Below are positions 1 to 64,000 of a stretch of 64,000 bases of DNA, piece by piece. The stretch is from Candidatus Eiseniibacteriota bacterium (lineage in GTDB: Bacteria; Eisenbacteria; RBG-16-71-46). The translations under genes were made by a program, and so were the position numbers. The stretch is taken from assembly GCA_016178725.1 (NCBI GenBank), contig JACOSV010000084.1, positions 55,205-119,204 of the forward strand, read 5' to 3'. The first letter of the stretch is position 1. Each line of letters begins with the position of its first letter. The notes under the pieces were generated by a model, which was not told the origin of the DNA, searched no databases, and worked only from the letters and a program-made list of their open reading frames with translations.

Positions 1-348
1 CGCACGCTGGGCGCCGTGAACGCATCGGATCTCGAGACGCTGCGCCAGGCGGACGCGATCTTCATCGAGGAGCTGCGCCGCGCGAAGTGGTACGACCGCA
101 CATGGCAGGCGTTCGCGGTGCTGCTCCCGGTCGCTACTGTGGGCGTCAAGGGCGACGAGCGCTCGTACGAGAAGGTGATCGCGCTGCGCGCCGTGAACAG
201 CGCCGACGGCATGACCGCCGACTGGACGCGGCTCCCGGCGTCGCTGCTCGGCCGGGTCGCCAGCCGCATCGCGAACGAAGTGCGCGGCGTCAACCGCGTC
301 GTCTACGACTGCACGAGCAAGCCGCCGGCGACGATCGAGTGGGAGTGA
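1..348 (+). CDS. guaA: GMP synthase (glutamine-hydrolysing), C-terminal fragment; 5' end lies outside the window
   Basis: Frame open from base 1. The C-terminus ...[18 protein letters not shown] matches the conserved GuaA terminus. TGA at 346-348. Confidence 0.85.
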
Positions 349-1001
349 TGGCGCGGACCGGCGGAACCGCAGGCGATCCGCTCGAGCCGCTGCGCAGCAC
401 GCCGTGGCTGACCGAGGCGCATCGCAAGGCGCTGCACCTCGGATTCATCGTGCTGCCGCTCATGATCCTCTATCAGCCGCTGGCGTGGCCCCGCGGCCGG
501 GCGGAGTGGCGCTGGGCCCTGATCGTCCTCACGCTCGCCGCGATCGCGGTCGATCTCGTGCGCATCCACGACCACCGCGTCGCACGCTTCTTCCGGCGCT
601 TTCTCGGCGGGCTGATCCGCGACCACGAGCAGTTCAACCTGCTCGGCTCGACCTACCTGCTGCTCGCGGCGCTGCTCGCGGTCGAGATGTTCACGCCGCG
701 CGTCGCGGCGGCGGCGCTCGGGTTCACGGTGCTGGGCGACGGGATCGCGGCGCTGGTCGGCAAGGGGTGGGGCCGGACGCGGTTCTTCGGCAAATCGCTC
801 GAGGGCGCGGCCGGCGGGCTCGTCGCGTGTCTCGCGTGGGCGGCGTGGCTCTCGCGCGCGGGCATCCTGCCGTGGCCGATCGCGATCGCCGGCGCGCTGG
901 TCGCAAGTCTCGCCGAGCTCCTGCCGATACCTCTCGACGACAACCTCGGCATGACCCTGTTCGCCGGCTTCACGATGAAGCTGCTCGGAGCCCCGTCATG
1001 A
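348..1001 (+). CDS. polytopic membrane protein of the CTP-dependent polyprenol (dolichol/phytol) kinase / CdsA-like family
   Basis: ATG overlaps the guaA stop (TGATG). Hydrophobic multi-TM sequence with a GDGIAALVGKGWGRTRFFGKSLEGAAGG motif, typical of the CTP-transferase/polyprenol kinase family. Confidence 0.6.
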   Translation: MARTGGTAGDPLEPLRSTPWLTEAHRKALHLGFIVLPLMILYQPLAWPRGRAEWRWALIVLTLAAIAVDLVRIHDHRVARFFRRFLGGLIRDHEQFNLLGSTYLLLAALLAVEMFTPRVAAAALGFTVLGDGIAALVGKGWGRTRFFGKSLEGAAGGLVACLAWAAWLSRAGILPWPIAIAGALVASLAELLPIPLDDNLGMTLFAGFTMKLLGAPS

Positions 1002-1930
1002 GCCCACGCCCGCAGCCGTCGTCCGACGCGCCGTTCGACGCGGCGCTCGCGCTCGCGCGCGCCCGCCGCTTCGACGAGGCGCTCTCCGCGCTGCGTCGGG
1101 CCGCGGGGGCGGGGAGCCGTCACGCCGACGCGGCGCTCGCGTTCGCCGAGCTCGCGCGCACGGCCGAGGAATCCGGCGCCGCGCGCCACGCGCTCGAAGC
1201 GCTCGACGCCGCGACCGCGCTCGCGCCCGGTTACGCCGACCTCCACTACCGCCGCGGCTGCGCCCTGATCACGGCGCAGCGCCACGCGGATGCGCGCGCC
1301 GCGTTCGACCGCGCGCTCGCGATCAACCCCCGCTACGCCGCCGCCCGGCTCGAGCGCGCGTTGCTCGATGCGCGCGACGGCCGGCTCGCCGAGGCGCTGG
1401 CGGCCCTGCGCGCGCTCGACGAGGAGCGGCGCGTCGAGGAGCCCGCGGCGTTCCAGCGTGGGCTCAAGAGCCTCGAGCGCGCGGACTGGGAGGAGGCCGG
1501 CGCGCTGCTCAAGTCGGCGCTCAGGCTTTCGGACCCCGTGCTCGATTCCTTGATCGCGCGCCATCAGGCGCTCATCGGCCAGGGCGAGCACGTCGAGGCG
1601 CGGCGCGCGCTGCGCGAGGCGGTGACCGCGCACCCGGAGTACCCCGATCTCCACTACCTGCTCGGCTGCTGCGAGCTCGAGAGCGGTTTCATCGACGACG
1701 CGATCGCCTCGTTCGCGCGGGCGCTCGAGCTCCATCCCGACTACCACGCCGCGCGCGTCCAGTTCGCGCGCGCGCTCGAGGCGATCGGCGACCTCGCGCA
1801 GGCGGGGGATCAGGTCGCGCTGGTGCTCGATGCCGATCCGGCGCACGGGCAGGCGCTCGAGCTCGAGCAGCGCTGGTCACGCCGGCGCACGCCCGCGGCC
1901 CCGCAACAAGGGCCGCGCAAACGCCCTTGA
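998..1930 (+). CDS. TPR-repeat protein
   Basis: ATGA overlap with the upstream gene. Repeated Ala/Leu/Arg-rich helical hairpins with the TPR signature (AxxxYxxxG/A...P). Confidence 0.6.
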   Translation: MSPRPQPSSDAPFDAALALARARRFDEALSALRRAAGAGSRHADAALAFAELARTAEESGAARHALEALDAATALAPGYADLHYRRGCALITAQRHADARAAFDRALAINPRYAAARLERALLDARDGRLAEALAALRALDEERRVEEPAAFQRGLKSLERADWEEAGALLKSALRLSDPVLDSLIARHQALIGQGEHVEARRALREAVTAHPEYPDLHYLLGCCELESGFIDDAIASFARALELHPDYHAARVQFARALEAIGDLAQAGDQVALVLDADPAHGQALELEQRWSRRRTPAAPQQGPRKRP

Positions 1931-2008
1931 CCGCGCCGCCCGGAGCCGCCAACCTCTGGCCGTCGTCCGGGCTCGGTTCGAGGTTCTAGCGGCCAGGGAG
2001 GAAGACCC

Positions 2009-2209
2009 ATGGCGCGTGGTACGGTCAAATGGTTCAACGACCGCAAGGGCTACGGTTTCATCACCGCGGAGGGGCAGCCGGACGTGTTCGTCCATTTCTC
2101 CGCGATCCAGGGCAACGGGTTCCGAACGCTTCACGAGGGAGAGAACGTCGAGTTCGACATCAAGGCGAGCGAGCGGGGCGCCGAAGCCTCGCACGTGATC
2201 AAAGTCTGA
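2009..2209 (+). CDS. cspA: cold-shock protein, CspA family
   Basis: 66 aa beginning [18 protein letters not shown]...VFVHFSAI (RNP1/RNP2 motifs). GGGAGGA RBS 7 nt upstream of the ATG. Confidence 0.92.
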
Positions 2210-2230
2210 CGCGACACGCCCGGACACCAC

Positions 2231-2267
2231 GCGGCCCGATGCTCGAGCATCGGGCCGCGTTGCTTAT
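2231..2267 (+). terminator. putative intrinsic terminator downstream of cspA
   Basis: Perfect inverted repeat GCGGCCCGATGCTC/GAGCATCGGGCCGC followed by GTTGCTTAT. Confidence 0.5.
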
Positions 2268-2321
2268 CCCCGGTACCGGCGCGGAACCGGTTTGCTTGAC
2301 ACCCCATCTATATTGCTGCCC

Positions 2322-5338
<3,017 letters not shown>

Positions 5339-5342
<4 letters not shown>

Positions 5343-5602
5343 ACGACGACGTCGCGGTGGAACCGGTGCAGAAGCTGCTGGGGATCGTCGCCGAGCATCT
5401 GGAGCAATGGCTCGACGGCGACGAGCTCGCGCTCGAGCGTCTCGGCGAGGCGCTGCAGGAGCACGGCGCGAGCGGCGAGCAGATGCAGGCCGCGATCCTC
5501 ACGCTGCGCAGCCTCGCCGGCGCGCCGGTGGACACCGGCGTCGGCGCCACGCGGGATGCGTCGTTCGACGAAGGAGCCGCCGATGGCGAACTCGCGCACT
5601 GA
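5339..5602 (+). CDS. small acidic hypothetical protein
   Basis: ATGA overlap with the secA stop. Strong GC3 codon bias. No recognisable family. Confidence 0.4.
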
Positions 5603-5828
5603 CCGCCGCGCGGCGCCCGGTGCGAAGACCGGCACGCCCGCGCGGACCGGAAAGCCCGCGGGACCCACGCGGACTGGAAAGCCCGCAGCGTCCGCGCGGA
5701 CCGCGAAGCCCGCCGCGGCGCCGGCGAAGCGTGCGCCCGCGAAGACGGCGAAGACGGCGAGGACCGGGAAGGCGCCGGCCCGTGCGGCGGCGAAGACCGC
5801 CGCCGCGACCGACGGCCGCCTGCGCTAG
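5583..5828 (+). CDS. Lys/Ala/Pro-rich histone H1-like (HC1/AlgP-type) basic protein
   Basis: Strong AAGGAG RBS 6 nt upstream of the ATG at 5583. Tandem KPAA/TGKPA-type repeats, very basic. Ends at TAG 5826-5828, which is in frame with topA. Confidence 0.6.
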   Translation: MANSRTDRRAAPGAKTGTPARTGKPAGPTRTGKPAASARTAKPAAAPAKRAPAKTAKTARTGKAPARAAAKTAAATDGRLR

Positions 5829-8147
5829 CTGGTCATCGTCGAGTCGCCGACCAAGTCGCGCACGCTGACCAAGTTCCTCGGCCGCGGGTTCTCGGTGCTG
5901 GCCTCCAACGGTCACATCATGGATCTGCCGAAGAGCGAGCTGGGGGTCGACGTCGAGAACGACTTCGAGCCCCAGTACGTGCCGATCCAGGGCAAGACGA
6001 ACGCGCTCGCCAAGATCAAGGCCGCGGCGAAGACCGCCGACCGCATCTTCCTCGCGCCCGATCCCGATCGCGAGGGCGAGGCGATCGCCTGGCATCTCGC
6101 CGGCGCGCTCAAGAGCGCGAAACGGCCGATCGCGCGCCTCACGTTCAACGAGATCACCGAGCGCGCGGTGAAGCAGGCGCTCGAGCGGCCGCGCGACCTC
6201 GACATGAACCTCGTCAACGCGCAGCAGGCGCGCCGCGTGCTCGACCGCCTCGTGGGTTACAAGGTGAGCCCGTTCGTGTGGCGCACGGTGCGCTACGGGC
6301 TCTCGGCGGGGCGCGTGCAGAGTGTCGCGCTGCGCCTGATCTGCGAGCGCGAGGATCAGATCCGGACCTTCGTCTCCGAGGAGTACTGGACGATCGAGGT
6401 CGACTACGAGACTCCGAGTCGGGAACGCTTCACGGCGCGGCTCGTGCGGGTCGGCGAGACCGACCTCGAGAACGGCCAGCTGCGTGGCGACGACGTCGAG
6501 CGCCGCGCGCGCGATCTCGCCGCCGAGCTGCGCGGCGCGCCGGCGCGGATCGTGAGCGTCGAGACCACGCCGCGCTCGGTGCACCCGCGCGCGCCGTTCA
6601 TCACCAGCACGCTCCAGCAGACGGCGTTCAACCGGCTCGGCTACACCGCCAAGCGCACGATGGCGCTTGCGCAACAGCTCTACGAAGGCGTCCGTCTCGG
6701 CGCCGAGGGCAGCCTCGGCCTCATCACCTACATGCGTACCGACGCGCCGCGGCTCGCCGGCGAGGCGATCGCCGAGATCCGCGGCTGGCTCGCGGCGCAT
6801 CTCGGCGCCGACTACGTGCCCGAGTCGCCGCGCCAGTACAAGAGCAAGAAGGGCGCGCAAGAGGCGCACGAGGCCATCCGGCCGTCGTCGATCGAGCGCA
6901 CACCCGAATCGCTGCGCCCGTATCTCACCGACGAGCAGTTCAAGCTCTACGATCTGATCTGGAAGCGCGCGGTCGCGTCGCAGACCGCATCGGCCGAGTA
7001 CCTCCAGACCACGCTTGAGGTCGAGTCCGGCCGGCTCGGACTGCGCGCGAGCGGACGCGTGCTCAAGTTCCCGGGTTTCCAGCGGCTCTACGGCATCGAC
7101 GAGGACGACGAGGCCGGCGAGTCACGGCTCCCCGAGGTCGCTCCGGAGACGGCGCTCACCGTGGCGAAGGAGGCACTGCGGGCGGCGAGGCCCGCGCCCG
7201 CCGGCGAGGGCGCGACGCCCGCGGGCGCCGCGGGCGAAGGCGATGGCGCGCCGCTCGAGCCGGTGCGCCCCGAGCAGCACTTCACGCAGCCGCCGCCGCG
7301 CTACACCGAGGCGTCGCTCGTGCGCACGCTCGAAGAGGAGAACATCGGCCGGCCGAGCACGTACGCGACGATCGTCACCACCATCACCGGCCGAGACTAC
7401 GTGAACCGCGACAAGGGCCGGCTCGCGCCCACCGATCTCGGCGAGGCGGTGAACCGCCTGCTGGTCTCGACGTTCCCGGACGTGTTCGAGGTGGCGTTCA
7501 CCGCGCGCATGGAGGAGGAGCTGGACGAGATCGAAGAGGGCAAGCAGGAGTGGCACCGCGTCGTGCACGACTTCTGGGCGCCGTTCAGCCGCGACCTCGA
7601 GAAGGCCGAGCAGTCGAGCCAGAAGCACCGCAAGAAGGTCGAGGAGACCACGGACATCCCGTGCCCGAACTGCGGCAAGATGCTGGTGAAGAAGTTCGGG
7701 CGCCGCGGCCCGTTCCTCGCCTGCCCCGGCTACCCTGAGTGCAAGTACACGCGCCCGGTGGACGACGCGGAGCTGCCGACGCCGGTCGAAGGGACGTGCG
7801 ACCTGTGCGGCGCGCCGCTCGTGTCGCGCAACGGACCGTTCGGGCGATTCATCTCGTGCTCGCGCAGGCCCGACTGCAAGTTCACGAAGCCGATCACGCT
7901 CGGCATCGCCTGCCCCGACTGCGGCAAGGGCGAGATCGCCGAGCGCCGGACGCGGCGCGGCAAGACGTTCTACGGATGCACGCGGTATCCCGAATGCACG
8001 TTCGCCGCCTGGGACAAGCCACGGATGGTGCCCTGCCCGAACTGTGGAGCGCCGTTCCTGGTCGAGAAGGAGACCAAGAAGAGTGGTCTCGTCCTGCGCT
8101 GCCTCAAGTGCAAGTCGCAGTTCTCGCCGGAAACGGTCGGTGCGTGA
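5829..8147 (+). CDS. topA: DNA topoisomerase I; no canonical start codon, as the first sense codon after the in-frame TAG is CTG of LVIVESP
   Basis: TOPRIM motif LVIVESPTKSRT...DPDREGE. Three to four C-terminal C4 zinc ribbons (CPNCG...CPGYPEC...). The first ATG/GTG (5895) lies inside the TOPRIM domain and would remove the catalytic Glu. Confidence 0.85.
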   Translation: MVIVESPTKSRTLTKFLGRGFSVLASNGHIMDLPKSELGVDVENDFEPQYVPIQGKTNALAKIKAAAKTADRIFLAPDPDREGEAIAWHLAGALKSAKRPIARLTFNEITERAVKQALERPRDLDMNLVNAQQARRVLDRLVGYKVSPFVWRTVRYGLSAGRVQSVALRLICEREDQIRTFVSEEYWTIEVDYETPSRERFTARLVRVGETDLENGQLRGDDVERRARDLAAELRGAPARIVSVETTPRSVHPRAPFITSTLQQTAFNRLGYTAKRTMALAQQLYEGVRLGAEGSLGLITYMRTDAPRLAGEAIAEIRGWLAAHLGADYVPESPRQYKSKKGAQEAHEAIRPSSIERTPESLRPYLTDEQFKLYDLIWKRAVASQTASAEYLQTTLEVESGRLGLRASGRVLKFPGFQRLYGIDEDDEAGESRLPEVAPETALTVAKEALRAARPAPAGEGATPAGAAGEGDGAPLEPVRPEQHFTQPPPRYTEASLVRTLEEENIGRPSTYATIVTTITGRDYVNRDKGRLAPTDLGEAVNRLLVSTFPDVFEVAFTARMEEELDEIEEGKQEWHRVVHDFWAPFSRDLEKAEQSSQKHRKKVEETTDIPCPNCGKMLVKKFGRRGPFLACPGYPECKYTRPVDDAELPTPVEGTCDLCGAPLVSRNGPFGRFISCSRRPDCKFTKPITLGIACPDCGKGEIAERRTRRGKTFYGCTRYPECTFAAWDKPRMVPCPNCGAPFLVEKETKKSGLVLRCLKCKSQFSPETVGA

Positions 8148-9021
8148 CGCGCTCGAGCGGTTCCTGACCGAACTCGAGGCGCAGCGTCGCGCCTCGCCGC
8201 ACACCGTCGCCGCCTACCGCCGCGAGGTCGCCCGCGTGCTGGACCGCGCCGCGGGCCCGGGCAAGCCGATGGCGCCCGCCCTGTGGACCCGCGAGCTGCT
8301 CGAGCGCACGATGCGTGAGCTCTATCGCGACGGGCTCGGCGCGGCGAGCGCCGCGCGCGCGCTCGCGGCGTGGCGCAGCTTCTCGCGTTTCTGCGTGCGG
8401 CGCGACATCCTCGCGGGCGATCCGGCGCGCGCGTTGCCGTTCCCGCGTCTGCCGCGCCGCCTGCCGCGCACGTTGCCGCGCCACGATCTCGGCCGCGCGC
8501 TCGACCGCATGGCGGGCGGCGACGCCGCGAGCCTGCGCGATCGCGCGCTGCTCGAGCTCGCCTACTCGTCGGGATTGCGTCTCGCCGAGCTGGTGGGATT
8601 GAACCACGGGGATCTCGATCGCGCGCGCGGGCTGCTGCGGGTGCGCGGCAAGGGCCGGCGCGAGCGCATCGTCCCGGCGGGCGGCGAGGCCCTCGCGGCG
8701 CTCGACCGCTACCGCGCCTCGCTGGGCGGCGCGGCGGCGCCGGGATCGCCGGTGTTCGTCAACGTGCGCGGCGAGCGGCTCTCGGGGCGCACGGTGCAAC
8801 GCGTGGTCAAGCGCCGCCTCGCCGAGGTCGCGAGCGGGCTGGGCGTCACGCCGCACGCGCTGCGCCACTCGTTCGCGAGCCATCTGCTCGATGGGGGCGC
8901 GGACCTGCGCGCGATCCAGGAGCTGCTCGGGCATCGCTCGCTCACCTCGACGCAGGTCTACACGCACGTCTCGGGGAGTCGGATACGCAAGGCGTATCAG
9001 CAGGCTCATCCGCGGGCATGA
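8140..9021 (+). CDS. xerC: tyrosine site-specific recombinase XerC
   Basis: GTG start overlapping the topA stop. Catalytic R...HxxR...Y C-terminus (HALRHSFASHLL...GHRSLTSTQVYTHV). The dapF linkage mirrors the E. coli dapF-xerC neighbourhood. Confidence 0.8.
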   Translation: MRDALERFLTELEAQRRASPHTVAAYRREVARVLDRAAGPGKPMAPALWTRELLERTMRELYRDGLGAASAARALAAWRSFSRFCVRRDILAGDPARALPFPRLPRRLPRTLPRHDLGRALDRMAGGDAASLRDRALLELAYSSGLRLAELVGLNHGDLDRARGLLRVRGKGRRERIVPAGGEALAALDRYRASLGGAAAPGSPVFVNVRGERLSGRTVQRVVKRRLAEVASGLGVTPHALRHSFASHLLDGGADLRAIQELLGHRSLTSTQVYTHVSGSRIRKAYQQAHPRA

Positions 9022-10097
9022 GACGCTCGACGCAGCCGATCGGGCCGCGGCGACCCACGCTCTCTGCGGTATGCCCGCCCGTCCTCCTGCTCGCGCTGCT
9101 CGTCCTCGCATCCTGCGCCAAGAAGGGTGCGCCGACGGGAGGGCCGCCGGACATCGAGCCGCCGCGGTTCATCGGCTCGGTCCCCGATTCCGGCGCCGCC
9201 GGCGTCCCGCGCGACGCCCGCATCACGCTCTCGTTCAGCGAGCCGATGGAGCCGCGCGGGACCGGCGACGCCGTGGCGCTCGCGCCGCGCATCGCGATCA
9301 AGGAGCGGCACTGGAGCCGCCACGCCGTCACGCTGGTGCTCGCCGAATCGCTCGCCGCGAACCACAGCTACACCGTGTTCCTGGGCGGCGGCGCGCGCGA
9401 TCTGCATGGCAACGCGCTGGCCGGCCGCTCGACGCTGGTGTTCACCACCGCGCCGACCCTGCCGCCCGGCGTGCTCGAAGGCCGGATCGAGGCGCGCGGG
9501 TTCAGCGCCGGCGGCACGTACGTCTGGTGCTACGACGCCGCGACGGGCCACGAGCCCGACAGCACCGCGCGCGACTTCGACGCTGTCGGGATCACCGACG
9601 CCGAGGGCCAGTTTCGCGTCGTCGGGCTGATGGTCCCCGGGCGCTACCGGCTCTGGGTGTTCGCCGACCTCAACAACAACCGCTCGTTCGAGCCGCAGAG
9701 CGACATCCTCGCGCCGGTGGACACCGTGTTCACGCTCGGGACCGACCATCCCGCGCTCTCCGGGTTCGCGGTGACGGTGGTCAACCCGCGCGCGCCGGGG
9801 CGCATCCGGGGCGCTGTGCTAGACTCGCTCGGCAGCCGCGAAGGAACGCTGGCGATCGTCGCGGTCGCGGCCGACGACAGCACGCGGCGCGTGCCCGGCA
9901 TCGTCGACGACCAGGGTGCGTTCAATCTGGAGCTCGCCGCCGGCACGTGGATCCTGCGGGCGTGGCGCGACGTCGATCGCAGCCGCACCTGGCAGCCTGC
10001 CACCGAGCCGGCCAGCGCGCCGCAGCGCTTCGTCGTCCCGCCGGCCGGCGACATCGTCGAGGTGAAGCTGGTGCTCGTGCGACCGGGCGGCCGGTGA
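9018..10097 (+). CDS. lipoprotein with Ig-like (Big/SbsA-Ig type) domain
   Basis: ATGA overlap with xerC. Signal peptide plus lipobox LASC. Beta-rich sequence. Confidence 0.55.
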   Translation: MRRSTQPIGPRRPTLSAVCPPVLLLALLVLASCAKKGAPTGGPPDIEPPRFIGSVPDSGAAGVPRDARITLSFSEPMEPRGTGDAVALAPRIAIKERHWSRHAVTLVLAESLAANHSYTVFLGGGARDLHGNALAGRSTLVFTTAPTLPPGVLEGRIEARGFSAGGTYVWCYDAATGHEPDSTARDFDAVGITDAEGQFRVVGLMVPGRYRLWVFADLNNNRSFEPQSDILAPVDTVFTLGTDHPALSGFAVTVVNPRAPGRIRGAVLDSLGSREGTLAIVAVAADDSTRRVPGIVDDQGAFNLELAAGTWILRAWRDVDRSRTWQPATEPASAPQRFVVPPAGDIVEVKLVLVRPGGR

Positions 10098-10104
10098 GGT
10101 CCCG

Positions 10105-10959
10105 ATGACGATCCGCTTCGTGAAGATGCACGGCGCCGCCAACGATTTCGTCGTGATCGACCATCGCGCGCCGTTCCTGCCCGAGGACGAGGCCGCGCGC
10201 ATGGCGCTCGTGCGGCGGCTGTGCGACCGGCGCCGCGGCGTCGGCGCCGACGGCGTGCTGCTGCTCGATCGCGACCAGGATCACGACTTCGCGATGCGCT
10301 ACTTCAACGCCGACGGCGGCGCCGCGGACTTCTGCGGCAACGGTGCGCGCTGCCTCGCGCGCTTCGCGCTGGACCTCGGCCTCGGCCGGGCGGGCGAGGT
10401 GCGCTTCGCGACGCCGGTCGGCGCGATGCGCGCGCGGCGCGGCGCCGACGGAGCGATCGAGGTCGCGGTGGGCGAGGTGGACGGGGCGGGCGCGGTCGAG
10501 ACGGTCGCCGCCGCCGGCCGCGAGTTCGCCGGGCGCGCGTCGCGGCCCGGCGTGCCGCACTTCGTCGTGCCGGTCGACCGCCTCGAGCAGGCGCCGGTCG
10601 CGGAATGGGGCGCGGCGCTCCGCCGGCACCCGCGCTTCGCGCCCGAGGGCGCGAACGTGGACTTCGTGACGCGGCTCGGCGCGGGGCGCGTGGCGATACG
10701 CACGTACGAGCGCGGCGTCGAGGGCGAGACGCTGGCGTGCGGGAGCGGGGCGATCGCCGCGGCGCTGTGGGCCGTGGCCGAGGGCGAGCGGCCGCCGATC
10801 GCGGTGCGCACGGCAGGCGGCGACGAGCTGCAGGTGGGGCTGACGCCGCATCGTGCGGGCTGGGAGGCGAGCCTCGGCGGACCGACGGCGATCGCGTATC
10901 GCGGTGAGTGGACCGAACCGGCCGGAGTCGCGTCGGCGGCGACCGGCGCTCCGGCATAG
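10105..10959 (+). CDS. dapF: diaminopimelate epimerase
   Basis: MTIRFVKMHGAANDFVVID...CGNGARC...CGSGAIAAA: the two catalytic Cys motifs of DapF. Confidence 0.9.
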   Translation: MTIRFVKMHGAANDFVVIDHRAPFLPEDEAARMALVRRLCDRRRGVGADGVLLLDRDQDHDFAMRYFNADGGAADFCGNGARCLARFALDLGLGRAGEVRFATPVGAMRARRGADGAIEVAVGEVDGAGAVETVAAAGREFAGRASRPGVPHFVVPVDRLEQAPVAEWGAALRRHPRFAPEGANVDFVTRLGAGRVAIRTYERGVEGETLACGSGAIAAALWAVAEGERPPIAVRTAGGDELQVGLTPHRAGWEASLGGPTAIAYRGEWTEPAGVASAATGAPA

Positions 10960-10967
10960 GAGGGACG

Positions 10968-11861
10968 ATGTTCGACGGCATGACGGTGGCGATGGTGACG
11001 CCCTTTCGCAAGGGGGCGGTGGATCTCGAGGCGACCGGCCGGTTGATCGATTTCCTGATCGAGGGCGGCACCGAGTGCATCGTGATCTCGGGCTCGACCG
11101 GCGAGGCGGCGACCTGCACCGTCGACGAGCGCCGCGCGCTGTGGCGATTCGCGAAGGAGCGCGCGCGCGGCCGCGTGCCGCTCGTGGCCGGGACCGGTAC
11201 CAACAACACCGCCGAGAGCATCGCGCTCACGCGCATGGCCGAGGAACTCGGCCTCGACGGGGCGATGATCGTGACGCCGTTCTACAACAAGCCGACGCCC
11301 AAGGGGCAGATCGCGCACTTCACCACGGTGGCGAAGAGCACGCGGCTCCCGCTCATCCTCTACAACGTGCCCGGGCGCACCGCCACCAACACGATGCCCG
11401 AGACGTTCGAGCAGGTGCAGGGCATCACGAACATCGTCGCGGTGAAGGAGGCCTCGGGCAGCCTCGATCAGGCGAGCGCGATCCGCGCCCGCACGTCGCT
11501 CACGCTGCTCTCGGGCGACGACTCGCTGACGCTGCCGATGATCGCGGTCGGCGCGTCCGGCATCATCTCGGTCGCCGGCAACGCCGCGCCGCGCGCGATG
11601 CGCACGCTGACCGACCACGCGCGCGCCGGGCGCCTCGCCGAGGCCGAGCAGTCGCACCGCACGCTGCTGCCGCTCTTCCGCGCGCTGTTCGTCGAGTCGA
11701 ACCCCGGTCCGGTCAAGTTCCTGCTCTCGGCGATGGGGCTGATCGAGAACGAGCTGCGCCTGCCGCTGGTCCCGGTGGAGCCGGCGACCGAGAAGACCGT
11801 GCTCGCGGCCGCGACCGTCGCCGGGATCGCGCTGCCGGACCTCGCGCGGGCGCGGGCGTGA
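10968..11861 (+). CDS. dapA: 4-hydroxy-tetrahydrodipicolinate synthase
   Basis: MFDGMTVAMVTPF...GTTGE...LYNVPGRT DHDPS family motifs. Confidence 0.9.
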   Translation: MFDGMTVAMVTPFRKGAVDLEATGRLIDFLIEGGTECIVISGSTGEAATCTVDERRALWRFAKERARGRVPLVAGTGTNNTAESIALTRMAEELGLDGAMIVTPFYNKPTPKGQIAHFTTVAKSTRLPLILYNVPGRTATNTMPETFEQVQGITNIVAVKEASGSLDQASAIRARTSLTLLSGDDSLTLPMIAVGASGIISVAGNAAPRAMRTLTDHARAGRLAEAEQSHRTLLPLFRALFVESNPGPVKFLLSAMGLIENELRLPLVPVEPATEKTVLAAATVAGIALPDLARARA

Positions 11862-12643
11862 CGGAGATCGTCCTCGTCGGCGCTGCCGGCCGCATGGGAC
11901 GGGCGATCACCGAGGCGCTCGCGGGCGCCTCGGATCTCGCGCTCAAGGCGAGCGTCGAGCGCGGCGAAGCGATCCCGCCCGGCGCGGGGCGGACGTGGTC
12001 GAACGACCTCGGCGCCGCGGTCGCCGGCGGCGACGTGGTCGTCGAGTTCAGCACGCCGGGCGTCGCGGTCGCCGCGGCGCGGCTCTGCGCCGAGCGCGGC
12101 GCGGCGCTGGTCTCGGGCACCACCGGCCTCGACGCGGACGCCGAGCGCGCAATCCGCGACGCCGCCGCGCGGGTCGCCGTCGTACGCGCGGCGAACTTCA
12201 GCCTCGGCGTCCTGGCGCTGCGCCGCGCGCTCGAGGCCGCGCTGGCCGCGCTGCCGCCGAGCTGGGACATCGAGATCGTCGAGCGCCATCATCGCGGCAA
12301 GCAGGACGCCCCCTCGGGCACGGCGCTGATGCTCGGGCGGCAGGCAGTCGAGCGCCGCGGCTACGCGGCGGCGGCGCTGCGCACCGGCCGGACCGGCCGC
12401 GGCCTGCGCCCGCGCGAAGAGGTCGCGATCCACTCGCTGCGCGGCGGCACCTGGATCGGCGACCACGCCGTGGTGATCGCCGGGGCGGGGGAGTGGCTCG
12501 AGCTGCGGCACGTGGCCGAGGATCGCGCGGCGTTCGCGAACGGCGTGCTGGCCGCCGCGCGTTTCGTGGCCGGCGCGTCGCCCGGCCTCTATACTCTCGA
12601 GCACGTCGCGGGGGCCGCCGCCGGAGCCGCGGCGTCGGGGTGA
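11858..12643 (+). CDS. dapB: 4-hydroxy-tetrahydrodipicolinate reductase
   Basis: GTGA overlap with dapA. N-terminal Rossmann motif VGAAGRMGR. Conserved ERHHRGKQDAPSGTA motif. Confidence 0.9.
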   Translation: MTEIVLVGAAGRMGRAITEALAGASDLALKASVERGEAIPPGAGRTWSNDLGAAVAGGDVVVEFSTPGVAVAAARLCAERGAALVSGTTGLDADAERAIRDAAARVAVVRAANFSLGVLALRRALEAALAALPPSWDIEIVERHHRGKQDAPSGTALMLGRQAVERRGYAAAALRTGRTGRGLRPREEVAIHSLRGGTWIGDHAVVIAGAGEWLELRHVAEDRAAFANGVLAAARFVAGASPGLYTLEHVAGAAAGAAASG

Positions 12644-12656
12644 TTTCGGAGAGGGT

Positions 12657-15488
12657 GTGAAGATGGTGTTCGCGCGACCGGCGCGTCTGATCGTGGCGCT
12701 CGCCGCGCTCGCCGTGCTCGCGTCGGCGCCCGCCGGCGCGCAGGTCTTCGGGCAGAACAAGGTGCAGTACGAGCCGCTCGAGTGGAGCGTGCTCGAGACG
12801 CCGCACGTCCGCCTGCACTTCTACGCGCAGGAAGAGAGCCTGGCGCGGCGGCTGGCCGCGCTCGCCGAGACGGTCGCGGTCGAGTACGACGGCCGCTTCC
12901 GCATGAGCCCGCACCGGCAGATCCCGATCCTCCTCTACTCGGCCCACCACGTCTTCCAGCAGACCAACGCGACGCCCGAGCTGATCACCGAGGCGGTGGG
13001 CGGGCTCACCGAGCTCATCAAGGGCCGCGTGCTGATCCCGCACAACGGATCGTGGACGCGGCTCGTGTGGGTGACGCGCCACGAGCTGACCCATGCCTAC
13101 ATGCTCGAGAAGCTCTCGCAGGTGATGAAGGCCCATCACCGCACGCAGGGCTACCTGCCGCCGCTCTGGTTCACCGAGGGGTTCGCCGAGTTCTGCGGCA
13201 CGCACTGGGACGCCGACGCCGAGGGCCTGATGCGCGACGCCATGCTCACGGGACGCGCGACGCCGCTCACGCACAGCGACGAAATCATCGGCACCGTGCT
13301 CATGTACAAGGAGGGGCAGAGCTTCCTGCTCTATCTCGCCGACCGCTTCGGCCCGACGAAGGTGTTCGACATCCTCGACAACTGGTGGCGCGGCGACGAT
13401 TTCGAGACCGTGTTCCGCATGACGATCGGCCTGCCGCTGCGCGAGGTGGACGAGGCGTGGTTCAACGAGGTGCGGCGGCGCTACTACCCGGCCGTGGCGG
13501 ACGCGTCCCCCGCGGCCGAAGTCGGCCAGCGACTCACGCGGCGCGGCTTCTACAATCTCGGACCGCGGGTGTTGCCGGCGAAGCGCGGGGCCGACGGCGC
13601 GGCGGCGGACACGGCGGTGCGTTTCTGCTACTTCGCCGCGAGCGAGAGCGGGATCGACCTCGTGCTGAACGAGCCCGACCGCAAGGGCCGGCGCCACGAG
13701 CATCGCGTGCTGCGCGGCGGGGTCTCACCGTCGTTCGAGTCGTTCCATCTCTTCCAGACCCGCCCGGACGCTTCGCCGTCGGGGATGATCGCGCTCTCGT
13801 CCAAGCGCGGCGGCCGCGACGCGCTCTACCTGGTCGACAGCCATCGCCGCCGTGTCGTGCGGCGGTTCGAGTTCCCGCATCTCGTCGCGATCAACGATCC
13901 GTCGCTCGTCCCGGGCGACCAGGGCATGATCTTCTCGGCGCAGGACGAGAGCGGCCGCAGCGATCTCTACCGCGTCACATGGCCCAACGACGAGACGCGG
14001 CTCGAGCGCCTCACCGACGACGACTTCGACGACGTCGAGCCCGACATCTCGCCCGACGGCCGCTGGGTGGTGTTCGCCTCCGATCGCGGCCAGCGCGGCG
14101 GCCATCACTCGCTCTTCCGCCTCGCGCTCGAGGGCGGGGCGCCGGAGCCGGTGAGCGAGCCGCCGTCGGGCGACGACCGCCAGCCGGTCTATTCGCCCGA
14201 CGGGCGCTGGATCGCGTTCCGCTCGACCCGCGGCGGCACGAGCGATCTCTGGGTGCGGCTGGCCGAGCCGTCGCGCGAGGCGCGCCGCGTCACGCGGCTC
14301 ATCGGCCCGGCATCCGATCCGGCGTGGACGCCGGACGGGCGCGGCCTGCTGTTCTCGGGGCAGGAGCGCGTCGAGTTCCAGGTCTACCGCGTGCGCTTCG
14401 ATCCCGACACGCTGCGCGCCGAGGCCGAACCGGAGCCCGCGCGCGCACCGGCGATCGCCGCCGAGATCGACGCGGGCGAGCCGCATCCCTACCAGCGTCA
14501 GTTGAGTCTCGACCTCGTCCAGAACGGCGTCGCGTTCGATCCCGGTCTCGGCGCCGGCGCGGGCGGCCAGATCGCGTTGAGCGACGTGCTCGGCAACGAG
14601 CAGTTCAACATCTTCCTCACCAACGATTCGGAGCGCTTCGGGAACTTCTGGGACGGGTTCGAGGGCGGCGTCACGTACATCAACCAGTCGCAGCGGCTGA
14701 ACTACGGCCTCGGTCTCTTCCGATTGACGCAGATCTACGATCAGGACCTCGACCTCGTCCGGCGCGAGCGGCGCATCGGGCTCGTGGGACTCGTGAGCTA
14801 CCCGTTCAATCGCTTCACGCGCCTCGAGGGCTCGATGCTGGTGCGGCACGCGAGCGAGCACCGGCTCGAAGACGGCTCGATCGGCGCGGTGGATCTGGTT
14901 TCCAACTTCATCGCTATCGTCCACGACAACGCACGCTGGTCCGCGATCGGTCCGGGCGGCGGCACGCGGCTCTACCTCGGCGGCGGATTCACGCGCGACC
15001 TGGGCTCCGGGCAGGCGAACGAGGCGACGATGCTCGCCGAGGTCCGCCACTACCGCATGCTGATCCCCAACGTCGTCCTCGCGATGCGCGTCCAGGGGCA
15101 GGCGAGCCTGTGGGGCGACGCGCAGCGCTTCTACCTCGGCGGGTACAACTCGCTCCCCGGCGTCCAGCGCCGCTCGCTCACCGGGCTGCAGACGCTGCTC
15201 GTCCAGCAGGAGGTGCGGTTTCCGGTGCTGCGCCGGCTGGTGCTGGCGATCCCGACCGCGTGGGAGTTCCCGACCGTGAGCGCCGCGTTGTTCGCGGGCT
15301 CGGCGTGGACGTGGGACCGTGCGTTCACCGGCGGCGCGCCGGAAAAGCTCGGCGTCGTCGGCTTCGGCGTCTTCATCGGCGGCGGCTACTTCCCGGCGTT
15401 CCGCTGGAACTTCTCGTGGCCGACCACCGACTTCCGCACGCTCCCGCCGCGGCCGCACACGCAGTTCACGATCGGCTTCAACTACTGA
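12657..15488 (+). CDS. secreted multidomain protein: gluzincin-like HExxH peptidase (Peptidase_MA-like) + TolB/PD40 beta-propeller + C-terminal Omp85/D15-like beta-barrel
   Basis: Signal peptide. HELTHAYM...FTEGFAEF zinc-binding arrangement. Multiple SPDGRW PD40 repeats. C-terminal amphipathic beta strands ending ...FTIGFNY. Confidence 0.6.
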   Translation: MKMVFARPARLIVALAALAVLASAPAGAQVFGQNKVQYEPLEWSVLETPHVRLHFYAQEESLARRLAALAETVAVEYDGRFRMSPHRQIPILLYSAHHVFQQTNATPELITEAVGGLTELIKGRVLIPHNGSWTRLVWVTRHELTHAYMLEKLSQVMKAHHRTQGYLPPLWFTEGFAEFCGTHWDADAEGLMRDAMLTGRATPLTHSDEIIGTVLMYKEGQSFLLYLADRFGPTKVFDILDNWWRGDDFETVFRMTIGLPLREVDEAWFNEVRRRYYPAVADASPAAEVGQRLTRRGFYNLGPRVLPAKRGADGAAADTAVRFCYFAASESGIDLVLNEPDRKGRRHEHRVLRGGVSPSFESFHLFQTRPDASPSGMIALSSKRGGRDALYLVDSHRRRVVRRFEFPHLVAINDPSLVPGDQGMIFSAQDESGRSDLYRVTWPNDETRLERLTDDDFDDVEPDISPDGRWVVFASDRGQRGGHHSLFRLALEGGAPEPVSEPPSGDDRQPVYSPDGRWIAFRSTRGGTSDLWVRLAEPSREARRVTRLIGPASDPAWTPDGRGLLFSGQERVEFQVYRVRFDPDTLRAEAEPEPARAPAIAAEIDAGEPHPYQRQLSLDLVQNGVAFDPGLGAGAGGQIALSDVLGNEQFNIFLTNDSERFGNFWDGFEGGVTYINQSQRLNYGLGLFRLTQIYDQDLDLVRRERRIGLVGLVSYPFNRFTRLEGSMLVRHASEHRLEDGSIGAVDLVSNFIAIVHDNARWSAIGPGGGTRLYLGGGFTRDLGSGQANEATMLAEVRHYRMLIPNVVLAMRVQGQASLWGDAQRFYLGGYNSLPGVQRRSLTGLQTLLVQQEVRFPVLRRLVLAIPTAWEFPTVSAALFAGSAWTWDRAFTGGAPEKLGVVGFGVFIGGGYFPAFRWNFSWPTTDFRTLPPRPHTQFTIGFNY

Positions 15489-15491
15489 CGG

Positions 15492-16742
15492 TCAGCGCGC
15501 GCCGCCGGGGTCCACGGCGATCGCGAACGGGAACGTGAACCCGTCGAGGCGTCGCAGCACCGCGCCGTTCGGCGCGACGCGCACGACCTCGCCGGAATTG
15601 CCGAGCACGGCCCACACCTCGCCGGAGCGCGCGTCCACCGAGAGCTCGCCCGCGTCCGGGAAACCGGTGAGCCGCAGTTCGACCGTGCCGTCGCGGCGCA
15701 GCGCGACGATCTCGCCGGCGCCCGGATCGGCGACCCAGACGCGGCCGCGCCGCGCGTCGGCCGCGATCCCGAGCGGCGTGACGAAGAGGTCGAGCGTGTC
15801 GAGCACGACGCCGCCGAGATCGACGCGCGTCACGGTGCCGCGGGTGTACGACGTGATCCACGCAACACGCGTCACGCTGTCCACCGCGACCCGGCTCGGC
15901 GCAGGCACGGTGCGCCGTAAGATCGGGTTCTGGTCGAACTCCGGGTAGCGGCTGACGCGGTTCGCGCCGCGCTCGGACACCCACACGGAGCCGTCCACCG
16001 CGTCCACCGCGACGTCGTTGGGCGTGTCGAGGCTCGCGATGTCGAGCGAGGCGGGGTCGCCCTGCGGCCGGAAGTGATGCACGAGTCCGGCGGTGGGATC
16101 GCACACCCATGCGTTGCCGTCGAACGAGTCCACCGCGATCGACCCCGGCTCCGCGACCGGGATCGCGGTGCGCACGCCGGTCGTGGGATTGAGCGCGACG
16201 ACGCGGCTCGCGCCGGGATCCGAGATCCACACGAGACCGCTCTGCGCGTTCACCGCGACGTCGATCGTGCCCGTGAAGCCGGTCACGTCATTCGCGATGC
16301 GCCGGCCGTCGGGCGTGATCTGGAACGCGTCGCTCCCGGACGACAGGATCATCCACGGGATCGCGCTCCCCGGCGTCGCGGTGTCCTCGGCCGGCCGCGA
16401 GCCGAGGCCGCCCGTGAACACGAAGTAGAGGCGATACGTGTAGTCCTGGCCGTCGAGCAGGCCCACGTCCCTGAACTGCGTGACGCCCGTGTTCAGGACC
16501 GGCGTGATCGCCCGGAACGCGGCCTCGCCCGGTCCGCGGCGGAAGAGCTGGTAGCCGGTGAGCGTGTTGCCCGCCACCTGCTGCCAGCGCAGCTGGACCT
16601 GGCCCTCGCCGGCGATCGCGACGAATCCGGACGGCCGTCCGTTGGTGGCGGGGTTGTTGGGATCGAACGGATTGGCGCGCTCGCGCGTGCTGCAGCCCGC
16701 GACGAGCAGCGGGAGCGCTAGAAGCGGTAGGAGACGGCGCAT
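15492..16742 (-). CDS. lipoprotein with FN3-like and NHL/beta-propeller repeats
   Basis: Signal peptide plus lipobox VAGCS. Repeated ...VAVD..G..WV.D motifs. Convergent with, and 3 nt from, the previous gene. Confidence 0.6.
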   Translation of the reverse strand: MRRLLPLLALPLLVAGCSTRERANPFDPNNPATNGRPSGFVAIAGEGQVQLRWQQVAGNTLTGYQLFRRGPGEAAFRAITPVLNTGVTQFRDVGLLDGQDYTYRLYFVFTGGLGSRPAEDTATPGSAIPWMILSSGSDAFQITPDGRRIANDVTGFTGTIDVAVNAQSGLVWISDPGASRVVALNPTTGVRTAIPVAEPGSIAVDSFDGNAWVCDPTAGLVHHFRPQGDPASLDIASLDTPNDVAVDAVDGSVWVSERGANRVSRYPEFDQNPILRRTVPAPSRVAVDSVTRVAWITSYTRGTVTRVDLGGVVLDTLDLFVTPLGIAADARRGRVWVADPGAGEIVALRRDGTVELRLTGFPDAGELSVDARSGEVWAVLGNSGEVVRVAPNGAVLRRLDGFTFPFAIAVDPGGAR

Positions 16743-17146
16743 CGCGTCGGCTCGAGCGAGACGGCGACGCGTTGGGTCGACGGTCGCCGGATGAAGCGGA
16801 GGTAAAGCCCGGCCGCGATCAGCGCCTCGCCGGTGAGCACCGAGGCCTGGGAGAGATGGTCGTAGCGCGCGGCGCGATCGAAGAGCACGTCGATCTGCGC
16901 CGGATCCGTGCTGACGAGGTACTCGGCGTAGGCGCGGTCGGCGCGGTGCGTGAGCGAGAACGAGAGCCCGACCAGCGCCGCGCCGGTGATGCAGGTGGCG
17001 TACGCGCCGAGGTGGCTCTGCCGCGCCGGCGGATCGAGCGGCACGGCCCGAAACGGCTCGACCGCCGCGGGCTCCGCCCGGGCGGCCGTGACGGGAATCT
17101 CGAACATCAGGCAGGCCGCGAACAACGCGGCCGCAATGCGCGCCAT
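16718..17146 (-). CDS. hypothetical secreted/membrane protein
   Basis: N-terminal hydrophobic signal-like segment MARIAAALFAACLMF. Sits between rpsT and the NHL lipoprotein, overlapping the latter's start in another frame. Confidence 0.4.
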   Translation of the reverse strand: MARIAAALFAACLMFEIPVTAARAEPAAVEPFRAVPLDPPARQSHLGAYATCITGAALVGLSFSLTHRADRAYAEYLVSTDPAQIDVLFDRAARYDHLSQASVLTGEALIAAGLYLRFIRRPSTQRVAVSLEPTRCAVSYRF

Positions 17147-17156
17147 GACGAACCGA

Positions 17157-17414
17157 TCAGGCGGGCCGGGTGGCGGCGAATCGGGCCAGGCGGGACTTGT
17201 GCCGGCTGGCGGTCTCCTTCTTGATGACGCCCTTGGCGGCGACGCGGTCGAGCACGGAGACCGCCTGGCGGTACGCCGTGTCGGCCTGGGTGCGGTTTCC
17301 GGCTTCGCGCACGGCCTTGAGCGCCGCGCGCATGCGCGTGCGCAGCGCGATGTTGCGCTGCCGCGACCGCTCGTTGGTGATGACGCGCTTGGCAGCGGAC
17401 TTGTGGTGCGGCAT
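17157..17414 (-). CDS. rpsT: 30S ribosomal protein S20
   Basis: MPHHKSAAKRVITNERSRQRNIALRTRMRAALK... GAGGAGGA RBS. Confidence 0.95.
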   Translation of the reverse strand: MPHHKSAAKRVITNERSRQRNIALRTRMRAALKAVREAGNRTQADTAYRQAVSVLDRVAAKGVIKKETASRHKSRLARFAATRPA

Positions 17415-17457
17415 GCGAATCCTCCTCGCGGGCTTCGGGATCGGAAAGCGGGTGGGG

Positions 17458-17488
17458 ACGATAGCGGGGCGCGCGCGGGAGTGTCAAG
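17458..17488 (-). promoter_or_regulatory. candidate sigma70 promoter of rpsT (-35 TTGACA, 18-nt spacer, -10 TATCGT)
   Basis: Read on the minus strand in the rpsT/uvrC divergent intergenic region. Confidence 0.35.
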
Positions 17489-17551
17489 CGTGGCCGTTGC
17501 CGTTGGCCTTCGCGCCAGTGTACTGTAACCGTTCACCCCATCCTGCACCGG

Positions 17552-19471
17552 GTGTCCGGAGTGCCCGTGACCGTTTTGCGCGAGAAGATCCTCAATCTGC
17601 CGTCCTTGCCGGGGGTTTACCTGTTCAAGGACGCGCGCGGCCGCGTGCTCTACGTCGGCAAGGCCAAACGGCTGGCGCAGCGGGTGCGGGCCTACCTCGG
17701 CGACGACGCCGAGCCCTTCCATCGCGACATGATGGGGGAGGCGACGGACCTCGACGTGATCCTCACCGACACCGAGGTCGAGGCGCTGCTGCTCGAGGCG
17801 ACGCTCATCCGCCAGCATCACCCGCACTACAACATCGTGCTCAAGGACGACAAGAGCTTCCCGTACGTGCGGATCAGCGTGCAGGAGCCGTGGCCGCGGC
17901 TCTCCGTCACGCGCCATGTGCGCGGCGACGGGGCCCGCTATCTGGGCCCGTTCACCGACGTGAAGCTCCTGCGCCGCACGCTGCGCGAGGTGCGCCGCAT
18001 CTTCCCGCTGCGCAGCTGCCGCAACTTCGAGGACTACCGCCGCGCCGACCGGCCGTGCCTCTACTACCACATCCGCCGCTGCGTCGGGCCGTGCTACAGC
18101 CGCGCGGCCGTGCGGCCCGAGGAGTATCGCGCGCTGGTGGACGGGCTGGTCCTGTTCCTCACCGGGCGCGATCGCGAGCTGCTCGATCGCCTGCGCGGCG
18201 AGATGGATCAGGCCGCGACGGAGCGCCGCTACGAGGCGGCGGCGCGGCGCCGCGATCAGATCCACCTGCTCGAGCGCGTGCGCGCGCCGCAGAAGGTCGT
18301 GCGCCGGTCGGGGCGCGACGCGGACGTGGTCGGCCTCGCGCGGCACGGCCGGCGCGCCGCGGCCGTCGTGCTGCTCGTGCGTTCGGGACGCGTGGTGGGG
18401 AAGGAGTCGCGGCTGCTCGCGCGCGTCGAGGGCGGCGACGAGGCCGAGATCCTCGCCCAGTTCCTGACCCAGCATTATCTCGCGCAGTCCTCGCTGCCGC
18501 GGCGCATGGTGCTGGGCGTCGCGCTCGCGGACGGGCCGCTCATCGCCGAGGCGCTGACGCGCCGCGCCGGGCATCCGGTCGAGCTGGCGCTGCCGGCGCG
18601 CGGGCGCGAGCGCCAGCTGGTCGCGACCGCCGAGCGCAACGCCGCGCACGCGCTCGAGGACCTCGAGGCGCGCGCCGCCGGTCGGCGGTCTCAGTTCGCG
18701 CCCGAAGTGCTCGAGCTGCAGAAGGCGCTCGCGCTCGAAGCGCCGCCGCACCGCATCGTCTGCTTCGACGTCTCGAACCTCGGCGGCGAGGGCGCGGTCG
18801 CCGCCGCGGTCGCGAGCGAGAACGGCCGCATGCGCAAGGGGCTCTACCGTCGCATGCGGATCCGCCGGCCGGGCCCGGACGACTTCGCGATGATGGGCGA
18901 AGTGGTCGAGCGCTACTGGACGCGGGTCGAATCGGGCGAGCTGCCGCGCCCCGACCTGGTGCTGGTGGACGGCGGCGTCGGGCAGATCGGCGCGGCACGG
19001 CGCGCCCTCGACCGCGCCGCGACGCGGCCCGTGCCGCTCATCGGCCTCGCCAAGCGTGAGGAGACCGTGATGCGCGAGCGCGGGGCGCCGCTCAAGCTGC
19101 CGCGCCGCAGTCCCTCGCTGCGCATGCTGCAGCGTCTGCGCGACGAGGCGCACCGTTTCGGCCTCACGTATCACCGAATGGTGCGCGGCCGCGCCCGCGT
19201 CACCAGCGCGCTCGACCGCGTCACCGGGATCGGGCCCGCGCGGCGCGCGGCGCTGCTGCGCGCGTTCGGCTCGCTAGCGGCGCTGGGCGCCCGGACGCCC
19301 GAAGAGATCGCGAGCCGTGCGCACGTGCCGCTGGCGCTCGCGACCCGCGTCGCCGACGCGCTGCGCGACGAGGGCGCCGGCGCGCAGCCCACCGCGGTCG
19401 ATGCGGCCCCGGATGCGCGCGCATCCGACGCGCGTGAGGCGGGCGGCTCGGGCGAGGGCGAGGCCGCGTGA
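17552..19471 (+). CDS. uvrC: excinuclease ABC subunit C
   Basis: GTG start. GIY-YIG N-terminus (GVYLFKD...VLYVGKAKRLAQRV). UvrBC-interacting and RNaseH-like/HhH C-terminal regions. Confidence 0.95.
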   Translation: MSGVPVTVLREKILNLPSLPGVYLFKDARGRVLYVGKAKRLAQRVRAYLGDDAEPFHRDMMGEATDLDVILTDTEVEALLLEATLIRQHHPHYNIVLKDDKSFPYVRISVQEPWPRLSVTRHVRGDGARYLGPFTDVKLLRRTLREVRRIFPLRSCRNFEDYRRADRPCLYYHIRRCVGPCYSRAAVRPEEYRALVDGLVLFLTGRDRELLDRLRGEMDQAATERRYEAAARRRDQIHLLERVRAPQKVVRRSGRDADVVGLARHGRRAAAVVLLVRSGRVVGKESRLLARVEGGDEAEILAQFLTQHYLAQSSLPRRMVLGVALADGPLIAEALTRRAGHPVELALPARGRERQLVATAERNAAHALEDLEARAAGRRSQFAPEVLELQKALALEAPPHRIVCFDVSNLGGEGAVAAAVASENGRMRKGLYRRMRIRRPGPDDFAMMGEVVERYWTRVESGELPRPDLVLVDGGVGQIGAARRALDRAATRPVPLIGLAKREETVMRERGAPLKLPRRSPSLRMLQRLRDEAHRFGLTYHRMVRGRARVTSALDRVTGIGPARRAALLRAFGSLAALGARTPEEIASRAHVPLALATRVADALRDEGAGAQPTAVDAAPDARASDAREAGGSGEGEAA

Positions 19472-20391
19472 GCGCCGCCACGCTGCGCGAGCCGCCGGCC
19501 GCGCTCCGCGACCCGGTCGAGGCGTTCCTCGACGAGCTGCGCACGGGGCGACGCTTGAGCCCGCGCACGCTCGACGCCTACGCGCGCGATCTCGCCGACT
19601 ACACGCGCTTCGGCGTGCGGCACGCGCTGCGCGGCTGGCGCGAGGCGGGCACGACGTTCGTCGACGCCTACTTCGCGAGCCTCGCACGGCGCGGGCTCAA
19701 GGGCAGCACCGTGGCACGCCGGCGCTCGGCGCTGCGCGGATTCCACGCGCACCTCGCGCGCGGCGGTGCGATCGCCGCCGATCCGCTGGCGCAGCTGCCG
19801 GCGCCGCGCCGCGAGCGCCGGCTGCCGCACGCGCTCGCGATCGAGGACGTGACGCGCCTGCTCGCCCATCCGGAAGGCCAGAGCGCGCTCGCGCTGCGCG
19901 ACCGTGCGCTGCTCGAGCTCGCGTACGCGAGCGGATTGCGCGTCTCAGAGCTGCTCGGCCTCGTGCCCGCGAACATCGCCTGGTCGGAACGCACGGTGAC
20001 GGTGGTCGGCAAACGCGACAAGCAGCGCACGGTGCCGTTCGGACGTCCGGCGGCGGCCGCGCTGCGCGACTACCTCGAGCGCGGCCGGCCGTCGCTCGCG
20101 CGCGGCGACCGCGCGCGCACGGTGTTCCTCAACGCCCGCGGCGGGCCGTTGAGCCGCATGGGCTACTGGAAGATCCTGCATGGCCACGCGCGCGCCGCGG
20201 GGCTCGCGTCCGCGGTGCATCCGCACGCGCTGCGCCACTCGTTCGCCACGCATCTGCTGATCGGCGGCGCCGACCTGCGCGTCGTGCAGGAGCTGCTCGG
20301 CCATGCCTCCGTGGCCACCACCGCGATCTACACCCATCTCGACCGCGCGTATCTGCGCGAGGTACACCGTACGTTCCATCCGCGTCCCTGA
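19468..20391 (+). CDS. xerD: tyrosine site-specific recombinase XerD
   Basis: GTGA overlap with uvrC. Second Xer-type recombinase with RHSFATHLL...GHASVATTAIYTHL. Confidence 0.75.
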   Translation: MSAATLREPPAALRDPVEAFLDELRTGRRLSPRTLDAYARDLADYTRFGVRHALRGWREAGTTFVDAYFASLARRGLKGSTVARRRSALRGFHAHLARGGAIAADPLAQLPAPRRERRLPHALAIEDVTRLLAHPEGQSALALRDRALLELAYASGLRVSELLGLVPANIAWSERTVTVVGKRDKQRTVPFGRPAAAALRDYLERGRPSLARGDRARTVFLNARGGPLSRMGYWKILHGHARAAGLASAVHPHALRHSFATHLLIGGADLRVVQELLGHASVATTAIYTHLDRAYLREVHRTFHPRP

Positions 20392-20425
20392 CGTGAACCC
20401 GACCGGGGTCCATCGAGGAGAAGCC

Positions 20426-21052
20426 ATGAAGCGTGGTTCGATCCTGACAGGAGGGATGTCCATCGCGGCGCTGGTCGCGGCGCTCTCGACGGCGCCGGCG
20501 CGCGCCGACAACACGATCGTGCTGCCGCGCCCCGGGCAGGTGGGCGTCGGCATCTCGGGCGGCTACGGCTCGCTGCTCAAGAGCGGCGATCTCGGCGGCC
20601 TGTTCGGGACCGGGCCGACGCTCGGCGTGCGCCTGCGCTACCGCATGCGCTACGAGCGCGCGATCGGGCTCTCGTTCGAGAGCCAGCACTTCGACATCCG
20701 TCAGTTCGAGCCGCACTTCCCGGCGAGCGACACGACGCTCGATGGGCGCAGCGACATGCGATTCACGCTCTCGGGCATCGAGTTCTCGCAACTCTTCGGC
20801 ACGCGGACGCGTGCGACCAAGATGCTGATGGTCGGCGCCGGGATCGCGCAGGGATCGGGCCGCACGACCGGCGGCGACACGTGGTTCCCGGGCGACGGCA
20901 CGTACGTCAGCGCCGGCGCCGGCGTCGAATACTTCTTCTTCCGATCGTGGGCGTGGGACCTCTCGACCCGCTACATGGCCGTGTTCCTGCCCACTCAGCG
21001 CGTCCACGACGTGCAGGCCGCGCTCGGCGTCATGTTCTACGCGAGCTACTGA
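20426..21052 (+). CDS. outer-membrane beta-barrel protein (OmpA/OmpW-like porin family)
   Basis: Signal peptide ...APARA. Alternating amphipathic strands. Terminal ...MFYASY. Confidence 0.6.
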   Translation: MKRGSILTGGMSIAALVAALSTAPARADNTIVLPRPGQVGVGISGGYGSLLKSGDLGGLFGTGPTLGVRLRYRMRYERAIGLSFESQHFDIRQFEPHFPASDTTLDGRSDMRFTLSGIEFSQLFGTRTRATKMLMVGAGIAQGSGRTTGGDTWFPGDGTYVSAGAGVEYFFFRSWAWDLSTRYMAVFLPTQRVHDVQAALGVMFYASY

Positions 21053-22455
21053 TGGGGGGCCCGCTGTCGATCGCGTTCCAGGGCGCCGCCCGCACCGTGA
21101 CCGGGTCCCGCCACCACATCCGCTTCGGCGAGCGGACGTGGCTGTTCGACTGCGGGCTCTATCAGGGGCATCGCGACGAGGCCGACGGCATCAACCGCAC
21201 GTTCGTATCCCCGCCCGGATCGCTCGACACGCTGGTGATCTCGCACGCGCACCTGGACCACATCGGCAACGTGCCGACGCTGGTCTCGCAGGGCTACGCC
21301 GGGCGCGTACACTGCACGACGCCGACCGCCGAGCTTGCCGCGTTCATGCTCGCCGACAGCGCGCACCTGATGCAGCAGGACGCCGAGCACCTCGCGCGGC
21401 ACGGCAAGGCGCGCGCCGGCGCCCGGCCCCTCTACGGCGCCCAGCACGTCACCGAGACCGTGTCGCGCTTCGTCACCCACGACTACCATGCGCCGTGGGA
21501 TCTCTTTCCGGACGTGCGCGTCGAGTACTTCGACGCCGGCCACATCCTCGGCTCGGCGCTGACGACGTTCACGTTCCGGAACGGCGAGCGCACGTTCCGC
21601 CTCGGCATGAGCGGCGACCTCGGGCGCGGGCACCGGCCGATCCTGCGCGATCCCGAGCATCATCCGGCGGTGGACGCGATGGTGCTCGAGAGCACCTACG
21701 GCGACCGTTTCCACGCTTCGGCCGACGCGACGACGCGCGGTCTGTGCGAGGCCGTGTCGCGCACGATCGCGCGCGGCGGGCGCGTGCTGATCCCGTCGTT
21801 CGCAGTCGGACGGACCCAGGAGGTGGTGGCGACGCTGCACGGCCTGATCCGGGACGGAACGTGTCCCGACGCGCCGATCTTCGTCGACAGCCCGATGGCG
21901 CGCGAGGCGACCGAGGTGTTCACCCGTCACCCCGAGTGCTTCGACGCCGAGACCGCCGAGGCGTTCCGCCGCGGGGGAGAGCCGTTCGGCTTCCGCCGCC
22001 TGCGCTACGTCGCGACGCCGGACGAGTCGCGCTCGCTCAACGACCTGCGCGAGCCGTGCATCATCGTCGCCGCCTCGGGCATGTGCGAAGGCGGCCGCAT
22101 CCTGCACCACCTCGCGCACGGACTGGGCGATCCGAAGAACACCGTGCTGTTCGTCGGCTACCAGGGCGACGGGACGCTCGGCCGCCGCCTGCTCGACCAC
22201 GCGACCACGGTGAACGTGCTCGGCGAACCGGTGCGCGTCGGCGCCGAGATCGCGGCGCTCGACGGGTTCAGCGCGCACGCCGATCAGGGCGAGCTGGTCG
22301 CGTGGGTCACGGCGCTCGATCCCATGCCGAAACGCATCTTCCTCGTCCACGGCGACCTCGGTCCGGCCGAGACGCTGGCCGGCGTGCTGCGCCAGCGCAC
22401 CCCGGCCGAAGTGTTCGTGCCCGAGAAGAATCAGGAGTTCGCGCTGTGGAGCTGA
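21052..22455 (+). CDS. MBL-fold beta-CASP metallo-nuclease (RNase J / CPSF / SNM1-like)
   Basis: ATG overlaps the OMP stop (TGATG). HAHLDH motif plus downstream beta-CASP motifs (D...H...H). Confidence 0.75.
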   Translation: MGGPLSIAFQGAARTVTGSRHHIRFGERTWLFDCGLYQGHRDEADGINRTFVSPPGSLDTLVISHAHLDHIGNVPTLVSQGYAGRVHCTTPTAELAAFMLADSAHLMQQDAEHLARHGKARAGARPLYGAQHVTETVSRFVTHDYHAPWDLFPDVRVEYFDAGHILGSALTTFTFRNGERTFRLGMSGDLGRGHRPILRDPEHHPAVDAMVLESTYGDRFHASADATTRGLCEAVSRTIARGGRVLIPSFAVGRTQEVVATLHGLIRDGTCPDAPIFVDSPMAREATEVFTRHPECFDAETAEAFRRGGEPFGFRRLRYVATPDESRSLNDLREPCIIVAASGMCEGGRILHHLAHGLGDPKNTVLFVGYQGDGTLGRRLLDHATTVNVLGEPVRVGAEIAALDGFSAHADQGELVAWVTALDPMPKRIFLVHGDLGPAETLAGVLRQRTPAEVFVPEKNQEFALWS

Positions 22456-24473
22456 ACGCGACGCGCTTCCAGGTGGGGCAGCGGCTGCGGCACCCGCAAT
22501 TCGGCGAGGGGCTGGTGGTCGAGGTGCACACCGCGCGCGGACGTGAAGTGCTCGAGGTCGTGTTCAACGGCCAGTTGCGCCGGCTCTCGGCGCTACGCGA
22601 TTGGGATCTGGTGGACGGCGCAGCCGCGTCGCCGATCGTTCCGCCCGCGCCGGCCGAGACTCCGGGCGCGGCGCCGACCCCGCGATCGGCGCGCGCGCGC
22701 GGCGACGGAAACGGCGCTGCGGTCGAGGCGCCGAGCCGCGTCTGGCATCCGCAGGGCGACGCGCTGCTGCGGCGCTGGCGCGAGGGCGTCACCGCGCCGG
22801 TCGCGCACTTCGATCTGCGCGCGGCGGCCGAGAAGTGGGCGGGCTGGGCCGAGCCCGACCGGCTGGTCTCGCTCGATTCGCTGCGCGGCGTCGAGCGCTT
22901 CCCGCACCAGCTCCGCGCCTGCCTGCGGGCGATGGGGCCGCTCAACGGGCGGGCGATCCTCGCCGACGAGGTCGGACTCGGCAAGACGATCGAGGCCGGC
23001 ATCGTGCTCAAGGAGTACCTGCTGCGCGGCGCGGTGCGCACCGTGCTGGTGCTCGTGCCCGCCTCGTTGTGCGAACAGTGGCGCGCCGAGCTGTGGGAGA
23101 AGTTCGAGCTCGATTTCGTCGTGTCGCGCGGACCGGCCGGCCAGTGGGGACGCCATCCGCTCGTGATCTCGTCGCTCGAGACCGCGCGCCACGAGCGGCA
23201 CCGCCGCCGCGTGCGCGGCGCCAACTACGATCTCGTCGTGGTGGACGAGGCGCACCGCCTGCGCAATCACCTGACGCTGGGCTGGAAGTTCATCAACGAC
23301 CTCAATCCGCGCTACCTGCTGCTGCTGACGGCGACGCCGGTGCAGAACGACCTGCGCGAGCTCTACAACCTCTCGACCCTGGTGCGGCCGGGGACCGTCG
23401 GGACCTATTCGCAGTTCCGCCGCGACTTCCTGAGCGGCCACGACAAGCGCGCGCCGCGCAACGCGCCCAAGCTGCGCGCGCTCCTTCAGGCGGTGATGAT
23501 CCGCGCGCGACGCAGCGACACGAACATCACCTTCGCGCCGCGCCGCGTCGAGACGCTGTGGGTGGCGCAGACGGCGGCCGAGCGCCGGCTCTATCAGGAC
23601 GTGAGCGACTTCGTCGCCGAGTCGGTGCACGCGGACGAGGGCGCGCCCGGCCGCCGCCACTACTTCACGCTGGTCGTGCTGCAGAAGGAGATGGGCTCGT
23701 CGTGGGCGGCGGCGCGCTCGACGCTCGAGAAGCTGAGCCGCAATCCCGACGGCCTCGACGCGCGCCGGATGAAGGCGCTCGCCGCGCGCGCCGCCGAGGT
23801 CGGCGAGCACCAGAGCAAGGTGCGCTCGCTGCTCAAGCGCATCGCCTCGCTCGGGGGTGAGAAGTGCATCGTCTTCACCCAGTTCCGCTCGACGCAGGAA
23901 TCGATCGTCACGGCGCTGCGCGAGATCGGGATCGAGCCGGCGGTGTTCCACGGCGAGCTCGGCTGGCGCGAGAAGGAGGAGGCGCTCGACACGTTCCGCA
24001 CGGTCGCGCCGGTGCTGGTGAGCACCGAGGCGGGCGGCGAGGGCCGCAACCTCCAGTTCTGTCGCATCGTCATCAACTACGATCTGCCGTGGAATCCGAT
24101 GCGCGTCGAGCAGCGCATCGGTCGCGTGCACCGGCTCGGGCAGGAGCATCCGGTGCGCGTCATCAACCTGGTCGCGCGCGGCACGATCGAGGCCTACGTG
24201 CTCGAGATCCTCGACCGCAAGATCCGCATGTTCGAGCTCGTGGTCGGCGAGATCGAGGAGATCCTCGGCGCATGGCAGCCGCATGGCTCGTTCGAGGACG
24301 AGGTGTTCCGGCGCTGGACCGAATCGTCGAATCCGCGCGTGCGCAAGCGCCGCTTCGCCGAGCTCGCGCAGCATCTCGTGTTCGCGCGCCGCCGTTATCA
24401 GGAGCAGAAGGACCGCCAGAATCTGCTGTTCCCGACGGTCGGCGCCGCGGGCGCCGAGAAGGAGGGCGCATGA
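22446..24473 (+). CDS. SNF2/Swi2 family ATPase-helicase with an N-terminal UvrD/PcrA C-terminal-like tudor domain (HPQFGEGLVVEV)
   Basis: GTG start overlapping the previous gene by 10 nt. Walker A DEVGLGKT. DEAH box VVDEAHRLRN. Helicase C motifs (...QRIGRVHRLGQ). Confidence 0.8.
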   Translation: MELNATRFQVGQRLRHPQFGEGLVVEVHTARGREVLEVVFNGQLRRLSALRDWDLVDGAAASPIVPPAPAETPGAAPTPRSARARGDGNGAAVEAPSRVWHPQGDALLRRWREGVTAPVAHFDLRAAAEKWAGWAEPDRLVSLDSLRGVERFPHQLRACLRAMGPLNGRAILADEVGLGKTIEAGIVLKEYLLRGAVRTVLVLVPASLCEQWRAELWEKFELDFVVSRGPAGQWGRHPLVISSLETARHERHRRRVRGANYDLVVVDEAHRLRNHLTLGWKFINDLNPRYLLLLTATPVQNDLRELYNLSTLVRPGTVGTYSQFRRDFLSGHDKRAPRNAPKLRALLQAVMIRARRSDTNITFAPRRVETLWVAQTAAERRLYQDVSDFVAESVHADEGAPGRRHYFTLVVLQKEMGSSWAAARSTLEKLSRNPDGLDARRMKALAARAAEVGEHQSKVRSLLKRIASLGGEKCIVFTQFRSTQESIVTALREIGIEPAVFHGELGWREKEEALDTFRTVAPVLVSTEAGGEGRNLQFCRIVINYDLPWNPMRVEQRIGRVHRLGQEHPVRVINLVARGTIEAYVLEILDRKIRMFELVVGEIEEILGAWQPHGSFEDEVFRRWTESSNPRVRKRRFAELAQHLVFARRRYQEQKDRQNLLFPTVGAAGAEKEGA

Positions 24474-25735
24474 GCCTCGCGGACGATCCCGATCGCGCGC
24501 CGGATTCCGGCGCGACGGTGATGGAGCGGCGCGCTCCGGCGGGCCTAGGCGGGGGCGCGGGCAACGGCGCGGGTGCCGTCCCGTCACGCACGGGCAAGCG
24601 CCGCGCGGCGCGGCGCGGGTCGCGGCGCCCGGCGCGCAAGGCGCGTCCCTTCGCCGCATCCGCGCATGCGACCGGCATCCCGGCGGGCGAAGCGCTGCCC
24701 GACTCGGCGCCGTGGCGCGACTTCATCGGCCGCTGGCTCACCGCCGCGGGCTGCGCGGTGAGCAACGCGGCGCGCGGCGACTGGGAGGTCGCGCTCGCGC
24801 CCGCGCTCCAGAAGCGCTGGCGGCGCCAGCGCGTGCGCCTCGTTTTCGATCCCGCGCGTCCGACGCTGCCGCGGGGCGCGTGGTTCACGGCGCCCGGGAG
24901 CGGCGGCGGTCGCAAGATCCTCGAGGCCGCGGCCGAGGAGCCGCTCGTCGCGCGCCGCACGGCGCTGGTCCAGGTGCCGGGCGCTCCGGCGGACGGGATC
25001 GCGTCGGTGTGCCGCGTGCGGGGGCTCGCGTGGGGACCGCCGCGCCTCGGACCGGTGCGCTACGAACGGCGCGTCGCGTTCCACTGCGTCGTGACGCTGT
25101 GGGGCGGACTGCCCGCACAGGAATCGTGGGTGCTGCTGGTCGGCCCCGACGGCGAGCGCCTCGAGTGGGAACGCGGCGACGAGCTGCCCGGCGTCCGGTC
25201 GCGCGAGGGACTCTATCAGATCAGCGATCCGCTCGCGCCCGAAGCGTGCGACCGGCTCGCCACGCGCGCACGCGAACATCTCGACGGCGTGCTCGCCGAG
25301 CGCGAGCAGGAATGGGAGCACTCGGTCGGACGCCTGCGGGAGGACGAGCTTTCGCGGCTCGCCCACTTCTTCTCGGCGCGCATCGAGGAGGAGGAGGAAC
25401 GCTCGCGCCGGCGCACGACCGGCGGCGAGGAGTCCGAAATGGAGGGGGGCGACGCGACGTCGCTCAAGCTCGAGTGGGAACGCCGCGCCGCCGAGGTCCG
25501 GCATCGCTGGGCGCTGCGGACCGAGGTGCGTCTGTGGGGTCTCGAGGAGTGGTCGTGGCCGATCGCCGACATCGAGCAGGAACTTCGGGCAGGCGCCGTG
25601 CGTCTCAAGCTCGAGAGCCGGGTGGACGTGGCGCGCGGGCGGCCCGCGCTGCCCGCCTGTCCGGGATGCGGCAGCCCGGCCGAGATGCTGGTGCGGGCGC
25701 GAGGGGCGGTCGCATGCGTCCGGTGCGCGCCTTGA
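24470..25735 (+). CDS. hypothetical protein with C-terminal CxxC...CxxC zinc ribbon; co-operonic with the SNF2 helicase
   Basis: ATGA overlap. C-terminus CPGCGSPAEMLVRARGAVACVRC. No recognisable catalytic motif. Confidence 0.5.
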   Translation: MSLADDPDRAPDSGATVMERRAPAGLGGGAGNGAGAVPSRTGKRRAARRGSRRPARKARPFAASAHATGIPAGEALPDSAPWRDFIGRWLTAAGCAVSNAARGDWEVALAPALQKRWRRQRVRLVFDPARPTLPRGAWFTAPGSGGGRKILEAAAEEPLVARRTALVQVPGAPADGIASVCRVRGLAWGPPRLGPVRYERRVAFHCVVTLWGGLPAQESWVLLVGPDGERLEWERGDELPGVRSREGLYQISDPLAPEACDRLATRAREHLDGVLAEREQEWEHSVGRLREDELSRLAHFFSARIEEEEERSRRRTTGGEESEMEGGDATSLKLEWERRAAEVRHRWALRTEVRLWGLEEWSWPIADIEQELRAGAVRLKLESRVDVARGRPALPACPGCGSPAEMLVRARGAVACVRCAP

Positions 25736-25828
25736 CGGAGCGGGTTCGAGCGGCTAAGGTCCCTCGTCCGCCGTCGCCCGGGTGTCCCGCACGGCACTCG
25801 AGCCGAACGCTTTAACTGGAGGAATGCC

Positions 25829-26509
25829 TTGCCGTTAACAACGCAGCACTCGACCCGCATCGAGCAGCCCGGCGCCGAGATCATGGTCCCGCTCCAGCGC
25901 TTCTGGGAGCGCCAGGGCAAGATCGCGATCGGCGTCCTCGGCGTGGTCGCGGTGCTGATCGCCGCCGGCATCATGATCCTCCGCCAGCAGGCGAAGGCCG
26001 AGGAGGCCGCCGCCGGCAAGCTCGCCGAGGCCAGCCTCTTCTACTGGCAGGGCGACTTCCAGCGTTCGCTCCAGGTGGCGCGCGAGACGGCGCAGCAGTA
26101 CGGCTCGACGCCGAGCGGCATCGACGCGCACCGGCAGGCCGGGGACGCCGCGTTCTTCACCGGCGACTTCAAGACCGCGATCGCCGAGTACCGGCGCTAC
26201 CTCGACCGCAACAAGCAGGGGATGCTGGCCGACGCCGCCGGCCGCAGCCTCGCCTACGCGCTCGAGAGCGCGCACGAGTTCGCCGACGCCGAGAAGCAGT
26301 ACCTCGCGCTGGTCGGACACTTCGACCGCAGCAGCTCGGCCGAGTTCCTGCTCGCGGCGGCGCGCTGCGAGCGCGGCCAGAATCAGCCCGCCCGTGCGAT
26401 CCCGCATCTGCAGCGGCTGATCGACGAGTTCGGCGACACCGACTACGCGCAGCCGGCGCGCATCCAGCTCGCCGAGCTGCAGGCTGCGGGAACCGGCGCC
26501 GCGCACTAG
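25829..26509 (+). CDS. membrane-anchored TPR-like protein (YfgM-like)
   Basis: GGAGGA RBS then TTG. One TM helix (IAIGVLGVVAVLIAAGIMIL) followed by a helical repeat domain. The alternative start ATG 25883 is possible. Confidence 0.5.
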   Translation: MPLTTQHSTRIEQPGAEIMVPLQRFWERQGKIAIGVLGVVAVLIAAGIMILRQQAKAEEAAAGKLAEASLFYWQGDFQRSLQVARETAQQYGSTPSGIDAHRQAGDAAFFTGDFKTAIAEYRRYLDRNKQGMLADAAGRSLAYALESAHEFADAEKQYLALVGHFDRSSSAEFLLAAARCERGQNQPARAIPHLQRLIDEFGDTDYAQPARIQLAELQAAGTGAAH

Positions 26510-26530
26510 CCGCCGCGAGGGGAGGAGCCG

Positions 26531-28675
26531 ATGAGCGAGCCGCTCGCTCCGGTCGATCTCGTCCTCCTCTGGCATCACCATCAGCCCGACTACCGCGATC
26601 CCGCGGACGGGCGATCGGTCCTGCCGTGGACCCGGCTCCACGCGACCAAGGACTACCTCGACATGGCGTGGCACGTCGCCCGCCATCCGGGGCTCCGCGT
26701 CACGTTCAATCTCGTGCCGTCGCTGATCGACCAGCTCGAGGCGGTCGCGGCCGGCGCGCCCGATCGCCTGTTCGATCTCATCGCGCGTCCCGTGGCGTCG
26801 CTCGCCGCGGACGAGCGCGCGACGATCGCGAGGCGCTGCGCGCAGGCGCCGCCGCACGCGTTCGACCGCTGGCCGTCGTACCGGCGCCTGCGCGATCGCG
26901 CGGCGAAGGGCGCGCCGACCGACGCGGAGCTGCGGGCACTCGAGGTGTGGTTCCTGCTCGCCTGGATCGATCCCGTGTGGCTCAACCGCCCCGAGGGGGT
27001 CGTGGCGCTCGCGGCCGTCCGCGCGGCCGGGGACGGCGATCCGGCGTGGACCGATGACCACCGCGACGGATTGCTCGCGCTGCACCGCCGGCTGGTGGCC
27101 GAGGTGTTGCCCGCCTATCGTGCGCTCGCCGAATCGGGAAGGGTCGAGATCGCGACCTCGCCCTACGATCATCCGATTCTGCCGCTCCTCGTCGACAACG
27201 CGATCGCGCGCCGCGCGCGGCCCGACCTCGCGCTCCCCGCACAGCGCTTCGCGGCGCCCGAGGACGCGCAATGGCAGGTGACGCTCGCGCTCGATCGCCA
27301 CGCGTCGGCGTTCGGCCGCCGGCCGGCCGGCATGTGGCCCTCCGAAGGCAGCGTGAGTCCCGAAGTCGTCGCGATCGCCGCCGCCTGCGGCGTGCGTTGG
27401 ATCGCGAGCGACGAGGGCGTGCTGTGGGCGTCGCTGCCCGAAGCGGAGCGAAGGCGCGCGGCGCTCTATCGCCCGTGGCGCGCCGGAGCGGAGGGCGCCG
27501 AGGCGACGATCTTCTTCCGCGACCACGAGCTCTCGGATCGGATCGGCTTCGTCTACGCGCGCTGGGACCCGCGCGACGCGGCGGCGGACTTCGTCGCACG
27601 CGTGCGCGCGATCGGGCGCGAGCACGCCGGTGCGCATCCGCCCGTCGTCACGGTGATCCTGGACGGCGAGAACTGCTGGGAGCAGTACGCCGACGACGGC
27701 GGTCCGTTCCTCACCGCGCTCTACGACGCGCTCGCCGCGGCGCCGGACATCCGGACCCGAACGCCGTCGCAGGTGCTGGACGAGCAGCCCGCCCTGGGGC
27801 GCCTCGAGGATCTCCACTCGGGATCGTGGATCGACGCCGACTTCCACATCTGGATCGGCCATCCGGAGAAGAACCGCGCGTGGGACCTGCTCGCGCGCAC
27901 ACGGCGCGCGCTGCTCGAGTCGGGCGCGACGCACGAGCGCGCGCCCGACGCATGGGCGGCGCTCCGCCGCGCCGAGGGCTCGGACTGGTTCTGGTGGCTG
28001 GGCGACGATCATCCGAGCGATGACCGCGCGGTCTTCGACCGCCTGTTTCGCGATCTGTTGCGCGCGGCGCACGCGCGCGCCGGCCTCGAGCCGCCGGTCG
28101 CGCTCGACCTCGCGATCGCGCGCGGCGACGCCGCGGGCCCGGCGCATCAGACGCCGATCGGACTCATCCATCCGCGCCTCGACGGTCGCTCGAGCGGCTT
28201 CTACGAGTGGTATGCGGCGGGCCGCTACGCGTTCGCGGCGGGAGGGGGCGCCATGCACCGCGAGGCCGGCGCGCTGCGTTCGCTCCACTACGGTTTCGAT
28301 CTCGAGCGCCTCTGCCTGCGGCTCGACTTCGTGGCCGACGCGCCGCCCGGCGCGTCGGTGGATCTGTCGCTCGAGATCGCCGAGCCGCGCGCCGCGCGCA
28401 TCGTCGTGCGCGGGCTCGTCGCGGGCGAGCGCGCCGTGACGTGGGCGGAGGGGGCGCGGGCGGGCGAAGCCGTGACGGGCGCCGCGTGCCGCATCGCCGA
28501 CGTGCTCGAGATCGCCGTTCCGTTCGCGACGCTCGGTCTCGCGTCGCGCGAGGTCGTGCGCATGCTGGTGCGGATCGCGCGGGAGGGACGGATCGTGGAG
28601 ATCTATCCGGGCGACGACGGCCTCGCGTTCACCGTGCCCGGCGCGGACTTCGACGCCACGATGTGGAGCGCGTGA
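26531..28675 (+). CDS. glycoside hydrolase family 57 (alpha-glucan branching/amylo-type enzyme)
   Basis: N-terminal LLWHHHQP motif and overall GH57 architecture. Confidence 0.8.
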   Translation: MSEPLAPVDLVLLWHHHQPDYRDPADGRSVLPWTRLHATKDYLDMAWHVARHPGLRVTFNLVPSLIDQLEAVAAGAPDRLFDLIARPVASLAADERATIARRCAQAPPHAFDRWPSYRRLRDRAAKGAPTDAELRALEVWFLLAWIDPVWLNRPEGVVALAAVRAAGDGDPAWTDDHRDGLLALHRRLVAEVLPAYRALAESGRVEIATSPYDHPILPLLVDNAIARRARPDLALPAQRFAAPEDAQWQVTLALDRHASAFGRRPAGMWPSEGSVSPEVVAIAAACGVRWIASDEGVLWASLPEAERRRAALYRPWRAGAEGAEATIFFRDHELSDRIGFVYARWDPRDAAADFVARVRAIGREHAGAHPPVVTVILDGENCWEQYADDGGPFLTALYDALAAAPDIRTRTPSQVLDEQPALGRLEDLHSGSWIDADFHIWIGHPEKNRAWDLLARTRRALLESGATHERAPDAWAALRRAEGSDWFWWLGDDHPSDDRAVFDRLFRDLLRAAHARAGLEPPVALDLAIARGDAAGPAHQTPIGLIHPRLDGRSSGFYEWYAAGRYAFAAGGGAMHREAGALRSLHYGFDLERLCLRLDFVADAPPGASVDLSLEIAEPRAARIVVRGLVAGERAVTWAEGARAGEAVTGAACRIADVLEIAVPFATLGLASREVVRMLVRIAREGRIVEIYPGDDGLAFTVPGADFDATMWSA

Positions 28676-28711
28676 CGGCGCCGTCCCCGCGGCGCGCCCG
28701 AGCGCGCGGTG

Positions 28712-29620
28712 TCAGATCGCGAGGTCGAGCTGCTCCGGCTCGGCCTCGGGGTCGATCAGCGGCGCCGCGATCATTCGCGCCGGGTGCGCGCGCTTGAGCT
28801 CCGCGAGCCGCGCCATGATCGCGTCGCGATCCGCCCCGGGCAGGTAGGCCCGGTCCGAGTAGAGCGTGCGGTAGCGATCGAGTTCATCGGGCCAGTCGCG
28901 CGCGAGATGCGCGAGGAAGTGCTCACGCGTTCCCGGGCGCAGGTGGAGGAGCTCGGTCCAGATGGAGACCGCACCCGCCGCGCGCGCGGCACGCACGACG
29001 GCCGCCATGGATTCCGGCGCGTCGGAGATCCCCGGCAGGATCGGCGCCATCGCGACGCCGGCACGGATCCCGCCCTGGCGCAGGACGCGTAGTGCGCGCA
29101 GGCGCTGGACCGGCGGCGCGGTCGCGGGTTCGGTCGTGCGCCACACGTCGCGGTCGAGCGTCGGAACGGAGAACGAGACGGAGACCTCGACGCGGCGCGC
29201 GGCTTCCTGCAGCACGTCGAGGTCACGGACCACCAGCGGCCCGCGCGTGATGATGCTGAACGGCGTCCGGTGGGCGGCGAGCGTTCGGATCACGGCGCGC
29301 GTCAGCTGGAAGCGACCCTCGGCCGGCTGGTAGGGGTCGGTCGCGGCGCCGATCACCACGTGTTCGCGGTTCCAGCCCGGACGCTCGAGCTCGCGGGCGA
29401 GCACCCCGGCGATGTTGATCTTGACCCGGACGGACGACCCGTAGCGGTCGTCGGACGGACGATCGGCGCGGTGCTCGAAGGCGCGCACGTAGCAGAACGT
29501 GCAGCGGTGCGCGCAGCCCATGTACGGGTTGATCGACCAGTCGAACATCATCCCGCGAACCCGATTGAGCGCCGTGCGGCAGGGCTCGATGCGATAGCTC
29601 GTGCGCATGGGAGCCACCAT
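28712..29620 (-). CDS. radical SAM protein, SplB/DNA-photolyase-like (Rv2578c family)
   Basis: CAHRCTFCYV CxxxCxxC cluster near the N-terminus. Confidence 0.8.
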   Translation of the reverse strand: MVAPMRTSYRIEPCRTALNRVRGMMFDWSINPYMGCAHRCTFCYVRAFEHRADRPSDDRYGSSVRVKINIAGVLARELERPGWNREHVVIGAATDPYQPAEGRFQLTRAVIRTLAAHRTPFSIITRGPLVVRDLDVLQEAARRVEVSVSFSVPTLDRDVWRTTEPATAPPVQRLRALRVLRQGGIRAGVAMAPILPGISDAPESMAAVVRAARAAGAVSIWTELLHLRPGTREHFLAHLARDWPDELDRYRTLYSDRAYLPGADRDAIMARLAELKRAHPARMIAAPLIDPEAEPEQLDLAI

Positions 29621-29699
29621 AGCGGGATGGGTCGCTATGGCACAAGTGTGCAGTTCAGGCGTTTGCGCCGGGTGCGGCTTCCACGAGATGGGCGTGTCG

Positions 29700-29715
29700 C
29701 ATAATCAGTATTATG
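29700..29715. promoter_or_regulatory. AT-rich perfect inverted repeat CATAAT-cagt-ATTATG (candidate operator/-10 region) in the leuS / radical-SAM intergenic region
   Basis: Unusual AT island in a ~70% GC genome. A second palindrome GCACaagtGTGC lies at 29640-29651. Confidence 0.3.
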
Positions 29716-29802
29716 TAAACCTAAAGACGTGGAACGCCGCGGCCCGCGGGACATCTCGCGATGTGGAGTCTCGGGTTTCTCCCCCGGACCGACGCGCCCG
29801 GA

Positions 29803-32262
29803 TCAGCGCCCCGCCACCACCAGATTGAGGAGCTTGTCCGGGACGAAGATGGTCTTCCGGACCTCGGCCCCGTCGAGGTGCCGGAGCACGCGCTCGTCGG
29901 CCATGGCCGCCGTCCGGGCGGCCTCCTGATCGGTCCCGCGCGGCAGCGACAGCGTCGCCCGGAGCTTGCCGTTGACCTGGACCGCCAGGGTCACGGTCTC
30001 GTCCTCGACCCAGGCCGGATCCCAGGCCGGCCACGGCTCGTAGGCCAGCGTGTCCCGGTGGCCGAGGCGATTCCACAGCTCTTCCCCGATGTGCGGCGCG
30101 AACGGCGCGAGGAGCAGCACGAACGGCTCGATCATCGCCCGCGGCCGGCGCTCGAGCGGCGTCATCTCGTTCACGAACACCATGAGCTGGGCGATCGCGG
30201 TGTTGAACCGCAGCGCTTCGAGGTCCTCGGTGACCTTGCGGATCGTCCGGTGCAGCAGCCGTGCCTGCCCGTCCGTCGGCGGCTCGGACGTGAGCGCACG
30301 GCTCGCGGCGCCGTCCTCGTCGATCGCCATCCGCCACACGCGGTCGAGGAAACGCGTGCAGCCCTCGACCCCGTGCGTGCTCCACGGCTTCATCGCTTCG
30401 AGCGGCCCCATGAACATCTCGTAGAGCCGCACCGCGTCGGCGCCGAAGCGGTCCATCGTGTCGTCGGGGTTCACGATGTTGCCGACCGACTTCGACATCT
30501 TCTGCCCGTCCTCGCCCAGCACCGTGCCCTGATGGATCAGCTTCATGAACGGCTCGGGCGTGTGGACGACGCCGATGTCGAACAGCACCTTGTGCCAGAA
30601 GCGCGCGTAGAGCAGGTGCAGCACGCTATGCTCGGCGCCGCCCATGTAGAGGTCGACCGGCATCCAGTAGCGCTCCTTCTCCGCCGCGACCGGCTGGTCG
30701 GGATTCGCGGGATCGAGGAAGCGCAGGTAGTACCAGCACGAGCCCGCCCACTGCGGCATCGTGTTGGTCTCGCGGCGCGCTGGCCTTCCCGTCGCGGGAT
30801 CCGTGGTCTCGACCCAGTCGGTCAGCCGCGCGAGCGGGCTTTCGGGCTTCTCGCCCGTCGCCATCGGCTTGAACTGATCGGTCTCGGGCAGCCGCACCGG
30901 CAGCATCTGCTCGGGGATCGCGCGCGCGTCGCCCTCGACCCACACGATCGGGAGCGGCTCGCCCCAGTAGCGCTGCCGCGAGAACAGCCAGTCGCGCAGC
31001 TTGTAGTGAACGGTGCGCCGGCCATGGCCCTGCTGCTCGAGCCACACCGTGATCTTCTCGATCGCCGGCCCGGCCTCGAGCCCGTCGATCGAGAACCGGC
31101 CGTCGGGCGTGGTCGAATGCACCGCGACGCCGCGATCGGGATCCACGTAGGCCTCGCGCGCGATGTCCCCTCCCGCCACGACCTCGCGGATCGGCAGGTC
31201 GAAGGCGCGCGCGAATTCCCAGTCGCGCTGGTCGTGCCCCGGCACGGCCATGATCGCGCCGGTGCCGTAGCCCATCAGCACGTAGTCGGCGATCCACACC
31301 GGCAGCCGCTCGCCGTTCACGGGATTGATGACGTGTCCGCCGGTGAATACGCCGGTCTTCTCGCGCGTCGCGTCCTGACGCTGCATGTCGCTCTTCCGCG
31401 CCGTCGCCTCGCGATACGCCTCGACCGCGGCGCGCTGTGCGGGCGCGGTGAGCGCGTCGGCGAGCGGATGCTCGGGTGCCAACACCATGTAGGTGGCGCC
31501 GAACAGTGTGTCCGGGCGCGTGGTGAAGATGCGCAGCGCCCCCGGCGCGCCGTCGAGCGCGAAGTCCACCTCGGCGCCGATCGAGCGGCCGATCCAGTTC
31601 CTCTGCATCTCGCGCGTGCTGGCCGGCCAGTCCACGAGCTCGAGGTCGTCGAGCAGCCGGTCGGCGTACGCCGTGATCTTGAGCACCCACTGGCGCATCG
31701 GCCGGCGGACGACGTCGAAGCCGCCGATCTCGCTCTTTCCGTCGATGATCTCCTCGTTCGCGAGCACGGTGCCGAGCGCCGGGCACCAGTTGACCGGCAC
31801 CTCGGCGACGTACGCGAGCCCGCGCTCGAACAGCTTGAGGAAGATCCACTGCGTCCAGCGGTAGTAGTCCGGAGCGGTGGTATTGATCTCGCGCGACCAG
31901 TCGTACGAGAGGCCGGCGCGCTTCATCTGGCGGCGGAACGTGGCGATGTTCTCGGCCGTCGTCACCGCCGGATGGATGCCGGTCTTGACCGCGTACTGCT
32001 CGGCGGGCAGGCCGAATGCGTCCCAGCCCATCGGGTGCAGGACGTTGAACCCGCGCATGCGCTTGAAGCGCGAGAGGATGTCGGTCGCGGTGTAGTTCTC
32101 GAGGTGGCCGACGTGGAGTCCCGCGCCCGAGGGGTACGGGAACATGTCGAGGCAGTAGAACTTGGGCCGCGACGAGTCCTCGCGCGCACGGAAGGTTTCG
32201 TGCGCCTCCCAGTACGCCTGCCAGCGCTTCTCGACGTCGGAGAATGGATAACGATGGGCCAT
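29803..32262 (-). CDS. leuS: leucine--tRNA ligase
   Basis: MAHRYPF...[16 protein letters not shown] (HIGH) ... KMSKSVGN. Lies within a 1585-aa frame-fused ORF; the real start is at MAHRY. Confidence 0.95.
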
Positions 32263-32318
32263 GGGCGGGTCTCGTGCGTGTGGATGCGGGACCGGCGCAG
32301 GATAGCGGCTCGCGGCGA

Positions 32319-34169
32319 TCAGCGCACGGGCGGCGCGTCCGCGCGGGCGTAGACGCGGAAGCCGCCGCGCTCGAACACCGGCACGAATGGCGGCTCGGGC
32401 CCGCCGCCCGCCATCATGCGGACGACGACGCGGTTCGCGTCGGCGCCGCGCAAGGGCCGGTGCATGGCGATCGTCTCCGCGATCGGATCGCGCGCGGCCA
32501 TGGCGATGCCGTAGAGGGACCAGCTCGGCGGCACGACCACCCGCCGCACGCCGTTGCGTTCGCACAGGGCGGCGAGCGAATCGGGCGTCAGCGCGAGCAG
32601 CGCCCGGGCGGCGTCCAGGATGTGCGCCTGATTGACCGGGCTCTCGAGCAGCCCGTCGCAGAACGCCGGCGAGGTGGCGTCGCGTTCGATCTCGTAGCCC
32701 CGCTCCCACGGTGCGAGCACCGGTGAGCCGTCGGCGTGTGCGCGCAGATAGTCGAGCGTCGCGGCCCATTCGGGCTGGCGCTCGGTCGTGAGCGCGGACG
32801 CCGTCCGATACGAATCCGTAGCCGCCAGCGCGACGCACGGGACGAGCGCCACGATCGCGATCCGGCCGATGGTACCCGGCCGCCGCGCGAACGCCGCGGC
32901 CGCCGCGCCGATCAGCACCGCGACGGGCGGAGCGAGCAGGATGCGGTTGCGATTGGCGAGCAGCGTGAGCAGCGCCAGGGCCAGCGTCACGCCGACCGTG
33001 CACAGCACGGCCGGCTCCGCGGCGCCGAGCCACGCGCGCCGGCGCTCGCGCGCCGCGATCCAGAGCGCGGCCGGCGCGGCGACCAGCCACCAGGCGAGCC
33101 ACGAGAACGCCGCGGGACCCGCGAGGGCCGCGGGCGGCAGCGGCTGGAGCTCGCGCACCGTGAGCAGGACGCCGGTCATGGGCTCGGCGGCGCGCACGAC
33201 GCCGAACGCGAGCCACGCGCGCAGCCGCAGCAGGCGGCCGAGCGTCTCGTAGTCCCCTCCCCTCGCGAGCGCGGCGCCGATCGCCGCCGCGACGATGATC
33301 GCGCCGAGGACGATCGCGCCGCGCACCGCCGGGCGCGAACGTTCGCTGCGCAGCGCCGGGGCGTGGAGCGCGGCCGCGACCGCGATCACCGCCAGCGTCG
33401 AGGGCGCGAGGACGTGCAGCTGCCGGCGCAGGTACTCGAGCCCGAGGCACGCGACGACGAGCGCGACCGCCGTGGCGAGCAGCCACGCGCGCCACGCCGG
33501 CGCCGGCGGGCGGACGCAGGCGAGGATCGCGGCGATCAGCGCCACGATCGGCGGCAGGATGAGCGGCACGCGCCACACGGCGAGCGCGAGGAGCAACGCG
33601 AGGGCCGAGAGCGCGGCGAGGCCGCGGGCGCGGGCCGGGGACGCCGCCGCGACCGCCGCCACGCCGAGCATCAGATACGTGGTCGCGAGCAGTGTCCCCG
33701 GCGCGTCGTAGCGGAGCATGGGGCCGGTCGTGAGGTCGACGTGCGCGGGCAGGACGACCGCGATCAGCGCCGCGAGTGCCGCGCTCCATGGACCGGCGCG
33801 CAGCGCGCGCGCGCCGAACCACACCGGGATCGCGATCAGCGCCCCGGCGAGTGCTGTGAACCCGCGCAACGCGCGGTCGAGATCGAAGCCCGCGATCGCG
33901 CGGGCCGCGCGCGCCCAGAGCGCGGCCGCCTGGTAGAGGCCGAGCGGCAGGAAGCGGCCGAGATCGCGGCCGAGCGGCGGATCGGCGAGACGGTCGGGTT
34001 GGGGCAGCCGCCCCGCGGCGACGCGCGTGGCGATCAGCCGTTCGTGTCCGGCGGCATCGAGCGTGAACGCGTTGCCGGCGGGCGGCGCGAGGCGCAGCTG
34101 GAGCCCCAGCGCCGGGACCAGCAGGAACGCGGCGAGGCGCGGCGCCCAGCGGCCGAGGCGGCTGCGCAT
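32319..34169 (-). CDS. polytopic membrane protein, GT39/ArnT/PMT-like glycosyltransferase (GT-C fold)
   Basis: About 12 TM helices followed by a C-terminal soluble domain. Confidence 0.5.
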
Positions 34170-34175
34170 CGCGCG

Positions 34176-35138
34176 CTAGAACGCGCCGGAAACGACCCGC
34201 GTCGCCTGCTCGAGCACCGCGACCGCGTCGGCGCGCCCGCCCTTCCACGCCGCCTCGGCGCGGTAGAGCGCATCGAGCGCGTGCGCGAGGGCGCGCGGCG
34301 CGAGCCGCGCGCGCAGCGCCTGACTCAAGCCGCGGTCGCGCGCCCACCCGCCGAGCGCGCCGCCGACCAGGTTCGCGAGCGCGAACAGGATCGCGCCCTC
34401 GGACACGCCGGCGGCGAGCAGCCGGCCGAGGCGCTGGCCCGCGGCGGTCGCGTCGCCCGCCGCCACCGCGGCGAGGTAGGCGGGGATGTCGGCGCCGACC
34501 ACCGGTCGCAGGATCGCGGCGACGTCGCTCGGTGCGAGCCGGCCCTCGGGGCCCGCCCACGCCGCGAGCTTCTCCAGCTCATCGAAGAACGCGACGGCGT
34601 CGCCCTCGCAGGCGTCCACCACCGCCTCCATCGTCGCGGGCGCGAGCGTGATCCGTTCGCGCCGCATGCGCCGCGCGCCCCACGCCATGAGCTGCGAACG
34701 CCCGGGCGCCGTCGCCTCGCAGCGCACGCTGCACGCGCCGCGCAGCGGCTCGAGCGACTTGCGCGGCGTCTCGCCCTCGGATTCGATCAGCACGAGGCAT
34801 GCGCCGCCGGTCGGCCGCAGCACGCCCTCGGCGAGCGCGGTGATGCGCTTCTCGCTGCGCGTCAGGTCCTCGACCTCGAACAGGAACAGCAGCTCGCGCT
34901 GCGCGAACAGGGATCCGCCGTGGTAGGCGGCGAGCACCTCATCGACGCCGATCTCGCCGACGCGGAACACGCGCGCGAGCGGCGCATCGGGCACGGCCCG
35001 CGCCCAGGCGCGGCGGATCTCGGCGAGCAGCGCCGCCTTCACGCCCTCGTCCGGGCCCTCGAGGTAGAGCGCCGCCGGGAACTCGCCGCGCTCGATCGCG
35101 TCGAGCAGCTGGTCGGGCGCGAGGCGACGGCTGCGCAC
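34176..35138 (-). CDS. holA: DNA polymerase III delta subunit; start uncertain, and the ORF extends to 35261 in the lptE overlap
   Basis: [29 protein letters not shown]-terminus typical of HolA. Conserved lptE-holA-leuS neighbourhood. Confidence 0.7.
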
Positions 35139-35193
35139 CGGGATCGCGCGCGCGCGCGGCGCGGCGCCGGTCGACGCGCCGCCCGCCGGATCG

Positions 35194-35676
35194 CTACCAG
35201 CCCTGGACCGAGCGGGCGACGATCTCTTCGGCGAGCTTGTTGATGGCGTCTTTCCGGCCATCGAGCTCCGTCTTCGCCGGCGATCCCGGCGTGTCGACGA
35301 CGTAGTAGTTGGCGGTCTTGACCATGTGCTCCTCGGTCCAGAGCTCGCGGTTCTTCACCTGATCCTTGAACACCACGGCGCACTCGATCGTGACACGATA
35401 CTCCTGCGCCTGCGCCGCCTGACTGAAGCCGAAGACGGCGTTCTTGTACAGGTTGATCCGCCCCTTGATCACGGCGTCCGCCGAGTGCTCGTCGACGATC
35501 TTGAGGTGGTTGTCGGCGACGAACCGGGCGATCACCGCATCGGTCACGTCACGCTCGAGCGTGTACTCGGTCGTGCCGTTCTCGAACACCGGGATCGCGA
35601 GCGTCTTGAGGTGGGACGGCAGGAGCGCCGTGCTGGTCGTGTAGGCGCACCCGCAGGCCGCCAGCGTCACGGCCAC
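35194..35676 (-). CDS. LptE-like lipoprotein (LPS assembly)
   Basis: Position immediately upstream of holA. Lipobox LAAC. A full signal peptide (RSLRGGLAGVAAVAVTLAAC) is only obtained by extending upstream of the first GTG to the in-frame TAG of the preceding gene. Confidence 0.55.
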   Translation of the reverse strand: MAVTLAACGCAYTTSTALLPSHLKTLAIPVFENGTTEYTLERDVTDAVIARFVADNHLKIVDEHSADAVIKGRINLYKNAVFGFSQAAQAQEYRVTIECAVVFKDQVKNRELWTEEHMVKTANYYVVDTPGSPAKTELDGRKDAINKLAEEIVARSVQGW

Positions 35677-35721
35677 CGCCGCGACGCCTGCCAGACCGCC
35701 TCGAAGCGAACGCGTGAGCGC

Positions 35722-37175
<1,454 letters not shown>

Positions 37176-37179
<4 letters not shown>

Positions 37180-39125
37180 GGGGTCCCTCCATTGGATTCC
37201 ATCGGCAGCTCGACGACGAACGTCGTGCCGCATCCGGGTTCGCTCTGTACGGTGAGTGCGCCGCCGTGGCGCTTGACGATGTCGTGGCAGATGTAGAGGC
37301 CGAGCCCGGTGCCTCCCTGGCGCGTGGTGAAGAAGGGCTCGAAGACGGTCTTCAGGTGTTCGGGGCTGATGCCGCTGCCGCGGTCCTCGATTCGCGCCAC
37401 GACGCCGGCGCTCCACGCGCCGGGACCGCGGCCGGGGTGGGCGCGGCGCCCGGCCGGCGGCGTCGGCGCGAGCGTCACGCGGATCGCGCCGCCCTCGGGC
37501 GAGGCCTCGCCGGCGTTCTTGATCAGGTTGATGAACACCTGCTGCATCTGATCGGCGTCGTGCGGCACCGGCGGCGTGTACGGCGCGCACTCGACGCTCA
37601 CCGTCAGCTGGCGCGCGGCGAGCGTCGCCTCGAGCGAGTGCGCGGCGCGGCGCACCGCGTCCTCGAGCGGCTGGGCGCGCAGCGCGAGCCCGCGCGGGTG
37701 CGTGATGTCGAAGAGGTCCTGGACGATGCGGTCGAGGCGGCGGATCTCGCTCAGGATGAATCCCAGGTTCTCGCGCTGCGGCCCGTCGGCCACCGAGCGG
37801 TCGAGGTACTGGACGCCGGCCGCGATGCCGGTGAGCGGGTTGCGGATCTCATGCGCGACGCTCGACGTGAAGCGCCCGAGCGCGGCGAGCCGGTCCTGGC
37901 GGCGCGCGTGCTCCTCGGCGCGCTTGAGCGGCGTCAGGTCCACGAACGTGGCGATCGCGCCGTAGACCGCGCGGCGCTCGTTGCGCAGCAGCGACGTCGT
38001 GAGGCTCACCGGCACCGGCACACCGTCGCGGGCGCGCAGCATGGTCTCCTCGCGGAGGCTCTCGCGCCCGCGCTCGAGTGTCGCGCGCAGGATCGCGTCT
38101 CCCTCTTCGCCGAAGAAGCGCCCGAACGGCTGCCCGGTCACGTCCGCCTCGGCGAAGCCGAGCAGCGACTCGGCCGCGCGGTTGAAGGTCAGGATCTCGC
38201 CCTGCATGTTCACCGCGACCAGCGCGCTCGCCATGCTGTCGAGCACGTGCATGCGGAAGCGCTCGCTCTGGCGCAGGTCCTGGTAGAGGCGGGCGTTCTC
38301 GACCACCGGCGCGACCGAGAGCGCGATCGATTCGAGCAGCGTCACGTCGGTCGCGCTCAGCGGCGGGGCGCTCGCCGGCCGCGCCATGCCGATGACGCCG
38401 AGGATCGGCATGAGCTCGCAGCCGAGGCAGTGGCGCTGGCGCTCCTCGCGTTCGATCGCCCAGCTCTCGGCCGCGGCGCCGGGCGGCGGCGCGACTGCGC
38501 TCGCGTCGCCGAGCACGCAGCGCGCGCCGCACAGCTCGCGCGTCTCGGCGATCGGCGCCTGGCTGCGCTGGAGCGGCACCGTGGCGAGCGAGCCGAGCTC
38601 CGCGAACACCTCCTGCAGCGGATGGCCCTCGGGGAGCTGGGCGACCAGATGCCGCTGCGGGTCGTGGAGGTGGACGGTGCGATTGAGCCAGACGCTGCGC
38701 GCGAGCGCGCCCGGGTCGCCGGCGAGCGGCAGGTCGAGCGCGTGGCTGTGCTCGCGCCCGCCGTCGCCGCGCGTCCATGTCCCGTTGAGCCGCATGCGGT
38801 CGCGGTCGACGAGCAGCAGGAACGCGTCCTCGAAGCCGAACGCGCGGTGCAGGTAGCGCGTGACGGTGTGGGTGGTCTCGCCGCTGTCGAGCGACGTCAC
38901 CATGCGGTTCGCGACCTCGCGCAGCGAGACGAGCTGCACGTTGGTCTCGATCAGGCGCCGGTGGCTGCGCTCCAGCTCCTCGACCAGCTCCGACACGGTA
39001 CGCAGCAGCGCCGCGGTGTCGTCCGGCTCGATCGCCGTCGGCACCTCGGAGCGCTCCGCCAGGCCGCGCACTTCGTCCACCCGGCGCAGCAGCGCGCGCA
39101 GGGCGGCGCGTTGTTCGTGGGACAT
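37176..39125 (-). CDS. sensor histidine kinase with GAF and PAS domains
   Basis: ATGA overlap with the response regulator. H-box SVAHEIRNPL. ATPase N/G boxes (GTGLGL). No TM segments. Confidence 0.85.
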
Positions 39126-39225
39126 TCGGGCACTGTCCGCGCCGGGAAAGGGGTGGTCCGGCGCGTGGTGATGCGTGGATCGGGCGCGCGTCGCGTCAGG
39201 GCGGATCGGCGGCGCGCGCCGGCGT

Positions 39226-40359
39226 TCAGTGCGAGTCCGTGAATTCCCTCACCGTGGCGGCGACGTAGCGAATCTGCTCCTCCGTGAGCTCCGGGTAGAT
39301 CGGCAGCGCCAGGGTCTCACGCGCGGCGGCTTCCGCCTGCGGCATGTCCCCTTCGCCGTAGCCGAGTGTCGCAAAGCACTGCTGCCGATGGAGCGGCACC
39401 GGGTAGTAGACCTCGGTGCCGATCCCGCGCTCGCCGAGATGCTGGCGCAGCGCGTCGCGGCCGGCGACGCGGATGACGTACTGGTTGTAGATGTGGCGCC
39501 CGCGCGGATCGCGGTACGGCCGGCCGACGCGCGCGCCCTCGAACAGCTGGTCGTAGAGCGCGGCGTTGCGCGCCCGCGCCTCGCTCCAGCGGTCGAGGTG
39601 CTTGAGCTTGACGCGCAGGATCGCCGCCTGAACCGCGTCGAGCCGCGAGTTGGTGCCGACCAGCGCGTGGTAGTACTTGGGCCGGGCGCCGTGCTCGCGC
39701 AGCAGCCGCACGCGGTCCGCGAGCGCGGCGTCCTGCGCGGTCACCATGCCGCCGTCGCCGGCGGCGCCCAGGTTCTTGGACGGGAAGAACGAGAAGCAGC
39801 CGAGATCGCCGACCGATCCGGCGCGCCGTCCCTCCCACTCCGAGCCGATCGCCTGCGCGGCGTCCTCGATCAGCCACACGTTGCGCTTCTCGCACACGGC
39901 CGAGATGGCGGTGAGATCGCTGCACTGGCCGTAGAGGTGCACGGCGATCACCGCCTTGGTGCGCGGCGTGATCGCGGCCTCGAGCCGGTGCGCGTCCATG
40001 TTGTAGCTCGCGGGATCGATGTCCACGAACACCGGCGTCGCGCCGGCGTTGACCACGGCGCCGGCGCTGGCGAAGAACGAGTACGCGCCGGTCACGACCT
40101 CGTCGCCCGGGCCGACGTCGAGCGCGCGCAGGGCGAGCAGTAGGGCGTCGGTGCCCGACGCGCAGCCGATCGCGTGCGCGCACTGCGAGTAGCGCGCGAC
40201 CTCCTCCTCGAGCCCGCTCACCTCGGGGCCGCCGATGAAGCGCGCGCTGTCGAGCACGCGGTGCACGGCGGCGTCCATCTCGGTCTTGATGTCGGCGTAC
40301 TGGGCCTTGAGGTCCAGGAGCGGCACGGTCATCGCCGCCTTGACGGTCATCGCTGCCAC
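39226..40359 (-). CDS. DegT/DnrJ/EryC1 family sugar aminotransferase (WbpE/GnnB-like)
   Basis: PLP-dependent fold with ...LLDLKAQY... and a lysine-containing motif. GTG start with a GGGAGGG RBS. Confidence 0.85.
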   Translation of the reverse strand: MAAMTVKAAMTVPLLDLKAQYADIKTEMDAAVHRVLDSARFIGGPEVSGLEEEVARYSQCAHAIGCASGTDALLLALRALDVGPGDEVVTGAYSFFASAGAVVNAGATPVFVDIDPASYNMDAHRLEAAITPRTKAVIAVHLYGQCSDLTAISAVCEKRNVWLIEDAAQAIGSEWEGRRAGSVGDLGCFSFFPSKNLGAAGDGGMVTAQDAALADRVRLLREHGARPKYYHALVGTNSRLDAVQAAILRVKLKHLDRWSEARARNAALYDQLFEGARVGRPYRDPRGRHIYNQYVIRVAGRDALRQHLGERGIGTEVYYPVPLHRQQCFATLGYGEGDMPQAEAAARETLALPIYPELTEEQIRYVAATVREFTDSH

Positions 40360-40381
40360 GGTGTCGCCCTCCCGATGTCGA

Positions 40382-41140
40382 TCATGCGTCGCTCCAGCCC
40401 TGGCTCTCGAGCAGCTGCTCGGCCGGTACGGCGCGCAACGGCCGGGCCGGCGAGCCCATCACGATCGTGCGCGCCGGCACGTCGCGGGTCACGACCGAGC
40501 CGGCCGCGACCAGCCCGTCCTCGCCGATCACGACGCCGGGCAGGATCACCGAACCGGCGCCGATCCGGCCGCCCTTCTTCACCGTGACGCCCTTGAAGTG
40601 CTTGAAGCGTTCGGCGGTGCGCCCGACGTAGTTGTCGTTCGAGGTCACGACGCCGGGGGCCACGAACACGCGGTCCTCGAGCGTCGAGTAGGCGGTGATG
40701 TAGCACTCGCTCTCGAGCTTGCAGTAGCGGCCGACGGAGCAGAAGTTCTCGACCGTGACGCCGCGGCCGACGATCGTGCCGCGGCCGATCGTGACGTTCT
40801 CGCGCACGGTGCACAGGTCGGCCATCAGCACCTTGCCGTCGATCGAAGCGCCGCGGTAGAGCACGACGCCGGTGCCGACGATGCACAGGTCGCCGACGAC
40901 GAGCGGCGGCAGCTCCTGCTCCTTCGTCGTCGCCGAGTTCGCGGCGCGCATCGGCGACTTGCCCAGCGTCGCGTGATCGTCGATGCGCACGTCGCTGCCG
41001 ATCACGGTGTCGTCGTGGATCACCACGTGGTGCCCGATCCGGCAGCGCGCGCCCGTGCGGACGCCCGCGCCGACGACGCAACCCTCGCCCAGGGTCGTGC
41101 CCTCGCCGAGTGCCGCGCTCGCGTGGATCGCCGGGCTCAT
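40382..41140 (-). CDS. hexapeptide-repeat N-acetyltransferase (WbpD/PglD-like)
   Basis: Left-handed beta-helix hexapeptide repeats throughout. Confidence 0.8.
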   Translation of the reverse strand: MSPAIHASAALGEGTTLGEGCVVGAGVRTGARCRIGHHVVIHDDTVIGSDVRIDDHATLGKSPMRAANSATTKEQELPPLVVGDLCIVGTGVVLYRGASIDGKVLMADLCTVRENVTIGRGTIVGRGVTVENFCSVGRYCKLESECYITAYSTLEDRVFVAPGVVTSNDNYVGRTAERFKHFKGVTVKKGGRIGAGSVILPGVVIGEDGLVAAGSVVTRDVPARTIVMGSPARPLRAVPAEQLLESQGWSDA

Positions 41141-42174
41141 CGCGCCGCCGCCGTCTCGGCCGCGAGCGCGACCGGCGCCCCGCCCAGCTCGAGCGAGCGC
41201 TGCGCCGCGGCCAGCACGCGCACGACGCGCAGTCCGTCCGCGCCGTCGGTGAGCGGCGCCTTGTGGTCGCGCACGCACTCGACGAAGTGCTGGCACTCGA
41301 GCCTGAGCGGCTCCTGGAGCGAGATCTTCGGGATCAGGATGTCGCCGCTGCGGATGCTCAACGCATCGCCGTAGGAGACGATCTGTCCCGCGCGATCCAC
41401 GCCCTTGTCGTAGACGCGGATCTTCTCGCTCGCCTCCATGTCGTCGAAGACCACCATCTTCTGGCGGCCGACGACGGTGAACTTGCGCAGCTTGTGCGGG
41501 TCGAGCCACGAGACGTGCACGTGCGCCATCCGCCCGTCGGCGAAGCGCAGGTGCAGGAAGACGACGTCCTCGACCTCGCCCTGGAGGAACGCGGCGCCGC
41601 GCGCCGCGACGTCCACCGGCTCCATCTCGAGGAGGTGGAGGATGACCGAAAGATCGTGCGGCGCGAAGCTCCACAGCGCGTTCTCGTCGCGGCGCACCTT
41701 GCCGAGGTTCACGCGCTGCGAATAGATGTAGAGGATGTCGCCGAGGTCGCCGCGGCGCACCATCTCCTTCAGGTGGCGCACGCCCGGGTGATAGAGGAGC
41801 AGGTGGCCGACCATCAGGATCCGGTCGCGCTCGCGGGCGAGGCGCACCAGCTCCTCGGCGTCGCCGACCGTGAGCGCCAGCGGCTTCTCGACGTACACGT
41901 CCTTGCCGGCTTCGAGCAGCGCCTTCGCGATCGGATGGTGCTGGATCGCCGAGGCGGCGACCACCACGCCGCGCACGTCGGGGGCCGCCGCGATCTCCTC
42001 GAGGCGCGTCGTGGTGCGGGCGCCGGGCGCCTGCGCCGCCGCGCGCGCGAGCCGCGCCGGATCGGTGTCGCACAGCGCCGCGAGGCGGCTGCCCGGGAGC
42101 GCGGCGAAGTTGCGCACCAGATTGGCGCCCCAGTCGCCGGTCCCGACCACCGCGATGCCGACCGTCTCCCCCAC
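41137..42174 (-). CDS. Gfo/Idh/MocA family sugar oxidoreductase (WbpB/GnnA-like)
   Basis: N-terminal Rossmann motif IAVVGTGDWG. ATGA overlap with the acetyltransferase. Confidence 0.85.
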   Translation of the reverse strand: MGETVGIAVVGTGDWGANLVRNFAALPGSRLAALCDTDPARLARAAAQAPGARTTTRLEEIAAAPDVRGVVVAASAIQHHPIAKALLEAGKDVYVEKPLALTVGDAEELVRLARERDRILMVGHLLLYHPGVRHLKEMVRRGDLGDILYIYSQRVNLGKVRRDENALWSFAPHDLSVILHLLEMEPVDVAARGAAFLQGEVEDVVFLHLRFADGRMAHVHVSWLDPHKLRKFTVVGRQKMVVFDDMEASEKIRVYDKGVDRAGQIVSYGDALSIRSGDILIPKISLQEPLRLECQHFVECVRDHKAPLTDGADGLRVVRVLAAAQRSLELGGAPVALAAETAAAR

Positions 42175-42188
42175 CCGCTTCGCCTCCC

Positions 42189-42226
42189 TGTGAAATGAAG
42201 AACCCGGACGCGCCTCGTGCGTCCGG
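42189..42226 (-). terminator. putative intrinsic terminator after the GGDEF gene
   Basis: Hairpin CCGGACGC-gcctcgt-GCGTCCGG followed on the minus strand by GUUCUUCAUUUCACA. Confidence 0.4.
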
Positions 42227-42274
42227 GGCCGGGCAGTCTATCAGCGGCCTTCGCGGACGGTCAACGCTCCGTGG

Positions 42275-43282
42275 TCAGGCCGCACGCCTCACGTACGGCC
42301 CGACCTGATTCCGTCCATTCTGCTTCGCGAGGTAGAGCGCGCGATCCGCCGATTCGATCAGCGCGCTCGTCGTCTGTCCGTTCTCGGGGAACGCCGCGAT
42401 CCCGATGCTCACCGTGATCTGCCCGGGGTGCGCGAGCGGGAACGTGTGGCCCTCGACGCCGGCCCGCAGGCGCTCGGCGGCGCTCGTCGCGCCGTCGGCG
42501 TCGGTCTGGGGCAGGATCACGGTGAACTCGTCGCCGCCGTACTTGGCGACGAGATCCCACGAGCGCACGTGGCGCGCGAACAGTCCTGCCATCTCGCGCA
42601 GCAGAAAGCTGCCGCGCAGATGCCCGTGTCGGTCGTTATACGCTTTGAGATTGTCGACGTCGATCATCAGCAGCGCGAGATCCTGATGGTAGCGGCCGGC
42701 GCGTTTGATCTCGCGCCGCAGCGCGCTCTTGAGGAACCGGTAGTTGTAGACCTGCGTCAGGTCGTCGGTGACCGCGAGCTTCTCCACGTTCTGGGCGAGG
42801 CGCAGGTTCTCGAGCGCCATCGACGCCCAGGCGCCGAGCAGCGTCAGCAGACGCACGTCCTCGCCGTCGTACTTCGCGGCGCCGCGCTTGCGCAGCACGG
42901 CGAGGTAGCCGGGCGACTGGTCGCGCAGCTTGAGCGGGACGAAGAGCGCCGGTCCCGCGTCGAGACCGGGACAGTGATCGTCCGGGCCGGTGCGTCCGCC
43001 TTCGTTCACGTCGGCGAGCACCACCGCCTTGCCGTAGAGCATCATCGGCCGCGACGTGCCGCGCGCCTCCGGAGCGATCGGGCCCTCGGGCTCGGGCTGG
43101 TCGCGGCGCATCGCGAAGCGCTCGGGCTGGCGTCCGGGTGAAAGCATGACGACGCTGCCGTCGCTCTCGCACAGCGCGAGCGCGCAGCGCAGCACGGTCG
43201 CCAGCAGCTCGGGGCGCGAACGCGCCGCCGCGCGGCCGGAGAGATCCAGCAGCGACTCGAGGATCTTCTCGCGCGAGAGCAT
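42275..43282 (-). CDS. GAF domain-containing diguanylate cyclase (GGDEF)
   Basis: ...RYGGDEF... active-site motif. N-terminal GAF-like region. Confidence 0.85.
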   Translation of the reverse strand: MLSREKILESLLDLSGRAAARSRPELLATVLRCALALCESDGSVVMLSPGRQPERFAMRRDQPEPEGPIAPEARGTSRPMMLYGKAVVLADVNEGGRTGPDDHCPGLDAGPALFVPLKLRDQSPGYLAVLRKRGAAKYDGEDVRLLTLLGAWASMALENLRLAQNVEKLAVTDDLTQVYNYRFLKSALRREIKRAGRYHQDLALLMIDVDNLKAYNDRHGHLRGSFLLREMAGLFARHVRSWDLVAKYGGDEFTVILPQTDADGATSAAERLRAGVEGHTFPLAHPGQITVSIGIAAFPENGQTTSALIESADRALYLAKQNGRNQVGPYVRRAA

Positions 43283-43357
43283 GGTCCAATTCTTCCTTTG
43301 AGAACGTGTGATTCCGCCCAAGACGCTGCAATGCTAATGCCAAGTCCCGGAGCGGGT

Positions 43358-44404
43358 TCAGCCCCGCGGGGCGGGTCCGCGGAGTCGCGTGAGGAGCGCG
43401 ACCGAGCGCACCGCGAATCCGATCGCGCCGCCGGCCAGGAGCCACCAGGCGATGCGTCGCTGCCAATCGGCCAACGGCAAGTCCGGACCGGAGTTGATGA
43501 ATGCGCGGAGCCCCCAGACGAGGGCCGCGGTGAGCGCGATCGAGAGCCCGAGCTGAACGCCGGTCCACGCCCGCCACTCCGCGGCCGCCGGGCCTCCGCC
43601 GCTGGGGAGGTTCACCCCGGAGCGGCGTGCGACGCGTGCGTTCTGCACGATTCCGGGTTCCGCGGGCGCAACATTCTGGTCGCCCCCCGGCGCGAGACGT
43701 GCCACCCAGAGATGGGTCGCGCCGAACATGAACCGCCGGTGCGCCACGCGCGCGAACCCCGCCCGCTCGAGCGCCGCTTCGAACTCCGGGCCCGGTCCGA
43801 ACGCGAAGATCGAGCGGCTCAAGTACGCGTAGGCCGAGGCGTCGCGCGAGATCCTGCCGGCGAGCGGAACGACGCGCCGCAGGTAGAGCCGATGGAGCGG
43901 CGCGAACGGACCGGGCGCGGGTGCCGCCGCCTCGAGCACCGCGAGCGTGCCGCCCGAGCGCAGCACGCGCGCGAGCTCGGCGAGCGCGTCGGCGAGCGGA
44001 CGCATGTTGCGGATGCCGAAGGCGATCGTCACGCCGTCGAGCGAATCGTCGCGAAGCGGCAGGCGAAAGCCGTCGGCGCACACGAGCCGCGGCGCCCATC
44101 CGGTCGGCTCCATGCGCGCGGCCGCGACCGCGAGCATGCCGAGGCTCACGTCGGCGCCGATGACCAGCCGGCCGGGGCGCCGCAGGCCGCCGAGCGAGAC
44201 GCCGCTCCCGGTGCAGAGATCGAGCACCGTGTGCGCGTCCTCGGGCACGGCGCGCGCGAGGGCCGCGCGCCAGGTCCGGTCCTGGCCGAGCGACAGGACA
44301 CCGTTGAGGAGGTCGTAGCGGCCCGAGACCTCGTCGAACATGCCGCCGATCTCGCGCGTGGCGCGCGGGGCGAAGCGATCGGGATCAGGCGGTGGGGTCG
44401 TCAT
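43358..44404 (-). CDS. ubiE: class I SAM-dependent methyltransferase (UbiE/MenG-like) with C-terminal membrane extension
   Basis: SAM-binding motif LDLCTGSG. UbiE-like N-terminus. Two C-terminal TM helices. Confidence 0.7.
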   Translation of the reverse strand: MTTPPPDPDRFAPRATREIGGMFDEVSGRYDLLNGVLSLGQDRTWRAALARAVPEDAHTVLDLCTGSGVSLGGLRRPGRLVIGADVSLGMLAVAAARMEPTGWAPRLVCADGFRLPLRDDSLDGVTIAFGIRNMRPLADALAELARVLRSGGTLAVLEAAAPAPGPFAPLHRLYLRRVVPLAGRISRDASAYAYLSRSIFAFGPGPEFEAALERAGFARVAHRRFMFGATHLWVARLAPGGDQNVAPAEPGIVQNARVARRSGVNLPSGGGPAAAEWRAWTGVQLGLSIALTAALVWGLRAFINSGPDLPLADWQRRIAWWLLAGGAIGFAVRSVALLTRLRGPAPRG

Positions 44405-44418
44405 GCCCGGGATGGGAT

Positions 44419-44495
44419 TGGTGCGCCCGACAGGAATCGAACCTGTAACCTTTAGCTCCGGAGGCTAACGCTCTATCCAATTGAGCTACGGGCGC
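44419..44495 (-). tRNA. tRNA-Arg (anticodon CCG)
   Basis: Manual cloverleaf: acceptor GCGCCCG/CGGGCGC; D arm GCTC-AATTGGATA-GAGC; anticodon stem TTAGC with loop CTCCGGA; T arm ACAGG-TTCGATT-CCTGT; encoded CCA. Confidence 0.9.
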
Positions 44496-44509
44496 ATGCG
44501 GGCAGGCGT

Positions 44510-45769
44510 TTATAGCACAGGCGCGCGGGCCGCGTCATACGCCGCAGACGCGGGCCGCGCCCCCTTCGCGCGGACCCGCAGGACTTCCTCGACGTCCTTG
44601 TCGCCGCGACCCGACAGGTTGACGATGACCCGCGTCTCGCGCCCCAGCGCCCGGCCCTCGCGCAGCACCCACGCCAGCGCGTGCGCGGTCTCGAGCGCCG
44701 GCAGGATGCCCTCGAGCTTCGCCAGCGTTTCGAACGCTTCGAGCGCCTCGTCGTCGGTCGCGTGCGCATATTCGGCAAGCCCCTGATCGGCGAGCCAGGC
44801 GTGCTCGGGACCGATTGCCGGGTAATCGAGCCCGGCCGAGACCGAATGGGTCGGGCGGATCATCCCGCGCGCATCCTGGAGGACGAGGGTGCGCGTGCCG
44901 TGCAGCACGCCGACGCTGTGCTCGGGGATGCGCGCCGCGTGGCGGCCGCTCGCGATCCCGAGGCCGCCCGCCTCGACGCCGACCTTGCGCACCGAGGCCG
45001 CATCGAGGAAGGCGTGGAACAGGCCGATGGAGTTGCTGCCGCCGCCGACGCATGCGACCAGGAGGTCGGGCAGCCCGCCGGCCTGGGCGGCGAACTGTCC
45101 GCGCGCCTCGACGCCGATCACGCGGTGGAACTCGCGCACCATGGTCGGGAACGGATGCGGCCCGAGCACCGAGCCGAGCACGTAGTGCGTGTCGCGCACC
45201 CGCGTCACCCAGTCGCGCAGCGCCTCGCTGGTCGCGTCCTTGAGCGTGCGGCTCCCGGCGTTCACCTCGCGCACCTCGGCGCCGAGCAGGCGAATGCGTT
45301 GCACGTTGAGATGCTGGCGCCGCGCGTCCTCGCTGCCGATGTACACGGTGCAGGCGAGGCCGAAACGGGCTGCGGCGGCCGCGGTCGCGACGCCGTGCTG
45401 CCCCGCACCGGTCTCGGCGATCACGCGCGGCTTGCCCATGCGGCGCGCGAGCAGGCACTGCCCGATCGTGTTGTTGATCTTGTGCGCGCCGGTGTGGAGG
45501 AGGTCCTCGCGCTTGAGGAACACACGGCAGCCCGCCGCCTCGGAGTAGCGATGCGCCTCGATCAGCGGCGTCGGCCGGCCGGCGAAGTCGCGGAGCGTCG
45601 CGTCCAGCTCCGCGCGGAACGCCGCGTCGCCCCGCGCGCGCGCGAACTCGGCCTCGAGCTCGTCGAGCGCGTGGATCAGCGTCTCGGGCACGAAGCGGCC
45701 GCCGTAGGGGCCGAAGTGACCCGTGGCGTCGGGCTGGGTCGCGGCGGTCGCGCCGCGCGTCGCGCTCAC
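44510..45769 (-). CDS. trpB: tryptophan synthase beta subunit
   Basis: GTGA overlap with trp[15 protein letters not shown]...[19 protein letters not shown]-lysine motif. Confidence 0.9.
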
Positions 45770-46416
45770 GAGGCCGCTCGCTGGCGCGCGTCGTGCGCGC
45801 GCACCGCGGCGACGAAGCGGCGCACGCGTTCGTGGTCCTTGATGCCCGGCTCGCGCTCGAGGCGCGACGCGGCGTCGACGCCGAACGGGCGCACGCGCTC
45901 GAGCGCCTCGGCCACGTTCTGATCGTCGAGGCCGCCGGCGAGGATCACCGAGCGCCGCACCGCGAGGGCCGCGGCGCTCTCCCAGGGGAACGTCTCGCCC
46001 GTCCCTCCCGCCTTGGTCTCGTGCGCGCGGTCGAGCATGACGAGGTGCTCGGGCGCGGGCAGCCGGCTCGTGAGCCGCCCGTCGTCCGCGACCGGGACCG
46101 CGAACGTGACCGGCAGCGCGAACTCGCGCGGCCAGTCGGCGGGATCCGCGCGGTGGATCTGGACGCGGCGCGCGCCGATCGCGCGCGCGAGCTCCATCGC
46201 CTCGTCGGGTCCGACGCCCACCATCACCGCCACCGCGACCGCCTCGGGCAGGGCGGCGACGATCGCGGCGGCCGCCGCGGGTTCGATGCGCCGCGGGCTC
46301 TCGCCGCGCACGATGAAGCCGAGCCAGTCGGCGCCGGCGTCGGCGGCGGCGCGCGCGTCTTCGACGCGCGTCAGGCCGCACACCTTGACGATCGTGCGGC
46401 GTCCCGGCTCGTTCAC
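45766..46416 (-). CDS. trpF: phosphoribosylanthranilate isomerase
   Basis: GTGA overlap with trp[14 protein letters not shown]...LAGGL. Confidence 0.8.
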
Positions 46417-47252
46417 GATCGGCTCGCGCCGCGCGCCGCGGCGGCCAGCGTCGCCAGCGTCGCGGCCGGATCGGCCGCGGTCATGAGCGCCTCGCCGATG
46501 AGCACCGCGTCGCAGCGCGTTTCGCGCAGGCGTTCGAGGTCGGCGGGCGTCGACAGCCCGCTCTCCGCCACCGCGGTCACGAGCGGCGGCACGCGCGGGA
46601 CCAGCCGCAGCGACGTCGCGAGATCGACCTCGAACGTGCGCAGGTTGCGGTTGTTGATGCCGATCAGCGTCGCGCCGGCCTTGAGCGCGCGCGGCAGCTC
46701 GTCGTCGTCGTGGATCTCGACCAGGGTGTCGAGCCCGAGGAGACGCGCCTCGGTGATGAGGCGCTGCATCTGGACGTCCGAGAGCAGCGCCGCCAGCAGC
46801 AGCACGCCGTCGGCGCCGCGCGCCGCCGCGTCGAGCAGCTGGTAGGAGTCGATGACGAAGTCCTTGACGAGGAGCGGCAGCGCGACCGCCGCGCGCACGG
46901 GCGCCACCCACGCGAGATCGCCGTGGAAGTGATCGGGCTCGGTGACCAGCGACATCGCGGCCGCGCCACCCGCCGCGTAGATCCGCGCGAACGCGAGCGG
47001 GTCGGCGCCGGCATTGAGCACGCCCCGCGACGGCGAGGCGCGCTTGAACTCGCACAGCAGCTTGAGCGGCAGCGCCGGCCCGCCGGCCCGCGCGCTTCCG
47101 CGACGCAGCGCGCGCTCGAGCCGCCCGGCGGGGCGCGTCGGCGCGAGCGCCGCGCGCAGGGTGTGCCCGGGGACCGCCAGGCGCATCGCCTCGATCCGGC
47201 GGCGGCGGTCGTCGGCGATGCGGGCGAGGAAGTCGGTCGCGGGCTGGGTCAT
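46413..47252 (-). CDS. trpC: indole-3-glycerol-phosphate synthase
   Basis: [15 protein letters not shown]...LLIGEAL TIM-barrel motifs of TrpC. Confidence 0.9.
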
Positions 47253-47259
47253 GTGCGGC

Positions 47260-47856
47260 TCACAGGGGATCGCTGCGGCGAACGAGCAGGCATCCGGCCA
47301 TCATGTCGTGGAGCGCCTGCTTCTTTTCGGTGAACGCGATCATCACGTAACCGACGAAGAGCAGCAACGCCGAGACGAGCTGGCCGAAGTGGCGGCCGGT
47401 CGCGCGCGCGAACGAGATCCGCCCGCCCGCGAGATCGGTGACGGCGATGCCGAGCGCCTGCTGGCCGAGCGTACCCTGCGCGCGCGAGCTCTCGAACGCG
47501 GCGCTGTAGATCCATGCGATGACGGTGTTGATCGCGAGCGCCTTCCACGTCCGGCCTTCGGTGTAGTCGGGATCCACGACCGAGACGCCCATGACGACGT
47601 TGACGAGCCCGGAGACGATCGCGAACAGCAGACTGTCGACCAGGCAGGCGGCGAGTCGCCTCCAGAATCCCGCGTAGCGCGTCGCCGTCTGCGCGGTCGC
47701 CGGGATCGCGGCGACCGCCCGCAGGGCAGTCGCGGTCATCGCATCGGTCGCGAACGCGCCGGCGACCGCCGCGGCCGCGTTGCGCAACGCCGCACCGCAG
47801 CGGCTGCAGAACGAGGCGCCGGTCGCGGCCTCGGCGCCGCACTGCCAGCAGTACAC
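47260..47856 (-). CDS. RDD-family membrane protein with N-terminal zinc ribbon
   Basis: GGGGGAGG RBS then GTG. CWQCG...CSRCG zinc ribbon. RDD-type TM domain. Inserted between trpD and trpC. Confidence 0.6.
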   Translation of the reverse strand: MYCWQCGAEAATGASFCSRCGAALRNAAAAVAGAFATDAMTATALRAVAAIPATAQTATRYAGFWRRLAACLVDSLLFAIVSGLVNVVMGVSVVDPDYTEGRTWKALAINTVIAWIYSAAFESSRAQGTLGQQALGIAVTDLAGGRISFARATGRHFGQLVSALLLFVGYVMIAFTEKKQALHDMMAGCLLVRRSDPL

Positions 47857-47876
47857 GGTGGCCTCCCCCGGCGCCG

Positions 47877-48926
47877 TCAGGCTCGGAACGCCTGCAGCTC
47901 TTCGAGCTTCGCGCGCGCCGCCCGGCTGTCGATCGCCTCGGCGGCGCGGCGCACGCCCTGTGCGAGATCGGCGGCGACGCCCGCGACCACGAGCGCGGCG
48001 CCGGCGTTGAGCACGACGATGTCGCGCGCGGCGCCCGTCTCGCCGTCGAGCACGGCGCGCACCCGCGCGGCGTTGGCGGGCGCGTCGCCGCCGGCGACGC
48101 CGGCGCGGTCCTGATGGGCGAGCCCGAGCTTCGCGGGATCCACCTCGAATTCGCGCAGCACGCCGTTCGCGAGCTCGGCGACGTGCGAGAGCCCGAACAC
48201 CGAGAGCTCGTCGAGGCCGTCGTGCCCGTGAACGACCCAGGCGCGGTCGCTGCCGAGGCGGTGCAGCACCTCGGCGACCGGGCGCACCATCGTGTCCGAG
48301 AAAACCCCGAGCAGCTGGCGGCTCGCCCCGGCGGGATTCGTGAGCGGGCCGAGCACGTTGAACACCGTGCGCACGCCGATCTCGCGCCGCGGGCCCGCGG
48401 CGTGGCGGAGCGCGGTGTGGTAGTTGGGCGCGAACAGAAACGTGATGCCGAGCACGTCGAGCGAGCGCGCCGCGTCCACCGGGGTGAGATCGATCCGGAC
48501 GCCGAGCGATTCGAGCACGTCGGCGCTGCCGGTGCGGCTCGAGACCGCGCGGTTGCCGTGCTTCGCGACCGCGACACCGCACGAGGCGGTGACGATCGCG
48601 ACCGTGGTCGAGATGTTGAACGTGCCGGCGTTGTCGCCGCCGGTGCCGCAGGTGTCGATGAGCGGACTGCGGCGCGTGCGGATCGGCGGCACGCGCGCGC
48701 GCATCGCCTCGGCCATGCCGGCGATCTCGTCCGGCGTCTCGCCCTTCATGCGCAGGGCCACTGCGAAGGCGCCGATCTGGGCGGGCGTCGCCTCGCCGGC
48801 GAGGATCTGCTCCATCGCCTCGCGGGCCGCCTCCTGTGTCAGGCTCTCGCCCTTCACGGCGCGGGCGATGGCGGTGCGGATCGCGGTCGCGCGCTCGGCG
48901 TCCACGGCGCGGGCGCCGGCGCTCAT
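47877..48926 (-). CDS. trpD: anthranilate phosphoribosyltransferase
   Basis: ...IDTCGTGGDNAGTFNIST... glycosyltransferase family 3 motif. Confidence 0.9.
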   Translation of the reverse strand: MSAGARAVDAERATAIRTAIARAVKGESLTQEAAREAMEQILAGEATPAQIGAFAVALRMKGETPDEIAGMAEAMRARVPPIRTRRSPLIDTCGTGGDNAGTFNISTTVAIVTASCGVAVAKHGNRAVSSRTGSADVLESLGVRIDLTPVDAARSLDVLGITFLFAPNYHTALRHAAGPRREIGVRTVFNVLGPLTNPAGASRQLLGVFSDTMVRPVAEVLHRLGSDRAWVVHGHDGLDELSVFGLSHVAELANGVLREFEVDPAKLGLAHQDRAGVAGGDAPANAARVRAVLDGETGAARDIVVLNAGAALVVAGVAADLAQGVRRAAEAIDSRAARAKLEELQAFRA

Positions 48927-49513
48927 CGCCGTGCTCCCGCCTGCTGGCGGCAGAGGACCAGGAAGTTCTCGATCAGCTGGATGCCGGGACGCGTGAGCAC
49001 CGACTCGGGATGGAACTGGACGCCCCACGTCTCGTGGTCGCGATGCTTGACGCCCATCAGCTCGCCCTCGGGCGTCCACGCCATCACCTCGAGCGTCGCC
49101 GGGAGCTATTCGCGCTCGACGATCAGCGAGTGGTAGCGCGTCGCCTCGAACGGGTTGTCGAGCCCGGCAAACAAACCGCGCCCGCGGTGGAGGATCGGGC
49201 TGGTCTTGCCGTGCATCAGCCGCGCGGCGCGCACGACGCGCCCGCCATAGACCTCGCCGATCGCCTGATGCCCGAGGCACACGCCGAGGATGGGCACCTG
49301 GCCCGAGAGCGCGCGGATCGCGTCCTCGGAGATGCCGGCGTCCTTCGGCTCGCCCGGGCCGGGCGAGATCACGAGCCCGTCGAGCGGACGCGCGGCGAGA
49401 TCGCGCGCGGTTATCGCGTCGTTGCGGTGCACCTCGATCTCGGCGCCGAGCGTCCCCAGGTACTGGACGAGGTTGTACGTGAAGGAATCGTAGTTGTCGA
49501 TTACCGCGATCAT
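48923..49513 (-). pseudogene. trpG: anthranilate synthase component II / glutamine amidotransferase (TrpG/PabA) interrupted by an in-frame TAG at 49106-49108; either disrupted or read through
   Basis: The N-terminal 135 aa ([19 protein letters not shown]...GVCLGHQ...[10 protein letters not shown]) stop at TAG. The same frame continues LPATLEVMAWTPEGELMGVKHRDHETWGVQFHPESVL... (conserved catalytic His/Glu region). It ends in an ATGA overlap with trpD, exactly as a full-length trpG would. Confidence 0.7.
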
Positions 49514-49541
49514 CGCGCCCCGCCCCTCGCGTGCGTCACGT

Positions 49542-51026
49542 TCATGGCTGCCCCTGCTCGGCGCGCTGCACCGCGAGCCACATCGCCCGCCCCTTGTTGA
49601 TCGTCTCCTCCCACTCGCGCTCGGGCTCGGAGTCGGCGACGATGCCCGCGCCCACGCCGCAGTGCGCGTGGCCGTCGGCGTAGACCAGCGTACGGATCGC
49701 GATGCACAGGTCGAGATTGCCGTGGTAGTCGAAGTGCCCGACCGCGCCGGCGTAGACGCCGCGCCGCACCGGCTCGAGGTCCTCGATGATCTCCATCGCG
49801 CGCACCTTGGGCGCGCCCGAGACCGTGCCGGCCGGGAAGCATGCCCGCACGATGTCGAGCGCCTCGAGCCCGGCGCGGCCGCGGCCGCGCACGTTCGAGA
49901 CCAGATGCATCACCTGCGAGTAGCGCTCGACCGTCATGTACTCGTTGGTCTCCACCGTGCCGTACTGGGCCACGCGCCCTACGTCGTTGCGCCCGAGGTC
50001 CACCAGCATCACGTGCTCGGCGCGTTCCTTGTCGTCGGCGCGCAGCTCCTCTTCGAGCGCCGTGTCCTCGTCGCCGTTCCGCCCGCGCGGTCGCGTGCCG
50101 GCGATCGGCCGCACCTCGACCACGCCGTCCGTGCGCCGCACCAGCACTTCGGGCGAGCTGCCGACCAGCGAGAACGCTCCGAGCCGGAGAAAGTACATGT
50201 ACGGGGACGGATTGGTCACGCGCAGCGCTCGGTAGGCTTCGAACGCCGGCTGCTCGACCTTCGCGCTCATCCGGTGGCTCAACACCACCTGGAAGATGTC
50301 GCCGGCGCGGATGTGCTCCTTGGCGGTCTCGACCGCGCGGCAGTAGCCCTCGCGCGTCGTCGTGGACGACGGCTCGGGCGCGCGGCCGCCCGAATGCGGC
50401 TCCTCCCACGGCAGCGGCCGGCGCAGGCGCACGACCTCGGCCTCGATGCGCTTCACCGCCGCCGCGTAGGCCGCGTCGGGGTCGCTCCCTGGCCCGGCGT
50501 TGCCGGGCGCCCTCGCGTGCGTCACGACCTTGAGCGTATGGGCGAGGTTGTCGAACACGCTCACGACGTCGCCGAACATGAACACCGCGTCCGGGAGTCG
50601 CTGATCGTCGCGCGTCCGTGACGGCAGCCGCTCGAACCAGCGCACCGAGTCGTAGCCGAAGTAGCCGACCGCGCCGCCGCAGGCGCGCGGCAGTCCCGGG
50701 AGCGGCACGGCCTGATGCGTGCGGAGGAGCGTGCCCAGCTCGTCGAGCGGGTGGCCGGGGAGCGGCGTCACGCGATCGCCCTCGTGCAGCTCGCAGCGGT
50801 CGCCGCGGGCGATGAACACGCGTGAGGGGCGGCTGCCGAGGATCGAGTAGCGGCCCCACTTCTCGCCGCCCTCGACGCTCTCGAGCAGGAACGCGTACGG
50901 GCCTTCGTCCACCTTGCGAAACGCCGAGACCGGCGTGTCGAGGTCGGCGAACACCTCGCGATAGATGGGCACCAGCTTCCCGCCCTTCGCGAGCGCGCGG
51001 AACTCGGCGAGCGTCGGGACGATCAT
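49542..51026 (-). CDS. trpE: anthranilate synthase component I
   Basis: Chorismate-binding signature ...GAVGYFGYD... and C-terminal ...[11 protein letters not shown]. Confidence 0.9.
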
Positions 51027-52711
51027 GGCCGCGCCGCGGCGTCGAGCAGCTCGCGCGCCTGCCGGCGCGTCGTCGGGCTCGCCTGGTCCCCCGCCAGCAT
51101 GCGCGCCAGCTCGGCGATGCGCGCTTCGCCCGCGACCGAATCGACCCGGGCGGCGGTGCGGCCCGAGGCGACGTGCTTGGTCACGACCAGATGATGGGAG
51201 GCGAGCGCCGCGATCATGGGAAGGTGGGTCACACAGACGATCTGGCGGTGCCTGGAGAGCCGCCGGAGACGCTCCCCGACCGCCTGTGCCACCGCGCCGC
51301 CGATCCCCGAATCTACTTCGTCGAAGATCAGAAGGTCAACGCGGTCCTGCCCTTGAAGCACGCTCTTCAAGCCCAGCATGACCCGCGACAGCTCGCCTCC
51401 CGAGGCGATCTTCGCGAGCGGCCGGAGCGGCTCGCCGGGATTCGCACCGAACAGCAGCTCGACCCGGTCGAATCCGTGCGGACCGAAGCGACCCGCTTCG
51501 CCTTCGGCCGACTCGACGCTGAACTCGATGCGCGCGTGATCGAGGCCGAGCGGCTTGAGCTCGCGCGTCACGCGCCGTCCCCACTCCTCGGCCGCCGCGG
51601 CGCGCTTGCGCGACAGCCCACGGCCGGCCGTCGTCATCGTCTTCGCCGCCGCGGCGACGCGCTCTCGCGCACGCTCGAGCGCGCCGGTCGCGTCCTCGCC
51701 CGTCGCCAGCTCCTCGCCGATCTGCACCTGCCACGCGAGCAGCTCCGGCACTGGGCGGCGGTACTTGCGCGTGAGTCGTGCGATGAGATCCCGCCGCGCC
51801 TCGATCCGCTCGAGCGCCGCGGGATCCGCCTCGAGACCGTCGAGGTAGCGGGCCAGCGATCGGGCCGTTTCCTCGGCCGCGATCCGCGCCTCGCGCAGCG
51901 GCGGCAGCAGGTCGCCGAGGCCGGGATCGAGTGAGGCCGCCTGATCGAGCGCGCGTTCGGCGGCCGCGAGCTGATCGCCCGCCGCGGGATCGTCCTCGCC
52001 GAGCCGCGCAAGCGCCAGGCCCGCGAGCTCGCGCAGGCGGTCGGCGTGCGCGAGTCGGGCCGCGTCGCGCGCGAGATCCTCCTCCTCGCCGGCGACCAGC
52101 GTCGCCTCGTCCAGCTCGCGCGCGGCATGGCGCAGGTAGTCGCTGCGCTCGGCGAACGTGGCGAGCGAGACTTCGAGGCGCTCGAGATCGGCGCCCGCCT
52201 CGCGCCACGCCGCGAGCGTCTCGGCGAAGCGCGTGCGATCACCGTCGAGGGACGCGAGGCGATCGAGCGTCAGCAGCCCAGCCTCGGGCTTGAGCAGACT
52301 CTGGTGCTCGTGCTGGCCGTGGAGATCGGCGAGCGCCTCGCCGAGGCGCTTGAGCGCCGCGAGCGTCACCGGCGACTGGTTGACCGATGCGCGGCTCCGG
52401 CCCGCGCCCGTCACCTCGCGGCGCACGATCACCGTCTCGCCGTCGAACTCGAGGCCCCATTCGGCGAAGAGCGTGCCGACGCGCCGCGCCGATTCGCCTT
52501 CGAGACGAAACTCGCCTTCGACGATGGCCGCATCGGCGCCGTGGCGCACCGCGTCGCCGTCCGCCTTCTCGCCGACCAGCAGGCTCGCCGCCTGCACGAG
52601 CAGCGACTTGCCGGCGCCGGTCTCGCCGGTCAGCGTGTTGAGGCCGGGCGCGAACGGGATCTCGGCGCGCTCGATCACCGAGAGATCGCGGATGGTCAGG
52701 CGCTCGAGCAC
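51023..52711 (-). CDS. recN: DNA repair protein RecN
   Basis: GGAGGAG RBS then GTG, whose first base is the last base of the nadK TAG. LERLTIRDLSVIERAEIPF...TGETGAGKS Walker A. SMC-like coiled coil. C-terminal ...LIFDEVDSGIGG. Confidence 0.85.
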   Translation of the reverse strand: MLERLTIRDLSVIERAEIPFAPGLNTLTGETGAGKSLLVQAASLLVGEKADGDAVRHGADAAIVEGEFRLEGESARRVGTLFAEWGLEFDGETVIVRREVTGAGRSRASVNQSPVTLAALKRLGEALADLHGQHEHQSLLKPEAGLLTLDRLASLDGDRTRFAETLAAWREAGADLERLEVSLATFAERSDYLRHAARELDEATLVAGEEEDLARDAARLAHADRLRELAGLALARLGEDDPAAGDQLAAAERALDQAASLDPGLGDLLPPLREARIAAEETARSLARYLDGLEADPAALERIEARRDLIARLTRKYRRPVPELLAWQVQIGEELATGEDATGALERARERVAAAAKTMTTAGRGLSRKRAAAAEEWGRRVTRELKPLGLDHARIEFSVESAEGEAGRFGPHGFDRVELLFGANPGEPLRPLAKIASGGELSRVMLGLKSVLQGQDRVDLLIFDEVDSGIGGAVAQAVGERLRRLSRHRQIVCVTHLPMIAALASHHLVVTKHVASGRTAARVDSVAGEARIAELARMLAGDQASPTTRRQARELLDAAARP

Positions 52712-53586
52712 TAGAGACTCCTCCGCTCGCTCCCCTGCCAGCCGAGCTTCCGCTGGAGCGAGCGCCCGAACGGCCGCCCGGGATTCCGCACCAGCCGCAC
52801 CGTCGTGCGCGAGAGCGAGACCTGGACCTCGTCGCCGCGCTCGAGGTCCACGGTCTCCTGCCCGTCGAACAGCAGCATCGCGCGATCGAACGCGCCGAGC
52901 AGCCGCAGGCGCACGCCGCCGCGCGGCGAGATCACCAGCGGGCGGCTGCCGAGCGTGTGGGCGCACACTGGCGTCACGACGAACGCCTCGACGTCGGGCG
53001 CGAGCACCGGGCCGCCGGCCGAGAGCGAGTAGGCGGTCGAGCCGGAGGCCGTCGCGCAGATCACGCCGTCGGCGACGAGATGCCCCACGTCCGTGCCGAG
53101 GACGCTCATGCGCAGGTGGAGCGCCGAGTAGCCGCCGGCCGTCTTGAGCACCGCGTCGTTCATCGCGAGCCCGCTGGCCGCGATCCGGCCGCGGCGGCGC
53201 ACGACCGCGCGCACCAGCCGCCGCGGCACGATCGGCCACGCGCCGGCGAGTGCCGCGCGCACGGCGTCGTCGAGCTCGGGCTCGTCGGCCACGGTGAGGA
53301 ATCCGAGGCCGCCGAGGTTGATCGCGAGCAGCGCGCCGGGTCGGCCGGCCATCGCGCGGGCGCCGCGCAGCGCGGTGCCGTCGCCGCCGAGCGTGATCAG
53401 GAGCTGGGCCCAGCGCGCGAGCCCGGCGAGCGGCATGCCGCCCTTCCCCATCTCGCCCGCGAGGTCGCTCGCGAGCCGCGCCGTGCGCCCGCCGCGCGCG
53501 AGGCGCGTGACGAGCCGTGCCGCGGCGCGCTGCACGCCGGCGCGCTCGGTGTGGCCGAGGATGCCGATGCGGCGCGGCACCGCCAT
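52711..53586 (-). CDS. nadK: NAD(+) kinase
   Basis: GGDGT motif (ITLGGDGTAL). NE/DALKTAGGYS conserved region. Confidence 0.85.
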   Translation of the reverse strand: MAVPRRIGILGHTERAGVQRAAARLVTRLARGGRTARLASDLAGEMGKGGMPLAGLARWAQLLITLGGDGTALRGARAMAGRPGALLAINLGGLGFLTVADEPELDDAVRAALAGAWPIVPRRLVRAVVRRRGRIAASGLAMNDAVLKTAGGYSALHLRMSVLGTDVGHLVADGVICATASGSTAYSLSAGGPVLAPDVEAFVVTPVCAHTLGSRPLVISPRGGVRLRLLGAFDRAMLLFDGQETVDLERGDEVQVSLSRTTVRLVRNPGRPFGRSLQRKLGWQGSERRSL

Positions 53587-53594
53587 GGCGGCGC

Positions 53595-55484
53595 CTACGT
53601 GTACTGCCGCTGGTGCGCGCGCACCCAGTCGCGCACGCGCGCGGCGAGCCCCAAGGCGTCGAGGCCGACGGTCGCGAGCAGCTCGTCGCGCTTGCCGTGG
53701 GTCACGAACGCGTCGGGCAGGCCGATGTGGAGGAGCGACGTGGTCGAGAGGTCATGACGCGCGAGGCACTGGTGCACGGCGTCGCCGAAGCCGCCGGCCA
53801 GCACGTTTTCCTCGATCGTGACGATGCGGCCGATCGAGCGCGCGAGGCCGAGGATCGTCGTCTCGTCCACCGGCGCCGCGAAGCGCGCGTTGACGACCGT
53901 GGCCGACATCCCCTCGCCCGCGAGCGTCTCGGCCGCGGCGAGGGCGGGCGCGACCATCGTGCCGAGGGCCAGGATCGCCACGTCGCCGCCGGCGCGCAGC
54001 TGCTCGGACACGCCGAGCGGCAGCACGCGCGGCTCGCGGGTGCCGAGATTCTCCTCGGGCACGTTCGCGCGCGGATAGCGCACGGCGATCGGGCCTTCGT
54101 GCTGCACCGCCGTCCACAGCATGTCGCGCAGCTCTTCGCCGTTCCGCGGCTGCATGACGACGACGCCCGGGATCATGCGCAGGAATCCGACGTCGAAGGC
54201 GCCGTGCTGCGGTCCGCCGTCCTCGCCCACGAGTCCGGCACGGTCCACGCAGAAGACGACGTGCAGGTTCTGCACGGCAACATCGTGGATGATCTGGTCG
54301 AAGCCGCGCTGCAGGAACGTCGAGTAGATCGTCGTGAGCGGGATCAGGCCGCCGGCGGCGAGGCCGGCCGAGAACGTGACGCCGTGCTCCTCGGCCATGC
54401 CGACGTCGAAGAAGCGATCGGGGAAGCGCTTCGCGAACGGCTTGAGACCGGTGTTGTCGGTCATCGCCGCGGTGACCGCGACGACCTTCGGCAGGCGCGC
54501 CGCGATCTCGACGGCGGTCTCGCCGAACACCTGTGTGTACGTCTTCTTCGCGCTCTTCGACGACGTGCCGGTCTCGGGGTCGAACACGCCGACGCCGTGG
54601 AACGTGCCGGCATCGCTCTCGGCCGGAGCGTAGCCCTTGCCCTTCTTGGTCACGACGTGGAGCAGCACCGGGCCCGGCACTTCCTTGAGCTCGATCAGCG
54701 TGTGCATCAGGAGATCGAGGTCGTGCCCGTCGATCGGACCGTAGTACTTGAGCCCGAGCTCCTCGAAGAGCACGCCGGGCACGACGAGGTTGGCGAGCCC
54801 TTCCTTGATCCGCCGCGCCGCCTCCTGCGCCCGGTGGCCGAGCCGCGGCACGCGTCCGAGCAGCTCGTAGACGTCGCGCTCGAACTGGCGGTAGAAGCGG
54901 TGCGTGGTGAGGCGCGTGAGGTAGCGCGCAATCGCGCCGACGTTGGGCGAGATGCTCCACTCGTTGTCGTTGAGCACCACCAGCATCCTGCGCCGCAGCT
55001 CGCCGGCGTTGTTGAGGCCCTCGAACGCCATGCCGCCGGTGAGCGCGCCGTCGCCGATCACCGCGACGACGTGGAAGTCCTCGCCGGCGAGATCGCGCGC
55101 GACGGCGAAGCCGAGCGCCGCCGAGATCGAGGTGCTGCCGTGGCAGGTGCCGAACGGATCGTGATCGCTCTCGTCGCGCGCCGGATAGCCCTTGATGCCG
55201 CCGAGGCTGCGCAGCGTGTCGAAGCGGTCGAACCGGCCGGTGACGAGCTTGTGCGGATAGGACTGGTGGCCGACGTCCCAGATGATCTTGTCGCGCGGCG
55301 AATCGAACACGCGGTGAAGCGCGAGCGTGAGCTCGACGACGCCGAGGTTGGGCGCGAGGTGGCCGGCGCGGCGCGCCACGGTCTGGATGATGACGTGGCG
55401 GATCTCGGCCGCGAGCTGGTCGAGCTCGGCGCGCGACAGCGCCTTGAGATCGGCCGGCGAGTGGATGCGTTCGAGCAGGCTCAT
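53595..55484 (-). CDS. dxs: 1-deoxy-D-xylulose-5-phosphate synthase
   Basis: TPP-binding GDG(X)25-30N region. HQSYPHK. Transketolase-like C-terminus. ATGA overlap with the downstream DUF212 gene; the alternative GTG start at 55499 is possible. Confidence 0.9.
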   Translation of the reverse strand: MSLLERIHSPADLKALSRAELDQLAAEIRHVIIQTVARRAGHLAPNLGVVELTLALHRVFDSPRDKIIWDVGHQSYPHKLVTGRFDRFDTLRSLGGIKGYPARDESDHDPFGTCHGSTSISAALGFAVARDLAGEDFHVVAVIGDGALTGGMAFEGLNNAGELRRRMLVVLNDNEWSISPNVGAIARYLTRLTTHRFYRQFERDVYELLGRVPRLGHRAQEAARRIKEGLANLVVPGVLFEELGLKYYGPIDGHDLDLLMHTLIELKEVPGPVLLHVVTKKGKGYAPAESDAGTFHGVGVFDPETGTSSKSAKKTYTQVFGETAVEIAARLPKVVAVTAAMTDNTGLKPFAKRFPDRFFDVGMAEEHGVTFSAGLAAGGLIPLTTIYSTFLQRGFDQIIHDVAVQNLHVVFCVDRAGLVGEDGGPQHGAFDVGFLRMIPGVVVMQPRNGEELRDMLWTAVQHEGPIAVRYPRANVPEENLGTREPRVLPLGVSEQLRAGGDVAILALGTMVAPALAAAETLAGEGMSATVVNARFAAPVDETTILGLARSIGRIVTIEENVLAGGFGDAVHQCLARHDLSTTSLLHIGLPDAFVTHGKRDELLATVGLDALGLAARVRDWVRAHQRQYT

Positions 55485-55885
55485 GTGATCCAGGTCCACA
55501 GCACGGCGCTGCCGACTCCGAGCAGCGCCCCCACGAGCACTTCGAAGGGCGTGTGGCCGAGCAGCTCCATGAGCCTCTGCGCGCCCTCCTCGGGATTCTT
55601 GAAGTGTTCGTCGATCAGGCGGTTCAGCACCTCGGCGTGACGGCCCGCCGCACGCCGGAGGCCGGCCGCATCATACATGACGATCAGACTGAAGAATAAG
55701 GTGACGCCGAAGATGGACGAGCGGAATCCCTCCTCGAGCCCGATCATCGTCGAGAGCGCCGACACCGACGCGGCGTGCGAGCTCGGCATGCCGCCGGTCG
55801 CGACGAATCGCCGCAGGTTCCAGCGCCGGGTGCGCACGAACTCGGCGACGCCCTTGTAGCCCTGGACGAGGAACCCGATGCTCAA
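55481..55885 (-). CDS. divergent PAP2-family membrane protein (DUF212/YuiD-like)
   Basis: Small hydrophobic protein with the SSH/PSSHAA motif characteristic of DUF212. Confidence 0.55.
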   Translation of the reverse strand: MSIGFLVQGYKGVAEFVRTRRWNLRRFVATGGMPSSHAASVSALSTMIGLEEGFRSSIFGVTLFFSLIVMYDAAGLRRAAGRHAEVLNRLIDEHFKNPEEGAQRLMELLGHTPFEVLVGALLGVGSAVLWTWIT

Positions 55886-55922
55886 CGCGAGCCAGAGCGC
55901 CTTCGTACGGTCTCCCCGATGT

Positions 55923-56906
55923 CTAGCGGTCGCGCTCGGCGACCGCGAGGATGAGATGGCCCAGATTCCACGCGCGGATGCCGAGCCGCTCGACGCGGCC
56001 GAGCGCGCTCACGAACAGCCGTCCGGCCTCGATCCGGGCGCGGTCGTCACCGACGGCGCGCGGATACGTCGCCTTGCCGCGCGCGTCGTCGGTGCCGGCG
56101 CGCTTGCCGAGCCGCGCGAGCGACGAGCGCCGGTTGAGCAGATCGTCGTGGATCTGGAACGCGAGGCCGAGCTCGAGCCCCATCGCGCCGAGCGCCCGCA
56201 GCCGTCCGGGGCTCGCGTTGCCCGCGAGGCCGCCGGTCATGAGTGCCGCGCGGATCAGGCCGCCGGTCTTGCGCAGATGGATGTCGCGGACGCCGCTCCC
56301 GCTCACGCGCCGGCCCTCGCCCTCGAGGTCGAGCACCTGCCCGCCGACCAGCACACGGCTCCCCGCCGCCTGGGCGAGCAGCGCGACGGCGCGGCACGCA
56401 GCGCGCGGCGATGCGGCGCGCGCCCGCGCGAGCGTCTCGAACGCCAGCGCGAGCAGGGCGTCGCCCGCGAGCAGCGCCGTCGCCTCGTCGAAGCGCTTGT
56501 GCGTCGTCGGCCGACCGCGGCGGAAGTCGTCGTCGTCCATTGCGGGCAGATCGTCGTGGACGAGCGAGAACGCGTGCACCAGCTCGACCGCGGCCGCTGC
56601 GGGCAACGCGCGCTCGTAGCGGCCGCCGACCGCCTCGCACGCGGTGAGCGCGAGCAGCGGGCGCAGCCGCTTGCCGGGTCCGAGCGCCGCGTAGCGCATC
56701 GCCGCGTGGAGCGCGGGCGGGGTTTCCTTCGCCGCGGGCAGGACGCCGGCGAAGTAGCGCTCGAAGCGGTCGAGGCGCGCGCGCAGCGGCGCGCGCTCGG
56801 CGCCCGCGAGCCAGCCCTCGGAGGTCGCGCGGGCTGCGGCCCGCGGCCGCCGCGCCTCGCGCGCATCCGGCGAGAGCACCGCCTGCCCCGCGCGCGAAGA
56901 GCTCAA
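55923..56906 (-). CDS. ispA: polyprenyl diphosphate synthase (farnesyl/geranylgeranyl diphosphate synthase)
   Basis: First DDxxD (LVHDDLPAMDDDDFRRG) and second DDxxD (FQIHDDLLN) motifs. xseB-ispA-dxs order as in E. coli. Confidence 0.85.
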   Translation of the reverse strand: MSSSRAGQAVLSPDAREARRPRAAARATSEGWLAGAERAPLRARLDRFERYFAGVLPAAKETPPALHAAMRYAALGPGKRLRPLLALTACEAVGGRYERALPAAAAVELVHAFSLVHDDLPAMDDDDFRRGRPTTHKRFDEATALLAGDALLALAFETLARARAASPRAACRAVALLAQAAGSRVLVGGQVLDLEGEGRRVSGSGVRDIHLRKTGGLIRAALMTGGLAGNASPGRLRALGAMGLELGLAFQIHDDLLNRRSSLARLGKRAGTDDARGKATYPRAVGDDRARIEAGRLFVSALGRVERLGIRAWNLGHLILAVAERDR

Positions 56907-57220
56907 AACGGGAGCTCGCCCTCCCCGCTTCCGGAGTCGCGGTCGTTGCGCTCGTTGTCGAGTTCGAGCGGGCGTGTCGCGGGCGGCTGCCCCTGCTCCT
57001 CGACGAGCCGTTCGATCCGCTGTTCGGCCTGATCGAGGCTCGCGGTCAGCCGCCGCGACAGCCGCACGCCCTCTTCGTAGCGGGCGAGCGACTCCTCGAG
57101 CGTGAGCGATCCGGCTTCGAGCTCCTCGACGATGGTCTCGAGGCGCTCGAGCGCCTGCTCGAACGGCGGCTCGGCGTCGCCGGCGTTGCTCGCGGCCGCG
57201 CCGCGCTTACTCGCGGGCAT
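56903..57220 (-). CDS. xseB: exodeoxyribonuclease VII small subunit
   Basis: FEQALERLETIVEELEAGSLTLEESLARYEEGVRL helical hairpin typical of XseB. ATGA overlap with ispA. Confidence 0.8.
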   Translation of the reverse strand: MPASKRGAAASNAGDAEPPFEQALERLETIVEELEAGSLTLEESLARYEEGVRLSRRLTASLDQAEQRIERLVEEQGQPPATRPLELDNERNDRDSGSGEGELPF

Positions 57221-58577
57221 CGTTCCCTCCGGGGCGCACGGATTCGACCCGCGCGTCGGCCTCGCCGCGCGCGAACTCGATCGTGACGGGATCATTCACG
57301 GCCAGCTCGGCGGCGACGCGCAGCAGGGTACCGTCGGGCCGTCGCACAAGGCAATAACCGCGTTCCATCACGCGGCGCGGCGAGAGCGCGCGCAGGCGAT
57401 CGTCGTGGCCGGCGAGCCGCAGGCGGCGCGCGTGCATCGCGTCCACCGTGAGCGGCGTGAGCCGCGCGGCGAGCGCCGCGAACGCCTCGCGCCGGCGCAC
57501 GAGTGTGCGCGGCCACTCGCGCAGGCCGTAGCGCGTCCCGGCCGCGGCGAGCCGGGCGCGCGCCGCGGCCAGCGCCGCCCGCACGCGCGCGGCCATCCGC
57601 TCGCGCAAGCCGTCGACGCGCTGCTGCCAGAAGCCGAGCGCGTCGCGCTGGCGGCGGAACCCGTACTTCTCGATCAGCTCGCGCAGCCGGCGGCGGCGGC
57701 GGTCGAAGCCGACGCGCACGGCGCGCATCGCGCGGCCCTCGAGCACTTCGATGCCGCCGCGCACCTCGCGCCGGTCACGGACCGCGATCTCGGCGGCGTT
57801 GGACGGCGTCGCCGCGCGCACGTCGGCGGCGAGATCGGCGAGCGTCACGTCCACCTCGTGCCCGATGGCGGCGATCACGGGCAGCTTCGATCCCGCGATC
57901 GCACGCACCACCGGCTCTTCGTTGAACGCCCAGAGATCCTCGAGCGAGCCGCCGCCGCGGCCGACGATGAGCAGATCCACCTTCATGTAACGGTTGAAGC
58001 GCGCGATGGCGGAGGCGATCTCCTGTGCGGCGCCCGGTCCCTGCACGCGCACCGGCGCGAGGACGATCCCAGTTCCCGGCCAGCGCGTGCGCAGCACCTT
58101 GACCATGTCGCGCACGGCCGCGCCGACGGGCGAGGTGACGAGCCCGATGCGTTCGGGATACCGGGGCAGCGGCTTGCGGCGCGCGGGATCGAACAGGCCC
58201 TCGGCCTGCAGCCGGCGCTTGAGCTCCTCGTACGCGACCAGCAGCGCGCCGAGGCCGCCCGGCCGCAGCGTCTCGACCACGAGCTGATAGCGCCCGCGCG
58301 GCGCGTAGACGGTGACCGCGCCGAACGCCTCGACCTCGGTGCCGTCCTTCGGCTCGAACGTGAGCCGGTTCGCGGCCGTGCTCCACATCACGCAGTCGAG
58401 CAGCGCGTCCTTGCCGTCCTTGAGCGCGAAGTAGAGCTGGCCGCGATCGGCGCGTTTGACGCCCGACAGCTCCCCCTTGACCCACACGGCCGGGAACGCG
58501 CCGTCGAGCGTGTCCTTGATGAGGCGCGTGAGCGCCGAGACCGAGAGGATGCGCTCGGACGCGGGCGAGACCGCCAT
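57207..58577 (-). CDS. xseA: exodeoxyribonuclease VII large subunit
   Basis: N-terminal OB fold (...SVSALTRLIKDTLDGAFPAVWVKGELS). Central catalytic region ...LIVGRGGGSLEDLWAFNEE. Confidence 0.85.
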   Translation of the reverse strand: MAVSPASERILSVSALTRLIKDTLDGAFPAVWVKGELSGVKRADRGQLYFALKDGKDALLDCVMWSTAANRLTFEPKDGTEVEAFGAVTVYAPRGRYQLVVETLRPGGLGALLVAYEELKRRLQAEGLFDPARRKPLPRYPERIGLVTSPVGAAVRDMVKVLRTRWPGTGIVLAPVRVQGPGAAQEIASAIARFNRYMKVDLLIVGRGGGSLEDLWAFNEEPVVRAIAGSKLPVIAAIGHEVDVTLADLAADVRAATPSNAAEIAVRDRREVRGGIEVLEGRAMRAVRVGFDRRRRRLRELIEKYGFRRQRDALGFWQQRVDGLRERMAARVRAALAAARARLAAAGTRYGLREWPRTLVRRREAFAALAARLTPLTVDAMHARRLRLAGHDDRLRALSPRRVMERGYCLVRRPDGTLLRVAAELAVNDPVTIEFARGEADARVESVRPGGNDARE

Positions 58578-59011
58578 CAGAGCCCGCCGGCTTCGGCGAA
58601 CGTGAGGACGTTGCCGTCGGGATCGATCACGACGAACTCGGCCGGCGTCCCCGCGGCCTGGACGATTCCCAGCGCGCTCCACTCGGCGAAGAGCGCGGCG
58701 GCGTCGTCGGCGGCGACGCGACAGCCGCCCGCCTTCGGCAGCGCGGGATCGGCGGAGCGCCGAAGGAGGATCTCGACGTCGTCGCGCGACAGCAATGCGT
58801 GGTCCTCGAAGCGCGAGCCGGGCGCAAACCCGAGCTGCCCGGCGTAGAACTCGATCGCGCGCCCGATGTCGAGCACCGGGAGGATCGGCACGGCGCGGCG
58901 GAGCCGCGGACCGGACGGCTCGGGCGCGGCCGCGCGCGCGACGAGCCGCTTCGCGGCCGGCCGCTTGTCGTGCGCGAGCTTCTCCACCTTCGCGCGCGAC
59001 AGCTTGCTCAC
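58577..59011 (-). CDS. VOC (glyoxalase/bleomycin-resistance) family protein
   Basis: Single paired beta-alpha-beta-beta-beta module (...VPILPVLDIGRAIEFY...VVIDPDGNVL). GTG start in a GTGA overlap with the upstream DinB-like gene. Confidence 0.5.
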   Translation of the reverse strand: MSKLSRAKVEKLAHDKRPAAKRLVARAAAPEPSGPRLRRAVPILPVLDIGRAIEFYAGQLGFAPGSRFEDHALLSRDDVEILLRRSADPALPKAGGCRVAADDAAALFAEWSALGIVQAAGTPAEFVVIDPDGNVLTFAEAGGL

Positions 59012-59589
59012 GTCCGCATCGCTCCGGCGCGGACGCGATGGAGGTGGCGCAGCAGGTTGACCTGGCCGTAGTGCCCGGCCTCGTGCTCGAGCACGTGGTA
59101 GAGCGTCCAGCCCACCGTGCACTCGAACTCGGTGTCGGTCGTCCACGTCGCCATGAATCTGTAGCGACGATCGAGGTCCGCGTCCGTGAGCGTCGCCACC
59201 AGCTGCTTCGTCCGCGCCCGGGCGCGCGCGCGCAGGTCGTCGAAGTAGGCGAGGTCGCGGCCGCCGAGCGCCGCGGGGGCCGCGGCTTCCTCCGGCATCG
59301 GAATTCCGATCTCGGCCCGCGTGATCCCGAGGTCGCCTTCGTCGCCGCGCTCGGGGCCGAGGACCGCGCGGTTGATCCAGCGCACCTCGACGACGGCGAT
59401 GTGGGCGAGCAGCTGGCCGATCGTGTTCATCCCCGGAGCCGGCTGCCAGCCGAGCTCGTCCGGCGTCGCGCCGCGCGTGTCCTCGGTGAGCCGCCGGCTC
59501 TGGTCGTCCATCTGCCACAGGAAGAGGCCGACGGGATGCGATCGGTTGCCGGCGACCGGCGTGAGGAATCGCTGCTCGAGCTTGGGCAT
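59008..59589 (-). CDS. DinB/YfiT-like (DinB_2, four-helix bundle metal-binding) family protein
   Basis: His triad spacing (H...H...EHEAGH) typical of DinB_2. Confidence 0.6.
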   Translation of the reverse strand: MPKLEQRFLTPVAGNRSHPVGLFLWQMDDQSRRLTEDTRGATPDELGWQPAPGMNTIGQLLAHIAVVEVRWINRAVLGPERGDEGDLGITRAEIGIPMPEEAAAPAALGGRDLAYFDDLRARARARTKQLVATLTDADLDRRYRFMATWTTDTEFECTVGWTLYHVLEHEAGHYGQVNLLRHLHRVRAGAMRT

Positions 59590-59611
59590 TCGCGTTCTCC
59601 CTCCCCGAGGC

Positions 59612-61294
59612 CTAGACCCTGACTCCGCTCATCTGACGCTCGACCGCGGCGACCGTGTTGGCGACGACCATCGCCACGGTCATCGGGCCCACGCCGCCCG
59701 GCACCGGCGTCAGCGCCCCCGCGACCTGCGCGACGCCGCGCGCGTCGACGTCGCCCACGAGCTTCTTCACGTCCTCGCGCCCCGGCGCCGCCGGATGGAT
59801 GCCCACGTCCACGACCGTCGCGCCCGGCTTCACCCAGTCGGCGGTCACCCACTCGGGCCGGCCGATCGCCGCGACGAGCAGATCCGCCTCGCGCGCCGCG
59901 TCGCGCAACGAAGGCCCGCTCGCGCTGTGGCCGACCGTGACCGTCATGTCGACGCCCCGGCTCGAGAGCAGTGTGGCGAGCGGTCGGCCGACGATCGCGC
60001 TGCGGCCGAGCACGGTCGCGCGGTGGCCGGCGAGCGGCACCTCGTAGTAACGCAGCAGGTGGAGGATGCCGCGCGGCGTGCACGGCACGAATCCCGGCAG
60101 GCCCGCCGCGAGCCGGCCCGCGTTCACCGGATGGAACCCGTCCACGTCCTTCTCGGGCGGGATCGCTTCGAGCGCGGCCCCGGCGTCGGCGGGCGGCGCC
60201 AACGGCAGCTGGAGCAGGATGCCGTGCACGTCGCGGCTCGCGCCGAGTATCCGGATCTTCTCGATCACGGTCGCCGTGTCGGCGCCCGCGGCCAGCGTCA
60301 CGCGCTTCACCTCGATCCCGACCTCGGCGCACGCCTCGCTCTTGCGCTTGAGATAGATCTGCGACGCCGGGTGCTCGCCGACCGAGACCAGCGCCAGGGT
60401 CGGGACCACGCCGCCCGCGCGCAGCTCGGCGACGCGAACGCGCGCCTCGGCGCGCACCGCGGCCGCGGGCTCCTCGCCCGAGAGCCGGCGCGCCCCCTCG
60501 CCCGAAGGCATCGCGAATCGGATCTGCAGGCGCTCGATCGACTGCGCACGGCCGGTCGCGGGATCGACGCGCAGCACCGCGCCGTTCAGCCGCAGGTCGC
60601 CGGACGCGGGCGTCAGGCGCTCGGGCATGCCGGTCAGGAACCGGCGCAGGGCCGCGTCGCGGTCCATGCCGATCACCGATTCGAAGCCGCCGGTCATCCC
60701 GGCGTCGCAGAGGAACGCCGTGCCGTTCGGCAGCACGCGCTCGTCGGCGGTCTGAACGTGCGTGTGCGTCCCGATCACGGCGCTCACGCGCCCGTCGAGG
60801 TGCCAGCCGAGGGCGATCTTCTCGGCGGTTGTCTCGGCGTGGATGTCGACGAGCACGACCTTGCACTTGCCGCGCATCGCCTCGAGCACGGAGTCGGCGG
60901 CGCGAAACGGATCGTCGGCCTCCTTCATGAACACGCGACCGAGCAGGTTCAGGATGCCGACCGCCGTGCCGTCGCCGGCGCGCACGATGCGCCAGCCCGC
61001 GCCCGGAGTTCCCGGCGGCAGGTTGGCGGGGCGGACGAGCCGCGCCTCGCCGCGCAGGTAATCGATGCTCTCCTTGCGATCCCAGATGTGGTTGCCGCCG
61101 GTGAGGACGTCGATCCCGGCGGCGAAGAGGCCGGACGCCGAGTCGCGCGTGAGGCCGAAGCCGCCGGCGGCGTTCTCCCCATTGCAGACGACGAGGTCGA
61201 TCGCGTGGCGGCGCTTGAGCTCGGGGAGCAGCGCGCGCACCACGTCGCGCCCCGGCGCCCCGATCACGTCGGCGATGAAGAGGATGTTCAGCAT
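59612..61294 (-). CDS. fusion protein: YmdB-like calcineurin-type metallophosphoesterase (2',3'-cNMP phosphodiesterase) N-terminal domain + FolD (methylene-THF dehydrogenase/methenyl-THF cyclohydrolase) C-terminal domain
   Basis: Residues 1-270: MLNILFIADVIG...GNHIWD...GTHTHVQTAD (YmdB/TIGR00282). Residues 285-560: VGEHPASQIYLKRK...DVDGFHP...VPCTP...GRSAIVGRP...GGVGPMTVAMV (FolD). Single uninterrupted frame, directly downstream of rny. Confidence 0.8.
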   Translation of the reverse strand: MLNILFIADVIGAPGRDVVRALLPELKRRHAIDLVVCNGENAAGGFGLTRDSASGLFAAGIDVLTGGNHIWDRKESIDYLRGEARLVRPANLPPGTPGAGWRIVRAGDGTAVGILNLLGRVFMKEADDPFRAADSVLEAMRGKCKVVLVDIHAETTAEKIALGWHLDGRVSAVIGTHTHVQTADERVLPNGTAFLCDAGMTGGFESVIGMDRDAALRRFLTGMPERLTPASGDLRLNGAVLRVDPATGRAQSIERLQIRFAMPSGEGARRLSGEEPAAAVRAEARVRVAELRAGGVVPTLALVSVGEHPASQIYLKRKSEACAEVGIEVKRVTLAAGADTATVIEKIRILGASRDVHGILLQLPLAPPADAGAALEAIPPEKDVDGFHPVNAGRLAAGLPGFVPCTPRGILHLLRYYEVPLAGHRATVLGRSAIVGRPLATLLSSRGVDMTVTVGHSASGPSLRDAAREADLLVAAIGRPEWVTADWVKPGATVVDVGIHPAAPGREDVKKLVGDVDARGVAQVAGALTPVPGGVGPMTVAMVVANTVAAVERQMSGVRV

Positions 61295-61301
61295 CGGCGC
61301 C

Positions 61302-62867
61302 CTACTTCGCGTAGTCCACGGCGCGCGTCTCGCGGATCACGGTGACGCGGATCTGGCCCGGGTACTGCAGCTCCTTCTCGATCCGCCGCGCGATCTCGCC
61401 GGCGAGGTCCTGCGCGCGCGCGTCGTCCACCTTGGAGTGCTCGACCAGGATGCGGATCTCCCGGCCCGCCTGGATCGCGTACGATTTCTCGACGCCCGGA
61501 AACGTGCCGGCGATCCGCTCCAGCGACTCGAGGCGCTTGATGTAGATCTCGAGGCTCTCGCGGCGCGCGCCGGGGCGTGCGCCCGAAACCGCGTCGGCCG
61601 CGGCGACCAGCACCGGCCACAGGCTGCCGCCCGCGTAGTCGTCGTGGTGGTAGCCGATCGATTCGAGCACCGGCTGCGGCTCGCCATAGCGCGCCGCGAC
61701 GTCCATCCCTAGCGCCGGGTGCGTGCCCTCCTGATCGTGGTCGATCGCCTTGCCGATGTCGTGCATCAGGCCGCCGCGCTTGGCCATCTTCTGATCCATG
61801 CCGATCTCGGCCGCCATCATGCCCGCGAGGTGCGCGACCTCGATCGAGTGGCGCAGGATGTTCTGCCCGTACGAGGTGCGGTAGTGCAGCCGGCCGAGCA
61901 GCTGCTGCAGCTCGGGGTGGATGCCGTGGACGCCGACCTCGAGGCAGGCGAGCTCGCCGAGCTCCTTGATCTTGCTCTCGACTTCGCCCTTCACCTTGGC
62001 GACCACTTCCTCGATCCGCGCCGGATGGATGCGCCCGTCGGCGACCAGACGCTCGAGCGACTGACGCGCGATCTCGCGCCGCACGGGATCGAAGCCCGAG
62101 AGGATGACCGCCTCCGGCGTGTCGTCGATGATGACGTCGACGCCGGTGATGGTCTCGAACGAGCGGATGTTGCGCCCCTCGCGGCCGATGATGCGGCCCT
62201 TCATGTCGTCGCTCGGCAGGTGCACGACCGACACCGACGACTCGGAGACCTGATCGCCGGCGTAGCGCTGCATCGCCAGCGTGATGATCTTGCGCGCCTC
62301 GCGCTCGGCGTTGCGCTGTGCGGCGTCGCGGATCTCGGCCACGCGGCGGTTGGCCTCGGCGCGCGCCTCGCTCTCGATGCTCGCAAGCAGCTGCGCCCGC
62401 GCCTCGTCGGCGCTCATGCCGGCGACGCGTTCGAGCCGCGCGGTCTGCTCCTGCATCAGCGTCTCGAGCTGGGCGTTGCGCTGCTGCACCGCGCCCTCGC
62501 GCTGGCCGACCTCCTGCTCGAGGCGCTTCAGGTCGCGGTCCTTCTTCTCGACCAGCTCGACGCGGCGATTGAACGCCGCCTCGCGCTCCTGGAACGCTCG
62601 CTCGGTCGCGAGCTGCGTGCTGCGCGCCTGCTGGTTCTCGCGCTCGCCCTGCTGGCGCAGCTTGAGTGCTTCTTCCTTGCCCTCGAGCACGGCCGCGCGC
62701 TTGACCGCGTCGGCCTCGCGCCGCGCGTCCTCGACGATCACCTGCGCCTGACGCTCGGCGTCGCCGAGCCGCGTCGCGGCGAGGCGCGCGCGCGCCGTCC
62801 ATCCGACCGCAAACGAAACGACGGCACCGATCACGATGCCGCCGATCCAGAACACGATATTCATCAC
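61302..62867 (-). CDS. rny: ribonuclease Y
   Basis: N-terminal TM helix. Coiled coil. KH domain ([12 protein letters not shown]). HD domain ([15 protein letters not shown]...HDIGK). Confidence 0.9.
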
Positions 62868-62949
62868 CCGTCTCCCGCGCCCCGGTTCCGGCGCGGGCGC
62901 CGCTCCGCCGCGAGGCGGAACCGCGCGCCGGCGCCGGCCGGGGCACCCG

Positions 62950-63160
62950 CGGGGCCAGACAATCCCCGCCGAAATGCCGTGTGCATTGGCGTTCTTGAGA
63001 CCTGGAAATCCAGGTGGGCGCGCCTCGAGCGGGTCGGTCCTCCCGAGCGCTTACGCGCCGGGCGCGACGTCGCCGATCACCGGAACACCCTTGAACGTCA
63101 TTAATGGTTCAAGAACGGTAGATGCATCACGGGCACGGCAGGGAATCCACGGCAAAACCG
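62950..63160 (-). ncRNA. ssrS: candidate 6S RNA (ssrS); strand and boundaries tentative
   Basis: Immediately downstream of zapA, as in E. coli. Contains CGUUCUUGAACC-auuaaugac-GUUCAAGGGUG, nearly identical to the conserved E. coli 6S 3' central-bubble element CCUUGAACCAAGGGUUCAAGGGU. A distal partner CUCAAGAACG and a closing-stem pair UGCCGUG/CACGGCA give a long hairpin with an internal bubble. Confidence 0.45.
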
Positions 63161-63179
63161 TCCATCGTCCTCCGCGGCT

Positions 63180-63482
63180 CTAGCCGGACGGGCTCTTCTC
63201 GAACAGATCGTCCAGCACCGCGTTCAAGCGCGCCGCCCGCGAGCCCAGCGTCTTCTCCTGGGCCTCGAGCCGCGCGCGCTCCTTGAACAGCTCATCGGCG
63301 ATGTTGAGTGAGGCGAGGATCGCCACCTTCGAGAGCGAAGCCACCGGCAGCTTGTCGGTGATCTCGCGCATCTTGCGGTCCACGTACCCCGCGACGCCCA
63401 GGATGTACTCCTGATCGGCCTCGCCGCGGATCGTGTAGCCGTGGCCGAAGATCTGCACCTGAACCACGTTCTTGGCGTCCAT
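63180..63482 (-). CDS. zapA: cell division protein ZapA
   Basis: VQVQIFGHGYTIRGEADQEYILGVAGYVDRKMREI...SLSKVAILASLNIADE. The start is placed at MDAKNVV rather than the upstream low-complexity extension. Confidence 0.8.
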   Translation of the reverse strand: MDAKNVVQVQIFGHGYTIRGEADQEYILGVAGYVDRKMREITDKLPVASLSKVAILASLNIADELFKERARLEAQEKTLGSRAARLNAVLDDLFEKSPSG

Positions 63483-63589
63483 CGCCCCTCGCTTCGCCGG
63501 GAACTCCCTGCGTGGTGTCGATGTCATGCCCCGCCCGCCCGTCGGGCGGGGCGGCTCCCCGCGACCACGAATGCGTCGCGGGACGTCGT

Positions 63590-63886
63590 CTACGTCTCGA
63601 GCTTCTCCAGCTTCCTCACCAGCGACTCGATGCGGGTCGCTACCGTGCGACGCTCGCCCTGCCACTCGCGCTGCTCCCTGCGCAGCGCCTGCAGCTCCGA
63701 GGTCATTGCCGTCAGATCGTGGCCGTGAAGCTTCGACTCGGCGTCGCGCAGCTTGCGCGCGAGCTCGTCGCGCTCGCGCTCGAGGCGCTGCTGGTCGTCG
63801 CGCATGCGCTGCACCAGCGCCGCCGCCTTCTCCACCCGTTCGGCGAGCAGATCGAGATCCGTCGCCATCGTCGTCGTTTCCGTCAT
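63590..63886 (-). CDS. ZapB-like coiled-coil cell division protein
   Basis: 98-aa heptad-rich sequence. ATGA overlap with the pheT stop. Position between pheT and zapA. Confidence 0.5.
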   Translation of the reverse strand: MTETTTMATDLDLLAERVEKAAALVQRMRDDQQRLERERDELARKLRDAESKLHGHDLTAMTSELQALRREQREWQGERRTVATRIESLVRKLEKLET

Positions 63887-64000
63887 CGCTCTCTCAATCG
63901 CGCGCCGAGGGTCTTCGCCGCAGCCGCGGTCATCCGGTCCTGGATCGTCTGGATCTCGGCCTCGGTGAGCGTGCGCTCCGGATGCTGGAACCGCAACGCG
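63883..64000 (-). CDS. pheT: phenylalanine--tRNA ligase beta subunit, 3' end only
   Basis: C-terminal FDX-ACB-like peptide ...FQHPERTLTEAEIQTIQDRMTAAAAKTLGARLRER*. Confidence 0.65.
   Translation of the reverse strand, partial: ALRFQHPERTLTEAEIQTIQDRMTAAAAKTLGARLRER

Follow-up and report, generated by a model that had tools for sequence, protein, structure and literature searches.

Organization of the ymdB::folD locus

The window, which is the whole stretch of DNA that was analyzed (64,000 nucleotides, 72% GC), carries a ymdB::folD fusion at 59612..61294 on the minus strand. The fusion is an ORF of 560 aa plus a TAG stop, running from an ATG at 61294-61292 to the TAG at 59614-59612 in the ORF listing, and its Pfam and NCBIfam domains form an architecture common to 120 listed protein clusters. 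An earlier sequence-only reading had described a single uninterrupted 560-aa frame of YmdB and FolD, and this description holds, with one ORF that contains both families at full length; the junction peptide that it quoted is found in the translation. That reading did not give the strand, which is minus. A 674-aa plus-strand ORF (59321..61345) overlaps the fusion in the ORF listing. We take it to be a high-GC artefact, as the minus-strand frame bears all domain matches and has a GC3 of 0.90-0.97 throughout.

The N-terminal part of the fusion (aa 1-258; 60521..61294, minus strand) is a YmdB/TIGR00282 dinuclear metallophosphoesterase domain, assigned from PF13277, alignment to 4b2o and Foldseek. 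PF13277 matches aa 5-256 over profile positions 1-253 of 253 (E 1.8e-104, 349 bits against a gathering score of 27), and TIGR00282 scores 278.6 bits, above its cutoff of 254.15. An inter-domain linker of ~10 residues follows at about aa 259-267 (...RFAMPSGEG...; 60494..60520, minus strand), where identity drops, length varies and pLDDT falls. The remainder, aa 268-560 (59615..60493, minus strand), is FolD, the methylene-THF dehydrogenase / methenyl-THF cyclohydrolase, with a full-length match to ~aa 555. Its catalytic domain (60140..60484, minus strand) matches PF00763 THF_DHG_CYH at aa 271-385 (profile 1-115 of 115, 99.5 bits), and its NAD(P)-binding domain (59633..60133, minus strand) matches PF02882 THF_DHG_CYH_C at aa 388-554 (profile 1-159 of 160, 191.9 bits), each above its gathering score. 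The two FolD domains are therefore both full-length and in the expected order, so the proposed check of domain boundaries with HMMs finds full-length matches in both halves of the fusion. The earlier description of a complete FolD stands, although its length is about 290 aa rather than ~275 aa.

Upstream on the same strand lies rny, encoding RNase Y (61302..62867; RNase_Y_N, KH_1 and HD domains), whose stop is 7 nt before the fusion ATG, as expected from the earlier placement of the frame downstream of rny. Between rny and zapA (63180..63665, minus strand; PF05164 ZapA, E 1.4e-20) is a 6S RNA gene, ssrS (62959..63147, minus strand; matched by Rfam RF00013 along the whole model, 1-187, with 66.6 bits where the gathering score is 46.4), which occupies the same position in L001, L003, L081 and L002. 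A 98-aa ORF predicted as coiled coil stands at the cluster head and has no Pfam ZapB match. Downstream, a DinB_2 / MST-like gene (59008..59589, minus strand; PF12867, E 4e-21) starts 22 nt past the fusion stop and is preceded by GGGAGGGAG; this gene is absent at this position in the Eisenbacteria locus L001, where xseA is directly 3′ of the fusion. The small ORF between the DinB gene and xseA has no Pfam match. The exonuclease VII genes follow on the minus strand, xseA for the large subunit (57207..58682; PF02601, E 7.5e-94), with its true start probably downstream of 58682, and xseB for the small subunit (56903..57295; PF02609, E 3e-19). A scan of 56500-64000 found no promoter; it gave 3 terminator-like sites where 1.8 are expected, and none of these lies between genes. 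The fusion is probably expressed from a zapA-6S RNA-rny-ymdB::folD-dinB-xseAB-ispA-dxs cluster, the genes of which would be co-transcribed.

Both halves have intact active sites and are under purifying selection

The N-terminal 258 aa of the fusion align end to end with B. subtilis YmdB (4B2O) and Deinococcus DR1281 (1T70), with an E of 3e-81 to residues 2-256 of 4b2o. D8, E39, N40, N67, H150, H175 and H177 of the B. subtilis protein, the ligands of the dinuclear metal site, correspond to D9, E40, N41, N68, H152, H177 and H179 of the fusion, and all seven are identical. Across the family alignment of 121 members these ligands are invariant, with the sole exception of alignment gaps at D9 in 3 sequences. 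In Bacillus, YmdB has regulatory roles in biofilm formation through SinR and in nanotubes; these roles should not be assumed for the Eisenbacteria fusion. By homology to the B. subtilis and Deinococcus proteins, we assign a putative 2′,3′-cyclic-nucleotide / phosphodiester hydrolysis activity to this half.

Whole FolD enzymes from E. coli (1B0A/5O22), M. tuberculosis (2C2X) and A. baumannii (4B4U) align to the C-terminal ~290 aa of the fusion, with E about 1e-63 and 39-46% identity by Foldseek. Alignment to residues 3-278 of E. coli FolD (1b0a) pairs Y314, K318, Q362 and D385 with Y50, K54, Q98 and D121, the catalytic residues (Y50-x-x-x-K54, Q98 and D121 in E. coli numbering). Bacterial FolDs share the equivalents of these residues and the Rossmann motif with the fusion. 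The four residues, the NAD(P)-binding Rossmann motif GRSxxxGRP (G430-R-S-A-I-V-G-R-P438) and the C-terminal PGGVGP motif (P532-G-G-V-G-P537) are invariant in the 121 members. The fused FolD differs from bacterial FolDs in lacking a separate start codon and sitting behind YmdB, in the loop at aa 500-512, which is slightly longer, and at its N-terminus, where L-x-G-x-E-P-A-A-A replaces the usual I-D-G-K motif throughout the fused family. Its predicted activity is that of an NAD(P)-dependent 5,10-methylene-THF dehydrogenase / 5,10-methenyl-THF cyclohydrolase.

The AF2 model of the fusion has a pLDDT of 88, dipping to 69 at block 261-270 in the linker, and a pTM of 0.62, and it does not fix the orientation of the YmdB domain relative to the FolD domain. 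In Foldseek comparisons of this model, the YmdB half, with its calcineurin-like fold, reaches a TM(target) of 0.94 to 4b2o_A (rmsd 2.0 Å, 47% identity) and 0.93 to 1t70_A, and the FolD half reaches 0.93 to both 4b4u and 2c2x. The structure search found no PDB chain spanning both halves. Solved YmdB proteins are tetramers, and FolD is a dimer. Pairwise identity averages 0.76, 0.70 and 0.77 in the domains versus 0.35 in the linker, which measures 14 to 19 residues from anchor 256 to anchor 271. Estimated from the closest pair only (the window and L083), as comparisons with L081 and L001 are inflated by synonymous saturation and extreme GC3, dN/dS is 0.12 for YmdB and 0.20 for FolD. Both halves are under purifying selection, with active sites intact.

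These results bear on whether one half has decayed, for example to a pseudo-FolD whose work a second folD gene has taken over, or to a YmdB that is now just a scaffold. Every NCBIfam FolD equivalog model scores below its curated cutoff (best 296.4 bits against 438 for NF010781; nearest to passing 281 against 333 for NF010783), the N-terminal FolD motif is altered, and a second folD could lie elsewhere in the genome. The NCBIfam models, however, are narrow, clade-specific equivalogs, and scores below their cutoffs do not exclude membership of the FolD family, as the half has the catalytic residues and fold of that family and Pfam scores far over the gathering thresholds. No further folD was found in the 64-kb window or within about 10 kb on either side of the fusion in L081. 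The invariant catalytic residues and ligands, together with the low dN/dS of each half, make a relic extremely improbable, and the degraded FolD half that the sequence-only reading had entertained is not what we find. The C-terminal half is probably the housekeeping FolD of the cell.

The fusion is fixed in a Candidatus Eisenbacteria-type lineage

Every one of the 120 protein clusters listed at 90% identity has the YmdB-FolD architecture of ~560 aa; these clusters are 70-90% identical and derive from independent metagenomes, through JGI, ENA, NCBI and Logan. Candidatus Eisenbacteria labels attach to clusters P0047 and P0048 and to genome loci L001 and L003. In L001 one ORF covers the whole fusion, and in L003 the frame stays open as far as the end of the contig. 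Two further loci, L081 and L083, have the fused architecture, and a fragment with 53% identity (P0122/L082) crosses the YmdB-FolD junction. A rival explanation is an assembly or sequencing artefact, in which ymdB and folD are really two genes and the stop or frameshift that divides them was missed. Other phyla have separate adjacent genes as a rule, and an error of 1-2 nt would merge them. Against this, the same uninterrupted frame recurs in independently assembled clusters from four data sources and in the loci above, the junction is in frame throughout the family alignment, and GC3 is uniform along the ORF. Recurrence effectively refutes the artefact, to which we give next to no weight, and with it the sequencing error that had been named as a way for the fusion to fail. 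The fusion is genuine, conserved and fixed in a Candidatus Eisenbacteria-type lineage.

The earlier judgment that a covalent YmdB-FolD fusion is unusual was borne out, as only one full-length fused representative is found among the best 150 matches of 1.84 billion 50%-identity representatives. No independent fusion from elsewhere appears among these 150, where a fused protein with ~35-45% identity per half would rank. The fusion is thus confined to one clade, and its sequence distribution points to what is probably a single origin.

A gene fused at the DNA level might still yield separate proteins, either by internal initiation at or near M262 or by proteolysis of the linker. There is an in-frame ATG at M262, where the ancestral folD start would be, and the linker is exposed and flexible in the AF2 model. 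The junction had been described as lacking both an internal start and an RBS; no Shine-Dalgarno sequence precedes M262, so the second part is right, while the ATG itself contradicts the first. Most family members have A, R, P or V at this position, and we rejected M262 as a conserved internal start. The linker has no visible conserved cleavage-like motif. We consider separate products very improbable.

Unfused ymdB and folD are neighbors in other lineages

Known YmdB/TIGR00282 proteins consist of the YmdB domain alone and are about 255-285 aa long, in contrast to the fusion, where YmdB carries a C-terminal FolD. In Firmicutes, ymdB lies directly 3′ of rny, as the fusion does. Within our locus sample, which is biased towards loci holding both ymdB and folD, separate adjacent ymdB and folD genes occur in Gemmatimonadota, Zixiibacteriota, Ignavibacteriales, Cloacimonadota, Methylomirabilia and two unclassified MAGs, representing at least five phylum-level lineages, and ymdB is directly downstream of rny in 13 of the 23 ymdB loci examined, in keeping with the conserved rny-ymdB linkage noted earlier. 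The suggested comparison of the junction among relatives thus gives fused genes in the Eisenbacteria clade and separate, adjacent genes in other lineages.

The unfused pairs sit in the same zapA-(6S RNA)-rny-ymdB-folD-xseA-xseB order as the fusion, with rny upstream and xseA downstream in both. In seven of them (L002, L012-L015, L017 and L019) the genes share one strand, and their products have 45-56% identity to the fusion halves. These pairs are two ORFs with an overlap of 1-8 nt or a spacing of 39-79 nt, and the Eisenbacteria version lacks the stop. The ymdB stop and folD start overlap by 1 nt in L014 and L015, 4 nt in L019 and 8 nt in L017; in L002 the two genes are in one frame, separated by one stop and 78 nt. 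Both rny-ymdB and folD-xseA are widely conserved pairs, and ymdB-folD falls at their seam.

Because ymdB and folD are adjacent in other lineages, in the same gene order and often with overlapping stop and start codons, the fusion is best explained by loss of the ymdB stop. We propose that ymdB and folD already stood side by side in the ancestor, coupled in translation, where two ancient gene blocks meet, and that a point mutation or small frameshift would have removed the ymdB stop codon. The product would be one polypeptide in which two autonomous enzymes are joined by a short flexible tether, and the main consequence would be obligate 1:1 co-expression and co-localization, not substrate channeling. 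In-place fusion of two autonomous enzymes in an Eisenbacteria-type lineage, without catalytic coupling, is the explanation that we consider likely. Since stop loss between neighbors accounts for the fusion, no biochemical link is needed, and the fusion looks like the ordinary joining of two co-translated neighbors, not like a novel biochemical coupling. Adjacency and coupling across several phyla, with fixation in a deep clade, could also reflect selection for a functional link as opposed to neutral operon compaction.

Is there a functional link between YmdB and FolD?

The sequence-only reading had proposed that the fusion couples an RNA/cyclic-nucleotide phosphodiesterase to one-carbon supply. 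We do not follow this, as adjacency at the seam of the two pairs and loss of a stop suffice, and the linker is variable. A literature search on YmdB with FolD, methylenetetrahydrofolate or TIGR00282 returned no description of the fusion and no link between the enzymes, and the YmdB-FolD fusion appears to be undescribed before. To our knowledge, YmdB has no folate connection.

FolD is found in other multidomain proteins. Among PDB matches, the eukaryotic trifunctional C1-THF synthase MTHFD1 contains a FolD, as the fusion does, and other bacterial fusions join FolD to a formyltransferase (P0227), to STAS (P0206) or to CCG (P0253, as CCG+FolD). FolD tolerates covalent fusion at either terminus. 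In MTHFD1 and P0227, unlike in YmdB-FolD, the joined enzymes belong to one pathway.

A partnership of YmdB and FolD, in a growth-phase or RNA-metabolism module headed by ZapA and 6S RNA, would give the fusion a different meaning. FolD might be tethered to the RNase Y/YmdB machinery, or the output of the phosphodiesterase might answer to folate or NADP status. Consistent with this, at least five phylum-level lineages have the two genes next to each other, often with the ymdB stop overlapping the folD start, the fusion is fixed with both halves constrained, and the cluster opens with the coiled-coil ORF, zapA and 6S RNA. The proteobacterial ZapB-ZapA-SsrS(6S RNA)-YgfA cluster, which has been suggested to switch cells between proliferative modes (PMC7641849), has the same head followed by a same-strand 5,10-methenyl-THF enzyme; however, rny and the YmdB domain lie between the 6S RNA and the folate enzyme in our locus, and that enzyme is FolD, not 5-formyl-THF cyclo-ligase. 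Several observations argue against a partnership. The two genes meet precisely where one independently conserved pair ends and the other begins, and Acidobacteriota L004 has ymdB-xseA-xseB without folD. Firmicutes loci retrieved through the FolD match have ymdB nearby only in L022, in a different order, and inserted sequence separates the two genes in L011 and L024. A sensitive Rfam scan detected no 6S RNA in the zapA-rny gaps of two Gemmatimonadota loci, so the 6S linkage is not universal. The variable linker, the unfixed domain orientation and the silence of the literature add to this. Overall, we regard a real partnership as unlikely.

A more specific proposal places the fusion at the covalent end of a conserved module for growth transitions, made up of the coiled-coil ORF, ZapA, 6S RNA, RNase Y, YmdB and FolD, in which the 6S RNA locus is recurrently wired to a 5,10-methenyl-THF enzyme, YgfA in Proteobacteria and FolD here, and in which YmdB and FolD would affect each other physically or allosterically. 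We think this quite unlikely; if true, it would be the first biochemical clue to the physiological role of YmdB.

Implications

In-place fusion by stop loss, the explanation that we favor, makes this locus a clean natural series for the origin of a fusion, from spaced genes, to two genes that share a frame and are divided by a single stop, to overlapping stop and start codons, to a fused gene. A clade-wide fusion is also a cheap and testable "Rosetta-stone" hint to YmdB function, although the synteny suggests that the hint is weak. Public names for the fusion are "TIGR00282 family metallophosphoesterase", "2′,3′-cyclic-nucleotide 2′-phosphodiesterase" and "hypothetical". The name FolD is missing because no FolD equivalog model reaches its cutoff. 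As databases name only the metallophosphoesterase part, name-based reconstructions of Eisenbacteria metabolism can wrongly miss FolD, a core one-carbon enzyme.

Results

The ymdB::folD gene is a single 560-aa open reading frame at 59612..61294 (-), with its ATG at 61294 and a TAG at 59612-59614. In Pfam, the whole YmdB profile matches aa 5-256 (1-253/253, E 1.8e-104), with the FolD domains after it at aa 271-385 (1-115/115) and aa 388-554 (1-159/160). The sequence-only reading had described just such a 560-aa frame, with a YmdB domain, a complete FolD and rny upstream, and this account was correct; we add that the gene is on the minus strand and that an in-frame ATG (M262) exists at the junction, where no internal start had been apparent. 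Most relatives have A, R, P or V in place of M262, and no Shine-Dalgarno sequence was found upstream of it, so a conserved internal start is unlikely. At a window GC of 72%, a 674-aa opposite-strand ORF also overlaps this region. We treat this ORF as a GC artefact because the fusion frame has a GC3 of 0.90-0.97 from end to end and holds every domain match.

The YmdB half is identical to B. subtilis YmdB (4B2O) at D8, E39, N40, N67, H150, H175 and H177, which we take to be the metal ligands, and Y50, K54, Q98 and D121 of E. coli FolD (1B0A) correspond to Y314, K318, Q362 and D385 of the fusion. In a 121-sequence alignment of the fused family these residues, GRSxxxGRP and PGGVGP are invariant, the sole exception being alignment gaps at D9 in 3/121 sequences. 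Mean pairwise identity in the family is 0.76 for YmdB, 0.70 for the FolD catalytic domain and 0.77 for the NAD(P)-binding domain, vs 0.35 for the linker, which has 14-19 residues between anchors 256 and 271. The FolD N-terminus (aa 268-277, ~60464..60493, -) reads R-L-x-G-x-E-P-A-A-A in all of the fused family instead of the usual I-(I/L)-D-G-K, with L271, G273 and A277 invariant and E275 and P276 nearly so. The closest relative, on contig L083, has 90% amino-acid identity to the fusion; between the two, dN/dS comes to 0.12 in YmdB and 0.20 in FolD. An AlphaFold2 model has a mean pLDDT of 88, falling to 69 at residues 261-270, and its pTM of only 0.62 fits two well-folded domains without a fixed relative orientation. 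Each half of the model matches solved YmdB or FolD structures with a target-normalised TM of 0.93-0.94, and a PDB structure search found no chain covering more than half of it. The fusion is one polypeptide in which a short variable tether joins two complete, constrained catalytic modules. We infer that both enzyme activities are probably kept, and that the FolD half is the housekeeping enzyme.

Searching 5.8 billion protein clusters, we found that the best 120 matches listed were all 70-90% identical to the fusion and all carried YmdB and both FolD domains, with lengths of 553-572 aa in all but one (P0109, 501 aa); two bear the name Candidatus Eisenbacteria. The same single fused ORF is present in the Eisenbacteria locus L001 from the species-representative genome collection and on contigs L081 (479 kb) and L083, and in L003, from the same collection, the frame is open as far as the contig end. 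The 120 matches come from JGI, ENA, NCBI and Logan assemblies, and the shared architecture across these four sources rules out a sequencing or assembly artefact. A fragment with 53% identity (P0122/L082) likewise spans the junction, which shows that the fused clade extends beyond the 70-90% cluster in depth. In an exhaustive HMMER search of 1.84 billion representatives at 50% identity, the best 150 included one full-length fused protein (P0121, 565 aa) and a few fragments that cross the junction; all others were free-standing YmdB (~265 aa) or FolD (~285 aa) proteins. With only one full-length fused representative among 1.84 billion, the fusion is rare overall, limited to one clade and probably of single origin.

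The gene order in the window is coiled-coil ORF, zapA, 6S RNA, rny, ymdB::folD, dinB, xseA, xseB, ispA, DUF212, dxs, nadK, a long co-directional housekeeping cluster (52711..63886, -). In L081 this cluster is headed by pheS-pheT and ends, after nadK, in an SMC_N-domain gene that is recN-like by position. The stretch folD-xseA-xseB-ispA-dxs-...-recN mirrors the gene order of Bacillus subtilis, a likeness that points to very old synteny. The rny gene (RNase_Y_N, KH and HD domains) stops 7 nt upstream of the fusion ATG, a spacer that suggests co-transcription, and a DinB_2 gene with the ribosome-binding site GGGAGGGAG begins 22 nt past the fusion stop. Between DinB and xseA there is probably a small gene (~58577..59035, -), whose C-terminal sequence resembles a 153-aa ORF at the same place in L083; the L083 ORF matches Glyoxalase weakly in Pfam, with faint Ble-like matches besides, and the window copy has no Pfam match. 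ORF calling over-extends this ORF and xseA, leaving the true starts of both uncertain. Directly upstream of zapA, in the place of ZapB in Proteobacteria, is a 98-aa coiled-coil ORF (63590..63886, -) that has no Pfam match and is conserved in L001, L003 and L081 (53-75% identity). The sole tRNA within the 64-kb window is tRNA-Arg(CCG) at 44419..44495 (-).

Separate but adjacent same-strand ymdB and folD genes occur in Methylomirabilia (L002), Gemmatimonadota (L017, L019), Zixiibacteriota (L014), Ignavibacteriales (L012), Cloacimonadota (L015) and two unclassified MAGs (L006, L013). The ymdB stop and folD start overlap by 1 nt in L014 and L015, 4 nt (GTGA) in L019 and 8 nt in L017, and are 39 nt apart in L013 and 77 nt apart in L006. 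In the Methylomirabilia MAG (L002 5872..7728) both genes share one frame with just one stop codon and 78 nt between them, and a single substitution would yield a fusion with a linker of ~26 aa. Elsewhere the pair is interrupted, by an aspartyl-protease-like ORF in KSB1 (L011 1718..2119) and by a DNA methylase in Melioribacteraceae (L024 3297..4292). In L081, rny and the fusion are separated by a 134-aa ORF with a weak UPF0150-like match, and a response-regulator receiver comes after the fusion (9584..9988, 11741..12145); in L083 an opposite-strand 3-dmu-9_3-mt gene (1549..2028) separates the fusion from the ORF upstream. The cluster tolerates small insertions that differ by lineage. Upstream zapA and rny and downstream xseA-xseB are common to L001, L002, L017 and L081. 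The folD-xseA pair is also found in Bacillus, Sporolactobacillus, Liquorilactobacillus, several Clostridia and Nitrospinota, and 13/23 ymdB loci have the rny-ymdB pair. In an Acidobacteriota locus (L004), xseA-xseB directly follow ymdB, without folD. An uncultured Clostridia MAG (L022 6001..8547) has the order reversed vs the window, with ymdB ~950 nt after folD and stops present between them in the tested frame.

Discussion

Because the folD-xseA and rny-ymdB pairs are each conserved elsewhere, the fusion lies where two ancient conserved blocks meet. It is most parsimoniously explained by loss of the ymdB stop at a junction that was already translationally coupled. The fused-family junction, '...GG-AR-x-L-x-G-x-E', resembles the L017 '...LQGG*' tail overlapping 'VAEVIDGK', a likeness that fits stop loss at a coupled junction but is only suggestive. 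In mechanism, YmdB-FolD is in all likelihood a routine fusion of neighbouring genes. Its effect would be to keep the two enzymes at 1:1 stoichiometry and in the same place, not to channel between them. YmdB proteins of solved structure are tetramers and FolD is a dimer, so higher-order assemblies of the fusion could arise.

The sequence-only reading further proposed that the fusion couples a phosphodiesterase to C1 supply, for which we found no direct support and no literature linking YmdB and FolD. Three observations speak for a weaker functional link. The window has a full-length 6S RNA between zapA and rny (62959..63147, -; Rfam RF00013, 66.6 bits); so do, at the same position, 3/3 Eisenbacteria loci covering the interval (L001, L003, L081) and Methylomirabilia L002, and one is also found upstream of rny-ymdB in locus L072. 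FolD acts on 5,10-methenyl-THF, the product of the folate enzyme YgfA. The proteobacterial ZapB-ZapA-SsrS cluster continues with YgfA (5-formyl-THF cyclo-ligase) and has been put forward as a switch of proliferative mode (PMC7641849); the zapA-6S RNA cluster of the window, with its own folate enzyme, echoes this arrangement. Adjacency with translational coupling also persists in several phyla, and a deep clade has the fusion as a fixed trait. However, the linker is not conserved, synteny accounts for the adjacency, and no 6S RNA was detected in the Gemmatimonadota loci, even by a sensitive scan. We therefore regard a functional link as improbable, and favor the routine fusion of neighbors.

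Both halves are ordinary members of well-known families by all that could be tested, save the NCBIfam FolD equivalog cutoffs, which are narrow, clade-specific thresholds. Every such FolD model scores below its own cutoff on the fusion protein and TIGR00282 scores above (278.6 bits vs a curated 254), and public names therefore give a metallophosphoesterase only. FolD is also part of a fusion in eukaryotic MTHFD1, and the representatives include FolD with STAS (P0206), with a PurN-like formyltransferase (P0227) and with a CCG cysteine-rich domain (P0253). The YmdB-FolD combination appears undescribed, as we found no description of it in the searchable literature. The fusion is genuine and conserved, and it matters for annotation: with public names omitting the FolD half, Eisenbacteria may be recorded as lacking FolD.
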